From the NCBI RefSeq assembly GCF_902652985.1, contig NC_047025.1, forward strand, positions 40,920,001 through 40,984,000: a stretch of 64,000 bases of DNA, given 5' to 3'. How positions within the stretch are numbered: the first letter of the stretch is position 1; the number at the start of each line of letters is the position of its first letter. Origin of the DNA: Pecten maximus (lineage: Eukaryota). This document shows, piece by piece, positions 1 through 64,000 of this stretch. The position numbers were made by a program, and so were the translations under genes. A model generated the notes under the pieces. That model searched no databases, was not told the DNA's origin, and saw only the letters and a program-made list of their open reading frames with translations.

Positions 1-125
1 TGATTCAGTCGGAGTGAAGGTTCTCTTATGTCGACATTTGATGATTCAGTCGGAGTGAAGGTTCTCTTATGTCGACATTTGATGATTCAGCCGGAGTGAA
101 TGCTGTCATCTCGACATTGAATGCT
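1..125. repeat. 41-bp tandem repeat (TGATTCAGTCGGAGTGAAGGTTCTCTTATGTCGACATTTGA), about 3 copies, truncated by window start
   Basis: Unit recurs at 1, 42 and 83, then degenerates. Confidence 0.85.
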
Positions 126-2747
126 TCAGTCTGTGGTATAGATGGCAGCGTATACCTTATAACAAACGATTGATAACACATTTAAGATGATTGCATACAA
201 TATTTAAACTTTATATTTTTTATTCTAAAGTCTACACCTACCTTTGTTACTGCTGTGTTATCTATTCTATATTTTATAGGGAAAAGAAAAAGAAAAAAAA
301 CCTTAAATAATCCTTTATCTACTTGTTGTATTCAATAGATTTACTGAACAATGATTACTGCCAATGGATCACAGCTTTCTTTAAAAATAAACCCAGACTG
401 TTTATAATGAACAGGACAGAACTGAACCGGTACAATGAGATGCAGTAGCATGAAATGTTATACACACGTGTACATATAGAAGGATGGTTTCATCAACATA
501 GTTTATAGGTTACAACGCGCAGATGTTGCACAATATGTTTTTATAGAACACCAAAATATTTTTCGCCGCCACAAAATGTCAGTCCTACTAGTTTGACTTT
601 TTTATATGATTTTAAGCGAAAGAATGATATAGGAAATTCATTTTTGTCATCGTGTATGAACCTTTCTCAATTACCACGATGGCCCGAAATCTGTAATTTG
701 TACACATCAGTAATGATTTCGATGTTATTTTATTATCTACGATATGATAACTGAACTGATAATAGGAATACTTGTGTTATAAGTACTAATATATTTAGAC
801 ACACTTACAAGAGATGATCACAACCATTATTTAAAAGATGTCAGGACAAGATGTATTGGCGTTCGTGTGTTGTGTGAGGAAAGAGATCTCGCAATTCCAT
901 ACCCTACAAATGAAAACCACCAAATTGACGTACGAATAATTTAAGACAAAACGTGTTTAAATCCCTTACCTTATAGGATACCACGATCATCATTCATTAC
1001 AGCACGGAACTCCGACCTTGTCAAATGGAAACTCCCACAAATTAGTGGTATAGGCTGCATTGTACGGAGATGTAATACATATATAGTATGTGGCTCGCCA
1101 ATGATCAACATCCATGATTATAAAATTTCAACATTATTTAAGGTGCAGTTTGACCCAAAATGTTTCTATCGTTTAATTTTCTTTAAATTTTGTCAACTAA
1201 AATAAGTGTATACACTTTGTTAACAAGCGATTTTGTTTTAGTTTTGACCACCAGTTATGGAGATACGGTGTCTCAAACCAACCATCTTTGACATAGAATA
1301 GGATCAAAGTGATAAGTTAAATTGAAAGAAATCAGATGTGTTATTGGATATGACTATATTTTTTTTCTTTTAGATGAGAGATGGCATTGCCCTAGAAATG
1401 ATCCGTTCTCAATTAAATGATTAAAAAATCTGCAATAATGACTGTCTTTTCTTCATATCAACCCTAAATGCGATAGCTTGGTCTCCGAGATCCACCCCTT
1501 TATTATACCAACTTACTTCTATTTGCCTATGGTACCAAGTGTCGAGGTCGATTTTCTTTGCGCACTGACTAATCAAACGTTAAGACAAGATTGACCCGTG
1601 ATTATATTGTTCCCTCTCGTCCCAGATGTTTTATGTGTTGTTGCGATTGGCGAAGAGATGACCCATGTAGATTAAGGTCACAATCCTTTCTCTTTCATTT
1701 ATACTATATTATATAATGACGGAACAAGTTTTATTTACTGTTTGCTGTTCTGTACCAAAGATTTAGAAAAAAAGGTCCGACAGACACTGTTTCATCATAC
1801 ACAGCCAATCTGTACGTGGCGACTGTGTTGATCGGTAAACACTTGTGAAGGTCGCCTGAAGGTCGCCCACCTTGACGAATCCCGAGACAGGAGTTATCAC
1901 AGTAAGTTTGTTTTAGAAGCAATGAAATGTTATCTCCCCGTCTGTGATACGTGTCGTTATCTGACTGAGTTATGACAATATATAAATATAGTCCTGACAC
2001 TTGGGGTTTTGCAGGACAGGTGCAGCGAATGCGTGTTGACGTCGGGGAGAAAAGAAGCCTGCATCAGCAAATTGACAGGTGAAGTTACACTGTAGTTCAG
2101 GAATAGGAAGGATCATGAGAGTAATCTGGTAGTTGTAAATTATTGTTCGAACGACATAATACAATACTATCATACCAGAAGCCTTTGATAAACCATTTAT
2201 CATGGCTAGATACAGAGGCTGGGTAGTGACATTTGACCTCCGGTGTGAGGGTTACGGATGGTTCTTTATTCTGTCACGTTTTTGAAGTGGGGAGAAACAG
2301 CTAGGGAATGGGGTCACAGTTGAATACTGGGATTACACACATTATATCATTTAGCTTAACAACTGCATAGTTCAAAATACAGGTTGAATGTCTCATATGA
2401 CATGGAGTTATGTAAACATTTATCTCCATTTATAGATACAGTCTAGTGTGCTCAGGAATGTCACTCCTAACTATAGCTTTCTACACGAGTGTTCGTGGTA
2501 AATTGATGTAGGTTCAGGTACTCCTATACAGTCACACGATCCTGGCCTCTAAGTATACATACTCTTTGGGAACAGAGACGATAACGAATTGAAAGAAATA
2601 TGTACTTCATTGTATTTTAAGTGGAGTTGAATTAATGGTAAAACTTTTATATATAAGACACCCATGTACAGGCTTTTTACAATTCTCCCTTCAGATGTTG
2701 TCTGGTAACTGGAGCATCATACTTATTATCATCGGTGGGGTGGTTAG

Positions 2748-3394
2748 TTATTAGTCCCCTACCGGGGAAACCGGGGGGACTATAGGTTTTGCCTGCGTCC
2801 GTCTGTCTGTCCGTCAGTCCGTCAGTCCGGTTAAAGTTTTGGTTAAAGTTTTATAATGGCACACCATTCACTTAATAATGGTATTAGGATGCTGATGATT
2901 TGCATAGAGGTTCTTTGGGTGTGTGGCATTACTTTTGTATGGTTAAAAGTGAAACAGTTATTTGCATTTTTTTTAAATTTTGCCATATTATGAACTTAAC
3001 TTTTTTCTCTGTATTCATCAGGTTAAAGTTTTGGTTAAAGTTTTATAATGGCACACCATTCACTTAATAATGGTATTAGGATGCTGATTCTTTGCATAGA
3101 GGTACTTTTGGTGTGTGGCATTACTTTTGTACAGTTGAAAATGATAAAAATATTTTCATTTTTTGATCAGTAGACATACCAAAAGAATACCTGAATATCT
3201 TTTATGGACAGGAAACATTGTTTATTCACCCCAATAGAGTTGAATTTACACATTGTTTGGAATGAACTTATTTTCATAAAATGATCATGTTTCAGTTGGG
3301 GCTAGACTTTTTTATTCAAATTTGGCTAAAGTTTTAACTTCGGGGCACCGGTAGGGGACATGTATTGGTTTAGCAATACTCACAGAATGCTTGT
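2748..3394. mobile_element. Non-autonomous Helentron-type element (HINE-like)
   Basis: Terminal hairpin (TAGTCCCC..GGGGACTA), (GTCC/GTCT)n microsatellite, about 192-bp internal repeats starting at 2829 and 3021, subterminal inverse GGTAGGGGAC, CTTGTT end. Confidence 0.65.
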
Positions 3395-3409
3395 TTCATT
3401 ATTATTTTA

Positions 3410-3472
3410 ACTGGTCGACCACTACAGAAACTGGTCGACCACTACAGAAACTGGTCGACCACTACAGAAACT
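3410..3472. repeat. 20-bp tandem repeat x3 (ACTGGTCGACCACTACAGAA)
   Basis: Three exact copies. Confidence 0.9.
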
Positions 3473-3880
3473 GCCTAATTATAATACAGGTTCCTACACT
3501 CGCCTATATAGCTACCGTTATGACGTACCGGGAAATATTTCATCCTTCGATGATAAAAACAACACTGTGTGCATTTCCGAGTAATTTACCATCACATAAG
3601 TGTTTTTTATATATATATTATGTTTTCTATTATAAATATAACACAGTTAGCAGTGAGATCTTTCCGTGATCATGGTTCTCTATGCATTTAGTCGACACGA
3701 ACTGATCCTACAATGTTTGCAAATTTTGATACGTATTTAAAGAACATTAGTGAGTTTGAAATAAATATGTTTTTGGAGAAAATCAGTGAGTTTGAGATAA
3801 ATTTATTTTATCGAATTTCGTTATAGAGTCCTGCATTCGACTCAATTAAAATCAACATATCCTGCAAGTAAACCTTTACC

Positions 3881-4001
3881 ATGTTGACGACTGTTGGGAA
3901 GACTTGTATAGGCCTTCTTCGCCCTAGTCGTCTCGGCAGACTCCTCGCCACATCAAATGCCGCCGTGTCATCATACCACCCCAAACTACAGACTGTTTCA
4001 G
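3881..4001 (+). CDS. CHDH: HAD-HAD-CHDH fusion gene (copy 1), coding exon 1: mitochondrial presequence MLTTVGKTCIGLLRPSRLGRLLATSNAAVSSYHPKLQTVS
   Basis: ACCATG start; Arg/Ser/Leu-rich peptide with no acidic residues; phase-1 donor G|GTGTGT; homologous exon precedes each of the other four copies. Confidence 0.85.
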
Positions 4002-4685
4002 GTGTGTTGTGTACTATTATATTGTTGTCGTAAAACATACTGATAAATGGAGGGTATCAATGACTTATAATATTAATGAGAATATAGGCCTATAACATAT
4101 AGATAATTGTCTATGATGTTAAGATGTTAATTATGAATGGAAATAAAATATTACACGACAAGGGTATTAACTATTTATTTACGTTTAACACAAATATATA
4201 TGATATTATGTACATTTGAAAAAAATAAATATTTATCCATATTATTGAAAATAAGATAAATAAATAAATAGATAAACAAATGATTAAATGAAAATATTAT
4301 ACATGTATATCACACCTCTTCCAGTTCAGAAACGAATGAACTCTTTCTGTCAATATTATAATGTAATCGAGGCCGGGCATCCCGTCAACGTCCATTATGG
4401 TTGGTTGTTGTCATCTGACCGAACTGGTAGATGTCGAGACATGACTTTCCAAACTGCTTTCCTTCTATTGAAGAAAACGTTGCAATATTACTAAATATAT
4501 TACCATTTTTCGGCATATACTTATGTTTTCGTTAATTCCGTCGTCAGGACATGATCTTATTGTGCTGTTAAAACGTACGTGTAGAAGCTAGGATAAGGAA
4601 TTAACACAAGAGAGACATCCGTTGTACATATGCGATGTCTGAGGAACACACTTTGCCTATCTGTCATACCTTGTCTCTATTCCAG

Positions 4686-4887
4686 GCGTTCGTGGTAACT
4701 TTGCCACATACAGCTCCATAACAGATCATAACGCCACCAAGGCTGAGTTCAGAACCATCAACAGTGTCATACCGACCAAGGCCACTGATGCCGGCAAGAA
4801 GGCATCGCTTGTTATTTTCGACAAAGATGGCACCTTGATATGCTGCCAAGCAATGTGGGCCCCCTGGTCGAGGAAAATAGCATCTAC
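4686..4887 (+). CDS. CHDH: Copy 1 exon 2: start of HAD domain 1 ([10 protein letters not shown])
   Basis: TTCCAG acceptor, in frame with exon 1, HAD motif I DxDGT, phase-2 donor GTAATA. Confidence 0.85.
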
Positions 4888-4991
4888 GTAATATATATCA
4901 TACTTGTCAATTTCATTTCAAACGTTGGTAATGTTCAGATTTTGTGTATGTTTGTTCTTTCATATTAAACATTTTTCTGTATTTTTCAAAA

Positions 4992-4992
4992 G

Positions 4993-5022
<30 letters not shown>
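4992..5022. repeat. (CAT)n microsatellite in intron 2
   Basis: About 10 CAT units. Confidence 0.9.
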
Positions 5023-5023
<1 letters not shown>

Positions 5024-5596
5024 CATTTGTGTCTTTGTCTGAAAGGAAGGATGTATCAATCATGTATTTTACTGTTATATAATACCTCGGGGGAGTGGGG
5101 AGTAGTAAAAGGTCATATATTTAACTGTAGCATAACCATGTATTGATATCAAGATAACGTAAAGTCTGATCATGAACCGATACGATGTTAGGTGTCTGTC
5201 GTTTTCGACCAATCTCAATACCCGTTGACCATCTTTATAATTTAACAAATTTCATTAGATCGCAAAATACAAAATATTACTGGTCTTGATTAGTTAAAGT
5301 ACCCTGGAAACAGCTTTAATCTCGAGTGACACAAAAGTTCTGTCCAAATACGAGGTATTTACACAGCAACTTCCGACATCCCGTCAATTGGATTACCCCT
5401 AAGTGTCAGACTGCTTGAAACATTTGTTTCTTTGGGATGGTAATTAGAATTTTGGAATTGCTTATCGGAATAAGGCGATTGGCCATACGTTTGTAGTTAT
5501 ATAAAATGTTCTGACAAACTTTTTTGAACGCTTTACGTTTTCTCGTAGTTTTACTCTTGAAATACGAACACCTATATCCTCAATTTACCTTTTTAG

Positions 5597-6423
5597 ATTG
5601 GAGGAAGCCACCGGACTAGACATCAAAGAGAAAGTATATAAAACTATTGGGTTCAGTAACTCAACCGACCGAGTAATCTCCGGTTTGCTGGCGGAGGCTA
5701 CCGATAAGATGGTCCAGGATGCTGTAATTGAACTTCTTAAGCAGGAAGGAGTGGATGAGGCCAAAGGCCATGCCCTTGTGCACAGTATATGGGAGGATGG
5801 ACACGGTATTTATGAAACTAAACCTCTAGCAGACTTAAAGACTTTATTTAAGATATTGAAAAGCCATAATATTAAGATTGCTGTTTGCACCTCTGACAGC
5901 AGAAAAGGAACTGAGAACGTTCTGGAAGATTTAGGAATCCGTGGCTTTGTTGATCTTATAGCGTGTGGCGATGACCCAACCAACGTTCCTAAACCTGATG
6001 CATATAATGCTAAGATGATCTGTGAAAAGCTTGGATGTGAGCCCTGAGAATACTGTGATGATCGGAGACACCAAGGCTGATGCGGGTATGGGAAAGGCAG
6101 CACAGTTAGGTTGGAACATTGGGGTACTGAGTGGTGTAGGGCAGACGGATGATTTATACCCTGCGGCCAGTCATGTGATCGAGAGTGTACAGGACATGCT
6201 ACCTCTTATCCTACCAGGAGGATCAATGGAGAGAATGTTACGCCTACTCCAATGACCATAGGATCCTGATCGAACCGTACTCTCTCGAGGTTTCTGATTC
6301 AGATGAGCTTGCTAGTGCTGAGAACCGTGTACCAAATGTTCAGCTGATCATTTTAGATCTCCATGGTACTATTATTTGTGCCCACAGCAGGTACGCCAAC
6401 TGGATGGACCAGATGTGTACAAG
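5597..6423 (+). CDS. CHDH: Copy 1 exon 3: rest of HAD domain 1 and start of HAD domain 2; two apparent +1 insertions (6042-6044 CCC, 6217-6218 GG)
   Basis: TTTTAG acceptor; motifs VCTSD, PKPD, MIGDTKAD, then IILDLHGT, spread over ORFs 5598-6047, 6022-6255 and 6185-6436; phase-2 donor GTCTGT. Confidence 0.8.
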
Positions 6424-6766
6424 GTCTGTACAATAAACGTCTACTTTATAGTCTCTCTATGCTGTTCTTCTTTCGAAATATTCGAGTAATTATCATTTAA
6501 TATCGTAATTAATTATGGGCCGATATACAAGAGAATTATTGCCCAGACTTCTGAATGAGATTCAAAATATTATTAATTTGTATACTCATCAGGGGAAGCA
6601 TGTGTTTCTAAGAGCTTTCCATTGATTTCGTCATTGATAGTCCTACACCTGGCAAGTTTTGCGGTCAAAACACATCTTACATATCTTCACTACCAAAGTG
6701 TGCCATTATAAGTATATGACTTCTACAATAATGATTTTATTAGGGTTTTCATTTTCTTTTCCACAG

Positions 6767-9204
6767 GCTGGAAGAAACCACAGGTCTTTGTGATCTGAAG
6801 TCAGAAATTCACCAGACGCTGGGGATATGTGAAAAAACAGGTAAAATAAAGGATGGCCTGTTGAATGAACACGGGACCACAAATATGGAGGTGAGGTCAG
6901 CGCTGGTAGAGATAATCCATAAACACTTTACATATGAGGAGTCCCTGATGGTTGTCAACAAAGTCTGGCAGGAGTGTGAATCTGCTCTTCTGACCGAACC
7001 GAAATCTCTTCACAAAGACATCAAAAAGTTCTTCAAAACATTAAAGAGGAAAGGAATCAAAATAGCAATATGTACCGGAGATAAACGAGAGCATGCGCTA
7101 TCTGACTTGAAAAATATTGGTGTGTTGAAATATGTTGACATGATGATCTGTGGAGACGACCCTCACTCTGTCTCCAGGTCATCTGACCACAGCACACGTC
7201 TCATCTGTGATGAGCTCAATGTTGACCCAGTGCAAACTGTGATAGTTGGCGATTCGACCAAAGACTTTTCTGTTGGGAAATCAACAAATGTACAAAAAAT
7301 CGGTGTGTTGTCAGGCGTAGGGTCTATGGATGAACTCAAATGGGTCACAGACTTCGTTGTACCCACATTGGATCATGTGATTGACTATCTCATGGATGAT
7401 CCACCTACTAGGTTCAGACAACAGAAGATACCGCCTGCGGTCAGGAAGACGATAGAAGTCGATCCCCACCGTAGACATTTCAGCACCACCTGCCAAGTGA
7501 GGCCAACTTTCTCCAAAAGTATACAGGTGAGAAATGCCTCCACGGTATCAGGAGGTGGATCCACATACGACTACGTCATCATTGGTGCTGGCTCGGCTGG
7601 CTGTACTCTTACCAATCGGCTGTCAGCTGACCCTGAAAACAAGGTGTGTGTTCTGGAGGCTGGTCCAAAAGACTACACCTGGAAGATCCACATGCCTGCT
7701 GCACTCATGTACAATCTGTGTGATGATAAGTACAACTGGTACTACCATACCGAACCAGAACCACACATGAATAACCGAGTCATGTACTGGCCACGAGGGA
7801 CGTGTCTGGGGAGGATCGTCCTCACTCAATGCTATGGTCTACATCCGTGGTAATGCCGGTGATTATGACGGATGGGAAAAGGCTGGAGCGAAAGGATGGT
7901 CTTATGCAGATTGCTTGCCATACTTTAAAAAATCTCAGACTCATGAACTTGGAGAAAATGACTACAGAGGTGGTGATGGTCCACTTCATGTGTCACGTGG
8001 TAGGAGCAACAACCCACTGCATCAGGCCTTTATAGAGGCAGGTCAGCAGGCCGGCTTCCCTTTTACGGACGACATGAACGGCTACCAACAGGAGGGCGTG
8101 GGGTGGATGGACATGACCATTCACAAAGGTCGACGCTGGAGTGCTGCCATGGCCAGCCTCAGGCCCGCACTAAAACGTGACAATGTGACCGTTGAGTCTA
8201 ACGCACTGTCTACCAGGATTGTATTTGAAAACAAGAGAGCCGTCGGTGTAGAGTATGAGCAGAAGGGTGTTAAAAAGATTGTACGAGCAGAGAAGGACGT
8301 GATTCTGAGTGGAGGTTCAATCAACTCTCCTCAGCTCCTCATGTTGTCGGGTGTGGGCAATGCAGATGAACTAAAGGCGCTGGACATCCCTGTGGTTCAA
8401 CACTTGCCAGGTGTTGGGGAGAACCTCCAGGACCACCTTGAGGTGTACGTACAGGAAGCATGCAAGCTTCCCATCACTCTCTATTCTGCTCAGTGGAAGT
8501 TCCCTCATAATATGATCCGCATAGGGCTGCAGTGGTTCCTCACACAGAAAGGTGATGGAGCTTCTGCACACTTGGAGAGTGGAGGGTTTGTCCCAAGCGA
8601 AGAAGGCTTGGAGTATCCTGACATTCAATTCCATTTCCTACCTTCTGTTGTGCAGGATCATGGACGCAAGAACGGCGATGAACATGCGTTCCAACTCCAT
8701 GTGGGATCTCAGCGTGGTACAAGTAGGGGTTATATCAAACTTAAATCTGGCAATCCCAGGGACCATCCAAAGATCGTAGCAAACTACCTGTCCACAGAAA
8801 AAGATGTGAGGACAATGAGATACAGTGTCAAAGTTGCTAGAGAAGTGTTTAAGCAGAAAGCGTTTGATCCTTTCCGTGCTGGTCGGGAATTATCGCCTGG
8901 ACCCGAATGTCAAACAGATGCCGAGATTGATTCCTTCGTCAGGGCTCAAGGCGATAGTGCTTATCATCCATCATGTACATGTAAAATGGGATCGGAGCGT
9001 GACCCAATGGCTGTAGTGGATTCACAAACTCGTGTTTTAGGTGTCGATAACCTCAGAGTTGTTGATGCCTCTATCATGCCAAATGTCATTACTGGGAATC
9101 TTAATGGCCCTACAATCATGCTGGCTGAGAAGGCCGCTGATATCATCCTGGGCAACAAACCACTGCCTCGGTCTACGGCACCTGTGTACAAGAACGATGT
9201 TTAG
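6767..9204 (+). CDS. CHDH: Copy 1 exon 4: rest of HAD domain 2, linker and complete choline dehydrogenase (GMC oxidoreductase); apparent +1 insertion at 7797-7799
   Basis: CCACAG acceptor; GAGSAG FAD motif, WKIHMPAAL, WPRG(R)VWGGSSSLNAMVY, LQDHLE, SAYHPSCTC, GNLN; closely resembles metazoan CHDH. The paralogs read CGA GGA CGT where this copy has an extra G. Confidence 0.92.
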
Positions 9205-9819
9205 ATTGTAACTTTCGCCTTCAGTCGCTGTTCAGAGTAACAACAAACAAACTATTCTGGTGTGCAATCAAATGTAATCCATACTATCATATGATCCTGG
9301 CTTTAATGTAATATTCTTTTTGGGATTGATATTTCTCTGTCCTAACTTCTGGTTAAGGCCGGTCGTTTAATTGCTTCTCTGCCTTAAATACAAACAACGT
9401 GACAATATGTTATGAAAAAGCATGTCGTCTTTATTCTTTTGGATTTTAAGCTGAAATATTTGCAATACAAGATGAAGTTTTCTGATGTGTTGTGATTTCG
9501 TAAAATTTCAAATAGAAAAAAAAACGAACAACGGTGATATATCTAACATCAAACACTAGAGTGAGATGAAAGGACCTGTTTGTATTTTAATCTGTGGGTA
9601 CTCACGATACGACCAATAAATCTCGTCAACCAGAAACCTCCTTTCCCATCTTAAATGGGGCCGGTTCATTTAATTCATACGGAAAAAAATGTTAATGTTA
9701 AATTATCAAATATACTTAACAATTTGATTAAATTGAGGGTACTGGACCTCCCCATTTTGACATCTTTTTAGTATAGTAAGCCAATATATCATTATTTCAT
9801 AGAGCAATATTGATCCAGT

Positions 9820-10319
9820 NNNNNNNNNNNNNNNNNNNNNNNNNNNNNNNNNNNNNNNNNNNNNNNNNNNNNNNNNNNNNNNNNNNNNNNNNNNNNNNNN
9901 NNNNNNNNNNNNNNNNNNNNNNNNNNNNNNNNNNNNNNNNNNNNNNNNNNNNNNNNNNNNNNNNNNNNNNNNNNNNNNNNNNNNNNNNNNNNNNNNNNNN
10001 NNNNNNNNNNNNNNNNNNNNNNNNNNNNNNNNNNNNNNNNNNNNNNNNNNNNNNNNNNNNNNNNNNNNNNNNNNNNNNNNNNNNNNNNNNNNNNNNNNNN
10101 NNNNNNNNNNNNNNNNNNNNNNNNNNNNNNNNNNNNNNNNNNNNNNNNNNNNNNNNNNNNNNNNNNNNNNNNNNNNNNNNNNNNNNNNNNNNNNNNNNNN
10201 NNNNNNNNNNNNNNNNNNNNNNNNNNNNNNNNNNNNNNNNNNNNNNNNNNNNNNNNNNNNNNNNNNNNNNNNNNNNNNNNNNNNNNNNNNNNNNNNNNNN
10301 NNNNNNNNNNNNNNNNNNN
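9820..10319. other. Assembly gap (500 N)
   Basis: N run. Confidence 1.
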
Positions 10320-10549
10320 ATAATACAAAGTTTGTCAATCATTAACATTAAATAATATATTATTAATGAAATAGTTGGCTGTTGGTGCCGATATTACTTG
10401 CTGAGATTATTCCATATTATAACTAATATATTACCCTTAAATAAGACACGATTTTCTATATATCCAGCTTATGTCTCCTTATAATTTGTTACGGATATAC
10501 TGCCTCGATAGAGAATGTTTTATTGTATTTAAATCCTTACAGAAATACC

Positions 10550-11807
10550 TATTGCATTTTTGCCAGTGAAATATACAGATTTATTGCAGTTTTGCCAGTG
10601 AAATATAGAAATTTATCAAACTAATAAAACTTATATTTTCACTGCAGCGATGATTTTGCAGTGAAAATATAAGATTTTTCAGTGAAAATATAAGTTTTGC
10701 AGTGAAAATATAAGATTTCCGTTTTTGAGCAATCAGAGCAGATCTTTGTATTCACCTCGTTGAAACTTGCATATGTTTTCAATCGAATTGGAGATAGATA
10801 AATTGGTTATTTTGCTGTATTTCTGAAATATTCTTACTAGTTTTTGACGAAATACTCACTTAACGTTAGCTATTCATGCACAGATTCTTCGATAACGGCA
10901 GAAAACGCTTAAATATTGCGCTGATCAGTCGTTTCAAAATGGCGACGTCAAGTTGACATGGAGTAACGTCACAAAGAGATGACGTCATTACTGATTCCCG
11001 CACTTTTTGACAAGTAATTTTTCGATGTTTTTAATTTTGTTTTGAAGTTGATGAAATACAATAAAAAGAAAATTGAATGTTTTCCCGTTAAATATAACAT
11101 ATATTTCACTCGTATGACAGAATATTTCTATATTTTTCACTCGTGCCTCGCACTCGTGAAAATATCGATATTCTGTCATACTCGTAAAATATATGTTATA
11201 GTAAACGGGAAACCATTCAATATCCTCTATTTATGAAACTAATAAAACTTATATTTTCACTGCAGCGATGAGCAGTGAAAATATAAGATTTTGCAGTGAA
11301 AATATAAGTTTTCCGTTTTTCACAAGTCAGAGCGGACCTTTGTATTCACCTCGTTGAAAATTTTTCCAATCGAAGCGGAGATAGATAAATTGGTTATTTT
11401 GCTGTTTTTTAGAAATATTCTGACTAGTTTTTGATTAAATGCTCACTTGACGTTAGCTATTCATGCACAGATTCTTCGATTACAGCGGAAAACGCTTAAA
11501 TTGCGTTGATAAGTCCTTTCAAAATAGCGCCGTCAAGTTGACGTGGAGTAACGTCACAAAGAGATGACGTCATTAATTCCTGCACTTTTTGACACTTTAC
11601 ATTTTAGATGTTTTTAATTTTGTTTTTAAGAAGACCAATATGAAATACAATAAAAAAAACAATTGAAGGGTTTCCCGTTTAGTATATCATATATTTCACT
11701 CGTATGACAGAATATTTCGATAGTTTTCACTCGTGAAAATATCAATATTCTGTCATACTCGTGAAATATATGCTATATTAAACGGGAAACCATTCAATAT
11801 CCTCTAT
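10550..11807. mobile_element. Family A hairpin-bearing non-autonomous element (Crypton-like), two tandem units
   Basis: Long terminal palindrome ending AATATCCTCTAT at about 11232 and 11807; further copies at 13709, 29398, 49078 and 53501. Confidence 0.7.
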
Positions 11808-11995
11808 GTATTTAATATATTAAAGAATTACGTCAATAGAGATATTTTATTGTATTTAATATATTACAGAAATACCACGTCAATAGAGATATTTTATTGT
11901 ATTTAATATATTACAGAAATACGTCAATAGAGATATTTTATTGTATTTAATATATTACAGAAATACGTCAATAGAGATATTTTTATTGTATTTAA
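11808..11995. repeat. About 40-bp AT-rich minisatellite (CGTCAATAGAGATATTTTATTGTATTTAATATATTACAGAAATA)
   Basis: About 4 copies; expanded counterpart at 52900-53500. Confidence 0.85.
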
Positions 11996-12073
11996 TTCTT
12001 TACAGATAAACCGTATCGACAGAAAATGGTAAACTGCATCAATAGGTAATTGTACAACAAGTAAACCGTTACC

Positions 12074-12191
12074 ATGGCGACTGTTAGAAAAACTTGTATA
12101 GGCCTTCTTCGCCCTAGTCGTCTCGGCAGACTCCTCGCCACATCAAATGCTGCCGTGTCATCATACCACCCCAAACTACAGACTGTGTCAG
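12074..12191 (+). CDS. CHDH: CHDH-like copy 2, coding exon 1 (presequence MATVRKTCIGLLRPSRLGRLL...)
   Basis: Near-identical to 3881-4001; ACCATGG; phase-1 donor G|GTGGGT. Confidence 0.85.
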
Positions 12192-13708
12192 GTGGGTTGT
12201 GTACTTTTGAGATGTTGTATAACTTGTATATTATTGGCATTTAATATACAAGTTAAGTATGTGGTTGGGGATATCAGCAAGTTAACACCTGTTTTCCCTC
12301 GACCAAGCCTTTTTCTTTCGCCTCAGAAAAGAGGGAAAACTAGATGTTAGCTATATGTGTGTCGTAGAAGGGCACGGCCCCGAAGCGGCAAGGGTTTGAC
12401 AGATGAGAAATTATGTTGATATTGTTCCCATTATGTATCTTTTCGTAGCAAATACGGAACCCATGGCTATCTAAGGTATTTCTAGACGTGATCAGATGGT
12501 TGTATGTGGTGCCGTGTTCTCGGGGCCTTTCACAACACTTGATAGATCGCCAAAATTACTTAACGAGCATGGTGGAATTTACATTGCTTTTAAACAGGGA
12601 TAATGCTTAAAATGTGTTTGAAAATGATAAAAAAAAACATTGCACATTTACTATCACAATTTTTGTGTTGCCCATGGGGTCCCGTCTGTCGGTGGCGCAT
12701 GAGGACGCGACTGTGTATAATGTATAAGCATGAACTTTGTTATATTCGCTGTACAGATGACTTAATCCAATCTCCTTTGTGAAGAAGAAACAACAGAGTA
12801 GCCAAGGTATAAATACCATATCTGTATGTAGACATACACATTGGAATCGTTATTGGCACTGCACGTCATGAAGCATGAGAGCATTCAACACCAACGCTGT
12901 CACTGTGGGGAATCCTTCACGCCAGAGTTCACCTCGAACAACATACCAAACGTAAACATGAGACCCATCCAATAGAAATATGTCAAAAATGCAGGAAAAC
13001 TTTGAAGTCCTCGTCGACGGTGTTTTATCATATAAAATTAAAACACGGCGGTGAAGGTTATTCATTATCACAATGTGAAACTTTTGTCGAGGATAACTAT
13101 CCACTTGTTAGACATACGAGAAGAAAACTATTAATTGCGATAAGTGTGCAAACAACATCAAAACCTTAGTTGGCCATTCAAGTTCCGAAAGGAAAACACG
13201 GAAATTCCAGTGTAACTTTTGCAACAGACTTTTTATTATAAACCGGTATCTAGTTAAACATATGGAAATGTAAAAAGACCATTCGGGATCAATACCGTTT
13301 GGATTGTGGCAAGATATATTCGTATTCATCGAGCCTAAATCACCACAAGAAGTCACGTGTTTAAAAAGACATTCATTGTGATATTTGATATTTGATCTGA
13401 ACTTTTCAGATATGTAATACCTATAATATTTCCATCCTTGTTGGAACAATATCATATGGTGTCGGGTACCATCATGCTTCCTGGCTTGTGCAAGCGACGA
13501 TTCCAATGTGTACTTTTTCGTTCAGATGGCATATGTACCATGATTTCCCTGCTGTTTCTTGTTTACAAGGATATTTGGTAGTAAATGTGCACATTAAGGG
13601 TTTCTCGTAAAACAATCGGCATTTTACGTGTTTTAAAACAATTTTTGATCATTCTCTAACATTTTCAAGCATTTAAGATACAGTATACATCTCTGGGTTC
13701 CGTAATAT

Positions 13709-14754
13709 ATAGAGGATATTGAATGGTTTCCCGTTTAATATAACATATATTTCACGAGTATGACAGAATATCGATATCACGAGTGAAAAATATCGAAATA
13801 TTCTGTCATACGAGTGAAATATATGTTATACTAAACGGGAAACCCTTCAATTGTTTTTTTTATTGCATTTAAGCATTGATGTCAATTTTTTTTTAGTTTC
13901 ATCGGGTTTTAAATTAGAAAATCATTTTCAAAAATTTATTATAAGCGTTGATGTCAATTATTTTTTAGTTTCATCGGGGTATGAAACAAATTTTGTTTGC
14001 AAACTGTATGAATCCGCGTAGCGGATTCTTACAGAAGTGTGCAAACAAAATTTGTTTGCAAACTGTATGAATCCGCGTAGCGGATTCTTACAGAAGTGTG
14101 CAAACAAAATTTGTTTCATACCCCGATGAAACTAAAAAATAATTGACATCAACGCTTATAATAAATTTTTGAAAATGATTTCCTAATTTAAAACATGTTT
14201 TATGTACAATTTTACTGGTTTTAAATGGGATTCTTTTTCTCAAATCAATACGCAACGTCAATTGTCGTATTGTGACGTCACATTCTCGGAATTTCTTTCA
14301 TAGAAGAATGAAAAGAGTTTTTTCGACCAATCACATTTGAGTATTTACCATGAAAACAAAGAAAAAATAATTATTTCATATTGATCTTCTTAAAAACAAA
14401 ATTAAAAACATCTAAAATTTATAGTTTCAAAAAGTGCGGGAATTCATGACGTCATCTCTTTGTGACGTTACTCCACGTCAATTTGACGGCGCTATTTTGA
14501 AAGGACTTATCAACGCAATTTAAGCGTTTTCCGCTGTTATCGGAGAAACTGTGCATGAATAGCTAAAGTCCAGCTAGTATTTTGTCTAAAACAAATCTGA
14601 ATATTTCAGAAATACAGCAAAATAACCAATTTATCTATCTCCGCTTCGACTGGAAAAATCAGTAAGTTTCAATGAGGTGAATACAAAGGTTAGCTCTGAC
14701 ACGGAAAACTATATACATGTATAACTATATTTCACTGGCAAAAATGCAATAAAA
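13709..14754. mobile_element. Family A element (opposite orientation), interrupted by family B
   Basis: Starts ATAGAGGATATTGAATGG, ends GCAATAAAA; uninterrupted counterpart at 49078-49613. Confidence 0.75.
13871..14374. mobile_element. Family B palindromic non-autonomous element nested in family A
   Basis: Long inverted repeat with apex GAATCCGCGTAGCGGATTC (duplicated); absent at the homologous site near 49450. Confidence 0.75.
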
Positions 14755-15269
14755 GTATTTGCTACGAATGATACCTTATGGGAACAATTTCAATATGATT
14801 TCTCACATCCGTGCCGCTTCGGAGACGCGTGCCCTACTACAACGCATAGCCGTGCTCCTAAATGTGGCGGTATACACGGTGTTCTTGGTGATGTATGGTT
14901 TTCTTGTTCAAAGAAATTTATTTTGTAACCTATACCAATTTTTATTTAAAAAAAATAATCTTAATACCTGATAATATATTTATCACGACGTCCATCTTTA
15001 TTTGAAGGCGTTCCTGTAAAGGTAAAGGTTTTATATAATAAACATTAACAATAATGTTATTATATATGTAGGCTATCAAATTATGAATATAGTTACAATA
15101 GGACGAGAACTGTAAATAATCTATAATATAAATAGTGTTTATAGAAAAGGAACGTGATATATTTTTCTCTCTTTTTTTATATCTACATATTCTGACGTTA
15201 TTTGCAAATTATTTACATTAAATGGTTCCCATTTACTAGTAACACAATATTTTGTTTCGGTGTTATCAG

Positions 15270-17182
15270 GTGTGGGGTCTACGGATGATCTGAAGTGTGA
15301 CACAGACTTGGTTGTACCCACAGTAGACCATGTGCTTGACCATATCTTGGAGAATCTACCAGCCAGTCCCATCAAACAGCAGGTACCCCCAGATGCAATT
15401 CTTGCCACAAGGAAGTCAGGGGGAGTGAATGTCCAATGTAGGTTGTTCAGCACCACCTGTCATGTGAGGCCAACTTTTTCCAGTAGTATACAGGTGAGAA
15501 ATGCCTCCACGGTATCAGGAGGTGGATCCACATACGACTACGTCATCATTGGTGCTGGCTCGGCTGGCTGTACTCTTACCAATCGGCTGTCAACTGACCC
15601 TAACAACAAGGTGTGTGTTGTGGAGGCTGGTCCAAAAGACTACACCTGGAAGATCCACATGCCTGCTGCGCTCATGTACAATCTGTGTGATGATAAGTAC
15701 AACTGGTACTACCATACCGAACCAGAACCACACATGAACAACCGTGTCATGTACTGGCCACGAGGACGTGTCTGGGGAGGATCGTCCTCACTCAATGCCA
15801 TGGTGTACGTGCGTGGCAATGCCGGTGATTATGACGGATGGGAAAAGGCTGGAGCGAAAGGATGGTCTTATGCAGATTGCTTGCCATATTTTAAAAAATC
15901 ACAAACCCACGAACTTGGAGAAAACGACTACAGAGGTGGTGATGGTCCACTTCATGTGTCGCGTGGGAGGAGCAACAACCCTCTGCATCAGGCCTTTATA
16001 GAGGCAGGTCAGCAGGCCGGCTTCCCTTTTACGGACGACATGAACGGCTACCAACAGGAGGGCGTGGGGTGGATGGACATGACCATTCACAAAGGTCGAC
16101 GCTGGAGTGCTGCCATGGCCAGCCTCAGGCCCGCACTAAAACGTGACAATGTGACAGTGGAATCTAACGCACTGTCTACCAGGATTGTGTTTGAGAACAA
16201 GAGAGCTGTTGGTGTAGAGTATGAACAGAAGGGTGTTAAAAAGATTGTACGAGCAGAGAAGGATGTGATTCTGAGTGGAGGATCAATCAACTCTCCTCAG
16301 CTCCTCATGTTGTCGGGTGTGGGCAATGCAGATGAACTTAAGGCGCTGGACATCCCTGTGGTTCAACACTTGCCTGGTGTTGGGGAGAACCTCCAAGACC
16401 ACCTTGATGTTACTGTACAAGAAGCATGCAAGCTTCCCATCACCCTCTATTCTGCTCAGTGGAAGTTCCCTCATAATATGATCCGCATAGGGCTGCAGTG
16501 GTTCCTCACTCAGAAAGGTGATGGAGCTACCACACATTTTGAGAGTGGAGGGTTTGTTCCAAGTGAAGAGAACCTCGAGTACCCTGACATCCAGTTCCAT
16601 TTTGTACCTGTAGCTACGAATGATCATGGGCGCAAAACTGGGAATGAACACGCTTACCAAATCCACGCTGGACCTATGCGTGCGACAAGTAGGGGCTATA
16701 TCAAATTGAAATCCCGGAATCCTAGAGACCACCCAAAGATCGTAGCCAACTATTTGTCCACAGAATATGATGTGAGGACAATGAGAGACTGTATCAAAGT
16801 TGCTAGGGAAGTGTTCAAACAAAAGGCGTTTGATTCTTTCCGTGCTGGTCGGGAACTATCGCCTGGACCTGAATGTCAAACAGATGCCGATATCGATGCC
16901 TTCAATCGTGCTAACGCAGACACCGACTATCACCCATCATGTACATGTAAAATGGGATCGGAGAGTGACCCAATGGCTGTGGTGGATTCTCAAACTCGTG
17001 TTCTAGGTGTCGATAACCTCAGAATTGTTGATGCCTCTATCATGCCAAATATCATTACTGGGAATCTTAATGGCCCTACAATCATGCTGGCTGAGAAGGC
17101 TGCTGATATCATCCTAGGCAACGAACCACTGCCTCCGTCTACGGCTCCTGTGTACAAAAACTATGTACAGGACGGTAAATGA
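15270..17182 (+). CDS. CHDH: CHDH-like copy 2, exon 2 (HAD-less; 676 aa spliced protein)
   Basis: Intact GMC ORF 15260-17182; TTATCAG|GT acceptor joins exon 1 in frame. Confidence 0.92.
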
Positions 17183-17892
17183 GTCTATTCGATCTGCTGA
17201 TCCGAGAGACAAACAAACAACAGTATCCGTGGATGAACATTAAGCCTATTAAACGAAAATGTTTCTGTGATTTTCGGTGTGTTGGTGATCCATCAATCAA
17301 ACCAATTCTATAATTCCTCAAAAACGGATTAAATGCATTAACCATGAAGTAATGTACTATGTGGCCTGTATATGTTGGGATAAGGAAATTCAATATCATC
17401 AGATGTTATTCCATACAGTTTGTATGTTAAATTTTATTCAATTAGGATATAAATGCCTTTTCTGTCTTTTTGCTTTAAATAACGTTTTACCTATTTTAAA
17501 AGGTTAGAGTATTCTCTTCATAAAACAAAATTAATACTAATCTAATGGAGCTGCCTCTTTGTTAAGCATTGAGATTGTAATATGTAATGTGTTATATTAT
17601 GTCCATGTTTGTACCATTGTGTATGTTTCTGTTTTGGGAGAGGACTTATATAGGCTTTGCCTGCTGTCCAATCCGATTGTCCTTGTGTCAATAAAATGTT
17701 TTGATATGAAATGAAACCATGAAGTAACATTGAAAAATCGTTCTTGAATAATAAGTTGCTAATTGGAAGAGTTACAAGGAAGTATTGTTTAATGTGAACA
17801 ATCCTTCCACTGTTCTACTACTTCTACTGGTGGCTATAATGAGATAGGTATGATGAGGTATAATATGTACCAATGGGCATATGGCCACAATA

Positions 17893-18303
17893 AATTAAGC
17901 ATTGAACTGCTTTCAGTTGGAAGTTATGGGCTGATGAATGCCAACTGGACAAAGGCAAATTTAATGAATCGCGCTAGCGCTTCATGTTGAATTTGCCTTT
18001 GTCCAGTTGGCATTCATCAGACCATAACTTCCAACTAAAAGCAGTTCAATGCTTATATTTACATTTGACAACGATTTTTAAATACTATATCCAGGAATTT
18101 TGCTCCGACGATGAATGAACAAATTATTATCGTCAAAGACGGAACAGCCTTTTCAACAGCCATCTTTCGTTATCGCCGACGTGACAATTATGACGTCACT
18201 ATATTAATGACGTCATAATGAAGATTTGGAAGTTATGGACTCATAACTTCCAAGTGAGCTTGGTAAAGTTATATAGTGGGGCTGCAGTGTAAATGTAAAT
18301 ATT
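17893..18303. mobile_element. Family C hairpin-bearing non-autonomous element
   Basis: About 75-bp-arm palindrome TAAGCATTGAACTG...CAGTTCAATGCTTA with GCGCTAGCGC apex; mirror copy at 45537-45946. Confidence 0.7.
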
Positions 18304-18484
18304 AAAAAATAAATTACAATTGAAGTATGTCGACACGGCAGTGTTACCAATTATGAAAACGTCAGTATCATTTTTCCTGTTTTGTTCAATGCAGTATTTT
18401 TTTTCAAACAACAAAATAAACGTTCTAGTATCAAATGTCAGCAGCCTATCTATGATAATTGTTCTCGTACAGAAGACCGGTCAT

Positions 18485-19245
18485 ATCAGCTTAGTACCCT
18501 AAACTGGGTATCTACCTTTTTAGTACCGGTCACATCAACTTAGTACCCTAAACTGGGTATCTACACTTTAGTACCGGACATCAACTTAGTACCCTAATCT
18601 GGGTATCTACCTTTTTAGTACCGGTCACATCAACTTAGTACCCTAAACTGGGTATCTACACTTTAGTACCGGACATCAACTTAGTGCTCTAAACTGGGTA
18701 TCTACCTTTTTAGTACCCTAAACTGAGTATCTACCTTTTTAGTACCGGACACATCAATTTAGTACCCTAAACTGGGTATCTACCTTTTTAGTACCGGACA
18801 CATCAATTTAGTACCCTAAACTGGGTACCTACCTTTTTAGTACCGGACTTCATCTTAATACCCTAAACTGGGTATCTACCTTTCTAGTACGGACATCAAC
18901 TTAGTACCCTAAACTGGTTATCTACCTTTTTAGTACCGGAAGCATCAATTTAGTTACCTAAACTGGGTATCTACCTTTTTAGTACCGGACTTCAACTTAA
19001 TACCCTAAACTGGGTATCTACCTTTCTAGTACGGACATCAACTTAGTACCCTAAACTGGTTATCTACCTTTTTAGTACCGGAAGCATCAATTTAGTTACC
19101 TAAACTGGGTATCTACCTTTTTAGTACCGGAAGCATCAATTTAGTTACCTAAACTGGGTATCTACCTTTTTAGTACCGGAAGCATCAATTTAGTTACCTA
19201 AACTGGGTATCTACACTTTAGTACCGGACTTCAACTTAATACTCC
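18485..19245. repeat. About 49-bp minisatellite (TTAGTACCCTAAACTGGGTATCTACCTTTTTAGTACCGGACACATCAAC)
   Basis: About 15 copies. Confidence 0.95.
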
Positions 19246-19289
19246 TTTTTAATTACGGACACATCACCGAAATCGTTCGTGGAAAAGAA

Positions 19290-20625
19290 AGGAAATTGGT
19301 GTATCGTACTTGTTTCTTAGAAGAAGACATAGCTCGAAGCTTGTTTTCCAATAACAATGAAAGTAATTATTTACACTATGGAGTGAGACCATTTAAAATA
19401 TTGTTTAAACGAAGAGGAGGAAGAAAACGAATTGCTACACTCTTGTTAACGGGAATGGTGACAGCTGTGCAGTATTGAATTTCGTAGCTCTATTAATTCC
19501 GCAGGTTCACCTCAATTTAATTTTGAAACATATTCATGTTTGTACATATGGAAATGAAAATGACTTTCGTACATCGCAACCAGTTATGAATTTGATTAGT
19601 GAAGGTCCAATGACTTTACTCAAACGCTACACTGATCATTCTCCGAAACGTCACGGACGAAATCCATTACCGGTTGTGATATATACGAACGGCTATCAGA
19701 TACAACTATTGTTTTTGGAAAGCTTTCAGTGTCCAAAAGTATACTCATCACACACTTCTAATTTGGTTTATACAAATGTACATTCATTAGAAGTCTAAAA
19801 GTGATGTTATAGCAAAATCATGTATTTTTTTCGCATTTTACCATTTTGTGGGCTTATGGGTTTTTTGGCACCAACACCCAGTTTAAAGTTTTTGGGGGTA
19901 AGTTTTGGAAAGCTTTTATACATCCATTAAAGGTCTAGGAGAGATATTGTGACGTACAATTTCAAAATGACATGCTTATACATACATAACAAACGAATGC
20001 ATAGTGCGACTGCTGCCGCCAGTGAGCTTTCGCAATCATTGATTGCACTTTTAAGTACCGAACACATCAGCTTAGTACCCTTACCTGTAATGCTACCAAA
20101 ATAGTACCGGACACATCAGCGAAATGTCTGTGGGTCATCTAGATTTAAATGCACGGAAGCGATAGGTTTATGTAAAAAATAGAGACGGTGCTAGTTCCAG
20201 TGAGGATAAAAAAAAATTGGCGTACCGTACTTGTTTCTAAGAAGAAGACATAGCTCGAAGCTTGTTTTCCAATAACAATGAAAGTAATTCTTTACACGCA
20301 TGGAGTGAGACCATTTAAAATATTGTTTAAACGAAGAGGAGGAAGAAAACGTATTGTTTCACACCCTAGTTAACGAGAATGGTGACGGCTGCAGTGTTGA
20401 GTTTCGTAGCTGTATTAATTCCGCAGGTTCACCTCAATTTACTTTTGAAACATATTCATGTTTGTAGATATGGAAATGAAAATGACTTTCGTACATCGCA
20501 ACCAGTTATGAATTTAATTAGTGAAGGTCCAATGACTTTACTCAAACGATACACTGATCATTTGTCTGATGAAGGTGACGTGTGAATTCTCCGAAACGTC
20601 ACAGACGAAATCCATTACCGGTTAG
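19290..20625. repeat. Local direct duplication of about 390 bp (19290-19680 and 20215-20625)
   Basis: Shared GAAGAAGACATAGCTCGAAGC...CCATTACCGGTT; one copy in the right arm (about 40275-40650). Confidence 0.85.
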
Positions 20626-21154
20626 GAATGTACGACGCTTTACATGTATATCGGTAAGATCTTGTTAGGAATGTAAAGTATCATGGGATCTATATGATGC
20701 AATTTCATTAGTACAGATGAATTCTCGTGTATACATATACATGTTGTTCTTTTGTGGGGTTTTCTATGCTACGACCGGCTATCAGCTACGACTATGGTCT
20801 AGTGTTGTGTTTCACTGGATACAGTGTGGATTGTGTTACTGTTGTAATCCCTGGTACAGTATTACCCACCATACTATTGCTTATAACAGGTCTGGAGTCG
20901 TGTAAGTGAGCGTATAATCATTGTAAGTAATGAGGCAGCATTGTTTGTCAGCCATTCGCAAGGATAACTAGGTCAGAGTTTTAACAGGTAAAATGTAATA
21001 TAACCCAGGTAAGTATCACGCGATCATCCCAATTATCATATGAAGTAATTGATAGAAATTTGTATATATACGAGTGGTGTATTCCCCGTGTCCAATGGCG
21101 GCGGCTCACAGGAAGGAATTCTTCATACCGTACAGTTCGATATATAACATTGTC

Positions 21155-23725
21155 AGTATGACAATTATATTCCTGTAACTTTATCATTGTGATAATTACA
21201 CTTTCTGTAACTTTATCATTGTGATAATTACACTTTCTGTAACTTTATCATTGTGATAATTACACTTTCTGTAACTTTTGTAAGTATTATGATAATTCTT
21301 CCTCAAATTTTGTCAGAATGATAATTGCACTTCCTGTAATTCTGTCAGTATGATAATTATACTTCCTGTCATTTGATAAGTATGATAATTATACTTTCTG
21401 TAATTCTGTCAGTATGATAATTATACTTCCTGTCATTTGATAAGTATGATAATTATACTTCCTGTAATAATGTCAGTATGATATTTATACTTTCTGTAAT
21501 TCTGTCAGTATGATAATTATACTTCCTGTCATTTGATAAGCATGATAATTATACTTTCTGTAATTCTGTCAGTATGATAATTATACTTCCTGTCATTTGA
21601 TAAGCATGATAATTATACTTCCTGTAATTCTGTCAGTATGATAATTGCACTTCCTGTAATTCTGTCAGTATGATAATTGCACTTCCTGTAATTCTGTCAG
21701 TATGATAATTATACTTCCTGTAATTCTGTCAGTATGATAATTGCACTTCCTGTAATTCTGTCAGTATGATCATTATACTCCTGTAATTCTGTCAGTATGA
21801 TAATTATACTTCCTGTAATTCTGTCAGTATGATCATTATACTCCTGTAATTCTGTCAGTATGATAAATATACTTCCTGTAATTCTGTCAGTATGATAATT
21901 ATACTTTCTGTAAATCTGTCAGTATGATAATTATACTTCCTGTAATTCTATCAGTATGATAATTATATTTTCTGTAATTATGTCAGTATGATAATTATAC
22001 TTCCTGTAATAATGTCAGTATGATAATTATACTTTCTGTAATTCTGTCAGTATGATAATTATACTTTCTGTTATTCTATCAGTATGATAATGATACTTCC
22101 TGTAACTTTGTCAGTATGATAATTATACTTCCTGTAATTCTGTCAGTATGATAATTATACTTCCTGTAATTCTGTCAGTATGATCATTATACTCCTGTAA
22201 CTTTGTCAGTATGATAATTATACTTCCTGTAATTCTATCAGTATGATAATTATACTTCCTGTAATTCTATCAGTATGATAATTATACTTCCTGTAATTCT
22301 GTCAGTATGATAATTATACTTCCTGTAATTCTGTCAGTATGATAATTATACTTCCTGTAATTCTGTCAGTATGATAATTATACTTTCTGTAATTCTGTCA
22401 GTATGATAATTATACTTCCTGTAATAATGTCAGTATGATAATTATACTTTCTGTAATTCTGTCAGTATGATTATTATACTTCCTGTCATTTGATAAGTAT
22501 GATAATTATACTTCCTGTAATTCTGTCAGTATGCTAATTATACTTCCTGTAATAATGTCAGTATGATCATTATACTTCCTGTAAATATGTCAGTATGACA
22601 ATTATACTTCCTGTAACTTTGTCAGTATGATAATTATACTTCCTGTAATTCTATCAGTATGATAATTATATTTTCTGTAATATTCTGTCATTATGATAAT
22701 TATACTTTCTGTTATTCTATCAGTATGATAATTATATTTTCTGTAATTCTGTCAGTATGATAATTATACTTCCTGTAATTCTATCAGTATGATAATTATA
22801 TTTTCTGTAATTCTGTCAGTATGATAATTATACTTCCTGTAATAATGTCAGTATGATAATTATACTCCTGTAATTTTGTCAGTATGATAATTATATTTCC
22901 TGTAATTCTGTCAGTATGATAATTATACTTCCTGTAATTCTGTCAGTATGATCATTATACTCCTGTAACTTTGTCAGTATGATAATTATACTTCCTGTCA
23001 TTTGATAAGTATGATAATTATACTTCCTGTAATTATTTCAGTATGATAATTAAACTTCCTGTAATTCTGTCAGTATGATAATTATACTTCCTGTAATTTT
23101 GTCAGCATGATAATTATGCTTCCTGTAATTTGGTCAGTATGATCATTATACTCCTGTAACTTTGTCAGTATGATAATTATATTTCCTGTAATTCTGTCAG
23201 TATGATAATTATACATCTTGTGATTTTGTCAGTATGATAATTATATTTCCTGTAATTTTGTCAGTATGATAATTATACTTCCTGTAATTCTGTCAGTATG
23301 ATAATTCTACTCCTGTATCTTTGTCAGTATGATAATTATACCTCCTGTAATTTTGTCAGTATGATAATTATATTTCCTGTAATTCTGTCAGTATGATAAT
23401 TCTACTCCTGTAATTATGTCAGTATGATAATTATAATTCCTGTAATTCTGTCAGTATGATAATTATACTTCCTGTAATTCTGTCAGTATGATAATTATAC
23501 TTCCTGTAATTCTGTCAGTATGATAATTATACTTCCTGTAATTCTGTCAGTATGATAATTATACTTCCTGTAATTCTGTCTGTATGGTATTTATACTTCC
23601 TGTAATTCTGTCAGTATGATATTTATACTTCCTGTAATTCTGTCAGTATGATAATTATACTTCCTGTAATTCTGTCAGTATGATAACTATACTTCCTGTC
23701 ATTCTGTCAGTATGAAAATTATATA
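21155..23725. repeat. 32-bp minisatellite (CAGTATGATAATTATACTTCCTGTAATTCTGT), about 80 copies
   Basis: Continuous array with period 32. Confidence 0.97.
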
Positions 23726-24115
23726 TCCTTCGATGTGGTATGAAAACGTCCCTGTAAATCTGTCAACTGTGACGTGAGATTTTTGTAAACTTTACATTGG
23801 TCGTGTGAGATTTTGTAATTGGGTTCATGAACCTATGAACGTGTGCCTTTTCTGTAAATAACCTGGCAGGACAATCATGTCCCTATACAATGTGATATAT
23901 AATTTACAGTATTCGTCTTTAGTTTTAGTAGTTTACCAAATGTGTATAATAATTTAGGTAAGGAATATCCTCTAAGCATGGCAATAGCTTACCGATGGAG
24001 GTTGCCACATGGAAAAAGTATTGCTATTGACCCAGTAACGAGTCAGTTAAATGTACTTTTGTTTAATTACAGATATACGACACCAACAGAGTTGTCCTAA
24101 AGGTAGACTGTCACC

Positions 24116-24200
24116 ATGACCACTGTTTTGAAAACGGGTATCAGCATATTTCGACCATCTGCAGTGTCCCCGTACCGCCCCATCCTACAGACTGTGTTAG
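24116..24200 (+). CDS. CHDH: CHDH-like copy 3, coding exon 1 (shortened presequence MTTVLKTGISIFRPSAVSPYRPILQTVL)
   Basis: CACCATG; homologous to exon 1 of copies 1 and 2 with an 11-codon deletion; phase-1 donor G|GTGTGT. Confidence 0.8.
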
Positions 24201-24458
24201 GTGTGTAGTGTACAGCTGATTGGTACAGAACAGATGTAGTATCTACCTATTCATATTTGTATTTGATTATTTTCAACTCGACATCGACAAAACCAGGGCA
24301 AACTACGAACAAACCAGAGCCCCACAGGACTTATCGACCACCCGAGTTCAGAAGTATACTGATAAATTATATTTTACTTTTAAAATAAGATTATCGCATC
24401 CCACCACGTGTCCTAGTAGAGAAAGGCTTGTTCATTTGAACAAACTTCATAGCTATTC

Positions 24459-24548
24459 CAATCTAATTAAAATCTAGATGGTCAATATCACTACGTTACA
24501 TGAACATCGTTCATGTAACGTAGTGATAATGACCATCTAGTTAGATTG
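24459..24548. mobile_element. 90-bp foldback MITE with 9-bp TSD TAGCTATTC (Mutator-like)
   Basis: CAATCTAA...TTAGATTG ends, near-perfect palindrome, TSD on both sides, empty site at about 38908-38917. Confidence 0.85.
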
Positions 24549-25196
24549 TAGCTATTCATACCAGGATACCCACCGACTAATGTTATAATACTAGGCATAT
24601 TAGTTTTTGGGAAATAGATTGGTGTCATTCATCACTGTATGTCATTGGCCTAATATCATTAAACTAGACTTTTTGTTTGGGTTGTTAAGAAATTATTTGA
24701 AAAAAATTGGCCGCTGTGGCCATGATAGAACTTTGACTTTGCTCTAGCATGCTACCGGCATGATACCAGGAATATGTGCCTCTTATTATTATCATTTTTT
24801 ATAAAATTATAGAGTTGCTTAAAAATATTAAGACATTTGACCCAAGTGCCATTGAAAGCAGGTCAATGTCAATTATTTGAACAGACTTGTTAGTCCTTCA
24901 TCCCAGTATCATACTGGCCCATTAGCATGACCCTGTGTCACTTGGCTATTGCGAAGTCGGTCATCTGACCTCCTGTGACTTTAAAAGTAGATCAAGGATT
25001 TTGGTAGCCCTACATCCAAGCATGCCGCTGACCAAAATTCATGACACTTTGTAGATTGTTTAAGGACGCGCGAAGCTGGACAAATGACGTTTAGAATAGT
25101 GCTCTTTAGACTTTGTCCTCAGGTGATCTGAAACCTAAATTTACATAGAGAAAATATGAACAGTTGAGTCGGACACGGAGGCGTGGTCTGTTTCAT

Positions 25197-25555
25197 TGCT
25201 CCGATAGCTTAGTCAGAGCGCCGACCACGTAACTTCAGGTGAGGTGGCAGCGATATTTAAGTCAGAACGCCGGACACGTAGCCTCAGGTGAGGGGGCTGC
25301 GATAGCTAGGTCAGAACGCCGGCCACGTAACCTCAGGTGAGGGGGCTGCGATAGCTAAGTCAGAACGCCGGCGACGTAACCTCGGGTGAGGGGGCTGCGA
25401 TAGCTAAGTCAGAACGCCGGCCACGTAGCCTCAGGCGAGGGGCCTGCGATAGCTAAGTCAAAACGCCGGCCACGTAACCTCAGGTGAGGGGGCTGCTATA
25501 GCTAAGTCAGAACGCCGGCCACGTAACCTCAGGTGAGGGGCCTGCGATAGCTTAT
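25197..25555 (+). repeat. 49-bp GC-rich tandem repeat x7 resembling a tRNA/SINE 5' head
   Basis: Unit GCGATAGCTAAGTCAGAACGCCGGCCACGTAACCTCAGGTGAGGGGGCT; first unit begins GCTCCGATAGCTTAGTCAGAGCG. Confidence 0.85.
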
Positions 25556-25951
25556 TCAGTTACAGCGCAAGACAAACATAAGAAACATTAGACTTAGAGG
25601 AGTTGAAATTGAAAGTCTCTGCTCTGTAACCTGTTCTGATAGGTTCCTCGATATAATCAGCTTTGTATGAAAACAAACAATAAGGACACCAAGAGATGGG
25701 CGGTTTGTTCCCAAATAAATATCTTTCGTCAGCAATGATGCAGAAATTAAACTCTCACGATTTCATCCTCGACGTACTTCCTGGGTCCGTCCATCTTTCT
25801 AAGAAGGCGTTCCTTAAGTTTGGAATGGGATATGTTAGTGTAAAGATTTGAAATGATTTATATGAACAATGATTTTATTATATATGTAGCTATGCTATCA
25901 AATAATTGATATAGTTACAACAGAACGAGAATTGTCAATGATATATTATAT

Positions 25952-26799
25952 AAATAGAGGTTACACAACGAGTGATGTTGGATATGGAATTTATTTCACA
26001 CGAGTAATTTATTCTTGTTTTTTGCAACTTTTTAAAAATAACTTACGAGTGTGAAATAAATTCCATATCCAACAATTTCGAGTCGTATGACCTGTTTCAT
26101 TTCGCGTATGCGTAAATAAAGTGTACCGGTGACGTCCGGGACCCGTTGATGTGACGTCATTAGATTATTGATGACGTCAATAACAAATGCAGCTTGGGTC
26201 AAAGTTCACCGTGTTAGCCAATCAAAATGCGCACAAAGTTTATACCACGTGTGGTATAAACAGATTGTTAATCAACAGCTGTAATGATTAACTGATGATC
26301 TGAGAGTTGAATAACACAGGGTATTGTGGTAGAAATAGAGGTTACACAACGAGTGGTTGTTGGATATGGAATTTATTTCACACGAGTAAGTTATTTTTTT
26401 AAAGTTACAAAAGACACGAGCTTTAGCGAGTGTTTTTTGCAACTTTTAAAAAATATCTTACGAGTGTGAAATAAATTCCATATCCAACAATTTCGAGTCG
26501 TTTGACCTGTTTCTACCACAATAATATCGGCTTGAATCAAAGGGAAACGTGGACAAGTATAATGTCACGTATGCAAATAAAGTGTACCGGTGACGTCCGG
26601 GACCCGGTGATGTGACGTCTTTAGATTATTGATGACGTCAATAACAATTGCAGCTTGGGTCAAAGTTCACCGTGTTAACCAATCAAAATGCGTACAGAGT
26701 TTATACCACGTGTGGTATAAACAGATTGTTAATCAACAGCTGTAATGATTAACTGATGGTCTGAGAGTTGAATAACACAGGGTATTGTGGTAGAAATAG
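25952..26799. mobile_element. Family D Crypton-like non-autonomous element, head-to-tail dimer bounded by AAATAG
   Basis: AAATAG at 25952, 26333 and 26794; internal long palindrome; homologous empty site TATAAATAGTGTTT at about 15127-15140. Confidence 0.75.
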
Positions 26800-26918
26800 T
26801 GTTTATAGACAAGAAAAGTAATATATTTTTCTCGTTTGAAAATTCTGACGTTATGTTTTAATTCTTTGCATTAAAAGATTCCCATTTAACTCAATATTTT
26901 GTTTCGGTGTGTTACCAG

Positions 26919-28777
26919 GTGTAGGGTCTACGGTGTGTGTCACAGACTTGCTTGTACCCACAGCAGATCATATGATTGACCATATCAAGGAGGATTCGCT
27001 AGTCTGTTCCATTAAACAAATGATCAATCCAGGTACAAAACCAGGTGTTGTCACTTTCCATTGCCGACAGTTCAGCACCACCTGTCAAGTGAGGCCAACT
27101 TTCTCCAGCAGTATACAGGTGAGAAATGCCTCCACGGTATCAGGATCCACCTACGACTACGTCATCATTGGTGCTGGCTCGGCTGGCTGTACTCTTACCA
27201 ATCGGCTGTCAGCTGACCCTAACAACAAGGTGTGTGTTCTGGAGGCTGGTCCAAAAGACTACACCTGGAAGATCCACATGCCTGCTGCCCTTAAATACAA
27301 CCTGCATAATGACAAGTATAATTGGTACTACCATACCGAACCAGAACCACACATAAACAACCGTGTCATATATTGGCCACGAGGACGTGTCTGGGGAGGA
27401 TCGTCTTCACTCAATGCCATGGTGTACGTGCGAGGCAATGCCGGTGATTATGACGGATGGGAAAAGGCTGGAGCAAAAGGATGGTCATATGCAGATTGCT
27501 TGCCATACTTTAAAAAATCCCAAACCCATGAACTTGGAGAAAATGACTACCGAGGGGGTGACGGTCCACTTAATGTGGCACGTGGTAGAAGCAACAACCC
27601 GCTGCATCAGGCCTTTATAGAGGCAGGTCAGCAGGCCGGCTTCCCTTTTACAGACGACATGAACGGCTACCAACAGGAGGGCGTGGGGTGGATGGACATG
27701 ACCATTCACAAAGGTCGACGCTGGAGTGCTGCCATGGCCAGCCTCAGGCCCGCACTAAAACGTGACAATGTGACAGTGGAATCTAACGCACTGTCAACCA
27801 GGATTGTGTTTGAGAACAAGAGAGCCGTCGGTGTAGAGTATGAACAGAAGGGTGTTAAACAGATTGTACGAGCAGAGAAGGACGTGATTCTGAGTGGAGG
27901 TTCAATCAACTCTCCTCAGCTCCTCATGTTGTCGGGTGTGGGCAATGCAGATGAACTTAAGGCATTGGGCATTCCTGTGGTTCAACACTTGCCTGGTGTT
28001 GGGGAGAACCTCCAGGACCATTTCAATGTTACTGTACAGGAAACATGTAAGCTACCTATCACTCTCTATTCTGCTCAGTGGAAGTTCCCTCACAACATGA
28101 TCCGCATAGGGCTGCAGTGGTTCCTCACCCAGAAAGGTGATGGAGCAACCTCCCACTTTGAGAGTGGTGGATTTGTCCGAAGTGAAGAAGGCCTTCAGTA
28201 CCCCGACATCCAGTTCCATTTTAAACCTGGTTCCACGAATAACTACGGTGACGAACATGCATACCAGCTCCAAGCAGGACATATGCATGCTACAAGCAGG
28301 GGTTGTATAAAACTTAAATCCAGCAATCCCAGAGATCATCCAAAGATCCTAGCTAACTACCTGTCTACAGAAAAGGATGTGAAGATATTGAGAAACAGTC
28401 TTAAAATCATCAGGGAAGTGCTTAAACAGAAAGCGTTTGATCCTTTCCGTGCTGGTCGGGAACTATCGCCTGGACCCGAATGTCAAACAGATGCTGAAAT
28501 TGATGCATTTAACCGTGCTAATGGAACCACCGACTATCATCCGTCATGTACATGTAAAATGGGATCGGAGAGTGACCCATTGGCTGTGGTGGATTCTCAA
28601 ACACGTGTTCTAGGTGTTGATAACCTCAGAGTTGTTGATGCCTCTATCATGCCAAATATCATTACTGGGAATCTTAATGGCCCTACAATCATGCTGGCTG
28701 AGAAGGCCGCTGATATCATCCTAGGCAACAAACCACTGCCTCGGTCTACGGCACCTGTGTACAAACACAAGGTATAG
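26919..28777 (+). CDS. CHDH: CHDH-like copy 3, exon 2 (HAD-less; 647 aa spliced protein)
   Basis: Intact GMC ORF 26909-28777; TTACCAG|GT acceptor in frame with exon 1. Confidence 0.92.
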
Positions 28778-28871
28778 ATTGTGGAAAGACGTTTCTATAG
28801 TTCCAGTCAGCTATTCCAAGGTTAATGGAAAGGCTTGTGATCTATGTTTTTCATATTTAGTTTTTTTTATT

Positions 28872-28968
28872 CGAGTGGCACATCGGTAACACCCTTGTCT
28901 TTCACCTTCGCGAAAGGGGTTCGACTCCCTGATCGGATGTTAAAAGGTATTGGGGTAATCTGGGCCTA
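28872..28968 (+). mobile_element. Decayed tRNA-derived SINE head
   Basis: Box A-like TGGCACATCGGT and box B GGTTCGACTCC; diverged mirror copy at about 35755-35848. Confidence 0.45.
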
Positions 28969-29397
28969 CAGACGAAATCAATATTCCCTTATATAACTTG
29001 CTTTGCAAAATTAATATCAATAAAATTTGAATATTTGTACATTTAGCTTGATTATGTAGTAGTACCTTGCAGAACAAGATATTTCAATGATTCTAAAATT
29101 ACAACATTTAAATTATTGATTTATCAAAGCAATATTTCCTTTTCACAATTTTCATTTTACTTTCTATCGATACCTTGGTATCAAGATTAACTTGGCAAGC
29201 GTTCTTTCGTGTGTGATACTATTAAGGTTGTCACTGCCTGGCCTTAAAGGAAATGGGTAGATACTATTATTTTACATAATCTTTATTCGAAATTAGGTAT
29301 AATGATAAATGTTTTGTTATTGAATGTGTCGCTTTAAAGTTTACAATTGATAATGTAATTAAAATTAAAACTAGAGATAGGAGTCGATATAATCGGA

Positions 29398-29573
29398 ATT
29401 TTATTGCATTTTGTGAAATATAGAAAATTATCCGAGTAATAAAACTAATATTTTCACTGCAGCGATGAGCATGACAGAATATTTCGATATTCGCACTCGT
29501 GAAAATATCGATATTCTGTCATACTCGTGAAAGATATGTTATATTAAACGGGAAACCATTCAATATCCTCTAT
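29398..29573. mobile_element. Internally deleted family A element
   Basis: Both family A ends joined directly. Confidence 0.7.
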
Positions 29574-30211
29574 TTATTGTTTGTGCAGTGACTGTGCTGG
29601 ATCTGACCGCTCCTGGCCGGTTGTTTGGCAGTCAGCATCTGTTGTGTGTTTCCGAGAGTAAATGTGCAACATGTGATGAACATGTGATGAACATGTTATG
29701 AACACGTGATGACATGTCGTTATGTAACGCAACATTGTATATATAGTATAGGGCTTTCTAGAAGTTTACGTATTATCGGCCAAACTCACAGATGAGTGAC
29801 CGAATTTGAATATTGAATTGTCCATGTAATAATATGTAACGTTATGTAAATAGCCCCGGGTGTATTTGGTGGGATGTGTCGCCATCACACCTGGTGCTGC
29901 ATAAACAATTGGCGCCAGGATTAGGTAGATTGAGGCTAAAAATGGTTCAATTTGACAGAATCTTGATGTGGTTGGGTCATTCGGATCAACCATTGTTCTA
30001 TGGGTGTAGCGTCGTAGTAACCCAGGTTTGGTCGTGCCCATGAATACAGGAGCAGATTGCTGCTCGTCGCACTTGGCCTCCGGGGACAGACCAGAACGTA
30101 ACCACTACGCCGCTACAACATCAACTTGGGAACTGAACGGAAGTCGAACATTGAAGAAAACTAAAGAAAAGAATATCAAACCTGGGACTCCTTTGTCATC
30201 ATTTGACCACA

Positions 30212-30473
30212 GGCATTGAACGTGTTTTTCATCTCATGCATACGTGTCACCCTGTTGCGCGAATCACAGGCGTTTGAAGTTCTGACTGTAAATCGAGATA
30301 TCATACCATATAAAAAATATGGGTATTTACTTTACCTGTCCTTTTTTTTAGTAAATACCCTAATCTTTATATGGTGTTAAAATATATCTCAATTTACAGT
30401 CAGAACATCAAACGCCTGTGATTCGCGCAACAGGGTGACGCGTATGCATGATATGAAAAACATGTTCAATGCT
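30212..30473. mobile_element. About 260-bp foldback MITE
   Basis: About 120-bp imperfect inverted arms GCATTGAAC...GTTCAATGC around a 20-nt spacer. Confidence 0.75.
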
Positions 30474-30958
30474 TGCTTTCCTGGTGTTGCATCTCAGGCC
30501 TCTAGATTGGCTTTAGCCCGAGTTTCCTCCTCTGGCCGAGTAATTGCACTACTCCCACCAATTTTAGCACAGAAACTGTGGAACTGCTTAACAGTTTTAG
30601 AATCTTTCTCTGATTTAAGAGGTAATGTCACCCGCCACAACACCAAGCTTAAACGCAAATGGTATTGGTCATAGAGTAACGGACCATCTGGCACTGTTTT
30701 GCGAACTTAGTCATCATTGCATTTGTCTAGCACATTTCAGCTATAAGGTACATTATTATGCTAGCAGCCAAGTAACCCAGCACAATCCAACAAAGCAACG
30801 CCTAGATATCTCAAGATCGGGCTTCCCTTACGTCCTTCTCATAGGACTTTTATGCCCAAGTCTGCATTACAGCTTCATGTGCAATCAGAACACCCTTCTA
30901 CTCTTTCAGGGCTTTGAAGCAGTAGGATCCATATTGACAAGGATACACGTAACCACTT

Positions 30959-31980
30959 AAACAAGAGATCCCAGAGGGATCTTGGCGCCCACTATTGAAT
31001 GATCTGTATAGGTTCCGTGTCAGATTGATCTTTTCTCTACTTTTCCCTTCCTCTAAGTCTTACTAATCTGTGTAAATTCAGAAACAGCCCTCTAGTACTT
31101 TTCAAACAAGGGGAACCTATATATAAAATTTAAGATTTAGTGATAATGGCTGTCAGTCGGCGATGTTGTTTTCGGATTGTCCTAAAATGCAATACCAGGG
31201 ACCAAGGGGAACCTACATATGAAATTTGAGAAAAATCCCTTCAGTTCCATCTGTAAAATAGCGATAACAAACTTCAATTGTCAAAATACAAGATGGCTGC
31301 CTGTCAGCCAGGTTGTTTTTTGACTGGCCTCAAAATCCAATATAGATAACTAGGCACAGAGGGCAACCTACAAATGAAATTTCAGAAAGATCCTTTCAGT
31401 ACTTTCTGAGAAATAGCGATAACAAACTTCAATTGTCAAAATTCAAGATGGCTGCCTGTCAGCCATGTTGTTTTCCGATTGGTCTGAAAATGCAATATGC
31501 ATAACTATGCACCGAGGGGAACCTACATATGAAATTTGAGAAAGATCCCTTCATCAGTTTCTAAGAAATAGCGATAACAAACTTCAATTGTCAAAATCCA
31601 AGATGGCTGCCTGTCGGCCATGTTGTTTTCCGATTAGTATCAAAATGCAATATGCATAACAACGCACCAAGGGAAAACTATATATGAAATTTGAGAAAGA
31701 TCCCTTCATTACTTTCTGAGAAATAGCGATAACAAACTTCAATTGTCAAAATTCAAGATGGCTGCCTGTCGGCCATGTTGTTTTCCGATTGGTCTCAAAA
31801 TGCAATATGCATAACTAGGCACCAAGGGGAACCTATATATGAAATTACAGAAAGATCCCTTCATTACTTTCTGAGAAATAGCGATAACAAGAATTGTTTA
31901 CGGACGGAGGGACGGACCACGGACCACGGACGCAGGGCGATTTGAATAGCCCACCATCTGATGATGGTTGGGCTAAAAAA
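30959..31980. mobile_element. HINE (non-autonomous Helentron) with 155-bp internal tandem array
   Basis: AACAAG start, repeats at 31261, 31416, 31571 and 31726, (GGAC)n microsatellite, 3' hairpin AGCCCACCATC..GATGGTTGGGCT followed by an A run; absent from the right arm. Confidence 0.8.
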
Positions 31981-31984
31981 ATAA

Positions 31985-33575
31985 GTTGGGAGGTAATGAT
32001 GACCTTGTGTAGTATAGTGGGGAGGTATTAATGACCTTGTGTAATATAGATAGTGGGGAGGTAACGATGACCGTGTGTAATATAGTGGGGAGGTAATGAT
32101 GACCTTGTGTAATATAGATAGTGGGGACCTAATGATGACCTCGTGTAATATAGATAGTGGGGAGGTAATGATGACCTTGTGTAATATAGATAGTGGGGAG
32201 GTAATGATGACCTTGTGTAATATAGTGGGGAGGTAATGATGACCTTGTGTAATATAGTGGGGAGGTAATGATGACCTTGTGTAATATAGATAGTGGGGAG
32301 GTAATGATGACCTTGTGTAATATAGATAGTGGGGAGGTAATGATGACCTTGTGTAATATAGATAGTGGGGAGGTAATGATGACCTTGTGTAATATAGATA
32401 GTGGGGAGGTAATGATGACCTTGTGTAATATAGATAGTGGGGAGGTAATGATGACCTTGTGTAATATAGATAGTGGGGAGGTAATGATGACCTTGTGTAA
32501 TATAGTGGGGAGGTAATGATGACCTTGTGTAATATAGATAGTGGGGAGGTAATGATGACCTTGTGTAATATAGATAGTGGGAGGTAATGATGACCTTGTG
32601 TAATATAGATAGTGGGGAGGTAATGATGACCTTGTGTAATATAGATAGTGGGGAGGTAATGATGACCTTGTGTAATAGATAGTGGGGAGGTAATGATGAC
32701 CTTGTGTAATATAGATAGTGGGGAGGTAATGATGACCTTGTGTATATAGATAGTGGGGAGGTAATGATGACCTTGTGTAATATAGATAGTGGGGAGGTAA
32801 TGATGACCTTGTGTAATATAGATAGTGGGGAGGTAATGATGACCTTGTGTATATAGATAGTGGGGAGGTAATGATGACCTTGTGTAATATAGTGGGGAGG
32901 TAATGATGACCTTGTGTAATATAGATAGTGGGGAGGTAATGATGACCTTGTGTAATATAGTGGGGAGGTAATGATGACCTTGTGTAATATAGTGGGGAGG
33001 TAATGATGACCTTGTGTAATATAGATAGTGGGGAGGTAATGATGACCTTGTGTAATATAGATAGTGGGGAGGTAATGATGACCTTGTGTAATATAGATAG
33101 TGGGGAGGTAATGATGACCTTGTGTAATATAGTGGGGAGGTAATGATGACCTTGTGTATATAGATAGTGGGGAGGTAATGATGACCTTGTGTAATATAGA
33201 TAGTGGGGAGGTAATGATGACATTGTGTAATATAGTGGGGAGGTAATGATGACCTTGTGTAATATAGTGGGGAGGTAATGATGACCTTGTGTAATATAGA
33301 TAGTGGGGAGGTAATGATGACCTTGTGTAATATAGATAGTGGGGAGGTAATGATGACCTTGTGTAATATAGATAGTGGGGAGGTAATGATGACCTTGTGT
33401 AATATAGTGGGGAGGTAATGATGACCTTGTGTAATATAGTGGGGAGGTAATGATGACCTTGTGTAATATAGATAGTGGGGAGGTATGATGACATTGTGTA
33501 ATATAGTGGGGAGGTAATGATGACCTTGTGTAATATAGTGGGGAGGTAATGATGACCTTGTGTAATATAGATAGT
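31985..33575 (+). repeat. 36/32-bp minisatellite (GGGGAGGTAATGATGACCTTGTGTAATATAGATAGT)
   Basis: About 45 copies, two length variants. Confidence 0.97.
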
Positions 33576-33968
33576 GTTACAGGTGTGGGTATATATAATC
33601 CAATGCCACTTTGTTGTTCATGGTAGTTTTATTATCCATTAATAAAACCCTACAATTACAAGAAATACTAATCATACACACATACATACTAAACTACAGA
33701 CATGACAATCAAGGGACATAACTCTTACATGTAACATATTTGAACCGATAACAAAGAGATGGCACAATTTCTGTTATAAATACGTTAACAGAACCAAATA
33801 CTAATACATTTATGTTTTTAGAATACACATATCGATAACTAGAATATATCAAACTAGTTATTCACCATTTAGACACAATAGATATACAAATATCAAATTA
33901 GGAAATTATCCCTACCTTTATCACTTACATTACTATTAATATATATAAAACATTGGTAATTTCCTGGA

Positions 33969-34468
33969 NNNNNNNNNNNNNNNNNNNNNNNNNNNNNNNN
34001 NNNNNNNNNNNNNNNNNNNNNNNNNNNNNNNNNNNNNNNNNNNNNNNNNNNNNNNNNNNNNNNNNNNNNNNNNNNNNNNNNNNNNNNNNNNNNNNNNNNN
34101 NNNNNNNNNNNNNNNNNNNNNNNNNNNNNNNNNNNNNNNNNNNNNNNNNNNNNNNNNNNNNNNNNNNNNNNNNNNNNNNNNNNNNNNNNNNNNNNNNNNN
34201 NNNNNNNNNNNNNNNNNNNNNNNNNNNNNNNNNNNNNNNNNNNNNNNNNNNNNNNNNNNNNNNNNNNNNNNNNNNNNNNNNNNNNNNNNNNNNNNNNNNN
34301 NNNNNNNNNNNNNNNNNNNNNNNNNNNNNNNNNNNNNNNNNNNNNNNNNNNNNNNNNNNNNNNNNNNNNNNNNNNNNNNNNNNNNNNNNNNNNNNNNNNN
34401 NNNNNNNNNNNNNNNNNNNNNNNNNNNNNNNNNNNNNNNNNNNNNNNNNNNNNNNNNNNNNNNNNNNN
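33969..34468. other. Assembly gap (500 N) at the mirror axis
   Basis: N run. Confidence 1.
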
Positions 34469-35108
34469 ACACAAGGTCATCATTACCTCCCCACTATCTA
34501 TATTACACAAGGTCATCATTACCTCCCCACTATCTATATTACACAAGGTCATCATTACCTCCCCACTATCTATATTACACAAGGTCATCATTACCTCCCG
34601 ACTATCTATATTACACAAGGTCATCATTACCTCCTCACTATCTATATTACACAAGGTCATCGTTACCTCCCCACTATATATATTACACAAGGTCATCATT
34701 AGTTCCCCACTATCTATATTACACAAGGTCATCATTACCTCCCCACTATCTATATAACACAAGGTCATCGTTACCTCCCCACTATATAACACAAGGTCAT
34801 CATTACCTCCCCACTATATATATTACACAAGGTTATCATTACCTCCCCACTATCTATATTACACAAGGTCATCATTACCTCCCCACTATCTATATTACAC
34901 AAGGTCATCATTACCTCCCCACTATCTATATTACACAAGGTCATCATTACCTCCCCACTATATAACACAAGGTCATCATTACCTCCCCACTATCTATATA
35001 ACACAAGGTCATCGTTACCTCCCCACTATATAACACAAGGTCATCATTACCTCCCCACTATATATATTACACAAGGTTATCATTAGGTTCTCACTATCTA
35101 TATTACAT
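34469..35108 (-). repeat. 36/32-bp minisatellite, reverse orientation, running into the gap
   Basis: Reverse complement of the 31985-33575 unit. Confidence 0.95.
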
Positions 35109-35952
35109 AAGCTCCATAAGAAGGACGTAAGGGAAGCCCGAATATACTGGATTACTGGGCTATTAGCGTATGTACCTTATATCAAACCTGAAATGTGCTA
35201 GAAAAATGCAATGATGACTATGCACGTTACAGAAGTTCGCAAAACTGTCAAATTGTGCGTTACTCTATGACCCATACTATTTTCGTTCATGCTGGGTAGT
35301 GTGGCGGGTCACGTTACCTCTTAAATCAGAGAAAGATTCTGGAACTGTTAAGCTTTTCTACGGTTTCTGCGCTAAAATTGGTGGCAGTAGTTGAATTACA
35401 CTTTCACAACAGGTTTGGACATGAAGAAACATTCAATGTAGGATCCCTAACAAATTCAGAATTAAATGAATCATATTTGCACGCACGATTCACAAGCCAA
35501 CCCAGAGACCGGAGATGAAATGGCTAAAATTGATAATCGAAGAAGCACCAGGAAAGAAAGCATTGAATACGATTTTCGTCTCGTGAACAAGAAATGATGC
35601 TTGCCATGTTTAAGCTTGATGCCAAGGTACCGATAGAAAGTAAAACGAGAATTATGAAAATGAAATATTGCTTAGCAAGCTAAATGTAAAAAAATTATTT
35701 ATATTTCAAAAATAGCAAAACAGGTTATATCAGCTTAAATTGATTTCTCTTGTCGGCCCAGATTACCCCAATACCTTTTTCATCCGATAAGGTAGTCGAA
35801 CCCCTTCCGCTTAGGTAAAAGGCAAAATTTTTACCACTGTGCCATCCAAATAAAAGATGTACATGAATCGCAAACTTTTCCATTCATATCCTTTACCCTT
35901 CAATACTAGCTAGTAGTAGCTGATTTGAACTATAAAGATGTCTTTCCACAAC

Positions 35953-37796
35953 TTATACCTTGTTTTTGTACACAGGAGCGGAAGACCGAGGCAGTGGTTT
36001 GTTGCCTAGGATGATATCAGCAGCCTTCTCAGCCAGCATGATCGTAGGGCCATTAAGATTCCCAGTAATGACATTTGGCATGATAGAGGCATCAACAACT
36101 CTGAGGTTATCGACACCTAGAACACGAGTTTGAGAATCCACCACAGCCAACGGGTCACTCTCCGATCCCATTTTACATGTACATGATGGGTGATAGTCGG
36201 TGGTTCCATGAGCACGATTGAAGGCATCAATTTCAGCATCTGATTGGCATTCAGGTCCAGGCGATAGTTCCCGACCAGCACGGAAAGGATCGAACGCTTT
36301 CTGTTTAAGCACTTCCCTGGTGATTTTAAGACTGTTTCTCAATATCTTCACATCTCTTTCTGTAGACAGGTAGTTAGCTAGGATCTTTGGATGATCTCTG
36401 GGATTGCTGGATTTAAGTTTTATACAACCCCTGCTTGTAGCATGCATAGGTCCTGCTTGGAGCTGGTATGCATGTTCGTCACCGTAGTTATTCGTGGAAC
36501 CAGGTGTAAAATGGAACTGGATGTCGGGGTACTGAAGGCCTTCTTCACTTCGGACAAATCCACCACTCTCAAAGTGGGAGGTTGCACCATCACCTTTCTG
36601 AGTGAGGAACCACTGCAGCCCTATGCGGATCATATTATGAGGGAACTTCCACTGAGAAGAATAGAGAGTGATAGGTAGCTTACATGCTTCCTGTACAATA
36701 ACATTGAAATGGTCCTGGAGGTTCTCCCCAACACCTGGCAAGTGTTGAACCACAGGGATGTTCAGCGCCTTAAGTTCATCTGCATTGCCCACACCCGACA
36801 ACATGAGGAGCTGAGGAGAGTTGATTGATCCTCCACTCAGAATCACATCCTTCTCTGCTCGTACAATCTTTTTAACACCCTTCTGTTCAAACTCTACACC
36901 GACAGCTCTCTTGTTCTCAAATACAATCCTGGTTGACAGTGCGTTAGATTCCACTGTCACATTGTCACGTTTTAGTGCGGGCCTGAGGCTGGCCATGGCA
37001 GCACTCCAGCGTCGGCCTTTGTGAATGGTCATGTCCATCCACCCCACGCCCTCCTGTTGGTAGCCGTTCATGTCGTCCGTAAATGGGAAGCCGGCTTGTT
37101 GACCTGCCTCTACAAAGGTTTGATGCAGAGGGTTGTTGCTCCTCCCACGTGACACATGGAGTGGACCGTCACCCCCTCTGTAATCATTTTCTCCAAGTTC
37201 ATGGGTTTGGGATTTTTTAAAGTATGGCAAGCAATCTGCATACGACCACCCTTTTGCTCCAGCCTTTTCCCATCCGTCATAATCACCAGCATTACCACGC
37301 ACGTACACCATGGCATTGAGTGAGGACGATCCTCCCCAGACACGCCCTCTTGGCCAGTATATGACGCGGTTGTTTAGGTGTGGTTCTGGTTCAGTATGAT
37401 AGTACCAGTTGTACTTGTCATCATACAGGTTGTATTTAAGGGCAGCAGGCATGTGGATCTTCCAGGTGTTGTCTTTTGGACCAGCCTCCAGAACACACAC
37501 TTTGTTGTTAGGGTCAGCTGACAGCCGATTGGTAAGAGTACAGCCAGCCGAGCCAGCACCAATGATGACGTAGTCGTAAGTTGATCCTGATACCGTGGAG
37601 GCATTTCTCACCTGTATACTGCTGGAGAAAGTTGGCCTCACTTGACAGGTGGTGCTGAACTGTCGGCAATGGAAAGTGACAAAACCTGGTTTAATGGAAC
37701 AGACTGGCGAATCCTCCTTGGTATGGTCAATCACATGGTCTACTGTGGGTACAACCAAGTCTGTGACACACTTCAGATCATCCGTAGACCCCACAC
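35953..37796 (-). CDS. CHDH: CHDH-like copy 4, exon 2 (counterpart of copy 3; 642 aa spliced protein)
   Basis: Intact GMC ORF; TTATCAG|GT acceptor; DHFN and TTDYH as in copy 3. Confidence 0.92.
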
Positions 37797-39166
37797 CTGA
37801 TAACACACCGAAACAAAATATTGAGTTAAATGGGAACCTTTTGATGCAAAGAATTTGCACTTAACGTCAGAATTTTCAAACACGAGAAAAAATACACCAC
37901 GTTTCTTTTCTCTAAACACTATATCATATATCACTGATAATGCTCGTTCTATTGTAGCTATATTAATTATTTTACAGCCTAAATATATAATAAAATCATT
38001 GTTCATATAAATCATTTCAAATCTTTATACTAACATATCCCATTCCAAACTTATGGAACGCCTTCTAATAAAGAAGGACGGCGTGATAAATATACATATA
38101 GGCCCAGAGGAAGTTCGCCGAGGGTTAATTTCTGTTCGACAACATTACTTTTGACAAAAGATCCCCAAAAAGGATATCAACGTACCCATGGGAACAAACC
38201 GCCCCTCTCTTGGTCTCTTTATTGTTTGTTTTCATACGAGGCTGATTATATCGGCGGCATGCTTGGATGAAGGGCTACCAAAATCCTTGATCTACTTTTA
38301 AAGTCACAGGGGGTCAGATGACCGACTTTGCAATAGCCAAGAGACACAGGGTCATGCTGATGGGCCAGTATGATACTGGGATGAAGGACTACCAAGTCTG
38401 TTCAAATAACTGACATTGACCTACTTTCAATGTCACTTGGGTCAAATGTGTTAAAATCTTTTTAAAAAATAACTTAAAGACCAAACCTTATGATATTGGG
38501 CCAGTAGCATTCTTGGATAAAGGACTACCAAAATAGTTTAAATGAATTGCCTTGACCTGCTTTCAATGGCACTTGGGTCAAATGTGTTAAAATTTTAAAA
38601 CAACTCTATAATTAAAAAAATGATAATAATAAGAGGCACAGAGTCCTGGTATCATGCCGGTAGCATGCTGGAGTAATGTCATAGTTCTATCATGGCCACA
38701 GCAGCCAAATTTGTTCAGATGTTTAAACAATTTCTTAACAATCCAAACAAAAAGTCTAGGTTAATGATATTAGGCCAACGACATACAGTGATGAATGACA
38801 TAAATATATTTAAGGGTAAAGGGGTGCACATGAGTTAAAATATATAAATGTCTACCCAATAAGTAAAATGCCTAGGATTATGACATTAGTAGGTTGGCAT
38901 CCTGGTATGAATAGCTACGAAGTTTGTTCAAATGAACAAGTCTTTCTCTACTAGGACACGTGGTGGGGTGTAATAATCTTATTTTAAAAGTAAAATATAA
39001 TTTATCAGTATACTTCTGAACTCGGGTGGTCGATAAGTCTAATGGGGCTCTGGTTTGTTCGTAGTTTGCCCTCGTTTTGTCGATGTTGAGTTCAAAATAA
39101 TCAAATACAAATATAAATAGGTAGATACTACATATGTTCTGTACCAATCAGCTGTACACTACACAC

Positions 39167-39251
39167 CTAGCACAGTCTGTAGGATGGGGCGGTATGGGGA
39201 CACTGCAGATGGTCGAAATATGCTGATACCCGTTTTCAAAACAGTGGTCAT
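39167..39251 (-). CDS. CHDH: CHDH-like copy 4, coding exon 1
   Basis: Same 28-aa peptide as 24116-24200; phase-1 donor. Confidence 0.8.
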
Positions 39252-39649
39252 GGTGACAGTCTACCTATAGGACAACTCTGTTGGTGTCGTATATCTGTAA
39301 TGAAACAAAAATACATTCAACTGACTCGTTACTGAGTCAATAGCAATACTAATTCTATATGGCAACCTCTATTGGTAAGCCATTGCCATGCTTAGAGGAT
39401 ATTCCTTACCTAAAATATTATTATACCCGTTTGTTAAACTACTAAAACTAAAGACGAATACTGTAAATTGTATATCAAACTACACAGGAACATGATAATT
39501 CGGCCAGGTTATTTACAGAAAAGGCACGCGTTCATAGGTTCATGAACCTAATTACAAAATCTCACACGACCAATGTGAATATTACAAAAAAACTCGCGTC
39601 ATCACAGTTGTACAGATTTACAGGGACGTTTTCATACCACACCGAAAGA

Positions 39650-39900
39650 TGTATAATTATCATACTGACAGAATTACAGGAAGTATAATTATCACACTGA
39701 CAGAATTACAGGAAGTATAATTATCACACTGACAGAATTACAGGAAGTATAATTATCACACTGACAGAATTACAGGAAGTATAATCATTATACTGACAAA
39801 ATAAGAGGAATTATAATCATTATACTGACAAAAGTTACAGAAAATGAAATTATCATAATGATAAAGTTACAGGAAGTATAATTATCATACTGACAAAGTT
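39650..39900. repeat. Short version (about 8 copies) of the 32-bp minisatellite
   Basis: Reverse complement of the 21155-23725 unit at the homologous position. Confidence 0.9.
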
Positions 39901-40737
39901 ATATCGAACTGTACGGTACGAAGATTCCTTCCTGTGAGCCGCCACCATTGGACACGGGGAATACACCACTCGTACCTATACAGATGTATATGAATTACTT
40001 CATATGATACCTGCGTTATCTGGGTTATATTACATTTTACCTGTTAAAACTCTTACTTAGTTATCTTTGCGAATGGCTGACAAACAATGCTGCCTCATTA
40101 CTTACAATGATTATACGCTCACTTACACGACTCCAGACCTGTTATAAGCAATAGTATGGTGGGTAATACTGTACCATGGATTACAACAGTAACACAATCC
40201 ACATTGTATCCAGTGAAACACAACACTAGACCATAGTCGTAGATGATGGAGGTTCGTATACATGTATATCACAACCGGTATTGGATTTCGTTAGTGACGT
40301 TTCGGAGAATGTTTAAGTAAAGTCATTGGACCTTCACTAATCAAATTCATAACTGGTGGCGATGTACAAAAGTCTATTCATTTCCATATATACCAGCAAG
40401 GAGAAAAATGTTTCAATATATAATTTAGATGAACCTGCAGAATTAATACAGCTACGAAGCTCAATACTACAGCTGTCACCATTCTCGTTAACTACACTAT
40501 ATAACAATACGTTTTCTTCCTCCTCTTCGTTTAAACAATATTTTAAATGGTCTCACTCCATACGTGAAATAGTTACTTTCATTGTTATTGGAAAACAAGC
40601 TTCGATCTATGTCTCCTACTAGGAAACAAGTCCGGTACACTAATTTCTTATCCTCAATGAAACCAGCATCATCCCTTTTTTACATAAACCTATTGCTTCC
40701 AGGCATTTAAATCTAGATGATCCACGAACGATTTCGC

Positions 40738-43700
40738 TGATGTGTCCGGTACTAAAAAGGTAGATACTCAGTTTAGGGTACTAAAAAGGTAGGTACTCAG
40801 TTTAGGGTACTAAAAAGGTAGATACTCAGTTTAGGGTACTAAAAAGGTAGGTACTCAGTTTAGGGTACTAAAAAGGTAGATACTCAGTTTAGGGTACTAA
40901 AAAGGTAGATACTCAGTTTAGGGTACTAAAAAGGTAGATACTCAGTTTAGGGTACTAAAAAGGTAGATACTCAGTTTAGGGTACTAAAAAGGTAGGTACT
41001 CAGTTTAGGGTACTAAAAAGGTAGATACTCAGTTTAGGGTACTAAAAAGGTAGATACTCAGTTTAGGGTACTAAAAATGTAGATACTCAGTTTAGGGTAC
41101 TAAAAAGGTAGATACTCAGTTTAGGGTACTAAAAAGGTAGATACTCAGTTTAGGGTACTAAAAAGGTAGGTACTCAGTTTAGGGTACTAAAAAGGTAGAT
41201 ACTCAGTTTAGGGTACTAAGTTGATGTCCGGTACTAAAAAGGTAGATACCCAGTTTAGGGTACTAAGTTGATGTGACCGGTACTAAAAACGTAGATACTC
41301 AGTTTAGGGTACTAAGTTGATGTGACCGGTACTAAAAGGTAGATACCCAGTTTAGGGTACTAAATTGATGCTTCCGGTACTAAAAGGTAGATAACCAGTT
41401 TAGGGTACTAAAAAGGTAGATACTCAGTTTAGGGTACTAAGTTGATGTGTCCGGTACTAAAAAGGTAGATACCCAGTTTAGGGTACTAAAAAGGTAGATA
41501 CCCAGTTTAGGGTACTAAGTTGATGTCCGGTACTTAAAAGGTAGATACCCAGTTTAGGGTACTAAGTTGAAGTCCGGTATTAAAAAGGTAGATACCCAGT
41601 TTAGGGTACTAAGTTGATGCGTCTGGTACTAAAAAGATAGTTTGGTTTGTTTTTGTTTAACGTCCTATTAACAGCCAGGGTCATTTAAGGACGTGCCAGG
41701 TTTTGGAGGTGGAGGAAAGCCGGAGTACCCGGAGAAAAACCACCGGCCTACGGTCAGTACCTGGCAACTGCCCCACGTAGGTTTCGAAATCGCAACCAAG
41801 TGGTGGAGGGTTAGTGATAAGTGTCGGTACACCTTAACCACTCGGCCACCGCGGCCCCTACTAAAAAGATAGATACCCAGTTTAGGGTACTAGGTTGATG
41901 CGTCTGGTACTAAAAAGGTAGATACCAAGTTTAGGGTACTAGGTTGATAAGTCTGGTACTAAAAAGGTAGATACCCAGTTTAGGGTACTAAAAAGGTAGA
42001 TACCCAGTTAAGGGTACTAAAAAGGTAGATACCCAGTTAAGGGTACTAAGTTGATGTTTCCGGTATTAAAAAGGTAGATACCAAGTTTAGGTAACTAGGT
42101 TGATGCGTCTGGTACTAAAAAGGTAGATACCCAGTTTAGGGTACTAAATTGATGCTTCCGGTACTAAAAAGGTAGATACCCAGTTTAGGGTACTAAAAAG
42201 GTAGATACCCAGTTAAGGGTACTAAGTTGATGTTTCCGGTATTAAAAAGGTAGATACCCAGTTTAGGTAACTAGGTTGATGCGTCTGGTACTAAAAAGGT
42301 AGATACCCAGTTTAGGGTACTAAATTGATGCTTCCGGTACTAAAAAGGTAGATACCCAGTTTAGAGTACTAAGTTGATGTCTGGTACTAAAAAGGTAGAT
42401 ATTCAGTTTAGGGTACTAAGTTGATGTCCGGTACTAAAAAGGTAGATACCCAGTTTAGGGTACTCAATTGATGTGACCGGTACTAAAAAGGTAGATACTC
42501 AGTTTAGGTAACTAGGTTGATGCGTCTGGTACTAAAAAGGTAGATACCCAGTTTAGGGTACTAAGTTGATGTGTCCGGTACTAAAAAGGTAGATACCCAG
42601 TTTAGGGTACTAAGTTGATGTTTCCGGTACTAAAAAGGTAGATACCCAGTTTAGGGTACTAAGTTGATGTGTCCGGTACTAAAAAGGTAGATACCCAGTT
42701 TAGGGTACTAAAAAGGTAGATACCCAGTTTATGGTTCTAAGTTGGTGTTTCCGGTACTAAAAAGGTAGATACCCAGTTTAGGGTACTAAAAAGGTAGATA
42801 CCCAGTTTAGGTAACTAGGTTGATGCGTCTGGTACTAAAAAGGTAGATACCCAGTTTAGGGTACTAGGTTGATGTGTCCGGTACTAAAAAGGTAGATACC
42901 CAGTTTAGGGTACTAAGTTGATGTTTCCGGTACTAAAAAGGTAGATACCCAGTTTAGGTAACTAGGTTGATGCGTCTGGTACTAAAAAGGTAGATACTCA
43001 GTTTAGGGTACTAAGTTGATGTTTCCGGTACTAAAAAGGTAGATACCCAGTTTAGGGTACTAAAAAGGTAGATACCCAGTTTAGGGTACTAAAAAGGTAG
43101 ATACTCAGTTTAGGGTTCTAAGTTGATGTTTTCGGTACTAAAAAGGTAGATACCCAGTTTAGGGTACTAAAAAGATAGATACCCAGTTTAGGGTACTAGG
43201 TTGATGCGTCTGGTACTAAAAAGATAGATACCCAGGTTAGGGTACTAGGTTGATGCGTCTGGTACTAAAAAGGTAGATACCCAGTTTATGGTTCTAAGTT
43301 GATGTGTCCGGTACTAAAAAGGTAGAGACCCAGTTTAGGGTACTAAAAAGGTAGATACCCAGTTTAGGGTACTAAAAAGGTAGATACCCAGTTTAGGGTA
43401 CTAAGTTGATGTTTCCGGTATTAAAAAGGTAGATACCCAGTTTAGGTAACTAGGTTGATGCGTCTGGTACTAAAAAGGTAGATACCCAGTTTAGGGTACT
43501 AAGTTGATGTCTGGTACTAAAAAGGTAGATACCCAGTTTAGGTAACTAGGTTGATGCGTCTGGTACTAAAAAGGTAGATACCCAGTTTAGGGTACTAAGT
43601 TGATGTCTGGTACTAAAAAGGTAGATACCCAGTTTAGGGTACTAAGTTGATGTTTCCGGTATTAAAAAGGTAGATACCCAGTTTAGGTAACTAGGTTGAT

Positions 43701-45362
43701 GCGTCTGGTACTAAAAAGGTAGATACCCAGTTTAGGGTACTAAGTTGATGTCTGGTACTAAAAAGGTAGATACCCAGTTTAGAGTACTAAAAAGGTAGAT
43801 ACCCAGTTTAGGGTACTAAGTTGATGTTTCCGGTATTAAAAAGGTAGATACCCAGTTTAGGTAACTAGGTTGATGCGTCTGGTACTAAAAAGGTAGATAT
43901 TCAGTTTAGGGTACTAAGTTGATGTCCGGTACTAAAAAGGTAGATACCCAGTTTAGGGTACTCAATTGATGTGTCCGGTACTAAAAAGGTAGATACCCAG
44001 TTTAGGGTACTAAGTTGATGTCCGGTACTAAAAAGGTAGATACCCAGTTTAGGGTACTAAGTTGATGTGTCCGGTACTAAAAAGGTAGATACTCAGTTTA
44101 GGGTACTAAAAAGGTAGATACCCAGTTTAGGTAACTAGGTTGATGCGTCTGGTACTAAAAAGGTAGATACCCAGTTTAGGGTACTAAGTTGATGTCCGGT
44201 TATAAAAAGGTAGATACCCAGTTTAGGGTACTAAGTTGATGTGTCCGGTACTAAAAAGGTAGATACCCAGTTTAGGGTACTAAGTTGATGTGTCCGGTAC
44301 TAAAAAGGTAGATACTCAGTTTAGGGTACTAAAAAGGTAGATACCCAGTTTAGGTAACTAGGTTGATGCGTCTGGTACTAAAAAGGTAGATACCCAGTTT
44401 AGGGTACTAAGTTGATGTCCGGTACTAAAAAGGTAGATACCCAGTTTAGGGTACTAAGTTGATGTGTCCGGTACTAAAAAGGTAGATACCCAGTTTAGGG
44501 TACTAAGTTGATGTTTCCGGTACTAAAAAGGTAGATACCCAGTTTAGGTAACTAGGTTGATGCGTCTGGTACTAAAAAGGTAGATACCCAGTTTAGGGTA
44601 CTAAGTTGATGTCCGGTACTAAAAAGGTAGATACCCAGTTTAGGGTACTAAGTTGATGTCCGGTACTAAAAAGGTAGATACCCAGTTTAGGGTACTAATT
44701 TGATGTGTCCGGTACTAAAATGTAGATACTCAGTTTAGGGTACTAAGTTGATGTCCGGTACTAAAAAGGTAGATACTCAGTTTAGGTAACTAGGTTGATG
44801 CGTCTGGTACTAAAAAGGTAGATACTCAGTTTAGGGTACTAATTTGATGTCCGGTACTAAAATGTAGATACTCAGTTTAGGGTACTAAGTTGATGTCCGG
44901 TACTAAAAAGGTAGATACTCAGTTTAGGGTACTAAGTTGATGTGACCGGTACTAAAAAGGTAGATACCCAGTTTAGGGTACTAAGTTGATGTCCGGTACT
45001 AAAAAGATAGATACCCAGTTTAGGGTACTAAGTTGATGTCCGGTACTAAAAAGATAGATACCCAGTTTAGGGTACTAAGTTGATGTGACCGGTACTAAAA
45101 GGTAGATACCCAGTTTAGGGTACTAAGTTGATGTGACCGGTACTAAAAGGTAGATAACCAGTTTAGGGTACTAAAAAGATAGATACCCAGTTTAGGGTAC
45201 TAAGTTGATGTCCGGTACTAAAGTGTAGATACCCAGTTTAGGGTACTAAGTTGATGTGACCGGTACTAAAAAGGTAGATACCCAGTTAAGGGTACTAAGC
45301 TGATATGACCGGTACTAAAAAGGTAGATACCCAGTTTAGGGTACTAAGCTGATATGACCGGT
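40738..45362. repeat. Expanded 49/47/29-bp minisatellite (4.6 kb)
   Basis: Reverse complement of the 18485-19245 unit; pure 29-bp sub-array at about 40750-41220. Confidence 0.97.
41641..41858 (-). mobile_element. Full-length tRNA-derived SINE (V-domain-like) with 14-bp TSD
   Basis: Minus strand: GGGGCCGCGGTGGCCGAGTGGTTAAG (box A), TTCGAAACC (box B), TCTCCGGGTACTCCGGCTTTCCTCC core, (CAAA)-type tail; TACTAAAAAGATAG at 41627-41640 and 41859-41872. Confidence 0.9.
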
Positions 45363-45536
45363 CTTCTGTACGAGAACAATTATCATAGATAGGCTGCTGA
45401 CATTTGATACTAGAACGTTTATTTTGTTGTTTGAAAAAAAAATACTGCATTGAACAAAACAGGAAAAATGATACTGACGTTTTCATAATTGGTAACACTG
45501 CCGTGTCGACATACTTCAATTGTAATTTATTCTTTA

Positions 45537-45946
45537 ATATTTACATTTACACTGCAGCCCCACTATATAACTTTACCAAGCTCACTTGGAAGTTATGAGT
45601 CCATAACTTCCAAATCTTCATTATGACGTCATTAATATAGTGACGTCATAATTGTCACGTCGGCGATAACGAAAGATGGCTGTTGAAAAGGCTGTTCCGT
45701 CTTTGACGATAATAATTTGTTCATTCATCGTCGGAGCAAAATTCCTGGATATAGTATTTAAAAATCGTTGTCAAATGTAAATATAAGCATTGAACTGCTT
45801 TTAGTTGGAAGTTATGGTCTGATGAATGCCAACTGGACAAAGGCAAATTCAACATGAAGCGCTAGCGCGCTTCATTAAATTTGCCTTTGTCCAGTTGGCA
45901 TTCATCAGCCCATAACTTCCAACTGAAAGCAGTTCAATGCTTAATT
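45537..45946. mobile_element. Family C element (mirror copy)
   Basis: Near-identical reverse complement of 17893-18303. Confidence 0.7.
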
Positions 45947-46657
45947 AATTGTGGCCATATGCCCATTGGTACATATTATACCTCATCATACCTATCTCAT
46001 TATAGCCACCAGTAGAAGTAGTAGAACAGTGGAAGGATTGTTCACATTAAACAATACTTCCTTGTAACTCTTCCAATTAGCAACTTATTATTCAAGAACG
46101 ATTTTTCAATGTTACTTCATGGTTTCATTTCATTTCAAAACATTTTATTGACACAAGGACAATAGGATTGGACAGCAGGCAAAGCCTATATAAGTCCTCT
46201 CCCAAAACAGAAACATACACAATGGTACAAACATGGACATACTATAACACATTACATATTACAATCTCAATGCTTAACAAAGAGGCAGCTCCATTAGATT
46301 AGTATTAATTTTGTTTTATGAAGAGAATACTCTAACCTTTTAAAATAGGTAAAACGTTATTTAAAGCAAAAAGACAGAATAGGCATTTATATCCTAATTG
46401 AATAAAATTTAACATACAAACTGTATGGAATAAACATCTGATGATATTGAATTTCCTTATCCCAACATATACAGGCCACATAGTACATTACTTCATGGTT
46501 AATGCATTTAATCCGTTTTTGAGGAATTATAGAATTGGTTTGATTGATGGATCACCAACACACCGAAAATCACAGAAACATTTTCGTTTAATAGGCTTAA
46601 TGTTCATCCACGGATACTGTTGTTTGTTTGTCTCTCGGATCAGCAGACCGAATAGAC

Positions 46658-48564
46658 TCATTTACCGTCCTGTACATAGTTTTTGTACACAGGAGCCGTA
46701 GACCGAGGCAGTGGTTCGTTGCCTAGGATGATATCAGCAGCCTTCTCAGCCAGCATGATTGTAGGGCCATTAAGATTCCCAGTAATGATATTTGGCATGA
46801 TAGAGGCATCAACAATTCTGAGGTTATCGACACCTAGAACACGAGTTTGAGAATCCACCACAGCCATTGGGTCACTCTCTGATCCCATTTTACATGTACA
46901 TGATGGGTGATAGTCGGTGTCTGCGTTAGCACGACTGAAGGCATCGATATCGGCATCTGTTTGACATTCAGGTCCAGGCGATAGTTCCCGACCAGCACGG
47001 AAAGAATCAAACGCCTTTTGTTTGAACACTTCCCTAGCAACTTTGACACAGTCTCTCATTGTCCTCACATCATATTCTGTGGACAAATAGTTGGCTACGA
47101 TCTTTGGGTGGTCTCTGGGATTCCTGGATTTCAATTTGATATAGCCCCTACTTGTCGCACGCATAGGTCCAGCGTGGATTTGGTAAGCGTGTTCATTCCC
47201 AGTTTTGCGCCCATGATCATTCGTAGCTACAGGTACAAAATGGAACTGGATGTCAGGGTACTCGAGGTTCTCTTCACTTGGGACAAACCCTCCACTCTCA
47301 AAATGGGTGGTAGCTCCATCACCTTTCTGAGTGAGGAACCACTGCAGCCCTATGCGGATCATATTGTGAGGGAACTTCCACTGAGCAGAATAGAGGGTGA
47401 TGGGAAGCTTGCATGCTTCTTGTACAGTAACATCAAGGTGGTCCTGGAGGTTCTCCCCAACACCAGGCAAGTGTTCAACCACAGGGATGTTTAACGCCTT
47501 AAGTTCATCTGCATTGCCCACACCCGACAACATGAGGAGCTGAGGAGAGTTGATTGATCCTCCACTCAGAATCACATCCTTCTCTGCTCGTACAATATGT
47601 TTAACACCCTTCTGTTCATACTCTACACCAACAGCTCTCTTGTTCTCAAACACAATCCTGGTAGACAGTGCGTTAGATTCTACTGTCACATTGTCACGTT
47701 TTAGTGCGGGCCTGAGGCTGGCCATGGCAGCACTCCAGCGTCGGCCTTTGTGAATGGTCATGTCCATCCACCCCACGCCCTCCTGTTGGTAGCCGTTCAT
47801 GTCGTCCGTAAATGGGAAGCCGACCTGCTGACCTGCCTCTATAAAGGCCTGATGCAGTGGGTTGTTGCTCCTCCCACGTGACACATGGAGTGGACCGTCA
47901 CCCCCTCTGTAGTCATTTTCTCCAAGTTCATGGGTTTGGGATTTTTTAAAATATGGCAAGCAATCTGCATAAGACCATCCTTTTGCTCCAGCCTTTTCCC
48001 ATCCGTCATAATCACCGGCATTGCCACGCACGTACACCATGGCATTGAGTGAGGACGATCCTCCCCAGACACGTCCTCGTGGCCAGTACATGACACGGTT
48101 GTTCATGTGTGGTTCTGGTTCAGTATGGTAGTACCAGTTGTACTTATCATCACACAAATTGTACATGAGCGCAGCAGGCATGTGGATCTTCCAGGTGTAG
48201 TCTTTTGGACCAGCCTCCAGAACACACACCTTGTTGTTAGGGTCAGCTGACAGCCGATTGGTAAGAGTACAGCCAGCCGAGCCAGCACCAATGATGACGT
48301 AGTCGTAGGTGGATCCTGATACCGTGGAGGCATTTCTCACCTGTATACTACTTGAGAAAGTCGGCCTCACATGACAGGTGGTGCTGAACAACCTACATTG
48401 GACATTCACTCCCCCTGGCTTCCTTGTGGCAGGAATTGCATCTGGGGGTACCTGCTGTTTGATGGGACTGGCTGGTAGATTCTCCATGATATGGTCAATC
48501 ACATGGTCTACTGTGGGTACAACCAAGTCTGCGTCACACTTCAGATCATCCGAAGACCCCACAC
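46658..48564 (-). CDS. CHDH: CHDH-like copy 5, exon 2 (counterpart of copy 2; 674 aa spliced protein)
   Basis: Intact GMC ORF; TTATCAG|GT acceptor; DHLD, DTDYH and C-terminal NYVQDGK as in copy 2. Confidence 0.92.
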
Positions 48565-49077
48565 CTGATAACACACCGAAACAATATATTGTGTTACTAG
48601 TAAATGGGAACCATTTAATGTAAAGAATTTGCAAATAACGTCAGAATATGTACATATAAAAAAGAGAGAGAAAAATACATCACGTTCCTTTTCTATAAAC
48701 ACTATTTATATTATAGATTATTTACAGTTCTCGTCCTATTGTAACTATATTCATAATTTGATAGCCTATATATATAATAACATTATTGTTAATGTTTATT
48801 ATATAAAACCTTTACCTTTACAGGAACGCCTTCAAATAAAGATGGACGTCGTGATAAATATATCATCAGGTATTAAGATTATTTTTTGAAATAAAAATTG
48901 GTATAGGTTCAAAATCAATTTCTTTGAACACGAAAACCATACATCACCAAGAACACCGTGTACACCGCCACATTTAGGAGCACAGCTATGCGTTGTAGTA
49001 GGGCACGTCTCCGAAGCGGCACGGATGTGAGAAATCATATTGAAATTGTTCCCATAAGGTATCATTCGTAGCAAATA

Positions 49078-49613
49078 CTTTTATTGCATTGTTGCCAGTG
49101 AAATATAGTTATACATGTATATAGTTTTCCGTGTCAGAGCTAACCTTTGTATTCACCTCATTGAAACTTACTGATTTTTCTAGCCGAAGCGGAGATATAT
49201 GAATTGGTTATTTTGCTGTATTTCTGAAATATTCAGACTAGTTTTAGCCAAATACTAGCTGGACTTAAGCTTTTCATGCACAGATTCTTCGATAACAGCG
49301 GAAAACGCTTAAATTGCGTTGATAAGTCCTTTCAAAATAGCGCCGTCAAGTTGAAGTGGAGTAACGTCACAAAGAGATAACGTCACTGAACTTTTTGACA
49401 CTATACATTTTAGATGTTTTTAATTTTGTTTTTAAGAAGATCAATATGAAATACAATAAAAAAAACAATTGAAGTGTTTCCCGTTTAGTATATCATATAT
49501 TTCACTCGTATGACAGAATATTTCGATATTTTTCACTCGTGAAAATATCGATATTCTGTCACACTCGTGAAATATATGTTATATTAAACGGGAAACCATT
49601 CAATATCCTCTAT
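49078..49613. mobile_element. Family A element
   Basis: TTTTATTGC...AATATCCTCTAT ends. Confidence 0.75.
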
Positions 49614-61900: not shown

Positions 61901-64000
61901 CCTGTCAGTACCAGTACAGAATTCCTGTAACCATCAGTCTAATGTCTCATGTCAGTACCAGTAACAGAATTCCTGTAATCATAAGTCTGTATCCTGTCAG
62001 TACCAGTACAGAATTCCTGTAATCATAAGTCTGTATCCTGTCAGTACCAGTACAGAATTCCTGTAATCATAAGTCTAATATATCCTGTCAGTACCAGTAC
62101 AGAATTCCTGTAATCATAAGTCTGTATCCTGTCAGTACCAGTAACAGAATTCCTGTAACCATAAGTCTAATGTCTCATGTCAGTACCAGTACAGAATTCC
62201 TGTAATCATAAGTCTGTATCCTGTCAGTACCAGTAACAGAATTTCTGTAATCATAAGTCTAATGTATCCTGTCAGTACCAGTACAGAATTCCTGTAACCA
62301 TAAGTCTGTATCCTGTCAGTACCAGTAACAGAATTCCTGTAACCATCAGTCTGTATCCTGTCAGTACCAGTACAGAATTCCTGTAATCATAAGTCTGTAT
62401 CCTGTCAGTACCAGTAACAGAATTTCTGTAACCATAAGTCTGTATCCTGTCAGTACCAGTAACAGAATTCCTGTAATCATAAGTCTGTATCCTGTCAGTA
62501 CCAGTAACAGAATTCCTGTAACCGTAAGTCTGTATCATGTCAGTACCAGTACAGAATTCCTGTAATCATAAGTCTAATGTCTCCTGTCAGTACCAGTACA
62601 GAATTCCTGTAATCATAAGTCTGTATCATGTCAGTAACAGTACAGAATTCCTGTAACCATAAGTCTAATGTCTCCTGTCAGTACCAGTACAGAATTCCTG
62701 TAATCATAAGTCTGTATCCTGTCAGTACCAGTAACAGAATTCCTGTAATTATAAGTCTAATGTCTCCTGTCAGTACCAGTAACAGAATTCCTGTAACCAT
62801 AAGTCTAATGTCTCCTGTCAGTACCAGTAACAGAATTCCTGTAATCATAAGTCTAATGTCCCCTGTCAGTACCAGTAACAGAATTCCTGTAATCATAAGT
62901 CTAATGTCCCCTGTCAGGACCAGTACAGAATTCCTGTAATCATAAGTCAAGTGTCTCCTGTCAGCACCAGTACAGAATTCCTGTAACCATCAGTCTGTAT
63001 CCTGTCAGTACCAGTAACAGAATTCCTGTAATCATAAGTCTGTATCCTGTCAGTACCAGTAACAGAATTCATGTAATCATAAGTCTAATGTCTCCTGTCA
63101 GTACCAGTACAGAATTCCTGTAATCATAAGTCTCTCCTGTCAGTACCAGTACAGAATTCCTGTAATCATAAGTCTGTATCCTGTCAGTACCAGTAACAGA
63201 ATTCCTGTAATCATACGTCTGTATCCTGTCAGTACCAGTAACAGAATTCCTGTAATTATAAGTCTAATGTCTCCTGTCAGTACCAGTAACATAATTCCTG
63301 TAACCATTAGTCTAATGTCTCCTGTCAGTACCAGTAACAGAATTCCTGTAATCATAAGTCTGTATCCTGTCAGTACCAGTACAGAATTCCTGTAATCATA
63401 AGTCTAATATATCCTGTCAGTACCAGTACAGAATTCCTGTAATCATAAGTCTGTATCCTGTCAGTACCAGTAACAGAATTCCTGTAACCATAAGTCTAAT
63501 GTCTCATGTCAGTACCAGTACAGAATTCCTGTAATCATAAGTCTGTATCCTGTCAGTACCAGTAACAGAATTTCTGTAATCATAAGTCTAATGTATCCTG
63601 TCAGTACCAGTACAGAATTCCTGTAACCATAAGTCTGTATCCTGTCAGTACCAGTAACAGAATTCCTGTAACCATCAGTCTGTATCCTGTCAGTACCAGT
63701 ACAGAATTCCTGTAATCATAAGTCTGTATCCTGTCAGTACCAGTAACAGAATTTCTGTAACCATAAGTCTGTATCCTGTCAGTACCAGTAACAGAATTCC
63801 TGTAATCATAAGTCTGTATCCTGTCAGTACCAGTAACAGAATTCCTGTAACCGTAAGTCTGTATCATGTCAGTACCAGTACAGAATTCCTGTAATCATAA
63901 GTCTAATGTCTCCTGTCAGTACCAGTACAGAATTCCTGTAATCATAAGTCTGTATCATGTCAGTAACAGTACAGAATTCCTGTAACCATAAGTCTAATGT
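58920..64000. repeat. About 44-48-bp EcoRI-site satellite (CCTGTCAGTACCAGTAACAGAATTCCTGTAATCATAAGTCTGTAT) in a CENP-L intron
   Basis: Over 100 units, with a 2013-bp higher-order repeat. Confidence 0.97.

Follow-up and report, generated by a model that had tools for sequence, protein, structure and literature searches.

Positions 3881–9204 of the window, a 64,000-nt stretch of Pecten maximus DNA (contig NC_047025.1, positions 40,920,001 to 40,984,000), are LOC117338208, a single intact transcribed gene encoding a 1194-aa protein in the order presequence, HAD1, HAD2, linker and BetA-type choline dehydrogenase (CHDH); all features below lie on the forward strand unless stated. The four exons with GT–AG borders proposed in the earlier note are borne out by RNA contigs of two runs (X5 and X6), which carry all three introns, each GT..AG: the joints are 3998>4683 (cut shifted by +3 to 4001|4686), 4887>5597 and 6421>6765 (cut shifted by +2 to 6423|6767), and none of them was seen in two DNA runs. 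One RNA contig of 1321 nt joins exons 1, 2 and 3 and reaches into exon 4. The first coding exon (3826–4001, set by an RNA joint) holds the ATG at 3881, presequence residues 1–40 and a phase 1 donor. It is preceded by a non-coding 5′UTR exon whose 3′ end, placed from RNA and sequence, lies at 2047–2078: the same 30 loose letters stand before 3825 in both RNA runs and equal 2047–2076, followed by AG|GTGAAG. Exon 2 (4686–4887, RNA joints) completes the presequence and contains motif I of HAD1 (D-K-D-G-T, 4820–4834), and exon 3 (5597–6423, from Pfam HAD_2 and Hydrolase_like matches and the joints) encodes the HAD1 cap and core with motifs II–IV, the spacer between the HADs and motif I of HAD2 (D-L-H-G-T, 6356–6370). 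Exon 4 (6767–9204, covered by the ORFs 6861–7853 and 7834–9204) encodes the remaining HAD2, the linker and the entire CHDH up to the stop at 9202–9204; RNA contigs cover 6765–9400, and the 3′UTR extends past 9400. An intact twin, also with HAD-HAD, lies 11–17 kb upstream, where exon 3 corresponds in position to an unbroken ORF of 296 aa and exon 4 to a single ORF of 782 aa. Pfam finds HAD_2/Hydrolase at 5598–6044 and 6861–7850 and GMC_oxred_N/C at 7834–9201 of the window; in the full-length protein (P0004) it detects GMC N and C in addition to two stretches of HAD.

The uninterrupted frame claimed for 6767–7796 was found again, open from 6768 to 7853 through HAD2, the linker and the N-terminus of CHDH; the end formerly given coincides with the third of the extra bases described below. 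No single RNA contig crosses 7516–7547, and the DNA contigs also break there, where six paralogues converge in sequence; because the breakpoint is shared by DNA and RNA, it is a graph effect of the paralogues, and the continuity from HAD2 to CHDH follows from the open frame, the overlapping contigs and the lack of a joint at 7516–7547. That break is what could suggest that neighbouring HAD-HAD and CHDH genes had been joined in error, which is extremely improbable, as the junction has no stop codon, intron or intergenic DNA either here or in the upstream twin, and many independent assemblies, as well as transcriptome-derived proteins, show this junction within a single ORF.

In the assembled sequence, three single bases break the frame: exon 3 is spread over three frames and exon 4 over two. 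Each is +1 relative to the upstream paralogue: 6035 (placement ambiguous with 6033), left out in every contig of four runs, and 6217 and 7797, both left out in four of four runs at full depth, the latter within the CHDH motif W-P-R-G-R-V-W-G-G-S-S. The runs compared comprise two of RNA and two of DNA, from three studies. All the RNA and DNA contigs covering these bases leave them out; the bases are thus errors of the assembly, in an intact gene. These bases were unmentioned in the earlier note. Its phases (1,2,2) and length of 1194 aa hold once the three bases are removed, but not in the raw window; the corrected model equals the RefSeq protein of LOC117338208 (P0004) save residue 254. The three frameshifts and the RefSeq label ‘LOW QUALITY PROTEIN’ would fit a decaying pseudogene of the upstream paralogue, yet such decay is very improbable for a copy that is free of these bases in every run, is both spliced and transcribed, and is under purifying selection in every domain (domain dN/dS 0.11–0.23).

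The proposed presequence agrees with an N-terminus that is arginine-rich and acid-poor (7 R/K vs 1 D/E in the first 60 residues) and disordered (AF2 pLDDT 24–29 over residues 1–76), all within one gene. HAD1 (residues 81–312, 4805–6210, split by intron 2; Pfam, AF2) is a canonical HAD-IA phosphatase with a helical cap (cap helices 94–176, AF2 pLDDT 80–94) and a dN/dS of 0.19 vs the paralogue. It is catalytically complete, as the claim of four HAD motifs implied: D86-K-D-G-T90, C-T206-S-D, P-K240-P-D and G264-D-T-K-A-D269, which are all invariant or nearly so in 30 fusions, D86, K87, G89 and T90 strictly. HAD1 would quite probably be an active phosphomonoesterase. HAD2 (residues 356–592, 6341–7394, split by intron 3; Pfam, alignment, AF2) is a variant with His at D+2 and Arg replacing the motif III Lys, the D-x-H-G-T form of molluscs; D361, G364 and D545 are invariant while D+2 and motif III are not conserved, and with a pLDDT of 75–85 and a dN/dS of 0.23 it is a conserved but catalytically altered copy. 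Mollusc HAD2 would be a regulatory or scaffold partner rather than a second phosphatase. The fusion's HAD forms part of a separate clade, so far uncharacterised, whose mark is a 14-residue stretch shortly after the nucleophile. The CHDH part (residues 648–1194, 7560–9201; TIGR01810, structure match; dN/dS 0.11) scores 779.6 bits against the TIGR01810 betA model, above the NCBI equivalog cut-off of 732.1, in keeping with the identity given to it earlier, and its best solved relative is 9lq0, an ‘oxygen-dependent choline dehydrogenase’ (E = 4.8e-147). The wording ‘phosphocholine-to-betaine’ should be dropped, since the product of CHDH is betaine aldehyde, not betaine.

Orthologous fusions, which had been named as a test, are present in dozens of species of many phyla. 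The HAD-HAD-CHDH form occurs in molluscs, nemerteans, annelids and flatworms, and a form with one HAD, always of the canonical D-K-D-G-T type, in amphioxus, hemichordates, crinoids, copepods and acoels; the fusions were located in bivalves, gastropods, a cephalopod, nemerteans, an annelid, flatworms, amphioxus, hemichordates, crinoids, copepods, a nematomorph and an acoel. In nematodes and tunicates, the HAD stands alone, with its own presequence-like N-terminus. Judged from this distribution of sequences, the fusion is old and common to most invertebrate phyla, not peculiar to molluscs. The literature search found no paper on a HAD-CHDH fusion, which seems to be an annotated yet uncharacterised and apparently unstudied variant of CHDH.

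The scallop has six tandem CHDH paralogues including LOC117338208, of which two keep HAD-HAD and four lack it; no further close CHDH was found in the scallop, and all six derive from the fused form. In paralogue 2 (12074–17182), a presequence exon (12074–12191) is spliced to 15270–17182, with no HAD exons and about 25 residues of the former HAD2 left. Paralogue 3 (24116–28777) matches the RefSeq ‘choline dehydrogenase, mitochondrial-like’ of 647 aa (P0016), paralogue 4 (35953–39260, reverse strand) encodes 642 aa (P0015), and paralogue 5 (46658–52814, reverse strand) is the inverted twin of paralogue 2; all three are HAD-less.

Between HAD2 and CHDH lies a disordered, hypervariable, presequence-like linker (residues 593–647, 7395–7559; AF2, composition), with a pLDDT of 25–30 over residues 594–646, 10 R/K vs 4 D/E and a dN/dS of 0.55. 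Within it, the conserved R-H-F-S-T (residues 619–623, 7473–7487) is a candidate internal site for cleavage by the processing peptidase of mitochondria (MPP) and then Icp55. The motif R-x-[FYL]-[SA]-[TS], counted within 60 residues before the GMC fold, is present in 36 of the 40 named fusions vs 1.3 expected from shuffles, and its position is that of the presequence end of unfused CHDHs; the ancestral CHDH presequence is turned into an internal linker. An arginine at −2/−3 is the rule at MPP sites (PMC8835746), and Arg5,6 offers a precedent for MPP cutting internally (PMC8734313). Because the linker motif is conserved in 36/40 fusions, the precursor, once imported, is probably split in two, and two mature proteins are likelier than the single organellar polypeptide that the ‘one-gene route’ had pictured. 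The N-terminal presequence would bring the whole chain into the matrix, and it is somewhat probable that the processing peptidase would cut both after the presequence and at R-H-F|S-T, giving the HAD-HAD protein and mature CHDH in equal amounts. On another reading, the motif may have been kept not for cleavage but because it serves import (Tom70 binding) or belongs to mature CHDH.

As to the substrate of HAD1, only generic HAD-IA models of NCBIfam were matched, far below their cut-offs. There was no match to the PHOSPHO1-family Pfam (PF06888), even at E ≤ 1, and no phosphorylcholine phosphatase (PchP) chain among the PDB sequence matches. The closest bacterial relatives share 35–41% identity, collinear through the cap domain. 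Their operons include ABC importers of the aminoethylphosphonate and the choline/betaine type: the relatives come directly after one that is PhnS/PhnT2-like (TIGR03265, 432.7 bits vs a cut-off of 457.7) and, in 11/11 loci with enough flank, they also follow, at a distance of 1–6 kb, an Opu-type importer that includes an OpuAC binding protein; the latter matches ‘choline’ weakly (70.8 vs 379 bits). A GMC/BetA gene was found within 8 kb in 0/55 loci. This context, which comes from one lineage (Chloroflexota MAGs) and counts as one observation, is the sole independent pointer to a substrate that is an aminoalkyl or quaternary-amine phosphate. Such a phosphate, feeding or regulating choline oxidation, may tentatively be proposed for HAD1, phosphocholine itself being the more doubtful choice. 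No entry of phosphocholine into the mitochondrial matrix is known.

An enzyme that stays uncleaved and is bifunctional, with HAD1 dephosphorylating phosphocholine and passing the choline directly to CHDH on the same chain, could draw on the open frame that unites HAD2, linker and CHDH, on the persistence of the fusion for hundreds of millions of years, on the bacterial hint of quaternary-amine or aminoalkyl-phosphate substrates, and on the precedent of Acinetobacter MtlD, which combines a HAD phosphatase and a dehydrogenase for an osmolyte and whose HAD domain is among the PDB matches (7e-5). We regard it as quite unlikely: the long, disordered linker varies everywhere except at a textbook processing motif, separate genes suffice in nematodes and tunicates, the four scallop paralogues that lost the HADs retained the R-x-F/Y-S-T motif, and HAD1 has no similarity to PchP or PHOSPHO1. 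It is also unlikely that the HAD module is unrelated to choline and shares with CHDH only the promoter and import signal, whether as a general phosphatase for metabolite repair or for sugar phosphates or as a regulatory domain without catalysis. The best family matches of HAD1 are indeed generic (phosphoglycolate phosphatase, PpaX and PhnX-like), HAD substrates change easily, the bacterial relatives have no BetA beside them, and mollusc HAD2 has lost both the acid at D+2 and the lysine of motif III; but a pairing by chance would not have lasted across over ten phyla, a presequence-like N-terminus is retained by the stand-alone forms as well, conservation from bacteria to animals extends to the residues of the cap domain that determine specificity, and the HAD-less scallop paralogues have changed substrate-pocket residues in CHDH too, fitting a coupled function. 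Taken as a whole, we find this reading of the gene, a composite mitochondrial precursor of HAD-HAD plus CHDH with a putative link of the phosphatase to choline oxidation, reasonably probable. The fusion points to an uncharacterised phosphatase step tied to betaine synthesis.

Compared with vertebrate CHDH and bacterial BetA, residues 648–1194 are likewise a full-length BetA-type enzyme with the G-x-G-x-x-G FAD fold, the shared D-H-L-E and H-P-S-C-T-C-K-M-G motifs and a presequence-type motif immediately upstream of the fold, whereas the scallop protein is extended at its N-terminus by about 590 residues (two HADs and a second presequence, the true N-terminal one), and vertebrate CHDH has no HAD. 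The PhnX-like ‘phosphonatase-like hydrolase’ (TIGR03351) and bacterial phosphoglycolate phosphatases are the best-scoring bacterial models for HAD1 and its Chloroflexota relatives, and TIGR03351 proteins adjoin aminoethylphosphonate-type transporters as those relatives do; however, the score is far under the cut-off (96.5 vs 218.9 bits), and true phosphonatase has Ala at D+2 whereas HAD1 has Asp, as in phosphatases. PchP (PMC3170909) and PHOSPHO1/PECP1 (PF06888) share with HAD1 the aspartyl-phosphate intermediate, Mg2+ and the superfamily chemistry, but no specific sequence similarity, and their motif I context and cap differ; PchP is periplasmic, and its expression is linked to choline and betaine catabolism. 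Acinetobacter baylyi MtlD (NF046057; PDB 7ocn), a bifunctional mannitol-1-phosphate dehydrogenase/phosphatase, also joins an N-terminal HAD-IA domain, here a detectable sequence relative, to a compatible-solute dehydrogenase, but it has another dehydrogenase fold and another solute, its phosphatase acts after the dehydrogenase, and it is bacterial, cytoplasmic and stays one chain. Yeast Arg5,6 and other MPP-cleaved precursors (Atp25, Etp1, Rsm22-Cox11) differ in that cleavage is only predicted in the scallop, the known cases in PMC8734313 are fungal or plant and none animal, and the consecutive action of the scallop HAD and CHDH halves is putative. They resemble the scallop protein in yielding two enzymes per precursor, in the presequence-like junction with an arginine at −2/−3 plus an aromatic residue expected to be removed by Icp55 (PMC8734313), and in having halves that are separate genes in other lineages.

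Matches to the Pfam families HAD_2 and Hydrolase (+ strand ORF pieces 5598-6044, 6022-6252 and 6861-7850) are followed by matches to GMC_oxred_N and GMC_oxred_C (+ strand, 7834-9201) in the gene LOC117338208, which occupies 3881-9204 of the window. The assembled frame is broken three times within exons, at about 6035 (frame 3 to 1), at about 6217 (frame 1 to 2) and at 7797, the last of these in the motif W-P-R-G-R-V-W-G-G-S-S of the choline dehydrogenase (CHDH) part, and alignment with an intact copy of the gene upstream of the window (the upstream twin) reveals exactly three coding +1 insertions in the window copy, at 6035, 6217 and 7797. Read support was drawn from assembled contigs, not raw reads, of two RNA and two DNA runs from three studies, compared with window 3700-9400 at a likeness of at least 96%, and every contig from these four runs lacks a single letter at 6035, at 6217 and at 7797. 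The frame breaks stem from errors in the assembly, and the gene is expressed; that the window copy is a pseudogene is rejected by the RNA and DNA contigs, which lack the three extra bases. The joints 4001/4686, 4887/5597 and 6423/6767, all GT..AG, are seen in the RNA runs only: one RNA contig of 1321 nt joins exons 1, 2 and 3 to the start of exon 4, and a second, which crosses intron 3, covers 6036-7515. Moreover, the RNA contigs have 30 letters spliced onto 3825 which are located at 2047-2076, ahead of a GT donor, and therefore represent an upstream non-coding exon. Without the three bases the four coding exons amount to 3585 nt or 1194 aa, identical to the RefSeq entry 'LOW QUALITY PROTEIN: uncharacterized protein LOC117338208 [Pecten maximus]' (P0004, the source of our residue numbers) except at residue 254, where the two differ because the placement of the first deleted base is ambiguous. 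The four-exon model of 1194 aa in the earlier note thus stands as to its joints, which occur in RNA, and its length, which matches P0004; the three frame breaks had gone unreported there. Both the RNA and the DNA contigs break at 7516-7547, where the paralogues are near-identical, and the linker is bridged by no single contig.

The protein starts with a basic, acid-poor segment (residues 1-76) that is disordered in the AF2 model of the whole of P0004 (pTM 0.44, used for domain limits only and not for domain packing); with seven R/K and one D/E among the first 60 residues, its composition fits a matrix-targeting presequence. The first HAD domain (HAD1, residues 81-312) shows the residues of the HAD-IA class (D86-K-D-G-T90 with D86, D88 and T90; T206; K240; G264-D-x-x-x-D269 with D265 and D269), matches both HAD_2 and Hydrolase in Pfam, and has a helical cap at residues 94-176 of the AF2 model, between motifs I and II. 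The complete motif set previously claimed for HAD1 was recovered, and since all the catalytic residues are invariant in the alignment of the fusions, HAD1 is very likely an active phosphomonoesterase. The second domain (HAD2, residues 356-592) lacks the full set of four motifs: in the alignment the nucleophile D361 (in D361-L-H-G-T), T486, D545 and D549 are kept, the position two residues after the nucleophile is occupied by His, or by Asn in some gastropods, and the lysine of motif III is replaced by arginine (R520) or lost. HAD2 has the fold of a HAD, but the standard phosphatase mechanism is doubtful. A phase-2 intron lies about 20 residues past motif I in both HAD1 and HAD2, the mark of a two-exon unit that was duplicated in tandem. 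Database queries were the separate exon pieces and P0004; the joined coding sequence served for the comparison with P0004 and for dN/dS. When calculated against the upstream twin, dN/dS amounts to 0.19 for HAD1, 0.23 for HAD2, 0.55 for the linker (residues 593-647) and 0.11 for CHDH.

Residues 648-1194 have the sequence features of a choline dehydrogenase of the BetA/CHDH type, as had been assigned before. The Pfam domains GMC_oxred_N and GMC_oxred_C are found with E-values of 9e-60 and 1.2e-38, the betA equivalog TIGR01810 scores 779.6 bits (cut-off 732.1) and NF002550 scores 840.8 (605), and the part can be aligned over its full length with 9lq0, a choline dehydrogenase of solved structure (E = 4.8e-147). 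In addition, the FAD-binding fold G656-A-G-S-A-G661 is invariant in the fusion alignment, as are H939 and H1116 in the C-terminal histidine region, and E941 of the pocket motif D-H-L-E, which 9lq0 also has, is kept in at least 90% of the sequences.

The substrate of HAD1 is approached here through its relatives. Pfam and PDB sequence searches gave no link to the known phosphocholine phosphatase families: P0004 has no match to PF06888 (PHOSPHO1/PECP1) at E<=1, and chains of PchP or another phosphocholine phosphatase are absent both from all 30 PDB matches at E<=0.01 and from the best 60 PDB matches of a stand-alone orthologue. The family models matched by HAD1 (phosphoglycolate phosphatase, PhnX-like and PpaX) are all below threshold, and its best solved relatives in the PDB search are generic HAD-IA proteins. 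Its closest bacterial relatives come from metagenome-assembled genomes of Chloroflexota. At 35-41% identity, they align collinearly with the animal HADs through the cap domain, and conserved cap residues are common to both. No GMC/BetA gene occurs within 8 kb of the bacterial HAD genes (0 of 55 loci). In about 20 bacterial loci the HAD gene directly follows genes for a PhnS-like binding protein, a pair of permeases and a PhnT2-like ATPase (432.7 bits against a cut-off of 457.7). Wherever the flank was long enough, which was so in 11 loci, an Opu-type importer is encoded 1-6 kb upstream of the HAD gene; the binding protein of this importer is OpuAC (Pfam 1e-39), whose best NCBIfam match, a weak one, is 'choline ABC transporter substrate-binding protein'. 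The Chloroflexota cluster (loci L010-L033, L050 and L060) runs from the Opu-type ABC importer through the PhnS-like binding protein, the permeases and the ATPase to a HAD of the animal HAD's clade and then a large GAF-GGDEF-EAL protein. This context, which counts as one observation because it stems from a single lineage, points to an aminoalkyl or quaternary-amine phosph(on)ate as the class of substrate, as proposed in the earlier note.

A search of the scallop's own genome (918,306,378 bases in 3983 contigs), in which the window corresponds to C11:40920001-40984000, gave six CHDH paralogues, five in the window and the upstream twin, and no further close CHDH. The twin (L005, C11:40903001-40913000) sits 11-17 kb upstream of the window and is an intact HAD-HAD-CHDH gene with a 1195-aa model, its exons lying at about 331-448, 5357-5558, 6250-7074 and 7409-9851 of L005; exon 3 is an ORF of 296 aa and the last exon a single ORF of 782 aa from HAD2 through the entire CHDH. 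Its RefSeq isoform X2 (P0001, 1051 aa) begins within HAD1. The twin is also expressed, since its 5' end is contained in an RNA contig that cross-maps to exon 1 in the window. Among the six paralogues, HAD exons are present only in the twin and the first window copy. The four others (window 12074-17182, 24116-28777, 35953-39260 and 46658-52814) yielded none by tblastn down to E = 50, and are therefore truly without HADs. In these four the presequence exon is spliced directly to the acceptor T-T-A-T-C-A-G/G-T, which is built from former HAD2 codons, so that about 25 residues of HAD2 and the linker are retained, in agreement with the RefSeq models P0015 and P0016. Furthermore, their pocket motif D-H-L-E is changed to D-H-L-D or D-H-F-N, and S-A-Y-H beside the catalytic histidine to T-D-Y-H, which suggests an altered substrate; the loss of the HADs and the change in the CHDH pocket thus coincide, and this may be a further hint at the role of the HADs. 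Copies 2/3 and 5/4 form a large inverted duplication (11300-33968 against 34469-54000) centred on the assembly gap 33969-34468, with 95.7% identity over 4.9 kb between copies 2 and 5 and 90.9% between copies 3 and 4. Mirrored satellites flank the duplication, one built of a 36-bp unit (31984-33576 and 34469-35111), the other of a 49-bp unit (18709-19242 and 40748-45174); other long arrays at 58945-63995, 21151-23723 and 52905-53501 have units of 45 bp (about 110 copies), 32 bp (about 80) and 47 bp (about 13), respectively. The presequence exon (compared at window 3881-4001, L005 331-448, window 12074-12191 and window 52814-52697) is 92-97% identical among the paralogues with a dS of 0.09, against 0.26-0.50 for the rest of the gene, which suggests gene conversion at their 5' end.

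Separate searches with the HAD2, HAD1 and CHDH parts recovered orthologous fusions in many phyla, among the molluscs and other invertebrates where the earlier note had proposed to look. Among molluscs, the HAD-HAD-CHDH form (about 1190 aa) is present in scallops, oysters, mussels, clams, freshwater bivalves, many gastropods and the cephalopod Argonauta; outside them it occurs in Lineus and Tubulanus (nemerteans), Owenia (an annelid) and Macrostomum (a flatworm). Forms with a single HAD (about 860-1100 aa) are found in amphioxus, two hemichordates, two crinoids, two copepods, a nematomorph and an acoel, and in two protist transcriptome entries that are to be taken with caution, and a stand-alone HAD of about 300 aa with a presequence-like N-terminus exists in nematodes and tunicates. 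None of the vertebrate CHDH entries listed contains a HAD. The signature F-D-K-D-G-T-L-(I/V)-C-F-H-S-M-W is canonical in all single-HAD and stand-alone forms, and HAD2 of molluscs has D-x-H/N-G-T. Both HADs are canonical in the nemerteans (P0292, P0293), the first is divergent in Owenia (P0301, D-K-N-G-T) and the second in flatworms (P0314, Macrostomum, D-K-D/N-G-S); the degenerating copy therefore varies between phyla. A quick HAD-domain tree has clean mollusc HAD1 and HAD2 clades and poorly separated deep branches, with support of 86-87 on the question of a tandem duplication common to molluscs, nemerteans and annelids. A fusion of another kind, MFS-HAD, is seen in P0133.

Glycine betaine is a main osmolyte in marine invertebrates and is made from choline in mitochondria; to our knowledge, the source of that choline and the matching of its supply to oxidation are not settled. 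In the literature searched we found no published description or test of the HAD-CHDH architecture, and an oyster paper on betaine genes makes no mention of extra CHDH domains. The public databases name these genes 'uncharacterized protein' or 'choline dehydrogenase, mitochondrial-like', and as the gene model, like its relatives, is already deposited there, the fusion itself is no new data. It is best regarded as a widespread CHDH variant with an attached HAD phosphatase clade that is uncharacterised, and with a probable internal processing site. Because the pattern of fusion and fission is kept over more than ten phyla, the genomic evidence for a shared function is strong. The pattern ties CHDH to this mitochondrial clade, giving a concrete candidate enzyme with few substrates to consider, and tractable systems in the stand-alone gene of nematodes and in oyster mitochondria. 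Expression studies on betaine in shellfish need to account for the extra domains and for the HAD-less paralogues.

The disordered linker contains R619-H-F-S-T623, a motif of the R-2/R-3 type exactly at the junction of HAD-HAD and CHDH. The linker cannot be aligned between phyla, and R-x-[FYL]-[SA]-[TS] lies in the 60 residues that precede the FAD fold in 36 of 40 named fusions, where composition-preserving shuffles give 1.3. In yeast Arg5,6 the mitochondrial processing peptidase (MPP) cuts an internal presequence-like site and Icp55 then removes one residue; the composite precursors listed in the same source are fungal or plant (PMC8734313). Because the motif is kept in so many fusions and Arg5,6 is cut at a like site, we favour a course in which the precursor would be imported as one chain and then cleaved into a HAD-HAD protein and a mature CHDH. 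This reading also fits because HAD and CHDH are separate genes in nematodes and tunicates, because the HAD-less paralogues of the scallop retain the motif, and because the motif occupies the position where unfused CHDHs end their presequence. If it is a true cleavage site, internal MPP processing, documented so far in fungi and plants, would extend to a widespread animal protein. We regard it as rather unlikely that most invertebrate phyla carry CHDH and a dedicated, previously unrecognised aminoalkyl-phosphate (phosphocholine) phosphatase on one mitochondrial precursor separated by MPP; if they did, no earlier polyprotein of the Arg5,6 type would be known from animals, and glycine-betaine synthesis in animals would gain its missing step, the release of choline, which vertebrates would have lost. 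Like Arg5,6, the scallop enzyme has a presequence-like R-2/R-3 segment at the junction of its parts, and as with precursors of that type its halves exist separately in other lineages, the HAD as a stand-alone gene in nematodes and tunicates and the HAD-less CHDH in vertebrates, as also in the scallop paralogues.

What the first reader, a model, noticed from the sequence alone, without database searches (positions are those of the whole stretch)
16397..16933. Paralogs lose the choline-anchoring glutamate and gain an aspartate beside the catalytic histidine
Seen: copy 1 keeps LQDHLEVY (Glu codon 8440-8442) and DSAYHP, as in vertebrate CHDH. Copies 2 and 5 have LQDHLDVT and DTDYHP; copies 3 and 4 have LQDHFNV(T/I) and GTTDYHP. 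Catalytic His (YHP) and Asn (GNLN) are intact in all. Established: in Arthrobacter choline oxidase Glu312 (LQDHPE) anchors the trimethylammonium group and Val464 sits two residues before catalytic His466. Inference, from motif alignment by eye: the pocket's acidic charge has moved, so copies 2-5 are probably active dehydrogenases of a different substrate (choline analogue, sulfonium or arsonium alcohol, or dietary compound).
Basis: partly seen in the sequence, partly recalled or inferred. Interest (0 to 1): 0.8.

Follow-up and report, generated by a model that had tools for sequence, protein, structure and literature searches.

The report
Scallop choline-dehydrogenase paralogs with rebuilt pocket
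The king scallop has four extra, intact copies of the mitochondrial enzyme choline dehydrogenase (one type shown transcribed and spliced) that keep the catalytic machinery but have rebuilt the substrate pocket, and other bivalve lineages made similar changes independently, which points to an unstudied change of enzyme specificity.

Summary
The window is Pecten maximus chromosome DNA carrying a choline dehydrogenase (CHDH) gene cluster.

- Copies 2 and 5 read LQDHLDVT and DTDYHP. Copies 3 and 4 read LQDHFNV(T/I) and TTDYHP.
- HMM alignment to Arthrobacter choline oxidase places these changes at Glu312 and Val464. His351, His466 and Asn510 are kept.

- "Copy 1" is frameshifted as assembled (an extra G near 7798-7800). 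The intact canonical gene lies about 7 kb upstream of the window.
- More pocket and gate positions also change, at the equivalents of residues 314, 331, 355, 357 and 359.
- All four variant copies are intact two-exon genes without HAD domains, with pairwise dN/dS of 0.1-0.2.
- Copy 2 is transcribed and spliced in RNA runs.
- The D-type was not found in the protein collection searched.
- Largely the same positions change in separately arisen paralog clades of mussels, venerid and mactrid clams, and a fourth unnamed clade. A single origin is rejected (AU p = 1e-35).

A column scan not guided by known sites found only 7 of 298 conserved columns changing in at least 3 of 5 variant groups. Five of the seven are literature choline-site or gate positions.

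My reading is that these are active dehydrogenases with altered specificity. The substrate is unknown. In the D-type an acidic residue is added rather than moved. I rate this a new variant of a known kind, of moderate to high interest.

The parts
6861..9204 (+). Copy 1: last exon of a canonical HAD-CHDH fusion paralog (LQDHLEVY, DSAYHP). It is split into two ORFs (6861-7853 and 7834-9204) by a 1-nt insertion in a G run near 7798-7800.
   Evidence: ORFs; Pfam HAD plus GMC_N/GMC_C; the insertion is seen against all other copies; dN/dS against copy 0 is 0.10.
12074..12191 (+). Copy 2 (D-type) exon 1. Arg-rich, acid-free N-terminal peptide MATVRKTCIGLLRPSRLGRLL..., read as a mitochondrial presequence.
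   Evidence: tblastn with exon 1 of P0003; GT donor and in-frame junction; RNA contigs spliced at 12187/8 to 15266/7 in runs X1 and X3.
15270..17182 (+). Copy 2 (D-type) exon 2: a remnant of the HAD C-terminus, a linker and the whole GMC domain. Equivalents: 312 = Asp 16406-16408; 314 = Thr 16412-16414; 331 = Phe 16538-16540; gate 355/357/359 = V/V/T 16604-16618; 464 = Asp 16925-16927; His466 16931-16933; Asn510 17063-17065.
   Evidence: RNA contigs with 0-4 mismatches cover 15266-17400, including error-free pieces over both motifs.
24116..24200 (+). Copy 3 (N-type) exon 1 (MTTVLKTGISIFRPSAVSPYRPILQT).
   Evidence: The two-exon model gives 647 aa, the same length as NCBI protein P0004, and P0004 is 100% identical to copy 3 over residues 360-560.
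26919..28777 (+). Copy 3 (N-type) exon 2: GMC domain with Asn at 312-eq (28025-28027), Thr at 314-eq, Phe at 331-eq, gate K/G/T, a 4-residue loop deletion and Asp at 464-eq (28532-28534). H351, H466 and N510 are kept.
   Evidence: (P0004 is 100% identical).
35953..37796 (-). Copy 4 (N-type) exon 2: LQDHFNVI and TTDYHP (Asn 36703-36705, Asp 36196-36198).
   Evidence: Its motifs match NCBI protein P0003.
39167..39251 (-). Copy 4 exon 1. The peptide is identical to that of copy 3 exon 1.
   Evidence: The two-exon model gives 642 aa, the length of P0003.
46658..48564 (-). Copy 5 (D-type) exon 2: LQDHLDVT and DTDYHP (Asp 47432-47434, Asp 46913-46915). It is 98% identical in protein to copy 2.
   Evidence: (dS 0.07, dN/dS 0.10 against copy 2).
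52697..52814 (-). Copy 5 exon 1 (MTTVGKTCIGLLRPSRLGRLL...).
   Evidence: An intact 674-aa two-exon ORF by analogy with the RNA-proven junction of copy 2. The junction itself is not verified by reads.
10320..55146 (.). Inverted (palindromic) segmental duplication. Copies 2 and 3 on the plus strand are mirrored by copies 4 and 5 on the minus strand, around the assembly gap 33969-34468.
   Evidence: Collinear inverted blastn matches at 86-96% identity. dS is 0.07 (2 vs 5) and 0.16 (3 vs 4), too diverged for haplotigs.

Best explanation
Copies 2-5 are functional mitochondrial FAD-dependent (GMC) alcohol dehydrogenases. They arose from the scallop HAD-CHDH fusion gene by tandem duplication and then an inverted segmental duplication.

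They lost the HAD modules. A presequence exon now splices into an acceptor inside former HAD coding sequence. They kept the hydride-transfer machinery: FAD fold, His351, the His466/Asn510 pair. They rebuilt the substrate site.

Pocket and gate changes, in choline-oxidase numbering:
- 312: E to D (D-type) or N (N-type).
- 314: Y to T or I.
- 331: L to F.
- Gate 355/357/359: L/S/V to V/V/T (D-type) or K,T/G/T (N-type).
- 464: A to D.

Shown here: the residue equivalences, intact ORFs, purifying selection, transcription and splicing of the D-type, presence of the N-type in Argopecten, and independent recurrence of largely the same position changes in other bivalve lineages.

Inferred: the enzymes still oxidise an alcohol by the CHDH mechanism, but with altered substrate preference. 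The substrate is probably still a cationic (onium or amine) alcohol, because an acidic or polar residue is always kept or gained next to the flavin. The substrate itself is not known.
For: - Family and fold. Pfam GMC_N and GMC_C are found in all copies. The best solved relative is BetA 9lq0 (E 3e-179). The AF2 model has pLDDT 86.5 and pTM 0.90. It superposes on 9lq0 and on choline oxidase 2jbv/4mjw at TM 0.87-0.90.
- Residue mapping. E312, W331, H351, V355, F357, M359, V464, H466 and N510 were mapped by phmmer. Their roles as betaine-contact, charge and gate residues come from PMC10980864.
- Selection. All pairwise dN/dS values are 0.07-0.21, including 2 vs 5 (0.10) and 3 vs 4 (0.12). Stem branches show 0.28-0.37 in the substrate domain.
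- Mosaic divergence. Fixed synonymous differences between types lie almost only in the substrate domain. The FAD part looks homogenised while the pocket region stays distinct.
- Gene models. All four variant copies give intact two-exon ORFs.
- Expression. RNA contigs cover copy 2's exons but not its intron, and carry a GT..AG joint in two runs.
- Age. The N-type has a counterpart in Argopecten irradians, P0005.
- Recurrence. Variant clades nest inside the mytilid, pectinid and heterodont clades and a fourth clade. A single origin is rejected at AU p = 1e-35.
- Column scan. Only 7 of 298 conserved columns change in at least 3 of 5 variant groups. Five are literature pocket or gate sites (hypergeometric p = 3e-6). 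The 464-equivalent is D/E/N in 19 of 19 variants and 0 of 75 others.
Against: - There is no biochemical datum.
- No atomic coordinates were available, so proximity of the changed side chains to the flavin and substrate rests on homology, not on measured distances.
- No branch reaches dN/dS above 1.
- L331F and S357V are states found in genuine bacterial choline dehydrogenase 9lq0.
- E-to-D alone also occurs in otherwise canonical echinoderm CHDH, so choline may still be a substrate.
- All copies still score above the TIGR01810 betA equivalog cut-off.
- Expression of the N-type rests on NCBI gene models only.
- With four independent origins the sign tests cannot reach significance.
- The variant groups were first recognised from three of the scanned columns, so only columns 314, 355, 357 and 359 are independent confirmation.
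- I named the clade for the AU test after seeing the tree.
Confidence: 0.55

Rival explanations
1. The paralogs are still choline dehydrogenases. The pocket changes tune kinetics (Km, pH or ionic-strength dependence, oxygen reactivity) or remove coupling to the HAD phosphatase modules. This would be subfunctionalised isoenzymes for betaine osmolyte synthesis, not a new substrate.
For: - All copies pass the betA equivalog threshold.
- The D-type keeps an acid at 312.
- F at 331 and V at 357 are the bacterial BetA states.
- E-to-D occurs in otherwise canonical starfish and brittle-star CHDH.
- Bivalves are osmoconformers rich in betaine (general knowledge).
Against: - The N-type has lost the acid at 312 altogether. 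It also changes residues conserved in 96-99% of CHDH: H378Q, R383H, the Asp four residues before the catalytic His, and the DHGR loop, where P. maximus has a deletion and Argopecten has R-to-C.
- No canonical CHDH among the 75 compared, cnidarians to fish, has D/E/N at 464. The further sequences scanned by motif, nematodes and mammals included, show none either.
- Seven pocket and gate positions changing in parallel in several lineages looks like more than kinetic trimming.
Confidence: 0.3
2. The variant copies are redundant duplicates drifting toward loss, or non-catalytic proteins. The pocket changes would then reflect relaxed constraint on substrate binding.
For: - Copy 1 in the same cluster already carries a frameshift as assembled.
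- The D-type was not found among the proteins searched.
- Stem dN/dS is raised relative to the tips.
Against: - All four ORFs are intact, with dN/dS of 0.10-0.12 between the recent duplicates.
- The catalytic and FAD residues are invariant.
- Copy 2 is spliced and transcribed.
- The N-type is retained in Argopecten.
- Relaxed constraint would not hit the same few columns in four lineages while 262 of 298 conserved columns stay unchanged in every variant group.
Confidence: 0.07
3. The shared signature is ancestral rather than convergent. There would be one ancient bivalve duplication, with later concerted evolution (gene conversion) making each variant look like its own lineage's canonical copy.
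For: - Gene conversion is evident within the P. maximus cluster. The FAD-domain part has almost no fixed differences between types, synonymous ones included.
- Phe at 331 and an acid or amide at 464 are shared by most variant groups.
Against: - A tree of the substrate domain alone, with the trait columns removed, still nests variants within their own lineages.
- A single origin costs 188 log-likelihood units, AU p = 1e-35.
- The lineages chose different residues: 314 is T/I, R, C or A; 464 is D, E or N.
- Uncorrected pS between types in the P. maximus substrate domain is 0.35-0.7. By my estimate this is far below what a pre-bivalve-radiation split would leave.
Confidence: 0.08

Closest known systems
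Animal mitochondrial choline dehydrogenase (CHDH, EC 1.1.99.1), including the invertebrate HAD-CHDH fusion form (P. maximus P0001, M. yessoensis P0002)
   Same: They are direct paralogs, 86-93% identical over the GMC domain to the scallop's own canonical gene. They nest inside the pectinid CHDH clade. They share the FAD fold, His351, His466 and Asn510, an N-terminal presequence-like exon, and a location in the same gene cluster.
   Different: The pocket signature E-Y-L-L-S-V-A, conserved from cnidarians to mammals, is replaced by D-T-F-V-V-T-D (copies 2 and 5) or N-T/I-F-K/T-G-T-D (copies 3 and 4). The HAD domains are lost. The P. maximus N-type has a 4-residue deletion in the conserved DHGRK loop.
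Bacterial choline dehydrogenase BetA (Pseudomonas denitrificans structure 9lq0; TIGR01810)
   Same: This is the best solved relative (E 3e-179 by sequence, Foldseek E 7e-62). It has Phe at the 331-equivalent and Val at the 357-equivalent, as in the D-type.
   Different: BetA keeps Glu312, Tyr314 and Ala464 (LQDHLEMY, ETAFHP). The scallop variants do not.
Arthrobacter globiformis choline oxidase (2jbv, 4mjw, V464A 3ljp)
   Same: Same fold (TM 0.87-0.90). It is the reference for residue roles: E312 stabilises the trimethylammonium charge; W331, H351, V464, H466 and N510 contact betaine; V355, F357 and M359 form the entrance gate (PMC10980864).
   Different: It is an oxidase with covalently bound FAD and about 33% identity. 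No natural or mutant form with an acid at 464 was found here.
Engineered choline oxidase variants with widened alcohol scope (Turner group, cited in PMC10980864)
   Same: Specificity was changed by mutating active-site and access-channel residues. From my memory, not verified here (one search found nothing), these included positions 355, 357 and 359, the gate positions that change here.
   Different: Those are laboratory variants of a bacterial oxidase. Here the changes are natural, recurrent and include the charge residues at 312 and 464.
Variant CHDH paralogs of other bivalves (Mytilus californianus P0047, Mercenaria P0036, Ruditapes P0038, Mactra P0066)
   Same: They show similar changes at the same positions: D at 312, non-Tyr at 314, F at 331, D/E/N at 464, and altered gate residues. 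All are annotated only as 'choline dehydrogenase-like' or hypothetical.
   Different: They arose separately. They use other residues: R or C at 314, E or N at 464. The mytilid form keeps a HAD domain.

Membership tests
GMC oxidoreductase superfamily | GMC_oxred_N (PF00732) and GMC_oxred_C (PF05199) domains | tested here: met
   All five window copies match: E 1e-46 to 1e-59 for the N domain and 1e-36 to 1e-39 for the C domain.
GMC oxidoreductase superfamily | Two-domain FAD/substrate fold | tested here: met
   The AF2 model of the copy 2 domain has pLDDT 86.5 and pTM 0.90. Foldseek probability is 1.00 to 9lq0, 2jbv and 4mjw, with TM 0.80-0.93.
GMC oxidoreductase superfamily | Catalytic His/Asn pair in the C-terminal domain (His466/Asn510 of choline oxidase) and an N-terminal GxGxxG FAD motif | tested here: met
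   YHP His and GNLN Asn align to H466 and N510. GAGSAG is present. All are invariant in the six copies.
Choline dehydrogenase BetA/CHDH (TIGR01810 equivalog) | Whole-protein HMM score above the curated cut-off (732.1 bits) | tested here: met
   D-type scores 780 and N-type 745. Canonical P0001 scores 775. The model does not separate variants from canonical copies.
Choline dehydrogenase BetA/CHDH | Phylogenetic placement inside the animal CHDH clade | tested here: met
   The variants nest in the pectinid CHDH clade with SH-aLRT 100.
Choline dehydrogenase BetA/CHDH | Conserved choline-site residues: Glu at 312, Tyr at 314, a small residue (A/S/G) at 464 | tested here: not met
   Copies 2 and 5 have D/T/D. 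Copies 3 and 4 have N/T or I/D. The 75 canonical sequences have E in 71, Y in 67 and A/S/G/V in all 75.
Choline dehydrogenase BetA/CHDH | Oxidation of choline to betaine aldehyde | not testable with these tools
   This needs an enzyme assay.
Mitochondrial matrix or inner-membrane enzyme | N-terminal targeting presequence | tested here: inconclusive
   The exon 1 peptides are Arg-rich and free of acidic residues. No targeting predictor was available.

The most novel reading that the evidence does not exclude
Bivalves have repeatedly and independently evolved a new mitochondrial flavoenzyme from CHDH. It would oxidise a different onium or amino alcohol of marine origin, for example arsenocholine, a sulfonium alcohol, homocholine or a less methylated ethanolamine. 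The hallmark is an acidic or amide residue two positions before the catalytic His. If the substrate were arsenocholine, this would be the long-missing animal enzyme of arsenobetaine formation.
Probability: 0.12. Interest if true: 0.85.

Novelty: new variant of a known kind. Interest (0 to 1): 0.62.

Why it matters
CHDH is treated as a single-function housekeeping enzyme, and automated annotation (the TIGR01810 model, NCBI product names) calls all these copies "choline dehydrogenase".

The data show a pocket signature that is constant from cnidarians to mammals. It has been rewritten at the same handful of substrate-contact and gate positions in at least four separately arisen paralog clades, three of them in named bivalve families. 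The genes stay expressed and constrained throughout.

This is a natural, replicated experiment in GMC-enzyme specificity. It gives flavoenzymologists a defined set of seven or eight residues to test. It gives marine physiologists candidate genes for unexplained onium-compound metabolism (betaines, arsenicals, sulfonium compounds) in filter feeders. It also flags an expressed scallop gene type (D-type) that I did not find in the protein collection searched.

Tried and rejected
- Haplotig artefact for copies 4 and 5: rejected. The inverted halves are only 86-96% identical, with dS 0.07 and 0.16, and each pair is under purifying selection.
- Single ancient origin of the variant signature: rejected by the AU test and by a substrate-domain-only tree.
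- Gene-wide positive selection: not found. Crude parsimony stem dN/dS is 0.28-0.37. No codeml was available for a proper branch-site test.
- Measuring side-chain distances in the predicted model: not possible. Structure prediction returns no coordinates and /data held none.
- Mapping the N-terminal pocket residues (W61, M62, L65, S101) onto the scallop proteins: failed. Choline oxidase did not rank in the five alignments shown for the N-terminal query. It remains open whether the changes in the P. maximus N-type copies 3 and 4 in AALMYNLC (M to K, C to H/Y; the Argopecten N-type P0005 keeps M and has R for C) hit W61/M62/L65.
- Deciding whether canonical-type RNA contigs come from copy 0 or copy 1: inconclusive (98.0% vs 97.4%). 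The frameshift therefore could not be checked, and the single read-laying run was already used on copy 2.
- Literature searches for bivalve CHDH paralogs, the E312 mutants, engineered gate mutants and arsenocholine oxidation returned nothing usable beyond PMC10980864.
- The large representative-protein search was not run. The word search and family scans had already placed the protein.
- Joined (spliced) protein models were only translated locally to check frame.
- Assembly gaps were left untouched.
Full report
**What the window is.** Two NCBI Pecten maximus proteins named "choline dehydrogenase, mitochondrial-like" correspond to window ORFs. P0004 is copy 3 and P0003 is copy 4. P0004 is 100% identical to copy 3 over residues 360-560, and the two-exon models give the same lengths as the two proteins. 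The window is G000:C11:40920001-40984000.

The window holds five large single-exon GMC-oxidoreductase ORFs. All carry Pfam GMC_oxred_N and GMC_oxred_C. A whole-genome search finds a sixth copy about 7 kb upstream of the window, at C11:40911211-40912857. Its 818-codon exon encodes the C-terminal 500 residues of P0001 exactly. P0001 is a 1051-aa HAD-HAD-CHDH fusion protein with the canonical motifs.

So the cluster runs as follows:
- copy 0: canonical, intact, outside the window;
- copy 1: canonical motifs, 6861-9204;
- copy 2: D-type, plus strand;
- copy 3: N-type, plus strand;
- copy 4: N-type, minus strand;
- copy 5: D-type, minus strand.

**Check of the observation.**
- Copy 1: LQDHLEVY (Glu codon 8440-8442) and DSAYHP.
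- Copies 2 and 5: LQDHLDVT and DTDYHP.
- Copies 3 and 4: LQDHFNVT / LQDHFNVI and TTDYHP.

A phmmer alignment of copy 2 to choline oxidase (2jbv, 3nne, and the V464A mutant 3ljp) confirms the by-eye mapping. The residue after LQDH-L aligns with Glu312. The Asp two residues before YHP aligns with Val464. The YHP His is His466. The first Asn of GNLN is Asn510. The His of IQFHF is His351.

PMC10980864 lists W61, S101, I103, W331, H351, V464, Y465, H466 and N510 as contacting glycine betaine in 4MJW. It describes E312 as stabilising the positive charge of choline, and M62, L65, V355, F357 and M359 as the hydrophobic gate.

An AlphaFold2 model of the copy 2 GMC domain has mean pLDDT 86.5 and pTM 0.90. 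It superposes on BetA 9lq0 and on choline oxidase 2jbv/4mjw with TM 0.87-0.90 and rmsd 2.3-2.4 A. The equivalences therefore rest on a conserved fold. I could not obtain coordinates, so no side-chain distances were measured.

1. Copy 1 is not a clean reference. Compared with all other copies it has one extra G in a G run (CGAGGGACG versus CGAGGACG, about 7798-7800). This splits the exon into ORFs 6861-7853 and 7834-9204. Its dN/dS against copy 0 is 0.10 at dS 0.29. The shift is therefore either very recent or a homopolymer assembly error. I could not test this, because the one read-laying run had been used on copy 2.

2. The pocket changes go beyond two residues. Between the types there are fixed differences at the equivalents of several positions:
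   - 314: Tyr to Thr/Ile;
   - W331: Leu to Phe;
   - gate 355/357/359: L/S/V to V/V/T in the D-type and K,T/G/T in the N-type.

   The N-type additionally changes residues that are 96-99% conserved in CHDH. These are H378Q, R383H, the Asp four residues before the catalytic His, and the DHGRK loop. In that loop the two P. maximus copies carry a 4-residue deletion, and Argopecten has R to C.

3. All four variant copies are two-exon genes. Exon 1 encodes an Arg-rich, acid-free presequence-like peptide. It is spliced to an acceptor inside what was HAD coding sequence, giving intact ORFs of 676, 647, 642 and 674 aa for copies 2, 3, 4 and 5. The joined models were only translated locally to check frame. 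Nothing joined was sent to a search tool.

**Are they real, separate, constrained and expressed?**

The block holding copies 2 and 3 and the block holding copies 4 and 5 are collinear in inverted orientation, around the gap at 33969-34468, at 86-96% DNA identity. dS is 0.07 between copies 2 and 5 and 0.16 between copies 3 and 4, with dN/dS 0.10 and 0.12. This is a true inverted segmental duplication with both halves under purifying selection. It is not a haplotig artefact.

All pairwise dN/dS values in the cluster are 0.07-0.21. Parsimony counts on the stem branches give 0.28-0.37 in the substrate domain. That is higher than on the tips but below 1.

Divergence is mosaic.
- The FAD-domain part has almost no amino-acid differences and almost no fixed differences between types, synonymous ones included.
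- The substrate domain carries 9-17 fixed synonymous and 7-17 fixed non-synonymous differences per stem.

I read this as gene conversion homogenising the flanks while the pocket region is kept distinct.

For expression I laid Logan contigs of four runs of the same organism on 12000-17400. Two are on record as RNA-seq.
- In three of the four runs (the two RNA-seq runs and X2) contigs cover exon 2 essentially end to end with 0-4 mismatches per piece in the RNA-seq runs; X9 covers only its 3' half.
- There are error-free pieces over 16211-16509 and 16843-16966, which hold both motifs.
- Both RNA-seq runs show a GT..AG joint from 12187/8 to 15266/7.
- The intron is silent apart from a high-copy repeat at 13629-14895.

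The D-type is thus transcribed and correctly spliced. Yet no 100% match to copy 2 or copy 5 appears among the proteins searched. The D-type therefore seems absent from public annotation. For the N-type, expression rests only on the NCBI gene models.

**Evolutionary context, the main new result.** A motif census of the 120 best homologues showed the same kind of change in other bivalves.
- Mytilus californianus P0047 and three unnamed relatives: D at 312, R at 314, F at 331, E/N at 464.
- Mercenaria, Ruditapes and Mactra: D, C, F, N.
- A fourth, unnamed group: E/D, C/A, L/I/M, N/E.
- Argopecten irradians P0005 is an N-type.

In a tree of the whole GMC domain each variant group nests with the canonical CHDH of its own lineage. 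The same holds in a tree of the substrate domain alone with the trait columns removed. Forcing the scallop, mussel and clam variants into one clade costs 188 log-likelihood units (AU p = 1e-35). I named that group after seeing the tree. The 464 state needs four changes on the tree.

I then scanned all columns without reference to known sites. Of 298 columns at least 85% conserved among 75 non-variant sequences, 262 are unchanged in every variant group. Only 7 change in at least 3 of the 5 groups. These are the equivalents of E312, 314, W331, V355, F357 and M359, plus one Gly after the loop.

Five of these seven are among the 15 literature pocket or gate positions (hypergeometric p = 3e-6). The 464 column missed the conservation filter (A 63, S 7, G 4, V 1). 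It is nonetheless D/E/N in all 19 variants and in none of the 75 others.

Caveats on this result:
- The groups were first recognised from columns 312, 331 and 464. Only columns 314, 355, 357 and 359 are therefore independent confirmation.
- With four origins, paired sign tests cannot reach significance. Co-changes go the same way in 3-4 of 4 pairs and never the opposite way.

The canonical signature E-Y-L-L-S-V-A holds from cnidarians to fish in the aligned set. The motif census extends it to nematodes and mammals.

**Interpretation.** The hydride-transfer apparatus is untouched and the genes are maintained. I therefore take copies 2-5 to be active flavoprotein alcohol dehydrogenases.

The replaced residues are the ones that, in choline oxidase, hold the trimethylammonium group, line the pocket next to the flavin, and gate entry. 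Their recurrent replacement argues for a selected change in what is bound or how.

It does not fit the D-type, which keeps an acid at 312 (shortened to Asp) and adds a second at 464.

An acidic or amide side chain is always present next to the flavin. A cationic alcohol therefore remains the most likely substrate class. This is inference.

Several observations temper the claim.
- Phe at 331 and Val at 357 are the states of genuine bacterial BetA 9lq0.
- E to D alone occurs in otherwise canonical echinoderm CHDH.
- All copies still pass the betA equivalog threshold: 780 and 745 bits against a cut-off of 732, with canonical at 775.

Retained choline activity with altered kinetics is therefore the main rival. 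I found no evidence for any particular alternative substrate.

**Novelty.** The genes are known only as automatic "choline dehydrogenase-like" models, and the D-type not even as that. Literature searches found no description of bivalve CHDH paralogs or of a GMC enzyme with an acid at this position. I class it as a new variant of a known kind. The fold and chemistry are ordinary. The pocket rewiring is recurrent, convergent and position-specific, and that is the point of interest.

The taxa and synteny of the unnamed variant clusters are therefore unknown.
- No model coordinates were available, and no codeml.
- Only one read-laying run was allowed.
- Assembly gaps were not filled.

**Earlier notes of this scan on the same window.** Note s1-794596 (HAD-less paralogs splice into a former HAD acceptor) agrees with what I found, and I verified it with RNA contigs. 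Note s1-794527 (the HAD-CHDH fusion at 3881-9204 is a real expressed gene) needs a qualification. As assembled, that copy is frameshifted, and the intact annotated fusion gene is the upstream copy 0.

Noticed in passing
window 7798-7800: Copy 1 has one extra G in a G run relative to all five other copies. This breaks the HAD-CHDH exon into two ORFs. It could be a real recent frameshift or a homopolymer assembly error.
   Followed up: partly
L003 (G000:C11:40909711-40914357), about 7 kb upstream of the window: A sixth, intact canonical HAD-HAD-CHDH copy. Its last exon encodes the C-terminal 500 aa of NCBI P0001 exactly. This, not window copy 1, is the annotated canonical gene.
   Followed up: yes
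window 13629-14895 (intron of copy 2): A high-copy repeat. Contig depth reaches hundreds to about 190,000 in the laid runs, with many internal joints and loose ends. It is probably a transcribed transposon or satellite. Related sequence lies near copy 5 (about 49.4-54 kb).
   Followed up: no
window 31981-33576 and 34473-35111, flanking the gap 33969-34468: A long tandem array at the centre of the inverted duplication, with repeat offsets of about 32-36 bp. It translates as ...ITQGHHYLPTIY.... Other arrays lie at 18476-19283, 21145-23729 and 40721-45362. The centre of the palindrome is itself an assembly gap.
   Followed up: no
copies 2 and 5 (window 12074-17182 and 46658-52814): No 100% match to the D-type exists among the 5.8 billion clustered proteins searched, although the gene is spliced and transcribed. 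It seems to be missing from the public P. maximus protein annotation.
   Followed up: partly
P0031, P0047 (mytilid variant paralogs): The mussel variants (852-894 aa) keep a HAD domain. Loss of the HAD modules is therefore a scallop and clam feature and is not tied to the pocket change.
   Followed up: no
P0183, P0190, P0181 (sea urchin CHDH-like paralogs): Echinoid second copies show a different pocket variant. P0183 has E312 to Q (LQDHFQLY). All three have Ile at the 464-equivalent (TIYHP). CHDH pocket divergence is therefore not confined to bivalves.
   Followed up: no
window 12184-12196 vs 15255-15275 (likewise in copies 3-5): The exon 1 donor (..CTGTGTCAG|GTG) and the exon 2 acceptor context (..GTGTTATCAG|GTGTGG) resemble each other. 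The first residues after the joint (SGVGS) are the end of the ancestral HAD domain.
   Followed up: no
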